A DNA stretch of 36,773 nucleotides from Acidobacteriota bacterium (GTDB lineage: Bacteria; Acidobacteriota; Thermoanaerobaculia; UBA5066): positions 1-36,773 of the forward strand of contig JAEUQS010000494.1 in assembly GCA_016789625.1 (NCBI GenBank), in the 5' to 3' direction. The position numbers were made by a program, and so were the translations under genes. Shown here piece by piece: positions 1 through 36,773 of the stretch. The notes under the pieces were generated by a model. That model saw only the letters and a list, made by a program, of their open reading frames with translations, searched no databases and was not told the origin of the DNA. Numbering within the stretch: position 1 is the first letter of the stretch; every line of letters begins with the position of its first letter.

Positions 1-3000
1 CTCGGCCCGCGGATATCCGGGTCGCCAGTAGTCGGGGAAGGCCTCCAGCTCGAGCCTTCGCGCCGGCTCGAACCGCGTCACGCGGAACGGGCCCGTGCCG
101 GCGGCGCCCTCGCGGTAGCTGCCGAAGACGTCCTCGACGCCCTCGGGCAATATCGCCGACGGCGCGAACGTGAGGAAGGCCGGGAAGAACGACACCGGCT
201 CCTCCAGCTCCAGCACGAACTCGTGCGTGCCCAAAATGCGGAAGCCCTCGAGGCCGACGGTGGGATCCTGGATGAACCTCTGCGCGCCCTTCACCGGGAA
301 CAGCACCCAGCGGTTCTGGCTGTCCCTGGTGCGGAGCAGGCGCTCGAACGTCCAGCGCACGTCGCGCACGGTCATCAGTCGCCCGTTGTGGAAGCGCACG
401 CCGTCGCGCAGGCGGAAGCGGAACTTCCGCCCGCCGTCCAGCGCCTCGAACTCCGAGGCCAGCCACGGCACGATGCGCGCGCCGTCGGTCTCCCGCGTGA
501 GCGTCTCGAAGACGTTGGGGAGCACCTCGCTCTGCCACACGAGGAAGACGCGCGCCGGGTCGATGTCGGCCACGTCGCCGGCGATGGGCACCGAGACGAC
601 GCCGCTCCCCTCGGCCTGGCGCGCGCCCGCGAGGCTCTCGTGCGGCGCGACGCCCAGGGTCTCGAAGTTCACGAAGGGCGCCGTGGAGCGCAGCGTCAGG
701 CCGCGCACCCTCGGGTGCACGGCGCGGACGTCCGTGTCGTGGAAGAGCGGGAGCAGCACGGCCCGCTCGTCGAGGTGGCTCTCGATCTTCTGGTAGAGCC
801 TCTCGCGCGCCTCCGGGCGGCCCTCGCTCCGGGCGTCCAGGATCAGGGCGTCCAGCTCGGGCGAGGAGTGGAAGCCGCGGAAGATCCCGGCCGACGAGTC
901 GAACAGCGTGAACGTGAAGTTGTCGGGATCGTCGTAGTCGGCGTTCCAGCGCCCGATCATGAGGTCCATCTCGAAGCGCCGCTCGAGGAACGACGGCATC
1001 GTCGTGGTGCCCACCACCACGTGGATCCCGGCCTCGGCCCACGTGGCGAGGAGCGCGTCGAGGAACGCGCGGTAGCGGCCCAGGAAGAGCGGGTGCACGG
1101 CGGCCGTGAGCGTCACGGGGAGCGTCTCGCCCTCGAGCTGCCGCGCGACCTCCTCGGCGGCGAGGCGCGGCCGTCGACGTCCCGGGTCGTGGCCGAGGAT
1201 GCCCGGCGGGAAGAAGCTCGTGGCCGGCTCCACGCCCTGTCCGAGCGAGCGCCGCACGATGTCGTGCGGACGCGGCAGGCCGAGGAGCACACGCGCGAGG
1301 CCCTTCCGCTTCCCGAGATAGCGGTCGTTGAGGAGCACGAAGTAGGAGTTGCGGCGCGGGCACTCGGTGAGCGACGTGCGGAACGCGCGGTCGCGCGAGA
1401 GCTCCTCGAGGCTCTCGGGCGGCAGGTTGCCCGCGACGTCCACCTCGCCCGCGCGGAGCGCGGCGACGACCTCCTCGGGACGCATGCCCAGGCGGAAGAC
1501 GAGCTGGGAGAGCCGCGGCGGCTCGTCGCTCTTGCGGAGCGGATTCCGCGCGAGGACGACCCAGCTCTCGTTGGCCTCGGCCACCACGAAGGGCCCGGTG
1601 CCGTGGAGCGCGGGCCGGCCCTTGGGGTCGACGCCCTCGCGCAGGACCATCGTCTCGGGGTGCGTGAGCAGGATGGGGTAGATGGGGAGCGGCTCGTCGA
1701 GCGTGAGGCGCAGCCGGCCGTCGTCGAGCACCTCGATGCCGATGATCTCGTCGGTCTCGCCGCGCAGGAAGGCCTGAGTCCCGGTGAGCGCCGCGAGGCC
1801 CGCGGGGAGGATGTCGGCCGCGGCGCGCGCGGCGCGCTCGAACGACGACTTCACGGCCGCCGCAGAGAGCGGCCGCCCGTCGTGGAACAGCACTCCGGGC
1901 GCGAGCGAGAACACGAACACCCGGCCGTTCTCGAGGGCCTCCCAGCGCGACGCGAGGCGTCCCGTGAGGTGGCCGCGGGAGTCGATCGCGGCGAGCGTCT
2001 CGCAGACGTTGGCGATGACCTCCACGTCCTCGTCGAGCCGCACGCGGGCCGGGTCGAGGGAGTGAGGCGTGGTGGCGAGCGCCACGGTGAGCGTGCCGCC
2101 GCGCGGGAGGTCGTGGTCGTGGCCTTCGCCCGGCGGGGCATGGAGCGAGGCCTGGTCGAGGTAGGCCCGGGCTCTTTCGAAATCGCCGCGCAGGTTCGCG
2201 AGCGTCGCGCCGAGCGAGAAGAGCCGCGCGAGCACCCCGGGCTGTGCCGTCTCGCGCCGCCGCGTGAGGGCCCGGTCGATCCACTTGCGGGCCTCCTCGG
2301 CGCGGAGCGCGTCCCAGGCCGTCTCGGCGCCGAGGAGGAGCGTCTCGAAGAGGCCCTCCTCGTCGCCGCTGTCGATCTGGGCCTCCGTGGCCAGCTCGAT
2401 CTCGCGAAGCGCCGACGCCGTGTTGCCCGCCATGCGGTGCGCGCGCCCGAGCACCAGGCGCACCTCGAGCGTCTTCGCGGCGCCCTCGCGGCCGTCGCCT
2501 TCCAGAAAGTCGAGAACGGTCCGGGCAACGCGAATGGCTTCCTCGGCGCTGAAGGAGTCGAGGCTCTTCTTCGCGAGGGCGAGGCCGTAGCCGACGACCT
2601 TCTCCTCGGCGTCGGCCTCGCCGAAATGGTGCACGAGCTGCGGGTACACACGGTCCAGGCGTCCCGCGTGCCGGCGCTCGAGCTCCTCGGCGTACTTCAG
2701 GTTCAGCGAGCGCCGCCGCCGCCGCGGCAGGGCCGCGTAGATCACCTCGCGGAGGACGCCGCTCGGAAACGAGAGCCGGTCGCCTCGCGAGAGGCGCTCT
2801 TCCTCGAGGAAGCCCGATTCGAGAAGCCCGTCCACGAGGTCCTCGAGCCCGTCCTCTCCGGCCAGGAACGCGAGGTCGGCGTACGAGAACGTCCGTCCCA
2901 GCACCGAGGCCAGCGAGAGCACCTCGCGCGGACGCGCGGGCAGCCGCTCCAGGCGGCGCTCCACGGCCTGCTGGATCGTGGCCGGCAGGGCGTCGGAGCC

Positions 3001-4830
3001 GAGGCCCGCCGTGCGCACGAGGGCGTGGCGTCCGCTCGAGTCCTGCCGGATCCCCGAGGAGTCCACGAGCGTGCGCACCAGCTCGCGCGTGAAATACGGG
3101 TTGCCCTCGGTGGCGGCGAAGAGCCGCGCGAGCAGCTCGTCCTCGATCTTCTGCGTGCCGAGCAGGCTCTCCACGAGCCTCTTGTGATCGTCCTGGCCGA
3201 GCGGCTTGAGCAGGAGCTTCGAGAAGCGCCGGTCGCCCTCGAAGCCCTCCACGAGCGCGAGCAGCGGATGGCGCTTGTCGACCTCCTCGCTCCGGTAGGT
3301 GCCCACGAAGAGCGTGGGCGTCGGGCCCATGCGGCGCACGGCGTACTGGAGCGCCTCGAGGGAGGCGTCGGCGAGGTGCAGATCCTCGAACGCGAGGATC
3401 ACGGGGCGTCCGCGGCCGATGCGCACGAGCGCGCGGGCGAGCAGCTCGAAGATGCGGTTGCGGTCCAGCTCACGTCGCGGAGGCGGCGCGCCCTCGGCCA
3501 TCGCGACGGCCACGGGCAGGTTCGCCCCTGAGGACTTGCTAAGCGCGGACCGGAAATCCTCGATCTCGGTGAGCTGCGGGAACAGCGTGACGAGGTCCTC
3601 GGCGAGGTCGGCGAAGTCGCTCTGCTTCGTCGTGCCCGAGGACGTCGGCGGCAGCGCGCGGAAGAAGGCCTGGATGAGGTCGCAAAAGCCCTGGTAGGGA
3701 AACGACCGGTCCTGGTCGGCGAGGCGCCCCGAGAAAAACGGCACCTTTCGGAAGCGTGCGAGGGTCTCGAGCTCCTCCAGGAGGCGCGTCTTGCCCACCC
3801 CCGTCTCGCCGGAAACGAGGACGAGCTGCGCGTCGTTGATCATGGCCGTGTTGAGCCGGCGCTGCAGCTCGGCCAGCTCGTTCTCGCGGTCCACGAGGGG
3901 CAGGCGCTGCGCCCTCTCGCGGCCCGGCGTGGGCGGCTCGTGCGCCAGCGACTTGTCGCGCTCGCTCTCGGCCATGTGCGACTGGTAGCGCTTGAGCGCG
4001 TCCGCGAGGGCCCCGGCCGTGGCGTGGCGCCGGGCGGGGTCCTTGTGGAGGCAGTCCATGATGATCGATTCCAGCTCGGGGTTGAGGCTCGCGCCGAGCG
4101 AGCGCGGCGTGGGCGGCGCCTCGTGCGCGATGCGGTAGCACACGGCCGCGAAATCGCCCGAGAACGGCGGCTCGCCGGTGAGGCACTCGAAGAGCACGAC
4201 GCCGAGGGAGTAGATGTCCGTCCGGGCGTCGATGGGCTCCGACGTGACCTGCTCGGGGCTCATGTAGGCGATGGTGCCCACGATGTCGCCGGCGTTCGTG
4301 AGGCGGTTCTCCGTGGACGCCGTGGCCAGGCCGAAGTCGGTCACGCGGATCCAGAGGCCCTCGGGCTTCCGCCGCGCGACGAGGAGGTTCTCGGGCTTCA
4401 CGTCGCGGTGGACGACGCCTTGCGCGTGGGCGGCGTCGAGCGCGAGGGCCGTCTGGAGGCCCACCTCGACGATGTCTCCGAGCTTCAGCGTGCCCTTGGC
4501 GAGCTCGGCCCTGAGGCTTTCGCCGGGCACGAGCGGCATGATGAAGAAGAGCGAGCGGTCGTGCTGGCCGATGTCGTGGACGGGCACGATGCCCGGGTGC
4601 TCGAGCCGGGCCACGATGCGCGCCTCGCGCCGGAAGCGCTCTTCCTTCTCGTCGGTCAGGAGGCTCGCCGTGAGCACCTTGATCGCGACGTCGCGCTCGA
4701 GGATCGGGTCCCGCGCGAGGTAGACGATGCCCATGCCGCCACGGCCCAGCTCGCGCAGGATCTCGTAGCGATCGAGGAGCTTCGTTCCGATCACGAAGCG
4801 GTGCTCCACGAGGGGAGTGACTTCCCGCAC
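1..4830 (-). CDS. Giant multidomain Ser/Thr protein kinase: Hanks-type kinase + AAA_16/STAND-type P-loop NTPase + TPR-like helical region + two tandem family-5 solute-binding (SBP_bac_5) domains. The C-terminus lies beyond the left window edge.
   Basis: Absent from the supplied ORF track because it has no in-window stop. The reverse-strand frame whose codon first bases fall on coordinates divisible by 3 is open from 4863 down to 1 (translated by eye). Candidate GTG starts are at 4830 and 4809; neither has a strong SD. Kinase domain (~3985-4767): VEHRFVIGTKLLDRYEILRELGRGGMGIVYLARD, VAIKVL, HRDVKPENLL, DFGLA, GTIAYMSPEQ. Walker A LVLVSGETGVGKT lies at 3787-3810, with a Walker-B-like VILAFEDLHLAD. 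A helical TPR-like stretch follows. SBP5 domain 1 (~655-2100) starts GGTLTVALATTPHSLDP. SBP5 domain 2 (1-~605) reads GVVSVPIAGDVADIDPARVF...GPFRVTRFEPARRLELEAFPDYW. I saw no TM-length hydrophobic segment. Confidence 0.85.
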   Translation of the reverse strand, partial: MREVTPLVEHRFVIGTKLLDRYEILRELGRGGMGIVYLARDPILERDVAIKVLTASLLTDEKEERFRREARIVARLEHPGIVPVHDIGQHDRSLFFIMPLVPGESLRAELAKGTLKLGDIVEVGLQTALALDAAHAQGVVHRDVKPENLLVARRKPEGLWIRVTDFGLATASTENRLTNAGDIVGTIAYMSPEQVTSEPIDARTDIYSLGVVLFECLTGEPPFSGDFAAVCYRIAHEAPPTPRSLGASLNPELESIIMDCLHKDPARRHATAGALADALKRYQSHMAESERDKSLAHEPPTPGRERAQRLPLVDRENELAELQRRLNTAMINDAQLVLVSGETGVGKTRLLEELETLARFRKVPFFSGRLADQDRSFPYQGFCDLIQAFFRALPPTSSGTTKQSDFADLAEDLVTLFPQLTEIEDFRSALSKSSGANLPVAVAMAEGAPPPRRELDRNRIFELLARALVRIGRGRPVILAFEDLHLADASLEALQYAVRRMGPTPTLFVGTYRSEEVDKRHPLLALVEGFEGDRRFSKLLLKPLGQDDHKRLVESLLGTQKIEDELLARLFAATEGNPYFTRELVRTLVDSSGIRQDSSGRHALVRTAGLGSDALPATIQQAVERRLERLPARPREVLSLASVLGRTFSYADLAFLAGEDGLEDLVDGLLESGFLEEERLSRGDRLSFPSGVLREVIYAALPRRRRRSLNLKYAEELERRHAGRLDRVYPQLVHHFGEADAEEKVVGYGLALAKKSLDSFSAEEAIRVARTVLDFLEGDGREGAAKTLEVRLVLGRAHRMAGNTASALREIELATEAQIDSGDEEGLFETLLLGAETAWDALRAEEARKWIDRALTRRRETAQPGVLARLFSLGATLANLRGDFERARAYLDQASLHAPPGEGHDHDLPRGGTLTVALATTPHSLDPARVRLDEDVEVIANVCETLAAIDSRGHLTGRLASRWEALENGRVFVFSLAPGVLFHDGRPLSAAAVKSSFERAARAAADILPAGLAALTGTQAFLRGETDEIIGIEVLDDGRLRLTLDEPLPIYPILLTHPETMVLREGVDPKGRPALHGTGPFVVAEANESWVVLARNPLRKSDEPPRLSQLVFRLGMRPEEVVAALRAGEVDVAGNLPPESLEELSRDRAFRTSLTECPRRNSYFVLLNDRYLGKRKGLARVLLGLPRPHDIVRRSLGQGVEPATSFFPPGILGHDPGRRRPRLAAEEVARQLEGETLPVTLTAAVHPLFLGRYRAFLDALLATWAEAGIHVVVGTTTMPSFLERRFEMDLMIGRWNADYDDPDNFTFTLFDSSAGIFRGFHSSPELDALILDARSEGRPEARERLYQKIESHLDERAVLLPLFHDTDVRAVHPRVRGLTLRSTAPFVNFETLGVAPHESLAGARQAEGSGVVSVPIAGDVADIDPARVFLVWQSEVLPNVFETLTRETDGARIVPWLASEFEALDGGRKFRFRLRDGVRFHNGRLMTVRDVRWTFERLLRTRDSQNRWVLFPVKGAQRFIQDPTVGLEGFRILGTHEFVLELEEPVSFFPAFLTFAPSAILPEGVEDVFGSYREGAAGTGPFRVTRFEPARRLELEAFPDYWRPGYPRAE

Positions 4831-4917
4831 GCGCGTGTCTCTTGCCGGGGCATGGCGTGCGGATCATAAAGAGCCCGGCTTAAACTTTGTCCACCATGAA
4901 GCGTTTCTGGATTTCCA
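4831..4917. promoter_or_regulatory. Divergent promoter region between the kinase gene and the 4-TM protein gene.
   Basis: This is one of the most AT-rich stretches I noticed (GGATCATAAAGAGCCCGGCTTAAACTTTGTCCACCATGAAGCGTTTCTGGATTTCCA) and sits between divergently oriented starts. I cannot assign specific -35/-10 elements. Confidence 0.3.
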
Positions 4918-5907
4918 ATGCCCGCTGAGGGACGGAAGGTCGCTCCCGGCTACACGAGCGTGGGCGGGACGGGAGGGACCGGCGGTGGCTGCGCCATCGC
5001 GTTCGGGTTCCCGTTCATGGCCGCCGGGATCGGCATGCTCGCGGTCGGGCTCGGAGCGTTCGGAACGTTCGAAGGCCCCCGGATCGTCCTCTTCGCGATG
5101 GGCTGCGTCTTCTTTGCCGCGGGCTTCTTCGTGGCGTATCAGGGGGTTTCGGCGATCCTGGCTCTCAAGGCCGCGGCACGGCGGCAGGCCGAGCATCCCG
5201 GAGAGCCCTGGTACGTCGATCACCCCTGGGATCCCTCCGGTGCGACCCACGGCGGGATCAAGGGCCTGATCGGCGGGTTCCTCGGGCTCCTCTTCTTCGG
5301 CGGCTTTCTCACGCCGTTCAACTGGTGGGCCTGGTTCTCGAACGAGGGCGTGCTGCCCGTGAAGATCCTGGTGAGCCTCTTCGACCTGATCCTCCTCGCC
5401 TGCGTCTTCGCCTGGGTGTACGAGGTCCTCAGGCGCACGAAGTACGGCGTCAGCATGCTGCGCTTCGGGACGTTTCCGTTCTTCCTCGGCGAGCCGCTCA
5501 CCGTGTACCTGCAGGGCGCCTCACGGATCGCGGGCTACACGAAGCTCACGGCCACCCTCCGGTGCGTGGAGGAGGTGACCGAGCGGAAGACGAGCACCGA
5601 CTCGAACGGCCGCACCACGACCACGCAGACGACGGTGGGCTACATCGTCTGGGAGGAGACCCGCGCGTTCGCGCCCGGCGAGGTGAAGCTTCCGGAGGCC
5701 GGCAAGGCCCGCCTGTTCCAGCTCTGGCGCCCGAAGGACGAGCTGTCGGAGTGGCGCCTGGAGTTCGACCTCCCGCAGGGAGACGGGGCCCGCCCGTCGC
5801 AGCTCCTGAACGACGACAACAAGTTCGTGTGGCAGCTCGTGATCTCGGCGGAGACCCCGGGCCTCGACTACGACGCGACGTTCCTCCTCCCGGTCTACGC
5901 CCGCTGA
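4918..5907 (+). CDS. Hypothetical integral membrane protein: four predicted TM helices plus a C-terminal ~170-aa beta-rich soluble domain.
   Basis: ATG ORF with protein-like composition. Hydrophobic stretches: CAIAFGFPFMAAGIGMLAVGLGAF, IVLFAMGCVFFAAGFFVAYQGV, GLIGGFLGLLFFGGFLTPFNWWAWF, VKILVSLFDLILLACVFAWVYEVL. The C-terminal region (FPFFLGEPLTVYLQG...LTATLRCVEE...WRLEFDLP...VWQLVISAE) has an alternating beta pattern. I recognise no family. It is divergent from the kinase gene across an AT-richer ~90-nt spacer. Confidence 0.75.
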   Translation: MPAEGRKVAPGYTSVGGTGGTGGGCAIAFGFPFMAAGIGMLAVGLGAFGTFEGPRIVLFAMGCVFFAAGFFVAYQGVSAILALKAAARRQAEHPGEPWYVDHPWDPSGATHGGIKGLIGGFLGLLFFGGFLTPFNWWAWFSNEGVLPVKILVSLFDLILLACVFAWVYEVLRRTKYGVSMLRFGTFPFFLGEPLTVYLQGASRIAGYTKLTATLRCVEEVTERKTSTDSNGRTTTTQTTVGYIVWEETRAFAPGEVKLPEAGKARLFQLWRPKDELSEWRLEFDLPQGDGARPSQLLNDDNKFVWQLVISAETPGLDYDATFLLPVYAR

Positions 5908-5962
5908 GACCGGCGCGGGATCCGGGCGGTCCGGTGCGTTCGTAGAATGCGGCGTTCGCCGG

Positions 5963-8527
5963 GTGGCGAACACGACGAACCACATGCAGCAACCTGCGAT
6001 ACCGCCCGAGGTGGCAGAGGCTCTCCACGAGCTTCAGCTGTACTTCGCCGACACCATGCCCCCGCTCATGGCCGTGGACGCCGTGGAGACGCTGATGTCC
6101 CAGCCGCCCGCGCTCACGGGCGATGTCATCAACGGGTGGGCGGCGGGGCAGTACCAGGGGCGCGGCGCGTCGGTGCCGTTCTCGGATCTCCTCTTCCACG
6201 CGGTGAAGAAGATCCACCTCCTCGGGGAGTACAAGCTGGTCGAGGCCGCGCGCATCGAGCGCTTCATCGCGTCGCTCGCGCCCATCGTCGAGCAGCTCTG
6301 CCCTCCGGGAGACCGGGACTTCTTTCGCACGAACCTCTCGCGCATCGGCCTCAGCCCCACGCTCCTCACGTCGCACACGGCGCCCATCTACCGGCAGGCG
6401 GGCTCCGAATCGCCGCTCGCCGTGCCGCCGCCCACACGCCTCCCGGGGGCCGTGGCCGCGACCCCGACTTTCGGTGGCCTGGGCGTGCCCGGCTCGACCG
6501 GCTCCGCGCTCGCGTCGGCAGCGGCAGCGACGGCGGCGACCGCTGCGACGGCGCGTGCGACCGAGCAGATGGTCGAGGGGCTCAGGCGATTCGAGCTGCT
6601 CCTCGCGCGCATCGCGCCGGCGGTCCCGGCATCCGCGGGCGTCAGCCCGGCGCCTCCGGCCCTCGTCTCCGAGGCCGCCTCGCACGCGAAGAACGAGGCC
6701 GAGCTCGTGTCCAGCCTCGCGAAGCTCGGCGGGCTCGGCTACGACACGGCCCCGTCGAGCGTCGTGCGGGCGCTGGGGCAGAGCCTGCCGGAGTGGGGTG
6801 TCGCGCCGCCCTCGGGCCCGGACGCCTCCTCGCCCGGCGCCCTGTCGGCCATGGGGCGCTACATCTCCATGGCCGATCCCAGCGAGGGTCTGCGCCGCTA
6901 CCGCGAGATGCTCCAGACGGCCATCGAGCAGGCGAACGACGGCTCCCTCGCGCGGGCCGTGCTGATGTTCGAGCTGGCCGACCGGCTCGTCGCCGAGAGA
7001 AAGGTCGACAAGAGCGCCGCCGACCCGCTCCGCTCGTCCATGGGCGCGGCGCTCGACGTCGACCGGCTCCGCGCCGCGGGGGAGAAGCCCGAGAAACGCA
7101 TCCTCGTGCGTTCGATCCTGGCGTTCTTTCCGGCGACCTCGGTGCGCGGCCTCCTGGAGGCCCTGAAGACCGAGGAGCGCCGCGACGGCCGCCGCAACCT
7201 CCTCGCGCTCCTCGACGTCCACGGCCTGCCCGCGCGCGAAGCCGCGCTCTCCGACCTCGCCAAGGCCGTGGAGGATCCTCACGGCGCGCCCGACTGGTAC
7301 TACCTGCGCAACCTCTTGAACGTGCTGCGGCGGGTTCCCCGCCCCGAGGGCGCCTCACCGGAAGGCGAGCTGGGATTCCTGGATCTCCTCGCGGGCAAGG
7401 TGCAGCCCGCCGCCCTCGCGAAGGAGGCGCTGTTCAACATCGGGCAGATCAAGCACCCGAAGGCCGAGACGCTCCTCGTGGACAAGCTGAAACGGCTCGA
7501 GACGCTGCGCATCGGTGAGGAGGCCTCGCAGTACAGCCACGAGGAGCTGGACCAGCTCCTCGACCGCGCGACGAGCGGCCTCGTCCGCATCGGCACACCC
7601 TCGGCGATCCGCGCCATCGTGGAGCACGCCCTGAAGCGCGACGCGCGGCTCGGGGACACCATGCCGCGCCTCGCGCAGCTCTCGACCCTCGACCTCACGG
7701 TCGATCCCCCGTCCCTCGAGACGCTCCTGCGGGCGCTCGAGAAGGAGATCCCCCGCAAGGTCTTCGGCCTGATGGTGAAGGAGGAGAGCCCGCGGCTCGT
7801 GCAGTACGTGGCGGCTCTCTCGGGCACGCCGGCGCCCTCGGTGAGGGAGCTGCTGGGAGACCTCTCCCGGAAGTTCCCCGAGAGGGAGCTCGGCCGCGCG
7901 GCGACGAAAGCCCTCTCGGCCCTCGTCGCGCTCGAGGCCTCCCGCAAGGAGAAAGAGCCCACGACGCTCGGCATGACGGGGGATCTCGAGGTCTTCGGGC
8001 TTCCCATGCTCACGCAGACGCTGGCGCAGAGCGAATCCACGGGAACGCTCCTCCTGAAGCCGAAGGACGGTGGCCCGCCCGCGAAGCTCACTCTCGAGGC
8101 CGGCCGGGTGCGCCACGCCGCGCACGGCACGCTGAAGGGGGCGGAGGCCGTGTACCAGCTCCTCGAGCGGCCGCTCGAGGGCTCGTTCCAGTTCGTGAGG
8201 AAGCCGGCCGTGAGGAGCGCCGACGACGCGTTCCAGCCGGCCTCGGACATCATCCCCCTGCTCTTCGAGGGGATGCGCCGCTACGACGAGCTGAGGCGGT
8301 CTTGCGAGCTCGTGGGCGACCTCGTGAGGCTTTCGCCCACCGGGAAGAAGCCGTCGCTCCCCTCCCACGAGAACGACGGCAACCTCGTCCGCACGGTGTG
8401 GGCGGGAGCCGCGGCGGGAGCGACGGCCTTGCAGCTCGAGCGGGCGTCGAGCGTCGACGCGTACCGCATCCGGCGCCTTCTGGCCCACTGGGTCGAAGAG
8501 GGCTCGATGGAAGCCCGCCCTACCTGA
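5963..8527 (+). CDS. Large HEAT-like repeat protein with a C-terminal DUF4388 (PATAN-like) domain.
   Basis: 854-aa ORF with a GTG start at 5963 (alternative ATG at 5984). HEAT-like segments include GTPSAIRAIVEHALKRD and LLALLDVHGLPAREAAL. The C-terminal GDLEVFGLPMLTQTLAQSESTGTLLLK...GAEAVYQLL matches the DUF4388 signature (G.L..f.l.dllq.l.....tG.L) as I remember it. A low-complexity Ala/Thr/Pro linker spans about aa 150-290. Confidence 0.8.
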   Translation: MANTTNHMQQPAIPPEVAEALHELQLYFADTMPPLMAVDAVETLMSQPPALTGDVINGWAAGQYQGRGASVPFSDLLFHAVKKIHLLGEYKLVEAARIERFIASLAPIVEQLCPPGDRDFFRTNLSRIGLSPTLLTSHTAPIYRQAGSESPLAVPPPTRLPGAVAATPTFGGLGVPGSTGSALASAAAATAATAATARATEQMVEGLRRFELLLARIAPAVPASAGVSPAPPALVSEAASHAKNEAELVSSLAKLGGLGYDTAPSSVVRALGQSLPEWGVAPPSGPDASSPGALSAMGRYISMADPSEGLRRYREMLQTAIEQANDGSLARAVLMFELADRLVAERKVDKSAADPLRSSMGAALDVDRLRAAGEKPEKRILVRSILAFFPATSVRGLLEALKTEERRDGRRNLLALLDVHGLPAREAALSDLAKAVEDPHGAPDWYYLRNLLNVLRRVPRPEGASPEGELGFLDLLAGKVQPAALAKEALFNIGQIKHPKAETLLVDKLKRLETLRIGEEASQYSHEELDQLLDRATSGLVRIGTPSAIRAIVEHALKRDARLGDTMPRLAQLSTLDLTVDPPSLETLLRALEKEIPRKVFGLMVKEESPRLVQYVAALSGTPAPSVRELLGDLSRKFPERELGRAATKALSALVALEASRKEKEPTTLGMTGDLEVFGLPMLTQTLAQSESTGTLLLKPKDGGPPAKLTLEAGRVRHAAHGTLKGAEAVYQLLERPLEGSFQFVRKPAVRSADDAFQPASDIIPLLFEGMRRYDELRRSCELVGDLVRLSPTGKKPSLPSHENDGNLVRTVWAGAAAGATALQLERASSVDAYRIRRLLAHWVEEGSMEARPT

Positions 8528-9104
8528 GCGTCTCCTCGATCTTCGCGGTCAGCTCCTTGGACATCGGCTCCGTCGCCGAGCCGTAGCGGGCGACGACCTT
8601 GCCGTTCTTGTCGAGCAGGAACTTGCCGAAGTTCCACTTGATGTCGCCTTCCATCCCGGGCCGCGACGTGAGCCACGCGAACAGCGGATCGATGCCCGCG
8701 CCCTTCACGCTGACCTTCTCGAAGAGGTCGAACGTGGTCTTGTACTTCGTGGTGCAGAACCCCTTGATCTCGCTGTTCGTGCCGGGCTCCTGAGCGCCGA
8801 AGTCGTTCGCCGGGAACGCCAGCACCGCGAGGCCCTGGCCCCTGTACTTCTGGTGGAGCTCCTCGAGCCCCGCGTACTGCGGCGTGTAGCCGCACTTGGA
8901 CGCGGTGTTCACGATGAGAAGGGCCTTGCCCTTGTAGGCGGCGAGGCTCTTCTCCTCGCCATCGATGGTCTTGACCTTGAACGCATGCGCGGAATCGACG
9001 GACACCTTCGTCTCCTTGGTGTTGGTTGCGGGGGTGACGGCTTGCGCGGCGAATGCGGCGAGTGCCGTGACGCCGAGGACGGTCAGACAGAGAACGGGTT
9101 TCAT
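8520..9104 (-). CDS. gpx: Glutathione peroxidase (Cys type), secreted or periplasmic.
   Basis: Motifs NTASKCGYTPQY, LAFPANDFGAQEPG and IKWNFGKFLLDKNGKVVARY. Signal peptide MKPVLCLTVLGVTALAAFAAQA. GAGGAG SD lies ~9 nt upstream. The catalytic residue is encoded by TGC (Cys), not TGA. Its 3' end overlaps the convergent 5963-8527 gene by 8 nt. Confidence 0.93.
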   Translation of the reverse strand: MKPVLCLTVLGVTALAAFAAQAVTPATNTKETKVSVDSAHAFKVKTIDGEEKSLAAYKGKALLIVNTASKCGYTPQYAGLEELHQKYRGQGLAVLAFPANDFGAQEPGTNSEIKGFCTTKYKTTFDLFEKVSVKGAGIDPLFAWLTSRPGMEGDIKWNFGKFLLDKNGKVVARYGSATEPMSKELTAKIEETLR

Positions 9105-9156
9105 TGAGTACGCTCCTCGCTCAACCTTACGTCCTTTTCCCCCATCCGGATGACAC

Positions 9157-9174
9157 GGGGCCCGGAGCGGCCCC
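9157..9174 (-). terminator. GC-rich hairpin (GGGGCC-N6-GGCCCC) at the 3' end of the ADOP gene. No U-tract.
   Basis: Perfect 6-bp inverted repeat read directly. It is followed on the minus strand by the 10-bp palindrome CATCCGGATG. With no T-run, intrinsic terminator function is uncertain. Confidence 0.25.
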
Positions 9175-11693
9175 TACTCCTGCCGAAGGGCCACGGCGGG
9201 GCTCACCCGGGTGGCACGCAGCGCGGCCACGGTGCCGGCGCCGAGAGCGGCGATCGAGAGCGTCGCGCTGGCCAGCGCCAGCACGACGACGTCGTGCGAG
9301 GAGACGCCGTAGAGCTGCGACTCGACGAGCTTCCCCGCCGCGAGCGAGAGCGGCAGCCCCACGAGGATGCCGAGGCCCGCCATGCCGCCGGCGTCCCGCA
9401 GCACGAGGCGGAGGACGCTGATGCGGGTCTCGCCGAGCGCGAGCCGGATTCCGAACTCGCGCGTCCGGCGGGCCACGAGGAACGCCACGACGCCGTAGAG
9501 GCCGATGGCCGCCAGCAGCGTCGCGAGGACGCCGAAGCCCGAGCACAGGAACGCCACGACGCGCTCGGCGGTGAGCGAGCCCTCCACCTGGACCCGCATC
9601 GTGCGCACCTCGAAGATGGGGAGATCGCTGGCGACGCCACGCGCCGCCTCGCGGATGGCCGGGAGGAGAGCCTTCGCGTCCTTCGCCGTGCGCACGTAGA
9701 TCGTCGCCTGGTCGAGCTCCTTCTGCTGGAGGAGCGGAAGGTAGATGAACGGCCGCGCCGGCTCGCGGAGCCCCATGTACTTGAGGTCGCGGGCGACCCC
9801 CACGATCTGGATCAGCTCCTTGTCGGGATCCTCCTTGCGCCCGAAGTGCAGCGTGCGGCCCAGCGGGTGGGCCCCGTCGCAGTACATCTTCACGAACGCC
9901 TCGTTCACGACGGCGACCTTGGGGGCCTCGAAGGAGTCGGACGCGGTGAAGCCGCGGCCGAGGAGGAGCGGAATCCCGAGGGTCTCGAAGAACTCCGGCG
10001 CGATGGCGTTGACCGAGGGGTTCCGGTCTTCCCCCTTGCGGGCCTCGTGACCCACGACGGTCGTGGTCGAGCGCCAGTCGTTCCCCGAGAGGAGCGCGAT
10101 GCCCGCGGCGCTCGTGGAGACGACGCCCGGAACCGTCGACACGGCCTCCCGCACGCGCCCGAGGATCGCGGCCGTCTCCGCGCGGCCGTGTCCGTTGAGA
10201 GAGGGGTCGATCGCGAAGCTCGCGACGTCGGCCGTGCGGAAGCCCGGGTCCATCGTGGCGAGGGAGGAAAGGCTCCTCGCGAAGAGTCCGGCGCCCACGA
10301 GGAGAAGGAGCGACAGGGCCACCTGCGCGACCACGAGGGCCCGGCGCGCGCGGACGGCCCCGCGAGAGAGGGAGACGCTGCCCGCGCCCTCGCGGAGCGG
10401 CTCGATCAGGGAAGAGTCCGACGCTTGAAGCGCGGGGAAGAGGCCGAAGGCCAGAGCCGTGAACGCCGACACCCCGAACGCCACGAGCGCGACCCGGAGG
10501 TCGGGGCGGGTCGCGAGGTTCGCGAGGCTGCTCCCCTCGGGAAAGATCCTCACGATCGCGTCGCCCAGGAGCGACGCGACGAGGAGGCCGAGCGCTCCGC
10601 CCGAAAGCGCGAGGACGAGGCTCTCGACCAGCAATGGCTCCACGATCTGGCGGCGCGAGGCGCCCATCGCGAGCCGCACGGCCATGTCCCGCTGGCGGGT
10701 CGCGGCCCTCGCGAGGAGGAGGTTCGCGACGTTGGCGCAGGCGATGAGGAGCACGAGCGCGACGAGGCCCATGAGCACGAGGAGCGGCGTCTTCATGCGG
10801 TTGCGGAGCTCCGAGCGGCCGAGGGCGCCCGGCGCGACGAGGAGCACCTTCTTCACGAACTTCGCCCGGAACTCGGCGTCGGCGTCGGCCCAGAGAGCGA
10901 CGTCGCGCTCGTGGATCTGCTTGTAGAGGACGTTCAGCGCGGCGGTGGCCTTCTCGAGGGGAACGCCCGGCGCGAGGCGGCCCATCATGGAGACCCAGCG
11001 CGTCTTGCGGTCCTCGAGCTGGTCCCACGTGGGCGTGGCCCAGGCCTTCATGGTGAGCGGGAGGTAGATGTCGGGGAGCACGCCCGTCTCGAGCCCCGTG
11101 AAGCCGCGGGGCGCGACTCCGAGGATCGTGAAGGGGTGGCCGTTCACGAGGATGGGCTTCGCGAGCGCCTGCTCGTTCCCTCCGAAGCGGCGGACGAAGT
11201 AGCCGTGCGAGATCACGGCCACGGGGTGGGCAAGCGGGGTGACGTCGTCCTCGGGACCGTAGAAGCGGCCCCAGTGGGGCGTGAGCCCCAGCGTCTGCCA
11301 GGCGTTGCCCGAGAGGAGATCCCCGTCCACGCGCTCGGGCGAGGAGCCCACGGTCACGTTCACGGTGACCGGCAGCCGGCCGACGAGACCGGCGAGGACG
11401 CCGTTCGAGCCCTGCGCGAGGTCGCGGTACACGGGGTAGGAGAACGTCGCGTCGTTGTGGGTCCAGCCGATGAACGTGCCCTTGTCGTCGAACGTCACCA
11501 GCTCCTGAGGGTTCGGGACCGGGAGCGGGCGGAGCAGGAGCTGGTCGAGGAGCGTGAAGATGGCGGTGTTGGCCCCGATGCCGAGCGCCAGGGTGAGGAT
11601 GACGGTTGCCGTGAAGCCCGGCGTCTTCGCGAGCGAGCGCAGCGTCTGGTTGAGGTTCGTGTGGAGGAAGGTCCGGCTGCTACGGCTGCTCAT
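9174..11693 (-). CDS. ADOP-family permease (acidobacterial duplicated orphan permease; MacB-like periplasmic domain + FtsX-like, duplicated).
   Basis: 839 aa. The N-terminus LRSLAKTPGFTATVILTLALGIGANTAIFTLLDQLLLRPLPVPNPQELV is the typical ADOP/FtsX-like start. There are two FtsX-like 4-TM blocks. No adjacent ABC ATPase is present. Confidence 0.9.
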   Translation of the reverse strand: MSSRSSRTFLHTNLNQTLRSLAKTPGFTATVILTLALGIGANTAIFTLLDQLLLRPLPVPNPQELVTFDDKGTFIGWTHNDATFSYPVYRDLAQGSNGVLAGLVGRLPVTVNVTVGSSPERVDGDLLSGNAWQTLGLTPHWGRFYGPEDDVTPLAHPVAVISHGYFVRRFGGNEQALAKPILVNGHPFTILGVAPRGFTGLETGVLPDIYLPLTMKAWATPTWDQLEDRKTRWVSMMGRLAPGVPLEKATAALNVLYKQIHERDVALWADADAEFRAKFVKKVLLVAPGALGRSELRNRMKTPLLVLMGLVALVLLIACANVANLLLARAATRQRDMAVRLAMGASRRQIVEPLLVESLVLALSGGALGLLVASLLGDAIVRIFPEGSSLANLATRPDLRVALVAFGVSAFTALAFGLFPALQASDSSLIEPLREGAGSVSLSRGAVRARRALVVAQVALSLLLLVGAGLFARSLSSLATMDPGFRTADVASFAIDPSLNGHGRAETAAILGRVREAVSTVPGVVSTSAAGIALLSGNDWRSTTTVVGHEARKGEDRNPSVNAIAPEFFETLGIPLLLGRGFTASDSFEAPKVAVVNEAFVKMYCDGAHPLGRTLHFGRKEDPDKELIQIVGVARDLKYMGLREPARPFIYLPLLQQKELDQATIYVRTAKDAKALLPAIREAARGVASDLPIFEVRTMRVQVEGSLTAERVVAFLCSGFGVLATLLAAIGLYGVVAFLVARRTREFGIRLALGETRISVLRLVLRDAGGMAGLGILVGLPLSLAAGKLVESQLYGVSSHDVVVLALASATLSIAALGAGTVAALRATRVSPAVALRQE

Positions 11694-11752
11694 CGCCTGC
11701 GCCCTTGAGAACCTCGTGCCAGGGATTCGCCCGGAATTCGGGGCCCGGGTGT

Positions 11753-11769
11753 CCGCGTCTGGGACGCGG
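11753..11769 (-). terminator. Hairpin CCGCGTC-TGG-GACGCGG between the SBP5 lipoprotein and ADOP genes.
   Basis: Perfect 7-bp stem with a 3-nt loop, read directly. No U-tract. Confidence 0.25.
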
Positions 11770-11792
11770 TGTCCCGCAGCCGGGTCACGGGG

Positions 11793-13328
11793 TCACTTCG
11801 TCTCGAAGCCCATGTCCTGCGCGAGGACGTAGTTGTCGTTGCGCGGCGGAAAGAGCACGCCCTCGCGCACGAGGTAGACCTCGTCGTCGATGTAGAGAGG
11901 AACCCAGCCGAGGTCGTCCATGACGATCGCCATGATCCGCTGCAGGAGCGGGCCGCGCCGGCCCATGTCGAGCACCGAGAGGCTCTCCTCGATGAGGGCG
12001 TCCAGCTGGGGGTTCGAGTACTGCCCGGAGTTGGAGGAGCCCCACCGGCCGACCTGGTCGGACGAATGGACGAAGTTGTCGAGGAGGTCGCTCGCGTCGC
12101 CGGTCGGGCAGCCGTATCGCGAAAGGAAGAACTGCGCCTTCCGCGAGGTCACGAGGTCGAAGTACTCGGCGTCGGGCAGCACCACGACCGTCGTGCGGAT
12201 TCCCACGGCCGTGAGCAGGGCCCCCACCTTCGCGGCCGTCTCGGCGAGGAGGCGGCGGGCGTGCAGCGTGACGTCGATGCCGTCCGGATGACCGGCCTCG
12301 GCGAGGAGCGCGCGGGCCTTCACCGGGTCGAACCCGAGCTGCGGCAGGTCGGGGTTGAAGCCGAAGATGAACGACGGGACGATCTGGGTCGCGGGGGCTC
12401 CCGCGAGGCCGAGGTCCTTGAGGAGCGCCCTGCGGTCGATCGCGAGGCTGGCCGCGCGGCGCACGCGCACGTCGCGGAAGGGGCTCTTGCGGCGCTCGTC
12501 CGTCTCACCGTGCAGCGGGGTGAGGTCGAACCCGAGGGACTTCACGAAGATGCCGCTCTGCCGCACGGTGCGGTAGCCGGGGACGGCGTTCTCGCCCACG
12601 AGCCGGGGGCCCGTCTGCACCACGTCGGCGCGCCCGGAGCGCGCGTCCTCGAGGGCCTTCCCGGGGGTGCGGCCGAGGAGCAGCGTCACCCGCGAGGCCG
12701 CGGGTTTCTCGCCCCAGTACGCGTCGTTCCTCCTGAACGAGACGCGGGTGCCCGGCTCGAACGACTCCAGCGCGTAGGGGCCGGTGCCCACGAGGGAGCC
12801 CGCGAGGTTTCCCTTCAGCGCGTCGGCCTTCGCGATGAGCACGAAGCGGAGCTTGTTGAGGAGCACGGCCATCGGCGTCTTCGTGTGGAGCTCGAAGACG
12901 TGGTCGTCGAGCGCCTTCACGCGATCGATGTTCACGACGTAGCCCGAGGCCCCGAGGTTCGGGTCGGCGAGCAGCCGCTGGAACGTCGCCTCGACGTCGC
13001 GCGCCGTGAGGGGCGTGCCGTCGTGGAACACGGCCTCCCGCCTCAGGTGGAAGACCCAGGTGTGCGCATCGGGGTTTTCCCAGCGCACGGCCAGGGCGGG
13101 CCGCATCGTCATCTCGCGGTCGGCGGCGACGAGGGCCTCGTACGAATGCTGCAGCACCGAGTAGCTCGCGAGCCGGTTGTGGAGGTGGGGGTCGAGGGAG
13201 GTCAGCTCGAAGGACACCGAAACCGTGAGCTCCCGCGCCTTTCCCGACGGTCTCCCTCCGCCCCGGCAGGAGACGAGGCCGAGCAGGAGACCCGCGACGA
13301 GAGGGGCGACCGTGCGCGTGCGCCGCAT
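11793..13328 (-). CDS. Family-5 solute-binding lipoprotein (peptide/nickel-type ABC SBP fold), orphan.
   Basis: The real start is MRRTRTVAPLVAGLLLGLVSC (lipobox LVSC) at 13328. The track ORF 11793-14267 over-extends upstream across the neighbouring gene. SBP_bac_5-like motifs: FHDGTPLTARDV, GTGPYALESFEPGTRVSFRRNDAYWG. It sits 17 nt downstream of the GT-C gene stop. Confidence 0.9.
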   Translation of the reverse strand: MRRTRTVAPLVAGLLLGLVSCRGGGRPSGKARELTVSVSFELTSLDPHLHNRLASYSVLQHSYEALVAADREMTMRPALAVRWENPDAHTWVFHLRREAVFHDGTPLTARDVEATFQRLLADPNLGASGYVVNIDRVKALDDHVFELHTKTPMAVLLNKLRFVLIAKADALKGNLAGSLVGTGPYALESFEPGTRVSFRRNDAYWGEKPAASRVTLLLGRTPGKALEDARSGRADVVQTGPRLVGENAVPGYRTVRQSGIFVKSLGFDLTPLHGETDERRKSPFRDVRVRRAASLAIDRRALLKDLGLAGAPATQIVPSFIFGFNPDLPQLGFDPVKARALLAEAGHPDGIDVTLHARRLLAETAAKVGALLTAVGIRTTVVVLPDAEYFDLVTSRKAQFFLSRYGCPTGDASDLLDNFVHSSDQVGRWGSSNSGQYSNPQLDALIEESLSVLDMGRRGPLLQRIMAIVMDDLGWVPLYIDDEVYLVREGVLFPPRNDNYVLAQDMGFETK

Positions 13329-13345
13329 GAAACTGTCCGTTGAGC

Positions 13346-14830
13346 CTACTCCTGCCGGGGCCCGATGCGGATCTCCTTGAACGGACCCCGCTCCGAGGCG
13401 GAGAGAAAGCCGGGAAACGCGGAGGGGGCGAGCGGCAGGGCGGAGTCGAGGAGAACGACCCCGGCGCCCGAACGTCCGAAGAGCCCGTAGAAGGCGTCCT
13501 CGAGCCCCGTGGGGCGCGGACCGCTCAGCTCGACGACAGCAGCCCGATCCCCCAGGCCGTGGGTCAGGTAGCGGACGACGCTCGCGTCCTTGGCGACCAC
13601 GCAGAGGACCTTCGCGCCCTCTCCGGCGAGAGAGCGCGCGCGGTTTCCCATCGGCGTCGCGGCGGGGCTGAAGTACCGCTGTGCCTCGGCGTCCGAGGCG
13701 AACGTCGAGAAGTAGGCGTACCCGTGCGACCCGGCGACGACCGCGAAGAGCGCGAGCGCGAGGGCAAACGGCAGGCGCGCGGCGCCGATCGCGGCCAGGA
13801 GGAGGACGACCGGCAGCAGCACGAGGAGCCGCGTGAGGCTCGGCCCCGTGGCGCCGAGGAGCAGGAACCCCGTGGCGAGGGCGAACAGGGGGAAGCGAGC
13901 CGCGCCGGTTCGCAGCACGGAGACGAGACCCACGAGGGCGACGAGCGTGACGAGCGGATGCAGCGGGTGAATGCCCGCCAGCGTGAGGCTCACGGCGACG
14001 CCGTCGAAGAAATGGTGCGGCCCCGCGATCGCGTCGTAGGAATCGAGCGTCCCGAACGGCAGGAAGAGGGTCGCGCCGAGGTTGCGAAGAAGGCCGCCCT
14101 GGAGCGCATAGCTGCCGCGCAGGAAGAACTCCCGCGGCGCCTCGATGGCGTACAGGAGATTCGGGAGCGAGACCACGAACGCGGCTGCGGCCGTCGTTGC
14201 CGCGGACCGCAGAGCGCTTCTTCTGTCGCGCGACGTCCACAGCTCGAAGGCCACCCAGAGGACCCACGCGAGGGGCACGACCCGGAACGCCGTGTAGGCG
14301 TAGATCCCGAGACCCAGCACGGCTCCCGCGGCGAGCGCGTCGCGCCGCGACTCGCGGGATCCCAGCAGGAAGTACGTGAAGGCGAGGAGAAAGAGCGGCG
14401 CGGCGATCGCGCGGAGTCCGGCCCGCGCGTAGTGGAACAGCCAGACGCTCGTGGCTCCCGCGAGGAGCGGCAGATGGACGGGGATCGCCCGGTCGACCCG
14501 GCGAGCCACGGCCACGAGGAGCGCGACGCAGAGGAGGCCGCAGAGGCCGGACAGCGCCTGCAGGGCCAGGGTCGTGGGCGAGAGCACGGCCACCGAGAGC
14601 GCCTCGAGGTAGAGGTACAGCGTTTCCGCGGAGTTTCCGATCACGGTCGTGATCGGCTCGAAGCGCCCGCTCGCGAGGAGCGCCAATCCCCGGAGGGCTT
14701 CCTCGGCGACGTCGTTGTTGAGCCCCGAAGGGACGGTCTCGCGCCGCAACGCGAGCGCCCCCGCATAGAGGATCAGCCCGGTCCCGACGACGAGCGCTGT
14801 GCGCTTCTCTTTCGTCTTCTCCTTCGCCAC
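13346..14830 (-). CDS. Polytopic GT-C-type glycosyltransferase (ArnT/PMT, GT39/GT83-like).
   Basis: 494 aa with a GTG start. It has about 10 or more hydrophobic helices. The N-terminal loop VPSGLNNDVAEEAL...ITTVIGNSAETLYLYL resembles ArnT/PMT-type enzymes. The family call is by general resemblance only. Confidence 0.7.
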   Translation of the reverse strand: MAKEKTKEKRTALVVGTGLILYAGALALRRETVPSGLNNDVAEEALRGLALLASGRFEPITTVIGNSAETLYLYLEALSVAVLSPTTLALQALSGLCGLLCVALLVAVARRVDRAIPVHLPLLAGATSVWLFHYARAGLRAIAAPLFLLAFTYFLLGSRESRRDALAAGAVLGLGIYAYTAFRVVPLAWVLWVAFELWTSRDRRSALRSAATTAAAAFVVSLPNLLYAIEAPREFFLRGSYALQGGLLRNLGATLFLPFGTLDSYDAIAGPHHFFDGVAVSLTLAGIHPLHPLVTLVALVGLVSVLRTGAARFPLFALATGFLLLGATGPSLTRLLVLLPVVLLLAAIGAARLPFALALALFAVVAGSHGYAYFSTFASDAEAQRYFSPAATPMGNRARSLAGEGAKVLCVVAKDASVVRYLTHGLGDRAAVVELSGPRPTGLEDAFYGLFGRSGAGVVLLDSALPLAPSAFPGFLSASERGPFKEIRIGPRQE

Positions 14831-14851
14831 GAGGCAGCGATGTTAGGTTCG

Positions 14852-14885
14852 TTCAGCCCTGCGGGCCCCGAAACGCCTCCGGCGC
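14852..14885. repeat. Copy A of a 34-nt repeated element (TTCAGCCCTGCGGGCCCCGAAACGCCTCCGGCGC).
   Basis: 32/34 identical to 30955-30988. It lies in the 64-nt spacer directly 3' of the minus-strand CBM9/DUF5916 gene stop (14895) and upstream of the GT-C gene start. Confidence 0.85.
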
Positions 14886-14894
14886 CTCGATTTC

Positions 14895-17129
14895 TCACGG
14901 AACCCAGGCGTAACCCACCTTCGCGAAGAGCGTGCGGCTCTCGCGCGTCAGGTCGACGTGCTCGTCGCCCCGGGAGGAATCGGAGTAGCCGAGGAAGACC
15001 ACCGTCTGCGGGTTGAGCTTGTAGCTCGCGAGGAGCTGGGTGAACGCGCGTTTCGTGCGGGCGTCGACCGCCTCCGCGTAGAAAGCCGGGTTCCTCTCGA
15101 TGTCCGTGAGCTGCAGGGTGGCGCGCACGAGGAACCGCGTGTCGAAGCACCACGTGACGCCGAGCTGCGTGAGGTTCGCGGTGAAGAGCCGGCCCCGCGG
15201 AACGTCCAGCCGGCTCAGCGTGTGGTCGACCTGGAGCTTCAGATGCTTCCCGGGCGTGAACGTGACGATGGGGCGCAGGAAAAGGCGCGTGCCGAGCTGG
15301 GTGTTGGCGAAGTCGATCTGGTCGCCGAACGCCGAGTCCATCTCGAGCGACACCATCGCCAGGGGCTTCATCTCGAGGTACGCCCATCCGAAGTTCTCGC
15401 GAAACGTCACGCCGTTGTAGGAACGCTCCCGCGTGCCGCCGCCGATGCCGAGGTACGACTGGAGCGGGCCGTTGCCCTCCACGAAGCCTTCCCACTCCTC
15501 TTCGAGCTTGCGGCCGCCCGCTTCTTCATCGGTGCGGTCCCAGTCGCCGCCCACGCTGATGCGGGTGAAGAAGCCGCCCGCCTTCTTCGGCCGCCAGGTG
15601 TAGGAGCCGCCCACGACGGGTTGCCGGTAGTTCACCTGGGGGACGAAGCCCGAGTCCGCGCGGAACCGGTTGCCGATGTCGGTGTAGCTCGCCCGCAGCG
15701 TGAACGTGCGGGTCTGGTGGCGGTAGGAAAAGGAGAACGCCCGATCGCCGAACTGGCCCTGGGGCTGCCCGAACTCCGTGGCCGTCGCCTCCGGGTACTT
15801 CGTGGAGGAGCCCAGGACCTGCACGGAGACGGAGTCCTTCGGCGTGAGGCGCACGTAGGCGTCGGCGCCGTAGACGCTGTTGGCGTAGCCGGGGCCCTCG
15901 CGGCCCGTGTAGAGGACGCCGACGTTCGAGGCCTCGCCGAGGTCGTAGCGGTAGCGGAACGCGGTGTCGAGGCTCTTCCCCTCGACCGTCGTCAGCTCGG
16001 AGCCCTCGCTGCCGGGGACGATGAGGTTCGTGCGGGCATCCCGCGTGATGTAGAGGCCCAGCGCGCTCCGGCCCTGCTTGCCCGTGACCTTGGCGCCCCA
16101 GTCGGGGTCGGCGATCGTCCGCGTGTAGACGGCCTGGATGGGCGTCGAGAACGTGTCGGCCCCTTCCAGGAAGAACGGCCTCTTCTCGGGGAAGAACAGC
16201 GCGAACTGGGTGTTGATGTCGAGCTGGGCAGAGTCGGCCTCGATCTGCGAGAAGTCGGGGTTGAGCGCGCCGTTGAGCGTCAGGTTCGGCGTGATGCCCC
16301 ACTTGGCCGAGAGGCCGGGATCGAAGTCCCATTTCCCGGGCTCCAGCCCTCCGCCGGGCCCGAGCTCGTCGGTGCGGTGCACGGTGACCGTGGGCGAGAC
16401 CTCGATGTTGCGGCCCGGGTCGATTCGGTCGAAGCCCGTCATCTTGGAGAACTGGCAGACGTAGCAGTTGCGGTTCCGGCTCTGGGGCTGCGTGCGGAAG
16501 AGGTAGCGGCTGTTTCGCGGGTAGATGCGCAGCACGTCCACGCCCCAGGTTTGCGGGGTCTCGCTGCGGCGAAAGCGCAGCGAGGAGAACGGGATCGCCA
16601 GCTCCACGACGTAGCCGTCCGCGACGATGCGGCCCGCGGAGGTCCAGAGCGTGTCCCAGCTGTCGTCCTCGTTGCCGCCCTGGGTGTCGTCCTGGACGAG
16701 GTCCATCTGGACGCCGAGCGGGTTCACGAAGAACTCGAAGCCCCGCCGCTCGTCGTTGTAGGTGTCGAGGACGATCCCCACGAAATCGTTCGCGTAGGCC
16801 CGGTCGCGATCGGTGTACTGCGCGCGGATGAGCTTCGGGTCGGGGTCGTACGCGTGGATGCCCACGTAGAGAGCCTTGGCGTCGTGCGTGATGAAGGCCT
16901 CGGTCCTGACGAGCGCCGGCGTGTTCTCGCCCGGGTTCACCTCGAAGGGAAGGAGCACGGGCGTGACGCCCTTCCAGGCCTCGTCGTCCAGCACGCCGTC
17001 GACCTTGACGGGGACCGTCGCGCGCGGCACGGAGAAACGCTGCGGGCCGGGGAGGGTTTCGGAACGAAGGGGGACGGAGCCGAGGAGAGCCGCGACGAGA
17101 GCCAATGCGGCCGGAAGGCGAACGTTCAT
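14895..17129 (-). CDS. Secreted carbohydrate-binding family 9 (DOMON-like) + DUF5916-type protein.
   Basis: Start MNVRLPAALALVAALLGSVPL (signal peptide) at 17129. The track ORF extends spuriously to 17345. Motifs: VKVDGVLDDEAWKGV, FITHDAKALYVGIHAYD, NDFVGIVLDTYNDERRGFEFFVNPLGVQMD. The long C-terminal beta-rich region ends ...AKVGYAWVP. Confidence 0.8.
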   Translation of the reverse strand: MNVRLPAALALVAALLGSVPLRSETLPGPQRFSVPRATVPVKVDGVLDDEAWKGVTPVLLPFEVNPGENTPALVRTEAFITHDAKALYVGIHAYDPDPKLIRAQYTDRDRAYANDFVGIVLDTYNDERRGFEFFVNPLGVQMDLVQDDTQGGNEDDSWDTLWTSAGRIVADGYVVELAIPFSSLRFRRSETPQTWGVDVLRIYPRNSRYLFRTQPQSRNRNCYVCQFSKMTGFDRIDPGRNIEVSPTVTVHRTDELGPGGGLEPGKWDFDPGLSAKWGITPNLTLNGALNPDFSQIEADSAQLDINTQFALFFPEKRPFFLEGADTFSTPIQAVYTRTIADPDWGAKVTGKQGRSALGLYITRDARTNLIVPGSEGSELTTVEGKSLDTAFRYRYDLGEASNVGVLYTGREGPGYANSVYGADAYVRLTPKDSVSVQVLGSSTKYPEATATEFGQPQGQFGDRAFSFSYRHQTRTFTLRASYTDIGNRFRADSGFVPQVNYRQPVVGGSYTWRPKKAGGFFTRISVGGDWDRTDEEAGGRKLEEEWEGFVEGNGPLQSYLGIGGGTRERSYNGVTFRENFGWAYLEMKPLAMVSLEMDSAFGDQIDFANTQLGTRLFLRPIVTFTPGKHLKLQVDHTLSRLDVPRGRLFTANLTQLGVTWCFDTRFLVRATLQLTDIERNPAFYAEAVDARTKRAFTQLLASYKLNPQTVVFLGYSDSSRGDEHVDLTRESRTLFAKVGYAWVP

Positions 17130-17188
17130 CTGCCCCGTACTACGCAGCGCGAGTCGTTTCGTTTCGCGCCTTCCGTACACTCCCCGGC

Positions 17189-18217
17189 ATGCTGATCCGG
17201 ATCGAGCGGAATCTTCGCGAGCTGTCGCTGTGGGCCGTGGGAGACGAGGTGCGCGAAGCCGTCGGCGGGGCGCCGCCGAAGGGCGCCCGAGGTGTGAGGG
17301 TCCATACCGTGAAGGATCCGAGGCTCGTGCTCGACACGGCCGCACTCCTCGCGCTTCCCTCGGTGCGGCGCGACCTCGTGATGCGGCTCCTGGATTTTCC
17401 CGTGCGCGAGACGGAGTTCGACGGCGTGTCGGTGACGTGGCCCAAGCACCGCTTCCCGGGCGTGTGGTCTCCCACGATCGACACGCTGCTCCTCGCCAGG
17501 GCGCTGCGTCCGCTGCTCCGCGCGAGGCCTCCCCGCACGTTCCTCGAGATCGGCTGCGGCAGCGGGTTCCTCTCGAAGTACGTCCTCAGCAAGTGCCGGG
17601 ACGCGGGCTCGCCCGTGGCCGAGGCGCGCCTCATGGACATCAACCCCGACGCGCTCCTCTCGGGCATGGAGGCGCTCGCGCCCGTCCAGGGGGACACGCT
17701 CGTGTCCTATTCCCTGAACCGCGCGGGGCGGCGCATCCCCGAGAGCGGGCCCTACGATCTCGTGGTGTGCAACCCGCCGTACGTGCCGCGCCCGCACGCC
17801 GAGGTGAACAACCCGTTCGAGGGGCTCTTCCTCTACGGCGAGATCGTGCGGATGGCTCCGAGGCTCCTCGCGCACGGCTCGCGCCTCGTTCTCATGCTGT
17901 CTTCCACCTCGGAAGCCGAGGTACGGCCCGCGCTCGCACGCGTCTTCGCGCTGCGCGATCTCGCGAGCCTCGAGGTGCCGCTCAAGATCCCGGTCATCAC
18001 GGCCCGCCTCTCGAAGGAGAGCCGGCGGTGGATGGACTATCTCGAGAAGGGCGGGCGGCTCCTCGAGGACCCCACCGAGAAGAGCGGCTACCGCTGGTGG
18101 CAGCGGCTCACGGTCGTGGAAGCCCGGCTCCCGGCTACCCTCGGCTCGGCGGGAACTGCGCGAGGATCTTCGTCACCGTCTCGTCGAGCTGCCCGGCCCG
18201 TTCGCCTGGCTCGATGA
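17189..18217 (+). CDS. Class I SAM-dependent methyltransferase with an NPPY motif (HemK2/Mtq2-like) and an N-terminal ~95-aa extension.
   Basis: VWSPTIDTLLLARAL, FLEIGCGSGFLS (SAM motif I), DLVVCNPPYVP (motif IV). I prefer the ATG at 17189 over the GTG at 17105, which overlaps the divergent gene. The last ~30 aa (RLPATLGSAGTARGSSSPSRRAARPVRLAR) are low complexity and antisense to the DUF4136 gene, giving an 83-nt convergent overlap. Confidence 0.8.
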   Translation: MLIRIERNLRELSLWAVGDEVREAVGGAPPKGARGVRVHTVKDPRLVLDTAALLALPSVRRDLVMRLLDFPVRETEFDGVSVTWPKHRFPGVWSPTIDTLLLARALRPLLRARPPRTFLEIGCGSGFLSKYVLSKCRDAGSPVAEARLMDINPDALLSGMEALAPVQGDTLVSYSLNRAGRRIPESGPYDLVVCNPPYVPRPHAEVNNPFEGLFLYGEIVRMAPRLLAHGSRLVLMLSSTSEAEVRPALARVFALRDLASLEVPLKIPVITARLSKESRRWMDYLEKGGRLLEDPTEKSGYRWWQRLTVVEARLPATLGSAGTARGSSSPSRRAARPVRLAR

Positions 18218-18686
18218 TCACGCGGCCCCAGCCGCGCCACGCGAGGTCGCGCGTCTCCGTGTCCACGACGTCGATCACGACATTCGCCTCGTTGAGCTTC
18301 GTCACCGTCGTGTAGCCCGAGCGCCACCGGCCGTAGCGCCCGTACGCGTAGCCCCAGTGATCGACCTCGATGCGCTCTTTCGTCGTCACGTGGGCGGCGA
18401 CGCGGAAGTCGGGCTTGCCGCCCAGCTTCTCGACGAAGCCCTTGGCCGTGAGCTCGCGTCTCACGGCGTCCTCGATGCGTTTCATGGTGATGGGGCCGGC
18501 GCTCCGGCCGCGGTCGCGGTCGCGGTCGCGATCCCGGTCCCGCGAGGGGCGCTCCATGATGGAGAACGACTTCATCGCGCGGAAGTTCACGCCGGGGTCG
18601 TAGTCGGCGTCGACGACGATGCCCGAGCATCCGATCGTGCCGGCGAGCGTGGCCAGGAGGAGAAAGGAAAGCGCTCCACGTTTCAT
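18135..18686 (-). CDS. DUF4136-family lipoprotein with an internal (Arg-Asp)n repeat.
   Basis: MKRGALSFLLLATLAGTIGCSG (lipoprotein signal), GGAGG SD upstream, and a C-terminus ...ETVTKILAQFPPSRG typical of DUF4136. Contains SRDRDRDRDRDRGRS. Confidence 0.8.
   Translation of the reverse strand: MKRGALSFLLLATLAGTIGCSGIVVDADYDPGVNFRAMKSFSIMERPSRDRDRDRDRDRGRSAGPITMKRIEDAVRRELTAKGFVEKLGGKPDFRVAAHVTTKERIEVDHWGYAYGRYGRWRSGYTTVTKLNEANVVIDVVDTETRDLAWRGWGRVIIEPGERAGQLDETVTKILAQFPPSRG
18505..18546 (-). repeat. Imperfect hexanucleotide array (CGGTCG-like x ~6), coding (Arg-Asp)n.
   Basis: CGGCCG CGGTCG CGGTCG CGGTCG CGATCC CGGTCC, read directly. Encodes SRDRDRDRDRDRGRS in the DUF4136 lipoprotein. Confidence 0.85.
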
Positions 18687-18841
18687 CGGAGACCTCCAGA
18701 GGGAAGGACGCGCGGCCCGGGCGGGGAGGTTACCCGCCGCCTGCGCGCCGCTGCGGCAGAATGCCTGCGTCTTCGAACGGCCGTTTCTCCGCCGGGGATC
18801 GCGGGATCGAGAGACCCCGGGGAACGAATGCAGAGGTGCCC

Positions 18842-21037
18842 ATGTCCGACTTGACGGTCCAGAGTCTGGCCGATCTCCTGCTGCGCCTTCCCGACGAGCC
18901 GCTCGGGGCGGGCGCCGTGCCGAGCGCCCCGTTCGAGGCCGCGCTCGAGAAGACCGCGGTGCTCCTGGAACGCTCTCCGGGGCTCACGCTCACGGCCTCG
19001 CCTTCGATCTCGATATCGGTTTTCAATGCGCCGGAGGACCGCGACCCCGACGGCCTCGTCGAGAGCGCCGAAGGCAGGGCCACGCTCCGCTACGCGCTGA
19101 CCGGGCGCCTGCGCGGCCGCTCGGGGAAGTCCCTCGCGAGCGCCGGTTTCGCGCTTTCGGGCGAAGGTGTCGTGCGGCTCCTCCACGACGTCTCGCACGA
19201 CGGAAAGGAGCGCCTCAGGGCGGCCGTGGCGAAGGACCTCGCGAAGGGGCCGCGCCTCGCGCTGCTGCCGGGCCACGTGACGTCCCTCGCTCCCGGCGAG
19301 CGCGTCGCGCTCGTTTCCGACGGCGCGCTCCAGGCCGAGGTCACGCTCTCCTGGGCGAGCCTCCTCGCGACGGAGCTGCCCGCGCTCGCGGCCTCTTTCG
19401 GCGTCCTCGGTCCGCTCCTGGTCAAGGTCGAGGCCGGCGCGAAGCTCAGGGCACGCGTGAGGGCTCAGGAGGCTCTCCTCGTGGCGTTCGCGGGCCGGGA
19501 GGACGGCGAGGCCGGCGTCAGGGCGACGGTGCGGCTGACCGAACGGCGGGACGCGAAGACCGACGCCGGCGTCGAGGTGCAGATCGATCCCGACGCCGAG
19601 GACCTGAAGGCGCTGGCGAGCCTCGTGGGCGAGGCCTTCCTGGGGCGGCCCCTCGCGCTCGCGCGGGAGGTGCTCGACCGGGCCCGCGGCCGGAGCCTCG
19701 ACGACGAAACCCGCGAGGTGCTCGCGGACCTCCTGGCCCGGCTCGGCGGAGACGACGTCCTCGAAGGGCTCGCCGCGCTCGACGGCAAGCTCGAGGAGCT
19801 GCGGAAGGGTCTCTCGGCCGCCGTGGAGAAGGCCGCGAAGGCGCGCATCGGCCTCGCGTTCGCCTGGGAGCTGCGGCGCCTCCGCGAGACGGACGTGGTG
19901 CTCGAGGCGACGCTCTCGGACGAGGAGCTGGGCCGCTTCCACGGGGACCTCGTGCGCGGAAAGCTGGACGGCCTGCTCCGGGCGGCGCTCGCGGAAGGGA
20001 TCCCGGGCCCCCGCGTCACCCGGTGGCTGTCGACGAAGGCCGATACGACCGATACGAAGAGGGCGGTCTCGCTGAGCCTCGCTCCCTGGTTCGTGGCGCT
20101 CGGGACCGACACCGAGCGCGTGAGGTCCGTCGATCGGGCGGATCTCGCCGGGCGGAGGCGGGTCGCGTTCGAGGCCAGCCGGCGCTACGACGGGACTTTC
20201 GGCGGGGACCGCGCGAGCTGGGCCGTGCATCTCGCCGGCAGCTCCCGGAGCTTCCAGACGGACCCGCGTCTCGTGGACGCCGCGCTCTCTCTCTCGCTCG
20301 TGTGGGTCGCCGTCAGGGACAGCCCCTCGGGCGAGGAGACCCGGCTCGACCTCGACACCGCCATCCTCTGGGGCGCGCTGACGCCACAGAGCGCCGAGGA
20401 GCGCTCCCGGGCCGAGGACCGGACGGCTCCCGACCACAGAACGCTGCGGGTGGAGGTGCGCTTCGACGACCGCGCTCTCCGGGCCACGCTCCGAGGCCTG
20501 CGGGAGGAGCCCTCGGAGGAAGACGCCGGTGCTCTCGCCGCCGCGATGCCGTGGCTGGCCGCGAGCCCCTTCCGCCGGCACGTGGCGCTCCGGCGCACGG
20601 CCTACGCGCCGCTCTGGGGCTACCTGCTCAAGCATCCCCGCACCAGGCCGCAGGACCTGGCCCGCCTGGCGGCGTCCTACTTCCGCGAGAAGACCGACGC
20701 GCCCGAGCTGGCCCACGTGGAAGCGCTGTGGAAGGCCTCCCGGCCCTTCACGTTCGCCGGGCTCGCCGAGCTGAACGCAGACACGGCCGCCGCGCTCGCC
20801 TCGGCGCGCCGGGGGCTCGCGCGACTGGCTTTGGCCTGCGAGTCGAACGAGTCCTGGGACGGCGTGCTGCCCGAGGTGTGGGAGCTCCTCGAGAGGTTCT
20901 GCCGCCAGTCGCACCACGTGCGGGCCCTCGGCGCGCTCCTCCTCTCCCGCGCGCAGACGGCCGCGGTGAGGAAGGGCATCCTGCGCACCGCGACGTTCGA
21001 GCCGGGGGAGGGCGCGGCCCTCGTGGCGACGCGGTAG
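18842..21037 (+). CDS. Hypothetical cytoplasmic protein, 731 aa, no recognisable family.
   Basis: ATG at 18842 with an AGAGG SD ~8 nt upstream. The track start at 18761 adds an Arg/Gly-rich leader. Composition is protein-like. The N-terminal third has alternating beta-strand patterns (ISISVFN, ATLRYALTGRLRG, ALQAEVTLSWASLL, LLVKVEAGAKLRARVRAQEALLVAFAG, VRATVRLTERRD). The middle is helical. I saw no signal peptide, TM segment, P-loop or catalytic motif. Confidence 0.75.
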   Translation: MSDLTVQSLADLLLRLPDEPLGAGAVPSAPFEAALEKTAVLLERSPGLTLTASPSISISVFNAPEDRDPDGLVESAEGRATLRYALTGRLRGRSGKSLASAGFALSGEGVVRLLHDVSHDGKERLRAAVAKDLAKGPRLALLPGHVTSLAPGERVALVSDGALQAEVTLSWASLLATELPALAASFGVLGPLLVKVEAGAKLRARVRAQEALLVAFAGREDGEAGVRATVRLTERRDAKTDAGVEVQIDPDAEDLKALASLVGEAFLGRPLALAREVLDRARGRSLDDETREVLADLLARLGGDDVLEGLAALDGKLEELRKGLSAAVEKAAKARIGLAFAWELRRLRETDVVLEATLSDEELGRFHGDLVRGKLDGLLRAALAEGIPGPRVTRWLSTKADTTDTKRAVSLSLAPWFVALGTDTERVRSVDRADLAGRRRVAFEASRRYDGTFGGDRASWAVHLAGSSRSFQTDPRLVDAALSLSLVWVAVRDSPSGEETRLDLDTAILWGALTPQSAEERSRAEDRTAPDHRTLRVEVRFDDRALRATLRGLREEPSEEDAGALAAAMPWLAASPFRRHVALRRTAYAPLWGYLLKHPRTRPQDLARLAASYFREKTDAPELAHVEALWKASRPFTFAGLAELNADTAAALASARRGLARLALACESNESWDGVLPEVWELLERFCRQSHHVRALGALLLSRAQTAAVRKGILRTATFEPGEGAALVATR

Positions 21038-21045
21038 TCTCCCTC

Positions 21046-23661
21046 ATGCCGTTCACCTTCAACGGATTCGGAAGCCGGTACGCCGGCAGGAAGAACGTCA
21101 CGGCGCGGGCGGGCGTCTGTCCACAGTGCGGCCGCAAGACGACGCTTCAGTCCTACGACACGCGCGAGTTCGTCTGTGTCCTCTTCGTGCCCCTCGTCCC
21201 GCTGACGCGGTACCGCATTCTCGACGACTGTACCTCCTGCCGGCGCCATCACCGCGTGAAGCTCGCGGTCTTCGAGGAGCGGCTGAGCCGCGAGGCCGGG
21301 CCGCTGCGGGCCCGCGCGCGTGCCCGATCCACCGATCCGGCGGCCCACGCGGCGCTCGCCGCGAAGCTTCTCGAGCTGAGCCTCGCGGCCGAGGCGGAAG
21401 CGGCGGTCCACGAGGGGCTCCGGAGCGTTCCGGGAGACGGCCTCCTGAGCCGCTGGGCGGGCGAGCTCGCCATGGAGCGCGGGGACTTCGCCGGGGCGGT
21501 TCCCCACCTGCGGGTCGCCGCGGGCTCTCTGAAGGGCGACGCGCGCGCGCACCGGGCGCTCGGGCACGCTCTGCTCGTCTCGAAGCAGCCCTCCGAGGCG
21601 ACCGCGGCGCTGGAGGCGGCCCTCAGGATCGATCCCAACGATGTCGCCGCGCTGGACCTCGTCGCGGACGCGCATCGGGATTCCGGCAATCACTCGGCCG
21701 CTCTGTACGCCCTCGACGCGCTCACCGCCATCGCGCCGGCCCTCGCGACCGATCCCGGGATCCTGCGCCGCAAGAAGGCCTGCAAGGAGCATCTCGGGTT
21801 TCCGGTCACCGAGGACGAGCGCAAGGCCACGAGCCTCGCGGGGGGCGCGCGAGCGTGGCTCGCGAGGGAGACCGGCGGTTTCGGCCTCCGGCCCGTGCTC
21901 GTGGTCCTCGGCGTGGTCGCGGCCGGCGCGGTCGCGTTCCTGGGCGTCGCGGCCTGGAACCGCAGTCACATCACCGTGTACTTCGACAACGCGCTTGCGA
22001 AGGAAGTGACCGTGACCGCGGGCTCTCACAAGGTGGTCCTGCCTCCGGGCGAGAGGCGGATGAAGGAGCTGTCGCCCGGAACGTACACGTTCGTGGCGCG
22101 GGCCAACGGAAAGGAGCTCGAGCGGTTCGAAGGGGTCCTCGTGGCTCCGCCGCTCTCCCAGGCTTTCGACAAGCCTCCGTTCTACGTCTACGACGTGATG
22201 GAGGCCCGCATCTACGACCGCTACGCCGTGGTCTACCAGGCCAAGGACGCGCCGCCCCGGGACCCACCCAAGGCCGAGACCATCGCGTTTCGTCGCTTCT
22301 TCTCGCAGGCGGGCGTGGATTACGCGTTTCGGGAGGCTCCCGACGAGCTGAACATCGGCAAGGCCCGCGAGGCCACGCGGATCGTCTTCGACGCCAGCGA
22401 GAAGACCTTCAACACGGTGGCCGCGCGGCTCTGGGACGAGGGCAAGCCGAAGGAGTCGGAGAAGGCGGTCCACAAGGCCCTCGAGCTGGATCGCTGTGAC
22501 GCGCAGGCCTGGCGAAACCTCCTGCAGATCCTGGAGCTCGGCGAGCGCGAGGGCGAGGCGCCCGCCGTCGCGAAACGCTGGATCGAGACCTGCCCGAAGA
22601 GCGCGCTCGAGGCCCACTCGGCCTACCAGGACGCCCGGGTCTCGAACGACGAGGGGGCCCAGGTCGTGGCCGAGTACGCCGAGCTCGCCCGGAAAGAGCC
22701 CGGCAGCGCGCGGAATCACTATCTCTACGCCCGGGTGCTCCAGGATGCCGAGGCCGCGCTCCTCGAAGACCTCGAGGCGCTGCGGCTGGACCCCGGTTTT
22801 CTGCTGGCGCACGTCGCGGCGGGGAACGAGCTCTTGCGGATGGCGCGGCCGGCAGAGGCCTACGAGCACCTCAAGGCCGGCATCCCGGCCGACTGGTCTC
22901 AGGTTTGGGCGCTCACGCGGGGCGCCATCGCGGCCGGCAAGGCCGCCGAGGCTCTCACCGTCCTCGAGCCTGCCGCAAAACGCGAGGACGCCTCGATCGA
23001 TCGGGCGCGTTTCGATCTGAGCCTCGTGGCCGGGGATTTCCAGACGGCGCGGATGCTCCTCGGAAAGCTGGAAAAGTCCGTCAAGGAGGAGACCGCGGAG
23101 CTCCGCTCCCGGCGGATCGATCTCTTCCTCGCGGAGGGGAAGGCGGCGGAAGCCGACGCGCTTCTCGAGGCCACGCCCGCGCTGCCGAGGTTCGGGTTCT
23201 TCGTGCGGAGCACCCGGTTCCAGCGGCATCTCGAGGAGGGCCGCTTCGCCGAGGCGGCCGATTCGCTGACGCCCAAGGAGGGAGAGGCCCCGCTCCACAC
23301 GACGTACCGGATGCACGCCGCGGCCGCGCGCCTCGTGGCCGGACAAAAAACCCAGGCCGCGGCGGAGCTGTCGAAGCTCCTCCTCGCCTCCGAGGAGGAC
23401 GACGAGGAGGCGTATCTCTCGGAGGGTGATCGCGCGCTCGTCGAAGCGCTGCTCGGAAGGAAGAGTCCGGAGGCCGCCCTCCTCGTCTCCAAGGCCGAGG
23501 ACCCGGGGTTCCTGCCGCACGCGCACTGTCTTCTCGGGATGCGCGCTCTGGCCTCGGGCGATCGCGCGGCGGCCCGGACGAGCTTCGCGGAGGCCGTGCG
23601 GCTCAGCGGAGGCATCGGCTTCCCCGGAGGCTTCGCGCGCCGGAGGGTCGAGAGCCTCTGA
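21046..23661 (+). CDS. Zinc-ribbon + TPR + single-TM + periplasmic beta/TPR-like protein (871 aa).
   Basis: The ATG at 21046 is 8 nt after the upstream TAG. The N-terminus has a 4-Cys zinc ribbon: [10 protein letters not shown]...CPQCGRKTT...[25 protein letters not shown]-like helices include [25 protein letters not shown] helix: [24 protein letters not shown]. After the TM come a beta-rich segment and long TPR-like helical repeats. In the track it is embedded in the 1680-aa ORF 18619-23661, whose first ~800 aa are shadow. Confidence 0.8.
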
Positions 23662-24764
23662 TGGAAGAGGTCGACGCCGTCGTCATCGGCGCGGGGGTGG
23701 TGGGCCTTGCGGTCGCCCGGGCCCTCGCGCTGGCCGGGCGGGAGGTGGTCGTCCTCGAGAGCGAGAGCGTGCCCGGCATGGGCTCGAGCTCCCGGAACAG
23801 CGAGGTCATCCACGCCGGCATCTACTACGCGCCCGGCTCGCTGAAGGCGCGACTGTGCGTGGCTGGCCGGCAGGCTCTCTACCCCTACCTCGAGGAGCGC
23901 GGCATTCCGTACCGGCGCTCGGGCAAGCTCATCGTGGCGACGGACGCGGGACAGATCCCCGCCCTCGAGCGGCTGAGGGCGCAGGCCGTGGCGAACGGGG
24001 TGACCGACCTCCGGCTCCTTTCGGGGAGCGAGGCCCGGACGCTCGAGCCCCAGCTCGTCTGTGAAGCCGCGCTTGAGTCACCGTCGACGGGCATCCTCGA
24101 CAGTCACGCGTTCCTGCAGTCCCTCAGGCACGAAGCCGAGGCGCATGGCGCCGTCGTGGTTCTCGAGAGCCCCGTCGTGGGGGGAAGCGCCGGGGAGGAC
24201 GGCCTCGAGGTCGCGATCGGCGGCCGCGAGCCGGCCCGCTTCAAGGCCCGGTGCGTCGTGAACAGTGCCGGGCTCTTCGCGCGCGAGGTCGCGAGCCGGC
24301 TCGAGGGTTTTCCGCTCGAGCTCCTGCCGCCCTCCCGCTACTGTAAGGGCAGCTATTTCAGCCTGTCGGGCCCTTCGCCGTTCCAGCGCCTCGTCTACCC
24401 GGCGCCCGAAGCGGCGGGACTGGGCGTCCACCTGACGCTGGATCTGGCGGGCCAGGCGCGATTCGGTCCCGACGTCGAGTGGGTCGAGGCGCTCGACTAC
24501 GACGTCGACCCGCGGCGGGCCGGCGCGTTCTACGCCGCGGTGCGGCGCTACTGGCCGGGCCTTCCCGACGGCGCGCTGCAGCCGGCCTACTCCGGCATCC
24601 GGCCGAAGATCCAGGGCCCCGGGGAGCCGGCCCGGGACTTCCTGATCCAGGGTCCGGCGGATCATGGCGTGCCCGGGCTCGTCCACCTCTTCGGTATCGA
24701 GTCTCCGGGGCTCACGGCCTCCCTCGCGATCGGCGACGCCGTTCGGGATCTCCTGCGATCATGA
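23661..24764 (+). CDS. FAD-dependent oxidoreductase, COG0579 / L-2-hydroxyglutarate oxidase (LhgO)-like.
   Basis: [19 protein letters not shown] (dinucleotide-binding GxGxxG), [14 protein letters not shown], and a C-terminal [16 protein letters not shown]. The start ATG overlaps the upstream TGA (TGATG). Confidence 0.85.
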
Positions 24765-24790
24765 GCATCGAGCGGGAGCGGAGCAACGAG

Positions 24791-25867
24791 ATGATCCGGC
24801 GATACGCGGGCCCGAAGGCCACACTCCTGAGCGTTCTTCTCGCGTCGGGGCTGCCCGCGCTTTCCCAGGCGGTGCCCGCCGGCAACGTCTTCAACCCCAA
24901 CATCTCGGTCGTCGGGAACGGGCTGGCCGTGATGGGGCGCAACGACGTCGACGCGGAGCCCAGCATCCAGCTCCGCGAGGTGGAGCTCGGGCTGCAGGCG
25001 ACGGTGGATCCCTATGCCAAGGCCGAGTTCTACCTCTCGTACGGCAGCGCGGAGAATCAGGTCGCGGTGGAGGAAGGCTTCATCACGTTCCTCTCTCTGC
25101 CGCTCGACCTCGTGGTGAAGGCGGGCAAGCTCAAGGGCGCGTTCGGAAAGCTGAACACCGAGCACCTCCACACCCGCCTGTTCGCCGACGTGCCGCTCCC
25201 GATGACGAACCTCCTCGGCAGCGACGACGGCATCGAGGACGCCGGCATCTCGGTCTCGCGCATCCTGCCCGCGCCCGCGGGCGTGTTCCTGGAAGGCACG
25301 GCACAGCTCTTCCGCGGCACGACGGAGAACCTCTTCGAGGCGCACTCGCGGAGCGACGTGCAGCCTCTCTTCCATCTCAAGGGCTACGGGGATCTCTCCG
25401 AGTCCGCCAACCTCGAGGTGGGAGGGTCGTTCACGCGGGCGAACAACCTGGAGGGGCCCGGCTACCGCACGAGCCTCACCGGCGTCGACGCGACGTTTCG
25501 CTGGAAGCCGCTCCGGCAGAGCCGCTACCGGTCTCTGCTCGTGAGGGCCGAGTGGTTTCTCTCCGAGCGCGAGACTCCGGCCGGAACCGTGCGGGCCGAC
25601 GGCTACTACGCGTTCGCGGAGGTCCAGGTCGCGCGCCGCTGGTTCGCCGGCTTCCGCCACGACGAGTCGGACCACGCGGACCAGGCCTCCCTCAGAGATC
25701 GCGGCAGCTCTCTCCTCCTGACGTTCCGGCCGTCCGAGTTCTCCCAGCTCCGCGCGCAGGCCCGGAGCATCCGCTACGAACGCGAAGGCCTCGGGAAATC
25801 CACCGCGAACGAGGTTCTCCTGCAGCTCCAGTTCTCGATCGGCGCCCACGGCTCGCACGCCTTCTGA
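24791..25867 (+). CDS. Putative outer-membrane beta-barrel protein (porin-like), associated with the metal-uptake genes.
   Basis: Signal peptide MIRRYAGPKATLLSVLLASGLPALSQA. Alternating amphipathic strands throughout. The C-terminal residue is Phe (...GAHGSHAF), typical of OMPs. An alternative in-frame ATG at 24761 (ATGA overlap with the upstream stop) would add a charged [10 protein letters not shown] leader. GGAGCGGAG lies upstream of 24791. Confidence 0.7.
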   Translation: MIRRYAGPKATLLSVLLASGLPALSQAVPAGNVFNPNISVVGNGLAVMGRNDVDAEPSIQLREVELGLQATVDPYAKAEFYLSYGSAENQVAVEEGFITFLSLPLDLVVKAGKLKGAFGKLNTEHLHTRLFADVPLPMTNLLGSDDGIEDAGISVSRILPAPAGVFLEGTAQLFRGTTENLFEAHSRSDVQPLFHLKGYGDLSESANLEVGGSFTRANNLEGPGYRTSLTGVDATFRWKPLRQSRYRSLLVRAEWFLSERETPAGTVRADGYYAFAEVQVARRWFAGFRHDESDHADQASLRDRGSSLLLTFRPSEFSQLRAQARSIRYEREGLGKSTANEVLLQLQFSIGAHGSHAF

Positions 25868-25883
25868 CCCCGCAGAAAGACAC

Positions 25884-26807
25884 ATGAGAAACGCTCTCCG
25901 GCTCGTCCTCCCGCTCCTTCTGCCCCTTCTCCTCTCGCAGCCCGCACACGCCGCACGAAAGCTGAAGGTCGTGACCTCCCTGGCCGATCTCGCGTCCCTC
26001 GCCGAGAGCGTCGGCGGGGATCGCGTGGAGGCCACGTCGCTCGCGAAGGGCTACCAGGATCCGCACTTCGTGGAGCCGAAGCCCTCGTTCATCCTGAAGC
26101 TCCACGAGGCGGACCTTCTCGTGGTGGCGGGCCTGGAGCTCGAGATCGGCTATCTCCCGCCGCTCCTCGACCAGGCGCGCAACGAGGCCATCAGGCCGAA
26201 CGGCCGGGGCTATCTGGACGCGTCCGTGGGCTGTGACGTCCTCGACAAGCCCGCGGTGCAGGTGACCCGGGCCATGGGCGACGTGCACCCCTACGGCAAC
26301 CCGCACTACTGGCTCGATCCCGGAAACGGCCGGGTCATCGCGCGCGCTCTGGCCGCGCGGCTCTCTCTGCTGGACCCGGAGGGCAAGGCCACCTACGACA
26401 AGAACCTCGCGGCGTTCGAGGCCCGGCTCACCGAGGCCGAGGCCCGCTGGGCGAAGGCGATCGCGGCCTGGGCGGGGACGAAGATCGTCACCTACCACAG
26501 CTCGTGGCCCAACTTCGCCAAGTACTTCAAGCTGGACGTCGTGGGCTTTCTCGAGCCGAAGCCCGGCATCCCGCCCTCCCCCCAGCACAAGCTCGAGCTC
26601 ATCAACCTCATGCTCGGGAAGAAGGTGCCGGTCATCGTCATGGAGGTCTACTTCGACCGCAAGGATCCCGATTTCATCGCCGCGAAGACCGGCGCGAAGG
26701 TCGTGGTGCTGAGCCCCTCGGTGGGCGGGGATCCCGCCGCGAAGGACTACGTCGCGCTGTTCGACCTCGCGGTCGCCACGCTCTCCAAGGCGCTCCCGGG
26801 CCGCTAG
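25884..26807 (+). CDS. znuA: Metal (Zn/Mn-type, cluster A-I) ABC transporter substrate-binding protein, ZnuA/TroA-like.
   Basis: Signal peptide MRNALRLVLPLLLPLLLSQPAHA. Metal-ligand motifs: YQDPHFVEPKPS, HPYGNPHYWLDP, VTYHSSWPNF. No His-rich loop. The symbol is tentative. Confidence 0.85.
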   Translation: MRNALRLVLPLLLPLLLSQPAHAARKLKVVTSLADLASLAESVGGDRVEATSLAKGYQDPHFVEPKPSFILKLHEADLLVVAGLELEIGYLPPLLDQARNEAIRPNGRGYLDASVGCDVLDKPAVQVTRAMGDVHPYGNPHYWLDPGNGRVIARALAARLSLLDPEGKATYDKNLAAFEARLTEAEARWAKAIAAWAGTKIVTYHSSWPNFAKYFKLDVVGFLEPKPGIPPSPQHKLELINLMLGKKVPVIVMEVYFDRKDPDFIAAKTGAKVVVLSPSVGGDPAAKDYVALFDLAVATLSKALPGR

Positions 26808-26808
26808 C

Positions 26809-27636
26809 GTGACGGTTTTCGAGATCCTGCTCCCCGCGTTCGTCGCGAGCGTCATCCTCACCGGGATCCATGCCTACCTCGGCATCCACGTGGTCGAGCG
26901 GGGCGTGATCTTCGTGGATCTGTCGCTCGCGCAGATCGCGGCCTTCGGTGGCACCGTGGGATACCTCGCGGGCCACGACCTGCATTCGCCCGCGGCGTAC
27001 GCCTTCTCGCTGGGGTTCACGATGCTCGGCGCGGCGATTTTCGCGTTCACCCGCGCGCACCGGAAGACCCGCATTCCGCAGGAGGCGATCATCGGGATCG
27101 CCTACGCGGTGGCCGCCGCCGCGTCGGTGCTCGTGATGTCCAAGGCGACGCGCGAGACCGAGCACCTCAAGGAGATGCTCGTCGGCAACATCCTGTCGGT
27201 CACCTGGCCCGAGCTCGTGCGGACGGCCGCGCTCTACGCGCTCGTGGGCGCCTTCCACTACCTCTGCCGCGAGCGGTTCCTCCTGATCTCGCGCGACGAG
27301 GAAGAGGCCGGGCGGCGGGGCTGGAATGTGCGCACCTGGGATTTCCTCTTCTACGTGTCGTTCGGTTTCGTCGTGACGAGCTCGGTGGGGATCGCCGGCG
27401 TCCTCCTCGTGTTCTCGTTCCTCATCGTGCCGTCCGTGGCGTCGATGCTGTTCTCCGAGCGGATCGGCGTGCGGCTCGTGATCGGCTGGACGATGGGGGT
27501 CGTCGTCTCGGCAGCGGGCGTCCTCGTGTCGTTCTATTCGGATCTGCCGACGGGAGCGACCATCGTCGTCACGTTCGGCGTGGCGCTCCTGCTCATGGCC
27601 GGCGCGAAGAAGCTCGCCAGCCTCGGCTCGGGCTGA
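26809..27636 (+). CDS. znuB: Metal ABC transporter permease (ABC-3 family, ZnuB/TroC-like).
   Basis: The GTG start is 1 nt after the upstream stop. About 8 TM helices. ABC-3-like segments: ILTGIHAYLGIHVVERGVIFVDLSLAQIAAFG, EAIIGIAYAVAAAASVL. The symbol is tentative. Confidence 0.85.
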   Translation: MTVFEILLPAFVASVILTGIHAYLGIHVVERGVIFVDLSLAQIAAFGGTVGYLAGHDLHSPAAYAFSLGFTMLGAAIFAFTRAHRKTRIPQEAIIGIAYAVAAAASVLVMSKATRETEHLKEMLVGNILSVTWPELVRTAALYALVGAFHYLCRERFLLISRDEEEAGRRGWNVRTWDFLFYVSFGFVVTSSVGIAGVLLVFSFLIVPSVASMLFSERIGVRLVIGWTMGVVVSAAGVLVSFYSDLPTGATIVVTFGVALLLMAGAKKLASLGSG

Positions 27637-27637
27637 A

Positions 27638-29299
27638 TCACGGAATGCGCGTCGAGTAGGCCATCAGGTACGTGCCGTCGTCGAGCCGCACGACGGCCGG
27701 GTCCTTGAGCGCCGAGCTCTCCTTCCCCGTCGAGAGGTCGAGCGACAGTCGCCGCCCCGGATCGGCCGTCCAGCTCGTTCCGTTCGGCGAGAAGGCCGAG
27801 TTGATCCCCTGGGACTGTCCCGCGGGGGGCATGGCGTCGAAGGTGTAAAAGCGATAGCCGCCGGGTACCGCGACGCCGTTCGCGAAGATCTGTCCCACGC
27901 CGTCCTTCGGGACCACGACCTCGCCGTCGTACGTGAACGTGCGGCCGTCCACGGAGGTCGCGTGATGGTTCGAGCCGGGGATCCCGCCCGTGAAGAGATG
28001 CCAGACGCTGCCCACCTTCAGTGACGAGGGATCCAGCGCGACACCCCCGGCATAGGTGAACGCGACGCCCTTGTTCGTGAAGTGGATGCCGTCCGTTCCC
28101 TCGGCGACGTAGGACCGCGCGACGGTGTTCTGTCCGGCGGTGACGTAGAGCCGGAACGTGCCGTCGGGGAGGATCTGCACGTCCGGGTCGACGGGGTCGG
28201 CGAGGCCTTCGAAGCCCGACAGGACGACCTTTTTGTACACCCACGTGCGGCCTCTGTCGCGCGAGATGGCGACGACGGGCTTGTTCTTCTCGTTCCCCAC
28301 CGTCCAGCCGACGTAGTAGAGGTACACCCAGCCCCGGGCGTCCTGCACGAGCTCGGGCACGTCGGCCTGGTCGCTCACGACGATTCCGGTGCGGGTGAAC
28401 GCGAGGCCGTCCGGAGAGGTGGCCGTGACCAGGCGCGACACGCCCGGGCCCTCGCGCGCATCGCCCTCGCGGCCCTGGGGCGGATCGAAATCGCTCACGA
28501 GCGCCTCGCCCGCGATCCGTTCGGCCGCCTGGTAGCTTCCGTCCCCCGTGACGTTGTCGACGGGCGTGCCGTACAGGAAGAGCGAGCCCGTGAGCACCTC
28601 GGCCACGAGCACGTCTCCCGCGCGGACGTCCGCGCCCACGAAGGCCGCGGCGGTCTCCTGGAGGAAGCCGTTCGGCGGGAGCGTCTTCGTCGTCGTGGCG
28701 CGCACGAGGCCCCGCATGTCCCTGAGAGTGAGGGAAAGGGCCGTGGCCGACTCGCCCAACGTTCGTGCCCCGATGTTGAAGCGCAGGTTTCCGGTGCCCG
28801 GCACGAGCAGCACGGCGCGTTCTCCCGAAGACAGGGCTTCGGACGGTTTCACGACCGGCACCGAGAGACCCACCGTGCCGCCCGACGCGAGAGCCAGCGA
28901 GACGCGCGCGGAGAGGACGGGCAGGTCACCCTCCGTCGCCTTCACGTCGAGGCTGCCCGTGGCGGGGGAGAGCCGGAACTCGTCGCGCAGGAGGTCCTCG
29001 ATCGTCCGGACCTCTCCCGCGGCGAGGCGGAGCGTGATCTTCGGATCCGTGTCCTTCCCTTCGGCACCGGCGGGGTGGAACGTCAGCTCGACGGCGCTCG
29101 CGGCCTCGCTGCCGTTGTAGAGCGTGAGCGTGCTGCGCCAGGTGCCTCCGCCGAGGCCGGGCGCGCTCGCGACGGTGGGCACGATGCGGTCGGGCACGAT
29201 GCGGTCGGGCACGATGCGGTCGGGGGTGGCCGCGAGGCCGTTCGCGGCGAGGAGGAAGACGAACGGGCGGAGCCAGGACGACGGCGAGATCAGCTTCAT
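27638..29299 (-). CDS. Secreted two-domain protein, paralog 1: N-terminal beta-sandwich-like domain + C-terminal Asp-box (BNR-like) beta-propeller, glycosidase-like.
   Basis: ATG at 29299 with a GGAGG SD 5 nt upstream. The track start at 29389 is spurious. Signal peptide MKLISPSSWLRPFVFLLAANGLA, followed by PDRIV x3. The N-domain starts PTVASAPGLGGGTWRSTLTLYNGS. Propeller repeats: SPDGLAF, SRDRGRTW, GTDGIHF, SVDGRTF, SPNGTSW. Confidence 0.85.
   Translation of the reverse strand: MKLISPSSWLRPFVFLLAANGLAATPDRIVPDRIVPDRIVPTVASAPGLGGGTWRSTLTLYNGSEAASAVELTFHPAGAEGKDTDPKITLRLAAGEVRTIEDLLRDEFRLSPATGSLDVKATEGDLPVLSARVSLALASGGTVGLSVPVVKPSEALSSGERAVLLVPGTGNLRFNIGARTLGESATALSLTLRDMRGLVRATTTKTLPPNGFLQETAAAFVGADVRAGDVLVAEVLTGSLFLYGTPVDNVTGDGSYQAAERIAGEALVSDFDPPQGREGDAREGPGVSRLVTATSPDGLAFTRTGIVVSDQADVPELVQDARGWVYLYYVGWTVGNEKNKPVVAISRDRGRTWVYKKVVLSGFEGLADPVDPDVQILPDGTFRLYVTAGQNTVARSYVAEGTDGIHFTNKGVAFTYAGGVALDPSSLKVGSVWHLFTGGIPGSNHHATSVDGRTFTYDGEVVVPKDGVGQIFANGVAVPGGYRFYTFDAMPPAGQSQGINSAFSPNGTSWTADPGRRLSLDLSTGKESSALKDPAVVRLDDGTYLMAYSTRIP
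29177..29221 (-). repeat. Perfect 3 x 15-bp tandem repeat (GGGCACGATGCGGTC)3, coding PDRIV-PDRIV-PDRIV.
   Basis: Read directly. The repeat is in frame within paralog 1, immediately after the predicted signal peptide. Confidence 0.95.
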
Positions 29300-29345
29300 A
29301 CAACCTCCGTTGTGACGAAACCTCCATGACGTTCGCGGTCCGGTC

Positions 29346-29361
29346 CTTACACGAGTGTAAG
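29346..29361. promoter_or_regulatory. Perfect 16-bp palindrome CTTACAC-GA-GTGTAAG in the 116-nt divergent intergenic region between the two secreted paralogs. Candidate dimeric transcription-factor operator.
   Basis: Read directly: 7-bp perfect inverted arms with a 2-nt spacer, relatively AT-rich in a high-GC genome. It lies 46 nt from one ATG and 55 nt from the other. Confidence 0.45.
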
Positions 29362-29415
29362 AACCCGTGCGGAAGCGCCATGAAGGCAATAGACAAGGGA
29401 CTTCGAGGAGGAACG

Positions 29416-31014
29416 ATGCCCACGCTCCGCTCTCTGTGCGTCCTGCTCTTCTGGGCCGCGACAGCGCGCGGCGTCGAGACGCTCTCGTACATTCCGGCTG
29501 CTGCGCACGCGGAGGGTGCCGCGGGCTCGCTCTGGACCACCGAGGTCGCGCTCTTCAATCCGTCGCGGACCGGGGAGCGGCAGATCGGAATCCTCTTCCT
29601 GCCCCGGCTCGGACAGACGGCCCCCGCGGAGCTCGTGGTGCGCCTCGGCCCCCGTGAGGCAAGGACGCTGGCCGACGTCGTCGTGGCCCTCGGGACCTCG
29701 GGCGGCGGCGCGCTCCGCCTGCGGAGTGACGGCCCGATCGTGGCGTCCTCGCGGACGTTCAACACCGGCAGCCCGTCCTGCGGGACGTTTGGCACGGGCG
29801 TGCCCGCGATCCCGGAGTCCGCGGCGGTCACGGCGGGGGTGTTTCCTCCGCTTCGGGCGGCGCGCATCAACGTGGGACTGGTCTCGGTGAGGCCGAGCGG
29901 AACCACGCGGGCGCGGATCTCCCTCCGAAGCGAAAGCGGCACGATCTTGCTGCGCGAGGTCGCCGCGGACGTTCCGGCCCTCGGTTCGGTCCAGATCGAC
30001 GACGTGGTGCCTGGACTCTCGGCCGAGCCCGTCGTGATCGAGGTTTCGGCCGACGTTCCCGTTCTGGCGTGGGCGACCCCGATCGACGGAGCCTCGGGCG
30101 ACGGAACGTTCCTCCTCGCGACGCCCGACGGGCGGGACGACCAAGGCTGGGAGGCGCGCTTCCGGATTCCCGTCTCACAGGGCCTGACGTGGCGGGTCGA
30201 GGACGGCTTCCGCGCGACGCGGTCGGGCTTCACGTACGGCGTGCCGCGCGTGGTGGCGCTGCCGGACGGCCGCGTGAGGCTGTTCGCGCCCGCGATGGAC
30301 GGAATGCGGAGCGCGACGAGCACCGACGGCCTCACGTTCGTGGACGATCCGGGGACGCGCGGGCGCATGAGCGACGTGGCCGTCATCTACCTCGCGGGTG
30401 GTGGCTGGCGGTTCCTGTGGTCCGAGGGAACCCCGACGAGCCAGTTCCTGAAGAGCGCGGTGTCCACGGACGGACTGTCGTTCACCATGGAGCCGGGCGA
30501 GCGGATGCGGCCGGGGCCGCAGGACGCCGGGCTCATCCAGGTGCCGCACGCCGCGCGCCTCGCGGACGGCCGCTGGCGCCTCTACTACGTGGCCGACTGG
30601 CAGGGCACGGGCGGCAGCGTCAACCGCAACAACACCCGGACGGCGCTCTCGACCGACGAGGGCCTCACCTGGACCCTCGACGCCGGCAGCGAGGCGACCG
30701 GACGGGACACCGTGGATCCCGACGTCGTTCCGCTGGTGGGCGGCGGCTACCGGCTGTACTACAAGCAGGGCGATGCGTTTCGCGCCGCCGACAGTGCCGA
30801 CGGCAGGATCTTTCCGAATTCGGGAACCGCGGGCCGCCAGGTGCTCGACGCCCGGGAGCGCTACGACCCTACGATCATCAACTTCCCGGACGGCACGATC
30901 CGGATGTACTTCGGCACACCGGGGGGTATCGGCAGCGCAGTCGCGACAGATTCATTCAGCCCTCCGGGCCCGGAAACGCCTCCGGCGCGCTCATTGACCT
31001 CACCCCTTCCCTGA
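29416..31014 (+). CDS. Secreted two-domain protein, paralog 2: same architecture as 27638-29299.
   Basis: ATG at 29416 with a GAGGAGG SD upstream. Signal peptide MPTLRSLCVLLFWAATARG. The N-domain starts YIPAAAHAEGAAGSLWTTEVALFNPS. Propeller repeats: STDGLTF, STDGLSF, STDEGLTW, SADGRIF. The last ~20 aa are encoded by the 34-nt repeat element, and the gene overlaps the convergent gene by 15 nt. Confidence 0.85.
   Translation: MPTLRSLCVLLFWAATARGVETLSYIPAAAHAEGAAGSLWTTEVALFNPSRTGERQIGILFLPRLGQTAPAELVVRLGPREARTLADVVVALGTSGGGALRLRSDGPIVASSRTFNTGSPSCGTFGTGVPAIPESAAVTAGVFPPLRAARINVGLVSVRPSGTTRARISLRSESGTILLREVAADVPALGSVQIDDVVPGLSAEPVVIEVSADVPVLAWATPIDGASGDGTFLLATPDGRDDQGWEARFRIPVSQGLTWRVEDGFRATRSGFTYGVPRVVALPDGRVRLFAPAMDGMRSATSTDGLTFVDDPGTRGRMSDVAVIYLAGGGWRFLWSEGTPTSQFLKSAVSTDGLSFTMEPGERMRPGPQDAGLIQVPHAARLADGRWRLYYVADWQGTGGSVNRNNTRTALSTDEGLTWTLDAGSEATGRDTVDPDVVPLVGGGYRLYYKQGDAFRAADSADGRIFPNSGTAGRQVLDARERYDPTIINFPDGTIRMYFGTPGGIGSAVATDSFSPPGPETPPARSLTSPLP
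30955..30988. repeat. Copy B of the 34-nt repeated element (TTCAGCCCTCCGGGCCCGGAAACGCCTCCGGCGC).
   Basis: Same orientation as copy A. It lies directly 3' of the minus-strand DUF2461 gene stop (31000). On the plus strand it is read through as the last ~20 codons of paralog 2. Confidence 0.85.
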
Positions 31015-31725
31015 ACGAGCCGGCGCGAGCGCCGCGTCGAGCCAGGTGACGAACGGCGTCATGAGCTCGAACCGCTTCGCGATCTCGTTGGTCAGCGCGG
31101 ACGAGGTCGCGGTGGCCGGAGGCAGCACGGTCTTGAAGTAGACCTGGGTGTAGCCCAGCAGGTCGGCGGCCGGATGGTCCTTGGCGAAGCCGCGCGGCAC
31201 GCCTTTCAGTCGATCCCCCGACAGCTCACCCATGGCCGCGACCAGACGAGGGGCCTTCACGAGGGCGCGGAACTCGGCCGCGCGGTCGACGAACGCCGCG
31301 CGGAGCGCCGCGAGCTGGGGCGGACCCGGCATGTAGGCGCCGCCGATCACGGTGACGCCCCTGCCCGAGACGCCCACGTAGAAGCCCGCGACCTCCTGCT
31401 TCTCGAACCCGGCGAGCGAGAACACGGCGCCGACCTCGGTCTTGTAGGGCGATTTGTCGTTCGAGAAGCGCACGTCGCGGTTGAGCCGTGGAATCGCCTT
31501 CGCGGGATCCGGCACGCGGTACCGGGGTGCGATCGACGAAAGCCTCTCGTTGAGCGCCTCGACGAGCGCGATCGTGGGGGCCTTCACCGACTCCTCGTAG
31601 AGCTTCTTGCGCGGGTCGAACCAGGCCTTCTCGTTGTGGGCTTCGAGCCCGGAAAGGAACTCGAACGCTTCCTTCGAATAGCTCTTGAACGGCAATGGCG
31701 GCCTCCTCGATGCTGGAGGCCGCAT
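31000..31725 (-). CDS. DUF2461 (TIGR02453) family protein.
   Basis: Motifs: FSKEAFEFLSGLEAHNEKAWFDPRKKLYEESVKAP, RLNRDVRFSNDKSPYKT, GFYVGVSGRGVTVIGGAYMP. The outer ATG is at 31725. A TTG at 31695 preceded by GAGGAGG (6-nt spacer) gives MPFKSYSKEAFEFL, which fits the family N-terminus better. Confidence 0.85.
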   Translation of the reverse strand: MRPPASRRPPLPFKSYSKEAFEFLSGLEAHNEKAWFDPRKKLYEESVKAPTIALVEALNERLSSIAPRYRVPDPAKAIPRLNRDVRFSNDKSPYKTEVGAVFSLAGFEKQEVAGFYVGVSGRGVTVIGGAYMPGPPQLAALRAAFVDRAAEFRALVKAPRLVAAMGELSGDRLKGVPRGFAKDHPAADLLGYTQVYFKTVLPPATATSSALTNEIAKRFELMTPFVTWLDAALAPARSGKG

Positions 31726-31751
31726 TGTCCCGCTTGTTCCCCTGTGGGGGG

Positions 31752-31775
31752 CCTGGGGATCGAGAAACCCCCAGG
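31752..31775 (-). terminator. Hairpin CCTGGGG-N10-CCCCAGG immediately 3' of the fused lyase gene.
   Basis: Perfect 7-bp stem read directly. It starts 2 nt after the stop codon. No clear U-tract. Confidence 0.3.
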
Positions 31776-31776
31776 A

Positions 31777-34440
31777 TCAAAGTGGCTCGAATCGGCCCTG
31801 GAAGAAGCGGAGGGACGGCGGCTCGTAGACGAAGCGGAGACCGGTGATGGCCTCCCGCCGCTCGTAGAGGCGCGCGATGCCTTCGGCAACCGCCCTCATC
31901 TGCTCGTTCGAGTAGACGCGGCGCGGAATGGTGAGGCGCACGAGCTCCAGCGCGGGACGGTAGTTCTTCCCGTTCGGGTCGCGCCCCTTCGACACGTTGC
32001 CGCGCTCCATGACGCGGACGCCCGTCTCGAGGTAGATCTCGGCCGCGAGGCGCTGGGCCGGGTACTCGTCCTGGTCCACGTGCGGGAGAAAGCGCTTCAC
32101 GTCGATGAAGACGGCGTGGCTGCCCGTGGGCATCACCACCGGCACGCCCGCCTCGATGAGGCGCTCGGCGAGCCAGGCGGCCGGCTCCACGCGCGTACGG
32201 ATGTAGCGGTCGTCGAGCATCTCCTCGACTCCGCGTGCCATCGCGGCGAGATCGGCCGCGGGGAGGCCGCCGTCGCGCACGCCGCCCTCGTAGACGCGCA
32301 GCTTCTCCTCGGAGGCGCGGGCCCACGCGGCGTTGTCCTTGAACGCGAGGAGCCCGCCGATGTTGATGAGGAAGTCCTTCTTCCCCGAGACCGTGCAGCC
32401 GTCGCCGTGCGCCATCATCTCGCGCAGGATGTCGCGGATGTGCGTGCCGGCGTAGCGCGCGTCGCGCTTCTGGATCATGTAGGCGTTCTCCACGGCGCGG
32501 GTCGCGTCGAAGAGCACGGGGATTCCCTTGGGGCGACAGTACGCGTACACCTCGCGGAGGTTGTCCATGCTCACGGGCTGGCCGCCCGCCATGTTCACCG
32601 ACAGCTCGAACGAGAGGTACGCGATCTTCGCCGCGCCCTCGCGCCGAACCAGTGCGTCCAGCTTGTCGAGGTCCACGTTGCCCTTCCACGGGTACGCGCT
32701 CACGGGGTCGTGAGCCTCGTCGACGATGACGTCCACGAACGTGCCGCCCGCGAGCTCCTGGTGGATCTTCGTGGTGGTGAAGTACATGTTGCCCGGAACG
32801 TACTGTCCCGGCCGGATGAGCACCTCGCTCTGGATCTGCTCGGCCGCGCGGCCCTGGTGGGTGGGCAGGATGTACTCGTAGCCGTAGATGTCCTTCATGG
32901 CCGTGACGAACGCCACGTACGCGTCGCTCGTGGCCGGGGTCGCGCGGGCGCCGTCGTACGCGGCCCACTGGTCGGTGCTCATGGCCGTGGTGCCCGAGTC
33001 GGTCAGGAGGTCGATCGTCACGTCGGCCGAGCGCAGGAGGAACGTGTTCCAGCCGGCCTCGCGTATGGCCCGCTCGCGCTCCTCGCGGGTGGTGCGCGCG
33101 ATGGGCTCCGTGGTGTGGATGACGAACGGATAGCAGTCGAAGTCGTAGCTCGTGAGATCGGCGAACACCGAACGGAACTTCAGCTCGTCGTTCCACGTGC
33201 CGGCCACCTCGACGTCGAGCGGGGCCACCCGGCTCCGTTCCCCGTGCAGGCGGATGACGGCGTCGGCCACCTGGTCGAGCTGCCAGTTCGTCATCGCGAG
33301 CCGGGGGATCTGCAGAGGGAGCAGGTGGTCGCGTCCCGCGAGGCCGGCCACGGTCGCCCGCACGCCGCTCATCTGGTAGAGCGCGCACGCGAGCGCGTGC
33401 TCGGGGTTCGCGAGCACGTGGGGCAGGAAGAGATCGGCCTTCAGGTAGGCGCCGTCGCAGCCGCGCTCGAGCGGGATGCCGGAGGCGCGGAGCCGCTCGG
33501 TGAAGCGCTCCGTCTGGTGCATCACCCACTGCACCTCGGCCTCGTCGCACATCTCGGCGAGGCCGCGCGCGAGGACCTCCATGGTGCGTCCCGCCATGCC
33601 GCCGTACGTGTGGAGCCCCTCGTACACCACGACCTCGTTCATGAAGCGCTCGTGGAGGGCGGGGTTGTCGGTCGCGAGGAGGCCGCCGGTGTTGCTCTTG
33701 GCGTCCTGCGCGCCGTCGAGCAGGATGACGTGCGCGGTCTTGGCGATCTGCTTCACGAGGTCGGCGATGGAGCGCGTGCCCTGTCCGCTCTCGTGCCGCT
33801 TCATGTACCAGGCGTTCTCGATGACGCGCGAGACGTCGAGCACGAGATTCAGGCCGTGCCGGTCGGCGAGCGCCCGCACGCCGCGGAGGTTCGCGAGGCT
33901 GAACGGGTGCTGGCCGTCGGCGAACGCCTGCATCCCGATGATCGCGACCTTTCGCTCCGAGAGGAGCGCGTCGAGGAGCGTGAGGTCGACGTTGCCGGTG
34001 AAGAGGGGCTCGTTCGCGTCGCGCACGTCGGCGATCGCGATGCCGCGCGGCGCGTGGACGTCCACGCGGCCGCGGGCGTTGCTCGCGATGAGGGAGCCGC
34101 CCGGGGTCAACGTGGCGACGATGAGCTTCACGGCTCCCAGGCTGTTGTGCGTGGGGCACACGTACGTGTGGCCGAGCACCCGGGTCACCACGCTCACGAG
34201 CGTCTCGAAGTTGCGCGCGCCGGCGTAGGCCTCGTCGCCCACGAGCTGGCCCGCGATCTGCTCCTGGCTCATGGCGCTCGTGCCGTACGACGCCATGTCG
34301 AACGTGATCTGCGAGGGCGTGAGGTTGAACGGGTTGAAGTGCGCCCTGAGGAGGTTGCGCTTGCGCTCCTCAGGGCTCGGGAAGGCGATCAGGCGGACGG
34401 TCTTGATCTTGTGGGGCTCGTGAAGCGGAGCGTTGGCCAA
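31777..34440 (-). CDS. Head-to-tail fusion of two beta-eliminating lyase (tryptophanase / tyrosine phenol-lyase family) modules. The N-terminal module (aa 1-437, nt 33130-34440) is degenerate. The C-terminal module (aa 438-887, nt 31777-33129) keeps the PLP lysine.
   Basis: TTG start at 34440 with a GAGAGGA SD-like element upstream. The N-half has HEPHKIKTV, GDEAYAGARNF, LDVSRVIENAWYMKRHE, VYEGLHTYGGMAGRTMEVLARGL, LQIPRLAMT. The C-half has PFVIHTTEPIARTTREERERAIREAGWNTFLL, IDLLTDSGTTAMS, LPTHQGRAAEQ, WKGNVDLDKLDAL, NMAGGQPVS, FDATRAVENAYMIQKRD, SGKKDFLINIGGLL, RLTIPRRVYS, LRFVYEPPSLRFF. Both halves align end to end with E. coli TnaA as I remember it. Confidence 0.9.
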   Translation of the reverse strand: MANAPLHEPHKIKTVRLIAFPSPEERKRNLLRAHFNPFNLTPSQITFDMASYGTSAMSQEQIAGQLVGDEAYAGARNFETLVSVVTRVLGHTYVCPTHNSLGAVKLIVATLTPGGSLIASNARGRVDVHAPRGIAIADVRDANEPLFTGNVDLTLLDALLSERKVAIIGMQAFADGQHPFSLANLRGVRALADRHGLNLVLDVSRVIENAWYMKRHESGQGTRSIADLVKQIAKTAHVILLDGAQDAKSNTGGLLATDNPALHERFMNEVVVYEGLHTYGGMAGRTMEVLARGLAEMCDEAEVQWVMHQTERFTERLRASGIPLERGCDGAYLKADLFLPHVLANPEHALACALYQMSGVRATVAGLAGRDHLLPLQIPRLAMTNWQLDQVADAVIRLHGERSRVAPLDVEVAGTWNDELKFRSVFADLTSYDFDCYPFVIHTTEPIARTTREERERAIREAGWNTFLLRSADVTIDLLTDSGTTAMSTDQWAAYDGARATPATSDAYVAFVTAMKDIYGYEYILPTHQGRAAEQIQSEVLIRPGQYVPGNMYFTTTKIHQELAGGTFVDVIVDEAHDPVSAYPWKGNVDLDKLDALVRREGAAKIAYLSFELSVNMAGGQPVSMDNLREVYAYCRPKGIPVLFDATRAVENAYMIQKRDARYAGTHIRDILREMMAHGDGCTVSGKKDFLINIGGLLAFKDNAAWARASEEKLRVYEGGVRDGGLPAADLAAMARGVEEMLDDRYIRTRVEPAAWLAERLIEAGVPVVMPTGSHAVFIDVKRFLPHVDQDEYPAQRLAAEIYLETGVRVMERGNVSKGRDPNGKNYRPALELVRLTIPRRVYSNEQMRAVAEGIARLYERREAITGLRFVYEPPSLRFFQGRFEPL

Positions 34441-34499
34441 TGTCGGTCCTCTCGTCGTGTCGGTCGGCGCGATGGGGAGGTCTGGTCGTTCGGCTCCGC

Positions 34500-34516
34500 T
34501 TCCGCGGATCGCGGAA
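34500..34516 (-). other. Stem-loop TTCCGCG-GAT-CGCGGAA directly after the small membrane protein stop, upstream of the fused lyase gene.
   Basis: Perfect 7-bp stem with a 3-nt loop, read directly. No U-tract. Possibly an intra-operon stability or attenuation element. Confidence 0.25.
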
Positions 34517-34960
34517 TCAGGCTTCGTGCAGGAGGTGCAGCTGGGTGAGCTGGCCGTGGCTCGAGATCACGCTTCCCAGGAGCGGCACGATCAGGCCGAG
34601 CGCGAGCAGCATGAGCGAGGCTCCGAACGCGCCGGCCCAGACGATGGCCGTGGGAGCGCGCTCGACGCGCTGCTCGGCGTAGTCGTTCGTCCGCACCGTG
34701 ACGCTCGACGGCTGGACGACGACCTGGCCCTGCGGACCCGTGACCGCGACGCGGCCTTCGGCCAGCAGCTTCTGCATGGGCTCACCGGCCACGTAGACCT
34801 CCACGTGGTCGCCCACGCCGCGGATCTCGGGGGCGAGGTACTTGGGGGTCCAGGCGTTCAGGGGCTGGTCCCAGAGACGGTAGAGGTTGTACGAGGACGC
34901 CGCGAGCACGAGGCCCCCGACGATGAATGCGAAAAGCCGGAACTTGTTCTTCGTCGTCAT
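34517..34960 (-). CDS. Small hypothetical membrane protein (2 TM helices flanking a ~85-aa exposed domain).
   Basis: ATG with a GGAGGG SD upstream. TM1: FRLFAFIVGGLVLAASSYNLY. TM2: AIVWAGAFGASLMLLALGLIVPLLGSVI. It lies 76 nt upstream of the fused lyase gene on the same strand. Confidence 0.75.
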   Translation of the reverse strand: MTTKNKFRLFAFIVGGLVLAASSYNLYRLWDQPLNAWTPKYLAPEIRGVGDHVEVYVAGEPMQKLLAEGRVAVTGPQGQVVVQPSSVTVRTNDYAEQRVERAPTAIVWAGAFGASLMLLALGLIVPLLGSVISSHGQLTQLHLLHEA

Positions 34961-35109
34961 GTTCCCTCCCCGGAGACACCCGGTGCGGCTCCGCCCGTCT
35001 CGAGGCGGCGCCGTGCACCTGACTCCACCCCTCCAAGATGGCCCGGGGCTCCCGCCGCGTCATTGATGCAGAAGGCCTAGACTTGGAGCGGGAAAGGGGT
35101 CGCAAGACG

Positions 35110-35604
35110 ATGGCTACGAAGAAGAGCGCGAAGAAGAAAGCCCCGGCCAAGGCCAAACCGGCAGCCGCGAAGTCCAACGCGAAGAAGGCGGCCTCGCCGA
35201 AGCGGTCGGAGCCCGAATCCCTGCGGCTGCGGGCGGTTTCGCCGTCCTTCACCGTGAACGATCTCGAGGCGAGCCTGAAGTGGTACCGCGACGTGATGGG
35301 GTTCACGGAGGGAAAGCGCTACGACGACAAGGGCAAGCTCGTCGGTGTGGAGCTCCTTGCAGGGGAAGCCTTCTTCATGCTGGGGCAGGACGACTGGAAG
35401 AAGGGGAAGAACCGCGCGAAGGGCGAGGGCATGAGGCTCTACTGCATGACCGTGCAGGACGTCGACGTGCTGGCTGCCGAGATCCGGGCCCGTGGCGGAA
35501 AGCTCGATCAGCCGCCCACGGACCAGCCGTGGGGTATGCGCGATTTCTCCGTCACGGATCCCGACGGCTTCAAGATCACGATCGCCCGGGAGCTCGGGAA
35601 GTAA
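35110..35604 (+). CDS. VOC-family (glyoxalase/bleomycin-resistance fold) protein with an N-terminal Lys/Ala-rich histone-H1-like tail.
   Basis: MATKKSAKKKAPAKAKPAAAKSNAKKAASPKR, followed by LRAVSPSFTVNDLEASLKWYRDVMGF...MRLYCMTVQDVDVLAAEIRARGGKL...QPWGMRDFSVTDPDGFKITIA (VOC fold). An alternative upstream ATG at 35038 has no SD. Confidence 0.8.
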   Translation: MATKKSAKKKAPAKAKPAAAKSNAKKAASPKRSEPESLRLRAVSPSFTVNDLEASLKWYRDVMGFTEGKRYDDKGKLVGVELLAGEAFFMLGQDDWKKGKNRAKGEGMRLYCMTVQDVDVLAAEIRARGGKLDQPPTDQPWGMRDFSVTDPDGFKITIARELGK

Positions 35605-35608
35605 GGCG

Positions 35609-36190
35609 ATGTCCGCAGGGCCCGATTTCGCGGTCGCGTTTCGGGCCCTGGAGAGCCTCGTCGAGAGCCAGCCCGACGGTGTGACGGGCGAGATCGCGCG
35701 CGGTGTGTTCGCGATGTCGCCGCGGGCGCGGCCACGACACAGCTTCAGCCTGGGCGAGCTGTACCACCACCTACGGAACCGATTCGGCGACTCCTCCCCG
35801 GGAACGCCCCCGGATTGGCTCTTTCTGGTGGACCCGGAGACCCGTTCCGAGGCGGCCTACTCTCGGCTCGTTCCCGATGTGGCCGGCTGGCGGAAGTCCA
35901 CGACGGGATGGCCCACGCCCGACGACCCGCTGATCGAGCTCATGCCCGAGTGGGTGGCCGAGGTCCTGTCTCCGGGGACGCGCGCTTTCGATGAGGGGCC
36001 CAAGAAAGACGCGTACGGCCTGATGGGCGTGGGCTGGCTCTGGCTCGTGGATACCGAGGCGAAGCGGATCGAGGTGCTCGAGAACGTGCGCGGCAAGATG
36101 CTGCCGAGGGCGTCCGTGGAGTCGGGCGCCCTCGTCGCACCGCCGTTCGGCGTCGTGGGCGTGGACCTCGCGAAACTGTTCTGGGCCTGA
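35609..36190 (+). CDS. Uma2-family (DUF820) putative PD-(D/E)xK endonuclease.
   Basis: VPDVAGW...PEWVAEVLSPGTRAFDEGPKKDAYGLMGVGWLWLVDTEAKRIEVLE matches the Uma2 core (PD...E.lS......D...K...Y...Gv.eyW.vD). The ATG at 35609 is 4 nt after the upstream stop. The track start at 35492 overlaps the upstream gene. Confidence 0.8.
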   Translation: MSAGPDFAVAFRALESLVESQPDGVTGEIARGVFAMSPRARPRHSFSLGELYHHLRNRFGDSSPGTPPDWLFLVDPETRSEAAYSRLVPDVAGWRKSTTGWPTPDDPLIELMPEWVAEVLSPGTRAFDEGPKKDAYGLMGVGWLWLVDTEAKRIEVLENVRGKMLPRASVESGALVAPPFGVVGVDLAKLFWA

Positions 36191-36191
36191 C

Positions 36192-36773
36192 CTACCTCAG
36201 AATCGTGTAGAGGTTGCTGAAGTCGTCGGTCCAGGGCGGGATGCTGCGTTTTCCGTCCAGCGGCAGGGCGACCTTCGAGAGCGTGGCGTGTAGCAGAAGT
36301 TCGCCGTCCCGGACCATCAGCACCCAGTCGGAGCTGAAGGCGCCGCCTTCGGGGACGGCGTCGTTCGTCACCTCGCGAACCTGCCAGCCGCCTTCCCGGG
36401 CCTCGGCCAGGAGCACGGGCTCGAGGTCGAGGTAGCGGTTGGAGATGTGCACCGCGACGACGCCGCCGGGCGCGAGGTGCCGCCGGTACTGTGCGAAGGC
36501 CTCCCGCGTCAGGAGATGCACGGGAATCGAGTCGCTGCTGAACGCGTCCACGGCGATGAGGTCGTAGGCCTGCGGGGCCTCCCGCTCGAGGGACAGCCGC
36601 GCGTCGCCGAGCACGACCTCGACCTTCCCTTCGCACGTCGGGAGCGCGACGAACAAGGTGCGGGCCAGCTTCTCGACGAGGGGGTTGATCTCGTACACGC
36701 GCACCACGTCGCCCGCGCGGGCGTAGTTCGCGAGCGCGCCCGATCCGAGCCCCACGACGGCGTACCGGATGGG
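36192..36773 (-). CDS. Spermidine-synthase-like methyltransferase-fold domain (probably the C-terminus of a fused MFS/spermidine synthase-type protein). The 5' end lies beyond the right window edge.
   Basis: VVGLGSGALANYARAGDVVRVYEINPLVEKLAR, VVLGDARLSL, YDLIAVDAFSSDSIPVHLLTREAFAQYRRHLAPGGVVAVHISNRYLDL. The reading frame stays open to the window edge upstream of the listed start. Confidence 0.8.
   Translation of the reverse strand, partial: PIRYAVVGLGSGALANYARAGDVVRVYEINPLVEKLARTLFVALPTCEGKVEVVLGDARLSLEREAPQAYDLIAVDAFSSDSIPVHLLTREAFAQYRRHLAPGGVVAVHISNRYLDLEPVLLAEAREGGWQVREVTNDAVPEGGAFSSDWVLMVRDGELLLHATLSKVALPLDGKRSIPPWTDDFSNLYTILR

Follow-up and report, generated by a model that had tools for sequence, protein, structure and literature searches.

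STAND proteins, among them MalT, Apaf-1, NLRs and Avs, serve as key switches in signalling and immunity. Their input is set by a C-terminal sensor, usually made of TPR, WD40 or LRR repeats, and swapping of the effector is typical of them. Mycobacterial PknK combines a kinase with AAA_16 and a MalT-like TPR region, and SgrR is a regulator with a cytoplasmic SBP5 domain as its small-molecule sensor. MalT of E. coli is the paradigm of a cytoplasmic switch triggered by a small molecule (PMC4381067, PMC6468293). A double autoinhibition model has been described for STAND proteins, and the MalT family includes Ser/Thr kinases (PMC6468293).

The window, i.e., the whole stretch of 36,773 nucleotides that was analysed, encodes at its left edge a very large MalT/PknK-type STAND signalling protein with SBP5 domains as putative sensors. 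Its features are as follows, with residue numbers counted from GTG 4830:

1-4794, minus strand: coding sequence of the kinase-STAND-TPR-2xSBP5 protein, 3' end lost at the window edge (stop-free frame, GC3, GGAG, variants)
3961-4767, minus strand: Hanks-type Ser/Thr protein kinase, aa 22-290 (Pfam Pkinase, 6e-50; NCBIfam PknB-type, 301 bits)
4729-4746, minus strand: kinase G-loop
4678-4689, minus strand: kinase motif VAIK, aa 48-51
4387-4410, minus strand: kinase motif HRDVKPEN, aa 141-148
4330-4338, minus strand: kinase motif DFG, aa 165-167
4252-4260, minus strand: kinase motif SPE, aa 191-193
2761-3897, minus strand: STAND module NBD-HD-WHD, aa 312-690 (Pfam AAA_16, 5.5e-20; AF2 model; Foldseek)
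3787-3810, minus strand: Walker A, GETGVGKT, aa 341-348
3376-3396, minus strand: Walker B, LAFEDLH, aa 479-485
3091-3108, minus strand: GxP motif (EGNPYF)
2131-2760, minus strand: helical arm and TPR region, aa 691-900 (weak Pfam matches, PDB profile matches, AF2 model)
646-2103, minus strand: first SBP_bac_5 domain (SBP1), complete, aa 910-1395 (PF00496, phmmer, AF2, Foldseek)
916-951, minus strand: SBP1 signature RWNADYDDPDNF, in the first SBP_bac_5 domain
1-594, minus strand: second SBP_bac_5 domain (SBP2), N-terminal ~200 aa, aa 1413-1610 (second PF00496 stretch, NCBIfam SgrR-like match)

Translated by computer, the reverse strand has a single stop-free frame from window position 4863 to base 1 (1,621 codons), with no stop or frameshift between the kinase/STAND and SBP parts, which bears out the uninterrupted multidomain frame proposed by an earlier sequence-only reading. 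The frame runs off the left window edge, and the gene ends outside the window. GC by codon position is 0.74/0.47/0.95, which is a coding signature for a window of 70% GC, and the “+” ORFs at 223-3531 and 3940-4869 given by the ORF tool are antisense shadows of this gene, as had been proposed. Downstream of the in-frame stop at 4864-4866, GTG 4830 and GTG 4809 are alternative starts, but GTG 4794 is most likely the start rather than 4830, since a GGAG lies 9 nt upstream and the N-terminus MIGTKL... matches those of homologues (MIGSKL..). Counted from this start, ~1,598 aa of the product lie in the window, out of the ~1,885 aa that are expected. Full-length relatives are ~1,885 aa long and end directly after the second SBP. 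The gene is conserved under purifying selection, as 34 of the 40 differences among strain variants in window 1-2000 (the SBP part) are synonymous and 6 are non-synonymous.

The N-terminal Hanks Ser/Thr kinase is intact and predicted to be active. Pfam Pkinase matches aa 22-275 with 170 bits (cutoff 31.7), and the glycine loop, VAIK lysine, HRDxKxxN, DFG and APE-type motif (PF00069) are all present, including every motif that had been read by eye (VAIK, HRDVKPEN, DFG, SPE). None of the 120 homologues deviates in the G-loop or at K51, H141-R142-D143, K145, N148, D165-F166-G167 and S191-P192-E193. PknK-type kinases and the TOMM kinase/cyclase fusion TIGR03903 likewise have an N-terminal Hanks kinase, an AAA_16 STAND and TPR but, unlike the window protein, no SBP_bac_5 domain. 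TIGR03903 scores 296 bits (two stretches) against a cutoff of 705.75, and Pfam finds no cyclase domain. In Planctomycetota (L031), similar kinase-STAND-TPR proteins occur without SBP5.

The AAA_16/STAND NTPase announced by GETGVGKT and ILAFEDLH in the earlier reading is supported by motifs, by a Pfam AAA_16 match at aa 312-509 (73 bits, cutoff 32.6) and by its fold. Walker A follows GxxGxGK[ST], with G341, G344, G346 and K347 invariant in 120 homologues. Walker B (hhhh[DE]) reads hhhhE[D/N], where the first acidic residue is E or D in 120/120 homologues and the second position is D or N. It is Asn in 70/120, which may mean little or no ATP hydrolysis. The NBD-HD-WHD-arm contains the GxP motif, the role of which in STAND proteins has been described (PMC6468293); in EGNPYF (30 sequences), E575 and N577 are invariant and G576 and P578 are found in at least 90%. 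Searches of the PDB with the STAND region, as single sequence and as profile, returned TPR proteins only and none in the NOD, and the region was therefore placed through structure prediction. The AF2 models of the STAND-TPR part (pLDDT 79) and of SBP1 (pLDDT 77, with low-confidence loops at residues 231-255 and 395-401) are of moderate confidence (pLDDT 77-79, pTM ~0.5) and come from shallow alignments of 14 sequences.

By Foldseek, the STAND-TPR model best matches PH0952 of P. horikoshii (PDB 6MFV, 1e-11), with MalT (8bob) ranking third and Apaf-1 (3sfz), Avs3, Avs5 and CED-4 also matched. The window protein shares with the MalT/PH0952 clade the order of effector, NBD-HD-WHD, arm and TPR sensor, as well as Walker A/B and the GxP motif, whereas the sequences are so far apart that the NOD has no sequence match in the PDB. 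The effector here is a kinase instead of the DNA-binding domain of MalT-type proteins, and two ~490-aa SBP_bac_5 domains, which MalT and PH0952 lack, follow the TPR. The TPR-like region seen earlier is recovered through weak Pfam TPR_12 and TPR_MalT matches (aa 762-894) and profile matches to TPR proteins of the PDB, and the moderate-confidence AF2 model shows it as all-helical hairpins (pLDDT 85-95). Thus, the order kinase, STAND, TPR and two SBP5 domains, as first read by eye, agrees with the Pfam matches.

Both SBP regions match PF00496 (234 bits in two stretches, cutoff 32.4) and have the full three-lobe, OppA-like cluster-C fold at normal length (~490 aa). SBP1 begins (GGTLTVAL...) where a mature periplasmic SBP would begin. 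It aligns end to end with OppA by phmmer (4.5e-28, query residues 15-475 of 488), MppA aligning likewise, and its model matches OppA, MppA, DppE and NikA at E~1e-30, the best TM-scores being to open unliganded forms. SBP2 is partial because the window ends: ~40% lies in the window and the remaining ~285 aa outside, so that the earlier claim of two consecutive domains stands with the second one truncated. It is 35% identical to SBP1 and aligns with the second SBP of full-length homologues, where this domain is complete; one of these complete domains matches 8upi (1.9e-35), MppA, OppA and NikA by structure. Both domains retain the W-x-x-D-Y-x-D-P-D-x-F signature. In SBP1, the equivalent of OppA Trp416 is W in 115/120 homologues, and that of Asp419, which binds the peptide N-terminus in OppA, is D in 120/120; both are also conserved in SBP2. 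These two are the only OppA ligand contacts that can be mapped with confidence in SBP1. Not every contact position is retained: Ile stands in the place of Arg413, and an alignment gap in that of Tyr109.

Compared with the periplasmic cluster-C proteins OppA, MppA, DppA and NikA, which they resemble over their full length in sequence and fold, the window SBP domains form a tandem pair that closes a cytoplasmic protein at its C-terminus, and they lack a signal peptide, a lipobox and cognate permease and ATPase genes. They start at aa ~910 and ~1413 with no hydrophobic segment, and the N-terminus of the protein leads straight into the kinase glycine loop. Neither a TM helix nor a signal peptide was found in the window protein, in line with the sequence-only reading, and 119 homologues likewise have none. 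The maximum Kyte-Doolittle 19-residue mean of the window protein is 1.48, whereas the permease next to it reaches 2.2-2.8 in its TM helices. The protein is predicted to be soluble and cytoplasmic. No cognate permease or ATPase genes are linked to it, no neighbour is conserved across 26 loci, and the window ORFs that were scanned contain no match to BPD_transp_1 or to an Opp-type or Dpp-type permease or ATPase, as previously noted. A third SBP5 protein, a lipoprotein, had also been correctly spotted in the window. It shares ~25% identity with the fused SBP domains and directly abuts an orphan permease:

9177-11792, minus strand: ADOP duplicated orphan permease (TIGR03434, 835 bits)
11793-13328, minus strand: separate SBP_bac_5 lipoprotein, 511 aa, lipobox LLGLVSC (tblastn; PF00496, 3e-65)

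SgrR-type regulators (HTH plus SBP_bac_5) are a precedent for SBP_bac_5 as a sensor inside the cell. SgrR joins one SBP5 directly to a wHTH and has no STAND switch, TPR or kinase. The window protein has no HTH, and the SgrR model scores 44.5 bits (cutoff 476) in SBP2 only (aa 1439-1602). The best explanation is that the tandem SBP_bac_5 domains have lost their export signal and are part of the sensor.

The phyletic survey suggested earlier yielded over 100 homologues of full length, at ~50% identity and nearly all from Acidobacteriota, with each domain 40-58% identical across them. The STAND-TPR-SBP5 core is also found behind an OmpR-type wHTH (Trans_reg_C; P0129/P0216/P0222), with two XRE-type HTH_3 domains (P0210) and, in P0175, with a SIR2_2 domain that precedes the kinase, and further relatives have two kinases or no N-terminal effector. 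As DNA-binding effectors can act only in the cytoplasm, the core works there, and the swapped N-terminal effectors point to a cytoplasmic sensor/switch cassette. These relatives strengthen the earlier suggestion that the SBP modules may be cytoplasmic sensors which act through a STAND switch on a kinase as the output. All-versus-all comparison of flanking ORFs at the 26 loci showed no neighbour common to more than four loci besides the gene itself and its antisense shadows, and none that indicates a pathway. The neighbouring DUF4388 protein, put forward as a possible kinase target, was rejected as a partner, since it occurs at 3-4 of 26 loci and in varying positions.

Taken together, we consider it probable that this is a cytoplasmic STAND signalling protein with a Hanks kinase as output and a sensor of TPR and tandem OppA/MppA-like SBP5 domains, acting as a ligand-gated switch. 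Ligand binding, ligand identity, oligomerisation and kinase targets are inferred only, by analogy with MalT, PH0952 and Apaf-1. At rest, the sensor region would clamp the ADP-bound nucleotide-binding domain shut. Capture of a small cytoplasmic ligand in the Venus-flytrap cleft of one SBP5 domain, or of both, would release autoinhibition; the most plausible ligand is peptide-like and carries a free amino group. ADP would then be exchanged for ATP and the protein would multimerise, upon which the clustered kinase domains could trans-autophosphorylate their activation loops and phosphorylate downstream targets.

A narrower version, in which STAND-TPR-2xSBP5 is an intracellular receptor for short peptides, e.g., imported oligopeptides or murein tripeptide, is a long shot. 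A peptide as the SBP ligand is a guess, as part of the OppA contact positions is lost; cell-wall recycling products such as murein tripeptide are candidates because the nearest relatives with solved structures include MppA and DppE. If this version holds, an NLR-like oligomerising switch of Acidobacteriota would turn the cytoplasmic peptide level into Ser/Thr phosphorylation, and the wHTH/HTH variants would turn it into transcription. This would be a functional parallel to muropeptide sensing by NOD1/NOD2, with a transporter binding protein replacing the LRRs.

The STAND fold, the tripartite effector-NOD-sensor logic and the Foldseek matches to Avs3 and Avs5 are shared with Avs and bacterial NLR-like proteins, which raises the question of an immune STAND whose SBP5 domains recognise a phage peptide or protein and whose kinase is an abortive-infection or alarm effector. 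The SIR2_2 domain of one relative is more typical of immune STANDs, the wHTH relative at L084 adjoins an AAA_15/21/23 ATPase and a small gene, resembling a defence pair, and Hanks kinases match the PD-T4-6, mad6 and PglW models of PADLOC. Every PADLOC match is, however, confined to the generic kinase domain (aa ~15-330), with no Avs model and none for the NTPase or sensor, and filing the gene as a defence system was rejected on these grounds. The loci examined show no defence-island context; in the window and at L001-L003, the flanking genes are housekeeping genes. The family spans several acidobacterial classes at 45-70% identity and its domain lengths are uniform, its strain-level variation is strongly purifying and not diversifying, and its sister architectures resemble MalT/AfsR-type regulators in having DNA-binding effectors. 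The sensor also appears to be of a small-molecule-binding type, while that of Avs is a phage-protein-binding TPR. An immune role is therefore improbable.

Conservation fails at several of the canonical contact residues of OppA and the SBP1 model has two low-confidence loops, as might be expected if the SBP5 domains bound no small ligand and were protein-protein or scaffold modules for substrate docking, self-association or autoinhibition as lids; TPR and other STAND sensors frequently bind proteins (PMC13581612). Both domains nevertheless retain the three-lobe fold, the length and the W..D..DPD.F signature, including the equivalent of Asp419. There is also the precedent of SgrR, whose NCBIfam model matches SBP2, and a pure scaffold is thus unlikely. 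Since the gene runs off the contig with its end unseen and high-GC DNA gives long spurious ORFs, the fusion might instead be an assembly chimera, a pseudogene or a read-through of two genes, or its SBP part might be exported. This is already contradicted and extremely improbable: the architecture is collinear in more than 100 independent proteins and 25 GTDB genomes, and independent public contigs cross the domain junctions (X2, window 1-2347; X5, 1-4204) and continue beyond base 1 of the window, the X2 contig of 6,288 bp by ~3.9 kb, with no indels seen in window 1-2000. The GC3, the excess of synonymous variants, the lack of TM helix and signal peptide and the variants with DNA-binding effectors argue likewise.

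The proposed cytoplasmic ligand-gated kinase switch has a sensor that includes two complete transporter-type solute-binding domains moved into the cytoplasm, and a single sensor-switch cassette drives kinases or DNA-binding domains. It offers a model for a Venus-flytrap domain gating a STAND oligomerisation switch and a possible handle on the signal input of bacterial Hanks kinases, the stimuli of which are, to our knowledge, mostly unknown. The family is large in Acidobacteriota and unstudied, and no published description of a kinase- or STAND-linked SBP_bac_5 protein was found in the literature. Databases name its members merely “ABC transporter substrate-binding protein”, a widespread label on many acidobacterial proteins that is corrected here. 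Acidobacteriota, an abundant phylum of soil and sludge, have received little study, so the ligand of such a large family could reveal a major nutrient- or envelope-sensing pathway. In one run labelled as a metatranscriptome, a few short contigs match the gene at 95-97% identity.

The kinase gene at the left end of the window lies on the reverse strand, where computed translation gave 1,621 codons from 4863 to base 1 in a frame that stays open up to the window edge, as the sequence-only reading had claimed. The plus-strand ORFs 223-3531 and 3940-4869, which it had taken for antisense shadows of this gene, both appear in the mechanical ORF list. G+C by codon position (0.74/0.47/0.95) follows the same pattern as in the window's other clear genes (70% GC). 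An upstream in-frame stop occupies 4864-4866, and candidate starts are GTG 4830, GTG 4809, GTG 4794 and ATG 4734. GTG 4794 is the likely start, as GGAG lies nine bases upstream and the product, MIGTKLLDRYE..., resembles the MIGSKLAERYE... N-termini of homologues. Residues are nevertheless counted from GTG 4830.

Pfam confirmed a kinase followed by STAND, TPR and SBP_bac_5 domains in one protein, and every kinase and STAND motif quoted beforehand was found.

Pfam domains of the window protein
aa 22-275: Pkinase
aa 312-509: AAA_16
aa 762-894: TPR_12 / TPR_MalT, weak
two stretches, 234 bits: SBP_bac_5

NCBIfam returned a PknB-type kinase, Opp/Nik-type binding proteins and an SgrR-like match on aa 1439-1602; a TOMM kinase/cyclase model matched far under its cutoff. 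Independent public contigs cross the domain junctions of the gene. Strain variants in window 1-2000 (40 sites) fall mostly in third codon positions (33/40) and are mostly synonymous (34/40), with no indels seen against public contigs in that interval. The junction-spanning contigs and the mostly synonymous variants exclude an assembly or read-through artefact as the origin of the fusion. Several metagenomes, from activated sludge, sludge, wastewater and groundwater, contain the gene (window 1-4204) with 98-100% identity. The window probably derives from an activated-sludge acidobacterium: an ADOP permease is encoded close by, and the sequence occurs in sludge metagenomes. The final ~285 residues of the protein lie past the window edge and are present in public contigs, one of which runs ~3.9 kb past the left end, so that the missing C-terminus is recoverable.

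None of 120 homologues departs from the catalytic residues of the kinase or from the Walker A lysine, and the activation loop retains conserved threonines, including T178. Walker B (window 3376-3396) fits hhhhED in the window protein. In 70 of the 120 homologues the second acidic residue is Asn (hhhhEN), which suggests that many family members may bind ATP but hydrolyse it poorly. The GxP motif of the helical domain (EGNPYF) is kept among homologues. PDB sequence searches with the STAND-TPR region found TPR proteins only. When aa 296-905 were modelled with AlphaFold2 (pLDDT 79), the STAND-TPR protein PH0952 was the best Foldseek match (6MFV, 1e-11), followed by Apaf-1, MalT, Avs3 and CED-4; this model and the SBP model below are of moderate confidence and were built on shallow alignments.

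Two consecutive SBP_bac_5 domains had been proposed; the first (SBP1, aa ~910-1395) is complete, whereas the second (SBP2), 35% identical to it, is present but interrupted by the end of the window about 200 residues in. Homologues of full length have a complete SBP2, and the protein, of about 1,885 aa, terminates directly after it. SBP1 aligns over its full length to OppA and MppA (4.5e-28), and its model (pLDDT 77) matches OppA, MppA, DppE and NikA in Foldseek at E~1e-30, with top TM-scores to open, unliganded forms; a complete SBP2 from a homologue matches 8upi, MppA, OppA and NikA. Each domain starts where a mature periplasmic binding protein would and retains the R-W-x-x-D-Y-x-D-P-D-x-F signature. 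In OppA, Asp419 binds the peptide amino terminus, and the positions aligned to it and to Trp416 are essentially invariant in the SBP domains. That these domains serve as a ligand-blind scaffold seems unlikely. Ligands of the nearest relatives with solved structures include oligopeptides, murein tripeptide and nickel complexes, SBP_bac_5 having no single ligand preference (PMC10443332).

The absence of a signal peptide or transmembrane helix was borne out: the highest Kyte-Doolittle 19-residue mean is 1.48 in the window protein and does not exceed about 1.7 among 119 homologues, compared with 2.2-2.8 for the transmembrane helices of the adjacent permease. As no hydrophobic segment is present and the N-terminus is the kinase domain itself, the protein is predicted to be cytoplasmic. 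It contains bona fide SBP_bac_5 folds and should work like a MalT/PknK-type STAND, but the database label "ABC transporter substrate-binding protein" does not suit it, there being neither an export signal nor a linked permease.

Thousands of relatives turned up in the database search; the top 119 align collinearly across 98-99% of the in-window sequence, with identities of 45-50%. Homologues form two size classes, ~1,885 aa and ~2,150 aa, the latter with a second N-terminal kinase domain. In GTDB contigs (one genome per species), full-length matches are almost all from Acidobacteriota (Thermoanaerobaculia, Vicinamibacteria, Pyrinomonadaceae and Chloracidobacterium), with one in a MAG labelled Planctomycetota; some assemblies carry two copies. 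A profile of the STAND-TPR region was searched against 1.84 billion representative proteins and the top matches were scanned with Pfam.

Domains preceding the STAND-TPR-SBP5 core (profile search and Pfam)
One kinase: with two SBP5 or one SBP5 (~1,380 aa)
Two kinases
SIR2_2 and kinase: P0175
OmpR-type winged helix (Trans_reg_C): P0129, P0216, P0222
Two XRE-type HTH_3: P0210
No extra domain: P0135

These variants follow the classic effector-NOD-sensor logic of STAND proteins with swappable effectors, and those with DNA-binding domains confirm a cytoplasmic site of action for the cassette. The new element is the SBP5 sensor and not the kinase-STAND pairing, since kinase-AAA_16-TPR proteins without SBP5 occur, e.g., in Planctomycetota (locus L031), and Ser/Thr kinases have been placed within the MalT family (PMC6468293). 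A literature search found no paper on a STAND or Hanks kinase carrying SBP_bac_5 domains.

Beyond the presence and intactness of the domains, we infer a mechanism modelled on the MalT/PH0952 scheme (PMC4381067, PMC6468293). At rest, the sensor and arm would keep the NBD closed with ADP. Once a ligand is captured by the closing of either SBP5 cleft, or of both, this hold would be released, nucleotide exchange and multimerisation would follow, and the clustered kinase domains would autophosphorylate. An Avs-like immune role, to which the STAND fold (Avs3 among the Foldseek matches), the SIR2 variant and one defence-like neighbour (locus L084) could point, is improbable: PADLOC matches the kinase domain only, gene contexts consist of housekeeping genes, and conservation is even among the classes that carry the family, whose variation is purifying.

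No neighbour family is conserved across the 26 loci compared, so the peptidase or oligopeptide-transporter genes adjoining three of five homologue loci with Pfam-annotated neighbours are only a hint as to the ligand.

Genes at the window and related loci
L084, 5290-7304 (-) and 3389-5245 (+): wHTH variant adjoining an AAA_15/21/23 ATPase and a 191-aa gene, and also a Peptidase_M14 gene
L001, 7640-9463 (+): Peptidase_M2 beside the kinase version, plus OPT and amino-acid permeases
L003, 2156-4123 (+): Peptidase_S15 beside the kinase version
Window, 5843-8527 (+): 894-aa protein with C-terminal, PATAN-like DUF4388, on the strand opposite to the kinase gene and upstream of it
L019, 11695-14289 (-): full-length homologue of the DUF4388 protein (38% identity over 878 aa), directly downstream of the orthologous gene
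L034, 15992-17638 (-): partial homologue of the DUF4388 protein
L030: short 51-aa match to the DUF4388 protein
Window, 4918-5907 (+): 329-aa ORF (GC3 0.91) between the kinase and DUF4388 genes

The ATPase and 191-aa gene in L084 look like a defence pair, and peptidase neighbours may occur by chance in peptidase-rich genomes. Linkage of the DUF4388 protein to the kinase gene, in 3-4 of 26 loci and at varying positions, is suggestive but weak. The 329-aa ORF had no Pfam or NCBIfam match and no counterpart in 25 related loci.

Elsewhere in the window, the following were observed.

9177-11792 (-): ADOP ("acidobacterial duplicated orphan permease"; TIGR03434, 835 bits), two MacB_PCD+FtsX halves, no ATPase
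11793-13328 (-): orphan SBP_bac_5 lipoprotein abutting the ADOP permease
18619-23661 (+): 1,680-aa ORF with TPR matches only, overlapped by a 949-aa minus-strand ORF and several other long ORFs
23430-24761: DAO oxidoreductase
31780-34566 (-): 929-codon frame matching tyrosine phenol-lyase (TIGR02618, 843 bits) in aa 480-927 only

The "orphan" binding protein and "orphan" permease apparently share an operon (9177-13328 (-)). Gene calls are ambiguous across 18619-25867. The 480 upstream codons of the tyrosine phenol-lyase frame matched no family, the whole frame having a coding-like GC3 of 0.95; these codons may form an N-terminal extension or a second gene that shares the frame, or the ORF may simply be over-long.

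Follow-up and report, generated by a model that had tools for sequence, protein, structure and literature searches.

Tyrosine phenol-lyase (TPL) and tryptophanase (TnaA) are textbook PLP enzymes, known from biocatalysis (L-DOPA) and from the production of phenol and indole in the gut. TPL cleaves L-tyrosine to phenol, pyruvate and NH3 and is activated by K+ or NH4+; Glu69 presumably acts in trans at its K+ site. To our knowledge, every description of the two lyases has been of a homotetramer whose four active sites are composite and equivalent. The PLP phosphate of the adjacent subunit is hydrogen-bonded by Tyr74 and Tyr307 of TnaA (PMC2770544), and a trans-acting Tyr-72* was described for tryptophanase (PMC11301627).

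A fused lyase of this type was investigated in a stretch of 36,773 nucleotides from an Acidobacteriota bacterium (GCA_016789625.1, JAEUQS010000494.1:1-36773), named the window in the following. The gene is located at 31777..34440 on the minus strand, as are all features given below, and encodes a tandem beta-eliminating lyase (TPL-like) of 887 aa and 97 kDa. It starts with TTG; the 3' edge of a Shine-Dalgarno-like GAGAGGA (34447..34453), read from the sequence, lies 6 nt before this start. The encoded N-terminus, MxxxxPxHEPHKIKTV, corresponds to the consensus of the homologues. The first-pass annotation had suggested two lyase modules in one ORF. In agreement with this, Pfam Beta_elim_lyase (PF01212) matches two stretches with 302 bits for the whole protein, which places it in this family; the N-half alone reached 87 bits (E=1.6e-24) at a cutoff of 27. 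The C-module (aa 432-887 plus stop, 31777..33147) is about 50% identical to TPL over the full length, and its residues 434-885 were aligned to TPL 1c7g 3-454 (E=8e-152). With Foldseek, superposing one module at a time, TMt values of 0.87-0.89 were obtained for the C-module and TPL chains. The N-module (aa 1-431, 33148..34440) was aligned with residues 8-404 to TPL 6-433 (E about 1e-59) and is 28% identical to the C-module of the same chain.

The junction (aa 424-438, 33127..33171) was inspected in the sequence and is read in frame with zero stops. The linker of about 8 aa assumed earlier could not be maintained as a spacer. The N-half aligns through T430 with the C-terminus of TPL and Y432-Y437 with TPL 1-6; about one additional residue (S431) is left in between. 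The C-terminal tail of the N-module is joined straight to the N-terminal arm of the C-module. The junction is highly conserved, with F434, D435, C436 and P438 each at least 90%, and the AF2 pLDDT across residues 421-440 was about 87-93.

For the comparison of single residues, TPL numbering was checked at 25 canonical positions with Citrobacter TPL as reference, and conservation was counted in 120 homologues (119 for some N-module positions). All 21 cis residues of Citrobacter TPL for PLP, substrate and specificity are present in the C-module, each in 120/120 homologues. This set includes the QGR/Ser phosphate site, Phe123, Asn185, Asp214, Arg217 and Arg404 as well as the tyrosine-specific Thr124, Met379, Arg381, Phe448 and Phe449 (TPL numbering). 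The PLP machinery ascribed to this half from the sequence alone (Q529-G-R531, D645, R648, S685, K687 and K688) was confirmed by the TPL alignment. The PLP-phosphate motif Q529-G530-R531 is encoded at 32848..32856 and the Schiff-base lysine Lys688 (TPL Lys257), in SGKKD, at 32377..32379. Thr555 (32776..32778) is equivalent to TPL Thr124, a ligand of the phenol-OH, with Asp in tryptophanase (PMC5805759). M811-E812-R813 (32002..32010) match Met379-Glu380-Arg381, the TPL-specific base and specificity residues, and F879-F880 (31801..31806) match the substrate-strain residues Phe448-Phe449, with His in tryptophanase. All of these are found in 120/120 homologues.

The trans residues are lost from this C-module, with the exchanges Glu69 to Ala, Tyr71 to Pro, Met288 to Gly and Tyr291 to Asp. 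As already proposed, Pro502 (32935..32937) is located at the Tyr71 column, and with it the general acid is lost. Among the homologues this column contains Pro (97), Ser (13), Ala (7), Thr (2) or Val (1), Tyr in none. The second trans loop is missing too, with G720-V-R-D723 (32272..32283) replacing TPL M288-P-S-Y291. In the 120 homologues the trans positions are degenerate throughout: A or P for E69, mainly P, S or A for Y71, G for M288 and D for Y291.

The reciprocal pattern was found in the N-module. Gln245 (33706..33708) occupies the Schiff-base Lys257 column and is Gln in 120/120 homologues; D242-G-A244-Q245 aligns with TPL S254-G-K256-K257. N99-S100-L101 (34138..34146) replaces the PLP-phosphate motif Q98-G99-R100, as seen in the TPL alignment and in homologue conservation. 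Both replacements had been recognized before, and the codon coordinates given at that time were all correct. In TPL numbering, the N-module shows Q98N, G99x, R100L, S254D, K256A, K257Q and R404P; Phe123 and Asn185 are deleted and Arg381 is likewise lost. With these exchanges the N-module is a catalytically dead donor module, unable to form a Schiff base and very probably without PLP binding. Equivalents of Asp214 and Arg217 are still present, and N99, D202, S204, R205, D242 and Q245 of the pocket are invariant in the subfamily. Because the Asp214 and Arg217 equivalents are kept and N99, D242 and Q245 are invariant, the pocket possibly has a function of its own.

Both trans loops are retained in the N-module. 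Loop 1, GQLVGDEAYAGARNF (aa 64-78, 34207..34251), contains Glu70 and Tyr72, equivalent to TPL Glu69 and Tyr71 and present in 119/119 homologues; the proposed identity of Tyr72 in GDEAYAG with TPL Tyr71 was borne out by the alignment. Loop 2, VVVYEGLHTYGGMAGRTMEVLARG (aa 271-293, 33562..33630), contains Leu276 and Tyr279, equivalent to TPL Met288 and Tyr291 (both 120/120). Segment by segment, conservation in the N-module is highest in loop 2 (0.98) and second highest in loop 1 (0.95). Thus, the reciprocal loss is broader than first noted: the second trans tyrosine, TPL Tyr291 (TnaA Tyr307), corresponds to Tyr279 in the N-half and to Asp723 in the C-half. In the TPL alignment there is no Lys at the Schiff-base column of the N-half and no Tyr at the GDEAY column of the C-half.

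The substrate had been regarded as unknown, which no longer holds entirely; it can only be inferred, but the discriminator residues point to L-tyrosine. TPL and tryptophanase are distinguished by T124/M288/M379/R381/F448 versus D137/F304/V394/I396/H463 (PMC5805759). The TPL discriminators T555, M811, R813 and F879 are present in the C-module, each in 120/120 homologues. The Met288 column holds Gly720 in the C-module, whereas the donor loop of the N-module shows the conservative exchange to Leu276 (120/120). Because it lies three residues before the trans-acting Tyr291 (TnaA Tyr307), residue 288 is inferred to act in trans as well. The best equivalog for the C-module is TPL, with 603 bits compared to 430 and 403 bits for the tryptophanase models. 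Nevertheless, neither the C-module (603.5 bits) nor the N-module (244.9 bits) alone passes TIGR02618, the TPL equivalog with a cutoff of 720.7; the whole protein passes (843 bits) only because the two module scores are summed. The NF009709 'tryptophanase' subfamily, comprising TPL and TnaA (cutoff 285), is passed by the C-module (537.4), and the N-module is just under it (275.3). A tryptophanase identity was rejected: the C-module pocket has Thr, Arg and Phe and is not of the Asp137, Ile396, His463 type, and the module failed both tryptophanase equivalogs far below their cutoffs (TIGR02617, 402.7 bits, cutoff 825.8; NF053783, 429.5 bits, cutoff 750). The most likely reaction would be a beta-elimination with L-tyrosine, or a close phenolic analogue, as substrate and with phenol, pyruvate and NH4+ as products, an inference from sequence without biochemical data for any member. 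A substrate other than L-tyrosine is possible, since the C-module alone is below the curated TPL cutoff. Homologues are named 'tryptophanase' in NCBI and nr.

An exhaustive search with the N-half yielded 11 further double-module lineages, with N-modules 28-39% identical to the query. The complementary losses had led to the proposal of a composite site, in which the C-half provides Lys and PLP and the N-half provides Tyr. These losses are invariant in the 120 homologues and recur in these 11 distant lineages. All 12 N-modules retain the four trans residues; all 12 C-modules retain the cis set and have a residue other than Tyr at the Tyr291 column. Tyr71 of the C-module is retained in three of the five lineages with Lys257 in the N-module versus none of the seven without it (phylogenetic non-independence uncorrected). 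Survival of Tyr71 only alongside this lysine is expected from reciprocal pairing across the catalytic interface. A C-module lacking Glu69 is peculiar to this subfamily; other double-module lineages have E or D. Both residue sets are nearly always present in single-module relatives, and in three intermediates (P0126, P0130 and P0136) both modules still carry Lys. The trees of N- and C-modules are congruent, with this group's C-modules nested with canonical TPL (rough NJ tree). N-module relatives were found in at least 210 species-representative genomes from uncultured soil and water bacteria, namely Acidobacteriota, Gemmatimonadota, Eisenbacteria, Myxococcota, Planctomycetota and Xanthomonadales. 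A divergent Lrp/AsnC regulator adjoins the gene at 18 of 80 loci in two phyla; this neighbouring amino-acid regulator appears to control the gene in part of the family.

We consider the protein to be a putative TPL-type lyase in which each chain has a single composite active site, made up of the C-module and the loops of an N-module. Including a lean towards an interchain site, we give this reading a probability of roughly 0.7. The two TPL-like modules would divide the labour of a single fold-type-I PLP active site. PLP would be bound by the C-module via Lys688. The Glu70/Tyr72 loop of the N-module would be inserted into this site and supply the general acid protonating the leaving ring carbon, and the Leu276/Tyr279 loop would contribute to the substrate pocket and hydrogen-bond the PLP phosphate. 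Because the N-module keeps the loops which a TPL subunit inserts into its partner, it is predicted to complete the C-module site at the canonical catalytic-dimer interface, so that each 97-kDa chain would have one functional site and one PLP. N:C pairing via the catalytic interface and the quaternary structure are inferred, with the geometry between Tyr72 and Lys688/PLP unchecked.

It remains unclear which chain donates the loops. On indirect evidence we slightly favour the view that the two modules are covalently connected across the non-catalytic N-arm (D1D3-D1D3) interface rather than the catalytic one. Two chains would then form a pseudo-tetramer in which each site is shared between chains, one contributing its C-module and the other its N-module. 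Alternatively, the halves of one polypeptide might pack as a canonical catalytic dimer, a self-contained pseudo-heterodimer with optional further dimerisation by the N-arms. The residue complementarity is equally compatible with such an intrachain site, which we regard as possible, albeit on tentative grounds. The AF2 model (pLDDT 83.8, pTM 0.81) implies a defined inter-module arrangement, and its pTM stands for a confident arrangement of some sort. Moreover, the catalytic-dimer interface is the largest in fold-type-I enzymes, and GLDC, also with two fold-type-I halves per chain, packs these as an intrachain pseudo-dimer around a single site. A re-routed chain is conceivable as well, as the junction is 10-16 residues longer in other subfamilies; in this subfamily, however, the surplus is merely about one residue. 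Both N-arms retain the EPxKIKTV/PFVIHT strand (11-17 and 439-445, both predicted as 7-residue strands), which forms the non-catalytic inter-subunit sheet in TnaA. There, the N-arm (12-17; E9/R12/R14) and small-domain residues 426-433 are located at this interface (PMC2770544). In addition, the trans loops of the N-module (61-80, 271-280) and the C-module region 441-490 are of low confidence in the AF2 model, with a confident junction; with packing in cis, one would not expect confidence to be lowest in the donor loops and the acceptor T49-G52 region. These model-based arguments against an intrachain site are not decisive without coordinates. One PLP per chain can be inferred for both topologies.

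Further explanations differ in the role given to the N-module. If it were only a structural or regulatory appendage, C:C catalytic dimers without the general-acid Tyr might act on good leaving groups (Ser, Cys, S-alkyl-Cys) or catalyze another reaction. According to reviews, Tyr71 and Arg381 are dispensable for some substrates of the family (PMC3870968), and TPL-like domains embedded in PKS have neither (PMC3870968; Foldseek). The C-module score under the TPL equivalog cutoff and the invariant pocket residues N99, D202, R205, D242 and Q245 of the N-module would also fit. We nevertheless hold this improbable, as it leaves unexplained why four invariant trans residues lie in the two most conserved N-module segments in 12/12 distant lineages, and why the C-module lost Tyr291, a PLP-phosphate ligand required for any substrate. 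Besides, invariant tyrosine-specific Thr124, Arg381, Phe448 and Phe449 would be hard to understand without a proton donor for C-C cleavage. Within the composite-site reading, the N-module may also bind an effector, its vestigial pocket gating the Tyr72/Tyr279 loops; such a single-chain allosteric TPL would have active sites only after two chains have assembled at the catalytic interface, an idea we consider rather unlikely. Finally, an annotation or assembly artefact, or a decaying, functionless pseudogene remnant as N-module, is effectively refuted. The N-module does diverge more (mean pairwise identity 70% compared to 78% for the C-module; dN/dS 0.14-0.31 compared to 0.06-0.22) and misses the NF009709 cutoff. 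However, purifying selection acts on both modules, and 84 N-module positions are invariant. The same fused ORF (about 890 aa, uninterrupted) was found in more than 120 protein clusters from independent assemblies and in full length at 75 of the 80 genome loci examined, all of them MAGs, so an assembly artefact can be excluded. Where N-halves seem to stand alone, they are fusions affected by truncation or a frameshift.

The fusion represents a natural complementation experiment, in which the cis and trans halves of one site are split onto separate modules, and it independently flags Tyr71, Tyr291 and the 288 loop as trans-acting. It can be inferred, without biochemical data, that an enzyme remains viable when the usual number of sites is halved, and that such an enzyme is widespread. 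The graded subfamilies offer a tractable system for the transition from a homo-oligomer to a catalytic/pseudoenzyme pair, parallel to GLDC and LCB1/LCB2. If the loops are gated by an effector, the two-Lys intermediates would record the stepwise change from a symmetric homo-oligomer to an asymmetric catalytic/regulatory pair. For automated annotation it is relevant that such fusions are labelled plain 'tryptophanase' or 'tyrosine phenol-lyase', and length filters of 400-600 aa in enzyme-mining pipelines drop them.

No published account of such a beta-eliminating-lyase fusion was found in the literature searched. The earlier statement that no example is described thus stands for beta-eliminating lyases within this literature, but not for the architecture, which has precedents in the GLDC P-protein and LCB1/LCB2. 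As in TPL (EC 4.1.99.2; Tpl of Citrobacter freundii and Erwinia herbicola; 2EZ1, 1C7G), all cis residues are found in the C-module, and the trans loops GDEAYAG and YEGxxxYGGxAGR are kept in the N-module. TPL is a homotetramer of identical subunits of about 51 kDa with four sites, each subunit binding PLP and donating Tyr71/Tyr291. In contrast, the fusion has one donating and one accepting module, one site per two modules, and Leu at Met288 in the donor loop. With tryptophanase (EC 4.1.99.1) it shares the Pfam family, the fold, the trans-Tyr pair and the non-catalytic N-arm interface, but its discriminators are Thr, Met, Arg and Phe and not Asp137, Val394, Ile396 and His463.

With two fold-type-I halves and the PLP lysine in one only, the protein meets the definition of a single-chain pseudo-heterodimer. 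Comparable is GLDC/GcvP P-protein, a single chain of about 950-1000 aa with two fold-type-I halves and the PLP lysine only in the C-terminal half. In the N-terminal half of GLDC, the lysine is replaced by Gln (PMC7259800). Gln245 of the fusion matches this residue, and the order, pseudo module followed by catalytic module, is the same. However, GLDC belongs to an unrelated fold-type-I family outside the top 50 Foldseek hits of the fusion, and its chemistry is decarboxylation and transfer to H-protein lipoamide. The GLDC duplication is old and found universally, whereas single-module TPL and TnaA are abundant alongside the fusion, and two-Lys intermediates also exist. In serine palmitoyltransferase, the LCB1 paralogue without PLP binding is obligatory for the PLP-binding LCB2 (PMC5519370). 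Here, too, a non-PLP-binding paralogue stands beside a PLP-binding partner of fold type I; unlike the fusion, LCB1/LCB2 belong to the alpha-oxoamine synthase family and are separate membrane-bound subunits in cells. In a coccolithovirus, LCB2-LCB1 occurs as a single-chain fusion.

We consider it probable, at roughly 0.7, that an N-module (aa 1-431) of the fused lyase completes the active site of a C-module (aa 432-887) in an enzyme of the tyrosine phenol-lyase (TPL) type. The protein of 887 aa is encoded by a minus-strand ORF (31777-34440) with TTG start, and a GAGAGGA motif ends 6 nt 5' of this codon. Its N-terminus fits the consensus MxxxxPxHEPHKIKTV of the homologues. As predicted in the first-pass annotation, Beta_elim_lyase was matched in both halves: Pfam reported two stretches, and the N-half also matched alone. 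Residues 434-885 were aligned end to end with residues 3-454 of TPL 1c7g (E=8e-152) and residues 8-404 with TPL residues 6-433 (E~1e-59). The sequence of Citrobacter TPL was reconstructed from structure alignments, and its numbering was verified at 25 canonical residues. Measured against this numbering, all residue statements of the first-pass annotation were correct. In the N-half Tyr72 stands in the Tyr71 column, Gln245 in the Lys257 column and N99-S-L at Q98-G-R; the C-half retains QGR, Asp214, Arg217 and S-G-K-K, with Pro502 in the Tyr71 column. The reported 8-aa linker is not a linker as such. The strongly conserved junction consists of the native C-terminal tail joined to the native N-terminal arm with about one extra residue, and a check for a frameshift or stop showed that the DNA is in frame here. 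The unfused N-module-like candidates among the protein-search matches (P0121, P0122, P0123, P0127 and P0139) were rejected, since in each of them the sequence goes on into the C-module, with or without a frameshift. Judged from their sequences, apparent lone N-halves are truncated or frameshifted fusions and no separate genes.

For 120 full-length homologues (70-91% identical) 26 TPL active-site positions were tabulated. The residues used in the PLP-binding subunit (cis) were retained in the C-module at 21/21 positions in 120/120 homologues: F36, T49, S51, G52, Q98, G99, R100, F123, T124, N185, D214, R217, S254, K256, K257, N262, M379, R381, R404, F448 and F449. Most of them are lost in the N-module (Q98N, G99S/L/T, R100L, T124A, S254D, K256A, K257Q, R404P), F123 and N185 are deleted and R381 is variable. 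For the residues lent to the partner subunit (trans) the pattern is reciprocal. In the C-module Glu69 is replaced by Ala or Pro, Tyr71 by Pro, Ser or Ala (never Tyr), Met288 by Gly and Tyr291 by Asp; Glu70, Tyr72, Leu276 and Tyr279 of the N-module are invariant in the 120 homologues. The complementary losses described in the first-pass annotation are conserved and more extensive than first noticed, and they include the exchanges at the lysine and Tyr71 columns, for which an ortholog survey had been proposed. The two most conserved windows of the N-module (0.98 and 0.95) hold trans residues: EGLHTYGGMAGRTME and GQLVGDEAYAGARNF. Purifying selection was found for both modules (dN/dS: N-module 0.14-0.31, C-module 0.06-0.22). 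Glu69 presumably has a trans role in the K+ site. Tyr74 and Tyr307 of tryptophanase (TnaA) are hydrogen-bonded to the phosphate of the PLP in the adjacent subunit (PMC2770544). TnaA Phe304 is the counterpart of TPL Met288 (PMC5805759), and therefore TnaA Tyr307 corresponds to TPL Tyr291. That Met288 acts in trans is inferred from its adjacency to Tyr291.

An exhaustive phmmer search with the N-half over 1.84 billion cluster representatives yielded 11 more double-module lineages (847-928 aa), whose N-modules are 28-39% identical to that of the window. E69, Y71, L/M288 and Y291 were retained in 12/12 N-modules. In 12/12 C-modules essentially the entire cis set was retained and Tyr291 was gone, and the order of pseudo-module, then catalytic module, was constant in the 12 lineages. 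Three of the matches, P0126, P0130 and P0136, have an N-module with the complete PLP-binding set including Lys257, and in two of these the C-module has kept Tyr71 as well. The three appear to be less degenerate intermediates, and they may have two sites. Tyr71 of the C-module was present only where the N-module has the lysine (3/5 vs 0/7 lineages, a small and phylogenetically uncorrected sample); this association is predicted by reciprocal pairing through the catalytic interface. The C-module pockets of P0126, P0130 and P0136 are non-TPL (F124/W381; K381/A448; I124/A448), and double-module subfamilies with pockets such as Phe124/Trp381 or Lys381/Ala448 probably have other specificities. Single-module relatives almost always possess both the cis and the trans set. 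In a rough NJ tree the topologies of N- and C-modules were congruent, which would mean that the halves have co-evolved since fusion, and the C-modules of the window's group adjoin canonical TPL. The double-module design is ancient and widespread. Besides, a single TPL-like module was observed inside the large multidomain proteins P0158 (3002 aa), P0187 (1552 aa) and P0199 (805 aa). These modules are probably the PKS/NRPS-embedded TPL-like (SH/thiocysteine-lyase) domains of PMC3870968 and PDB 9cen.

The interpretation of the first-pass annotation is supported, with a caveat on topology, as the composite site had been placed within one chain. The AF2 prediction from the single sequence was unusable (pLDDT 36.5, pTM 0.27); an alignment of 104 sequences gave pLDDT 83.8 and pTM 0.81. 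These values are too high for independently floating modules, thus a defined inter-module arrangement is predicted. Foldseek of this model against the PDB aligned one module at a time, with TMt of 0.87-0.89 to TPL. The 50 matches listed were single TPL-, TnaA- or SH-domain chains, uninformative on module packing, and no superposition of both halves on a single-chain pseudo-dimer, e.g. glycine decarboxylase (GLDC), was among them.

Features of the model speak indirectly against an intrachain catalytic dimer, in which both halves of one chain would form the composite site. The N-terminal-arm strands 11-17 and 439-445 are both 7-residue beta-strands, the junction has a pLDDT of ~87-93, and the least confident parts are the donor loops 61-80 and 271-280 and the acceptor region 441-490. 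In TnaA, E9, R12 and R14 of the N-arm and the small-domain residues 426-433 belong to a common non-catalytic interface. From antiparallel N-arm pairing we infer that the N-terminus of a subunit faces the small domain of its non-catalytic partner, the site of the partner's C-terminus. Therefore a near-seamless C-to-N fusion should be easiest across the non-catalytic interface. The clues from AF2 and the TnaA arm are indirect and were obtained without coordinates, so we only lean towards interchain sites with fusion across the non-catalytic interface; the intrachain dimer remains a serious possibility. With interchain sites, two chains would assemble into a pseudo-tetramer that has two active sites, and in each of these a C-module would be combined with the N-module of the partner chain. 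Both readings would give one PLP per chain, which is inferred without stoichiometry data.

Like the quaternary arrangement, the substrate is an inference. The TPL-type discriminators of the C-module, Thr124, Met379, Arg381 and Phe448/449, are all invariant, and this module scored 603 bits with the TPL equivalog vs 430 and 403 bits with the tryptophanase equivalogs. On these grounds, and without enzyme data, the substrate is most likely L-tyrosine or a close phenolic analogue. Taken by itself, the C-module does not reach the curated cutoff for TPL (603.5 vs 720.7; TIGR02618). The whole fused lyase reaches 843 bits, but this pass was rejected as evidence for TPL, since it sums two modules which are each below the cutoff alone. 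Thus, the protein is not filed as a proven TPL equivalog. In public databases the homologues are named differently, 'tyrosine phenol-lyase' by JGI and 'tryptophanase' by NCBI.

Among species-representative genomes 210 relatives were found, and the best 80 of these 210 were all from MAGs. Their hosts are Acidobacteriota (Holophagales with the top match of 96%, Thermoanaerobaculia, Vicinamibacteria), Eisenbacteria, Gemmatimonadota, Myxococcota, Planctomycetota, Thermomonas and Dokdonella. Because there are no cultured hosts, no biochemistry exists for fused lyases. In 18 of the best 80 loci (Acidobacteriota and Xanthomonadales; loci L009-L015, L019, L021, L024, L026, L028, L032, L034, L035, L041, L043 and L076) a divergently transcribed Lrp/AsnC regulator of ~170 aa lies ~100-950 bp upstream of the fused gene, which fits an amino-acid catabolic enzyme. 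The regulator gene is absent in the window itself. Apart from it, no recurrent operon partner was found in the 80 loci, and no transporter, phenol-degradation or biosynthetic cluster. In the window a DUF2461 gene (31000-31725, minus strand; E=1.4e-56) follows immediately downstream, 51 bp past the lyase stop codon, and a small membrane ORF lies upstream; neither is conserved beside the lyase elsewhere in the 80 loci. The other flank of the lyase gene encodes a Uma2-family putative endonuclease (35492-36190, plus) and a protein of the glyoxalase/VOC family (35038-35604, plus) whose N-terminal extension is rich in Lys and Ala. Two ORFs of ~550-580 aa in divergent orientation and without Pfam match (27638-29389, minus; 29326-31014, plus) are distant paralogues, 24% identical over ~550 aa (E=9e-8). 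In both, the N-terminus looks like a signal peptide, and by eye a beta-rich domain seems to precede a series of propeller-like 'S/T-x-DG-x-x-F/W' units; the ORF at 27638-29389 carries PDRIV three times in tandem close to its N-terminus. For the 1680-aa ORF at 18619-23661 (plus), taken from a mechanical ORF list, it is uncertain at 70% GC whether it is a real gene.

None of the literature searched describes a TPL or tryptophanase with two modules. A tnaA diversity survey and a recent tryptophanase-mining study do not mention this form; in the latter, sequences outside 400-600 aa were explicitly discarded. Within the literature searched we rate the fused lyase as the first such architecture in the beta-eliminating lyase family. 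The first-pass annotation knew of no described example, which holds for TPL and tryptophanase in this literature, but the architecture as such has precedents. The P-protein of glycine decarboxylase likewise consists of two fold-type-I halves with the PLP lysine only in the C-terminal one and Gln at the lysine position of the N-terminal one (PMC7259800). In eukaryotic SPT a non-binding partner, LCB1, is paired with the PLP-binding LCB2 (PMC5519370). The fused lyase is distinctive for its clean cis/trans partition and its surviving intermediates.
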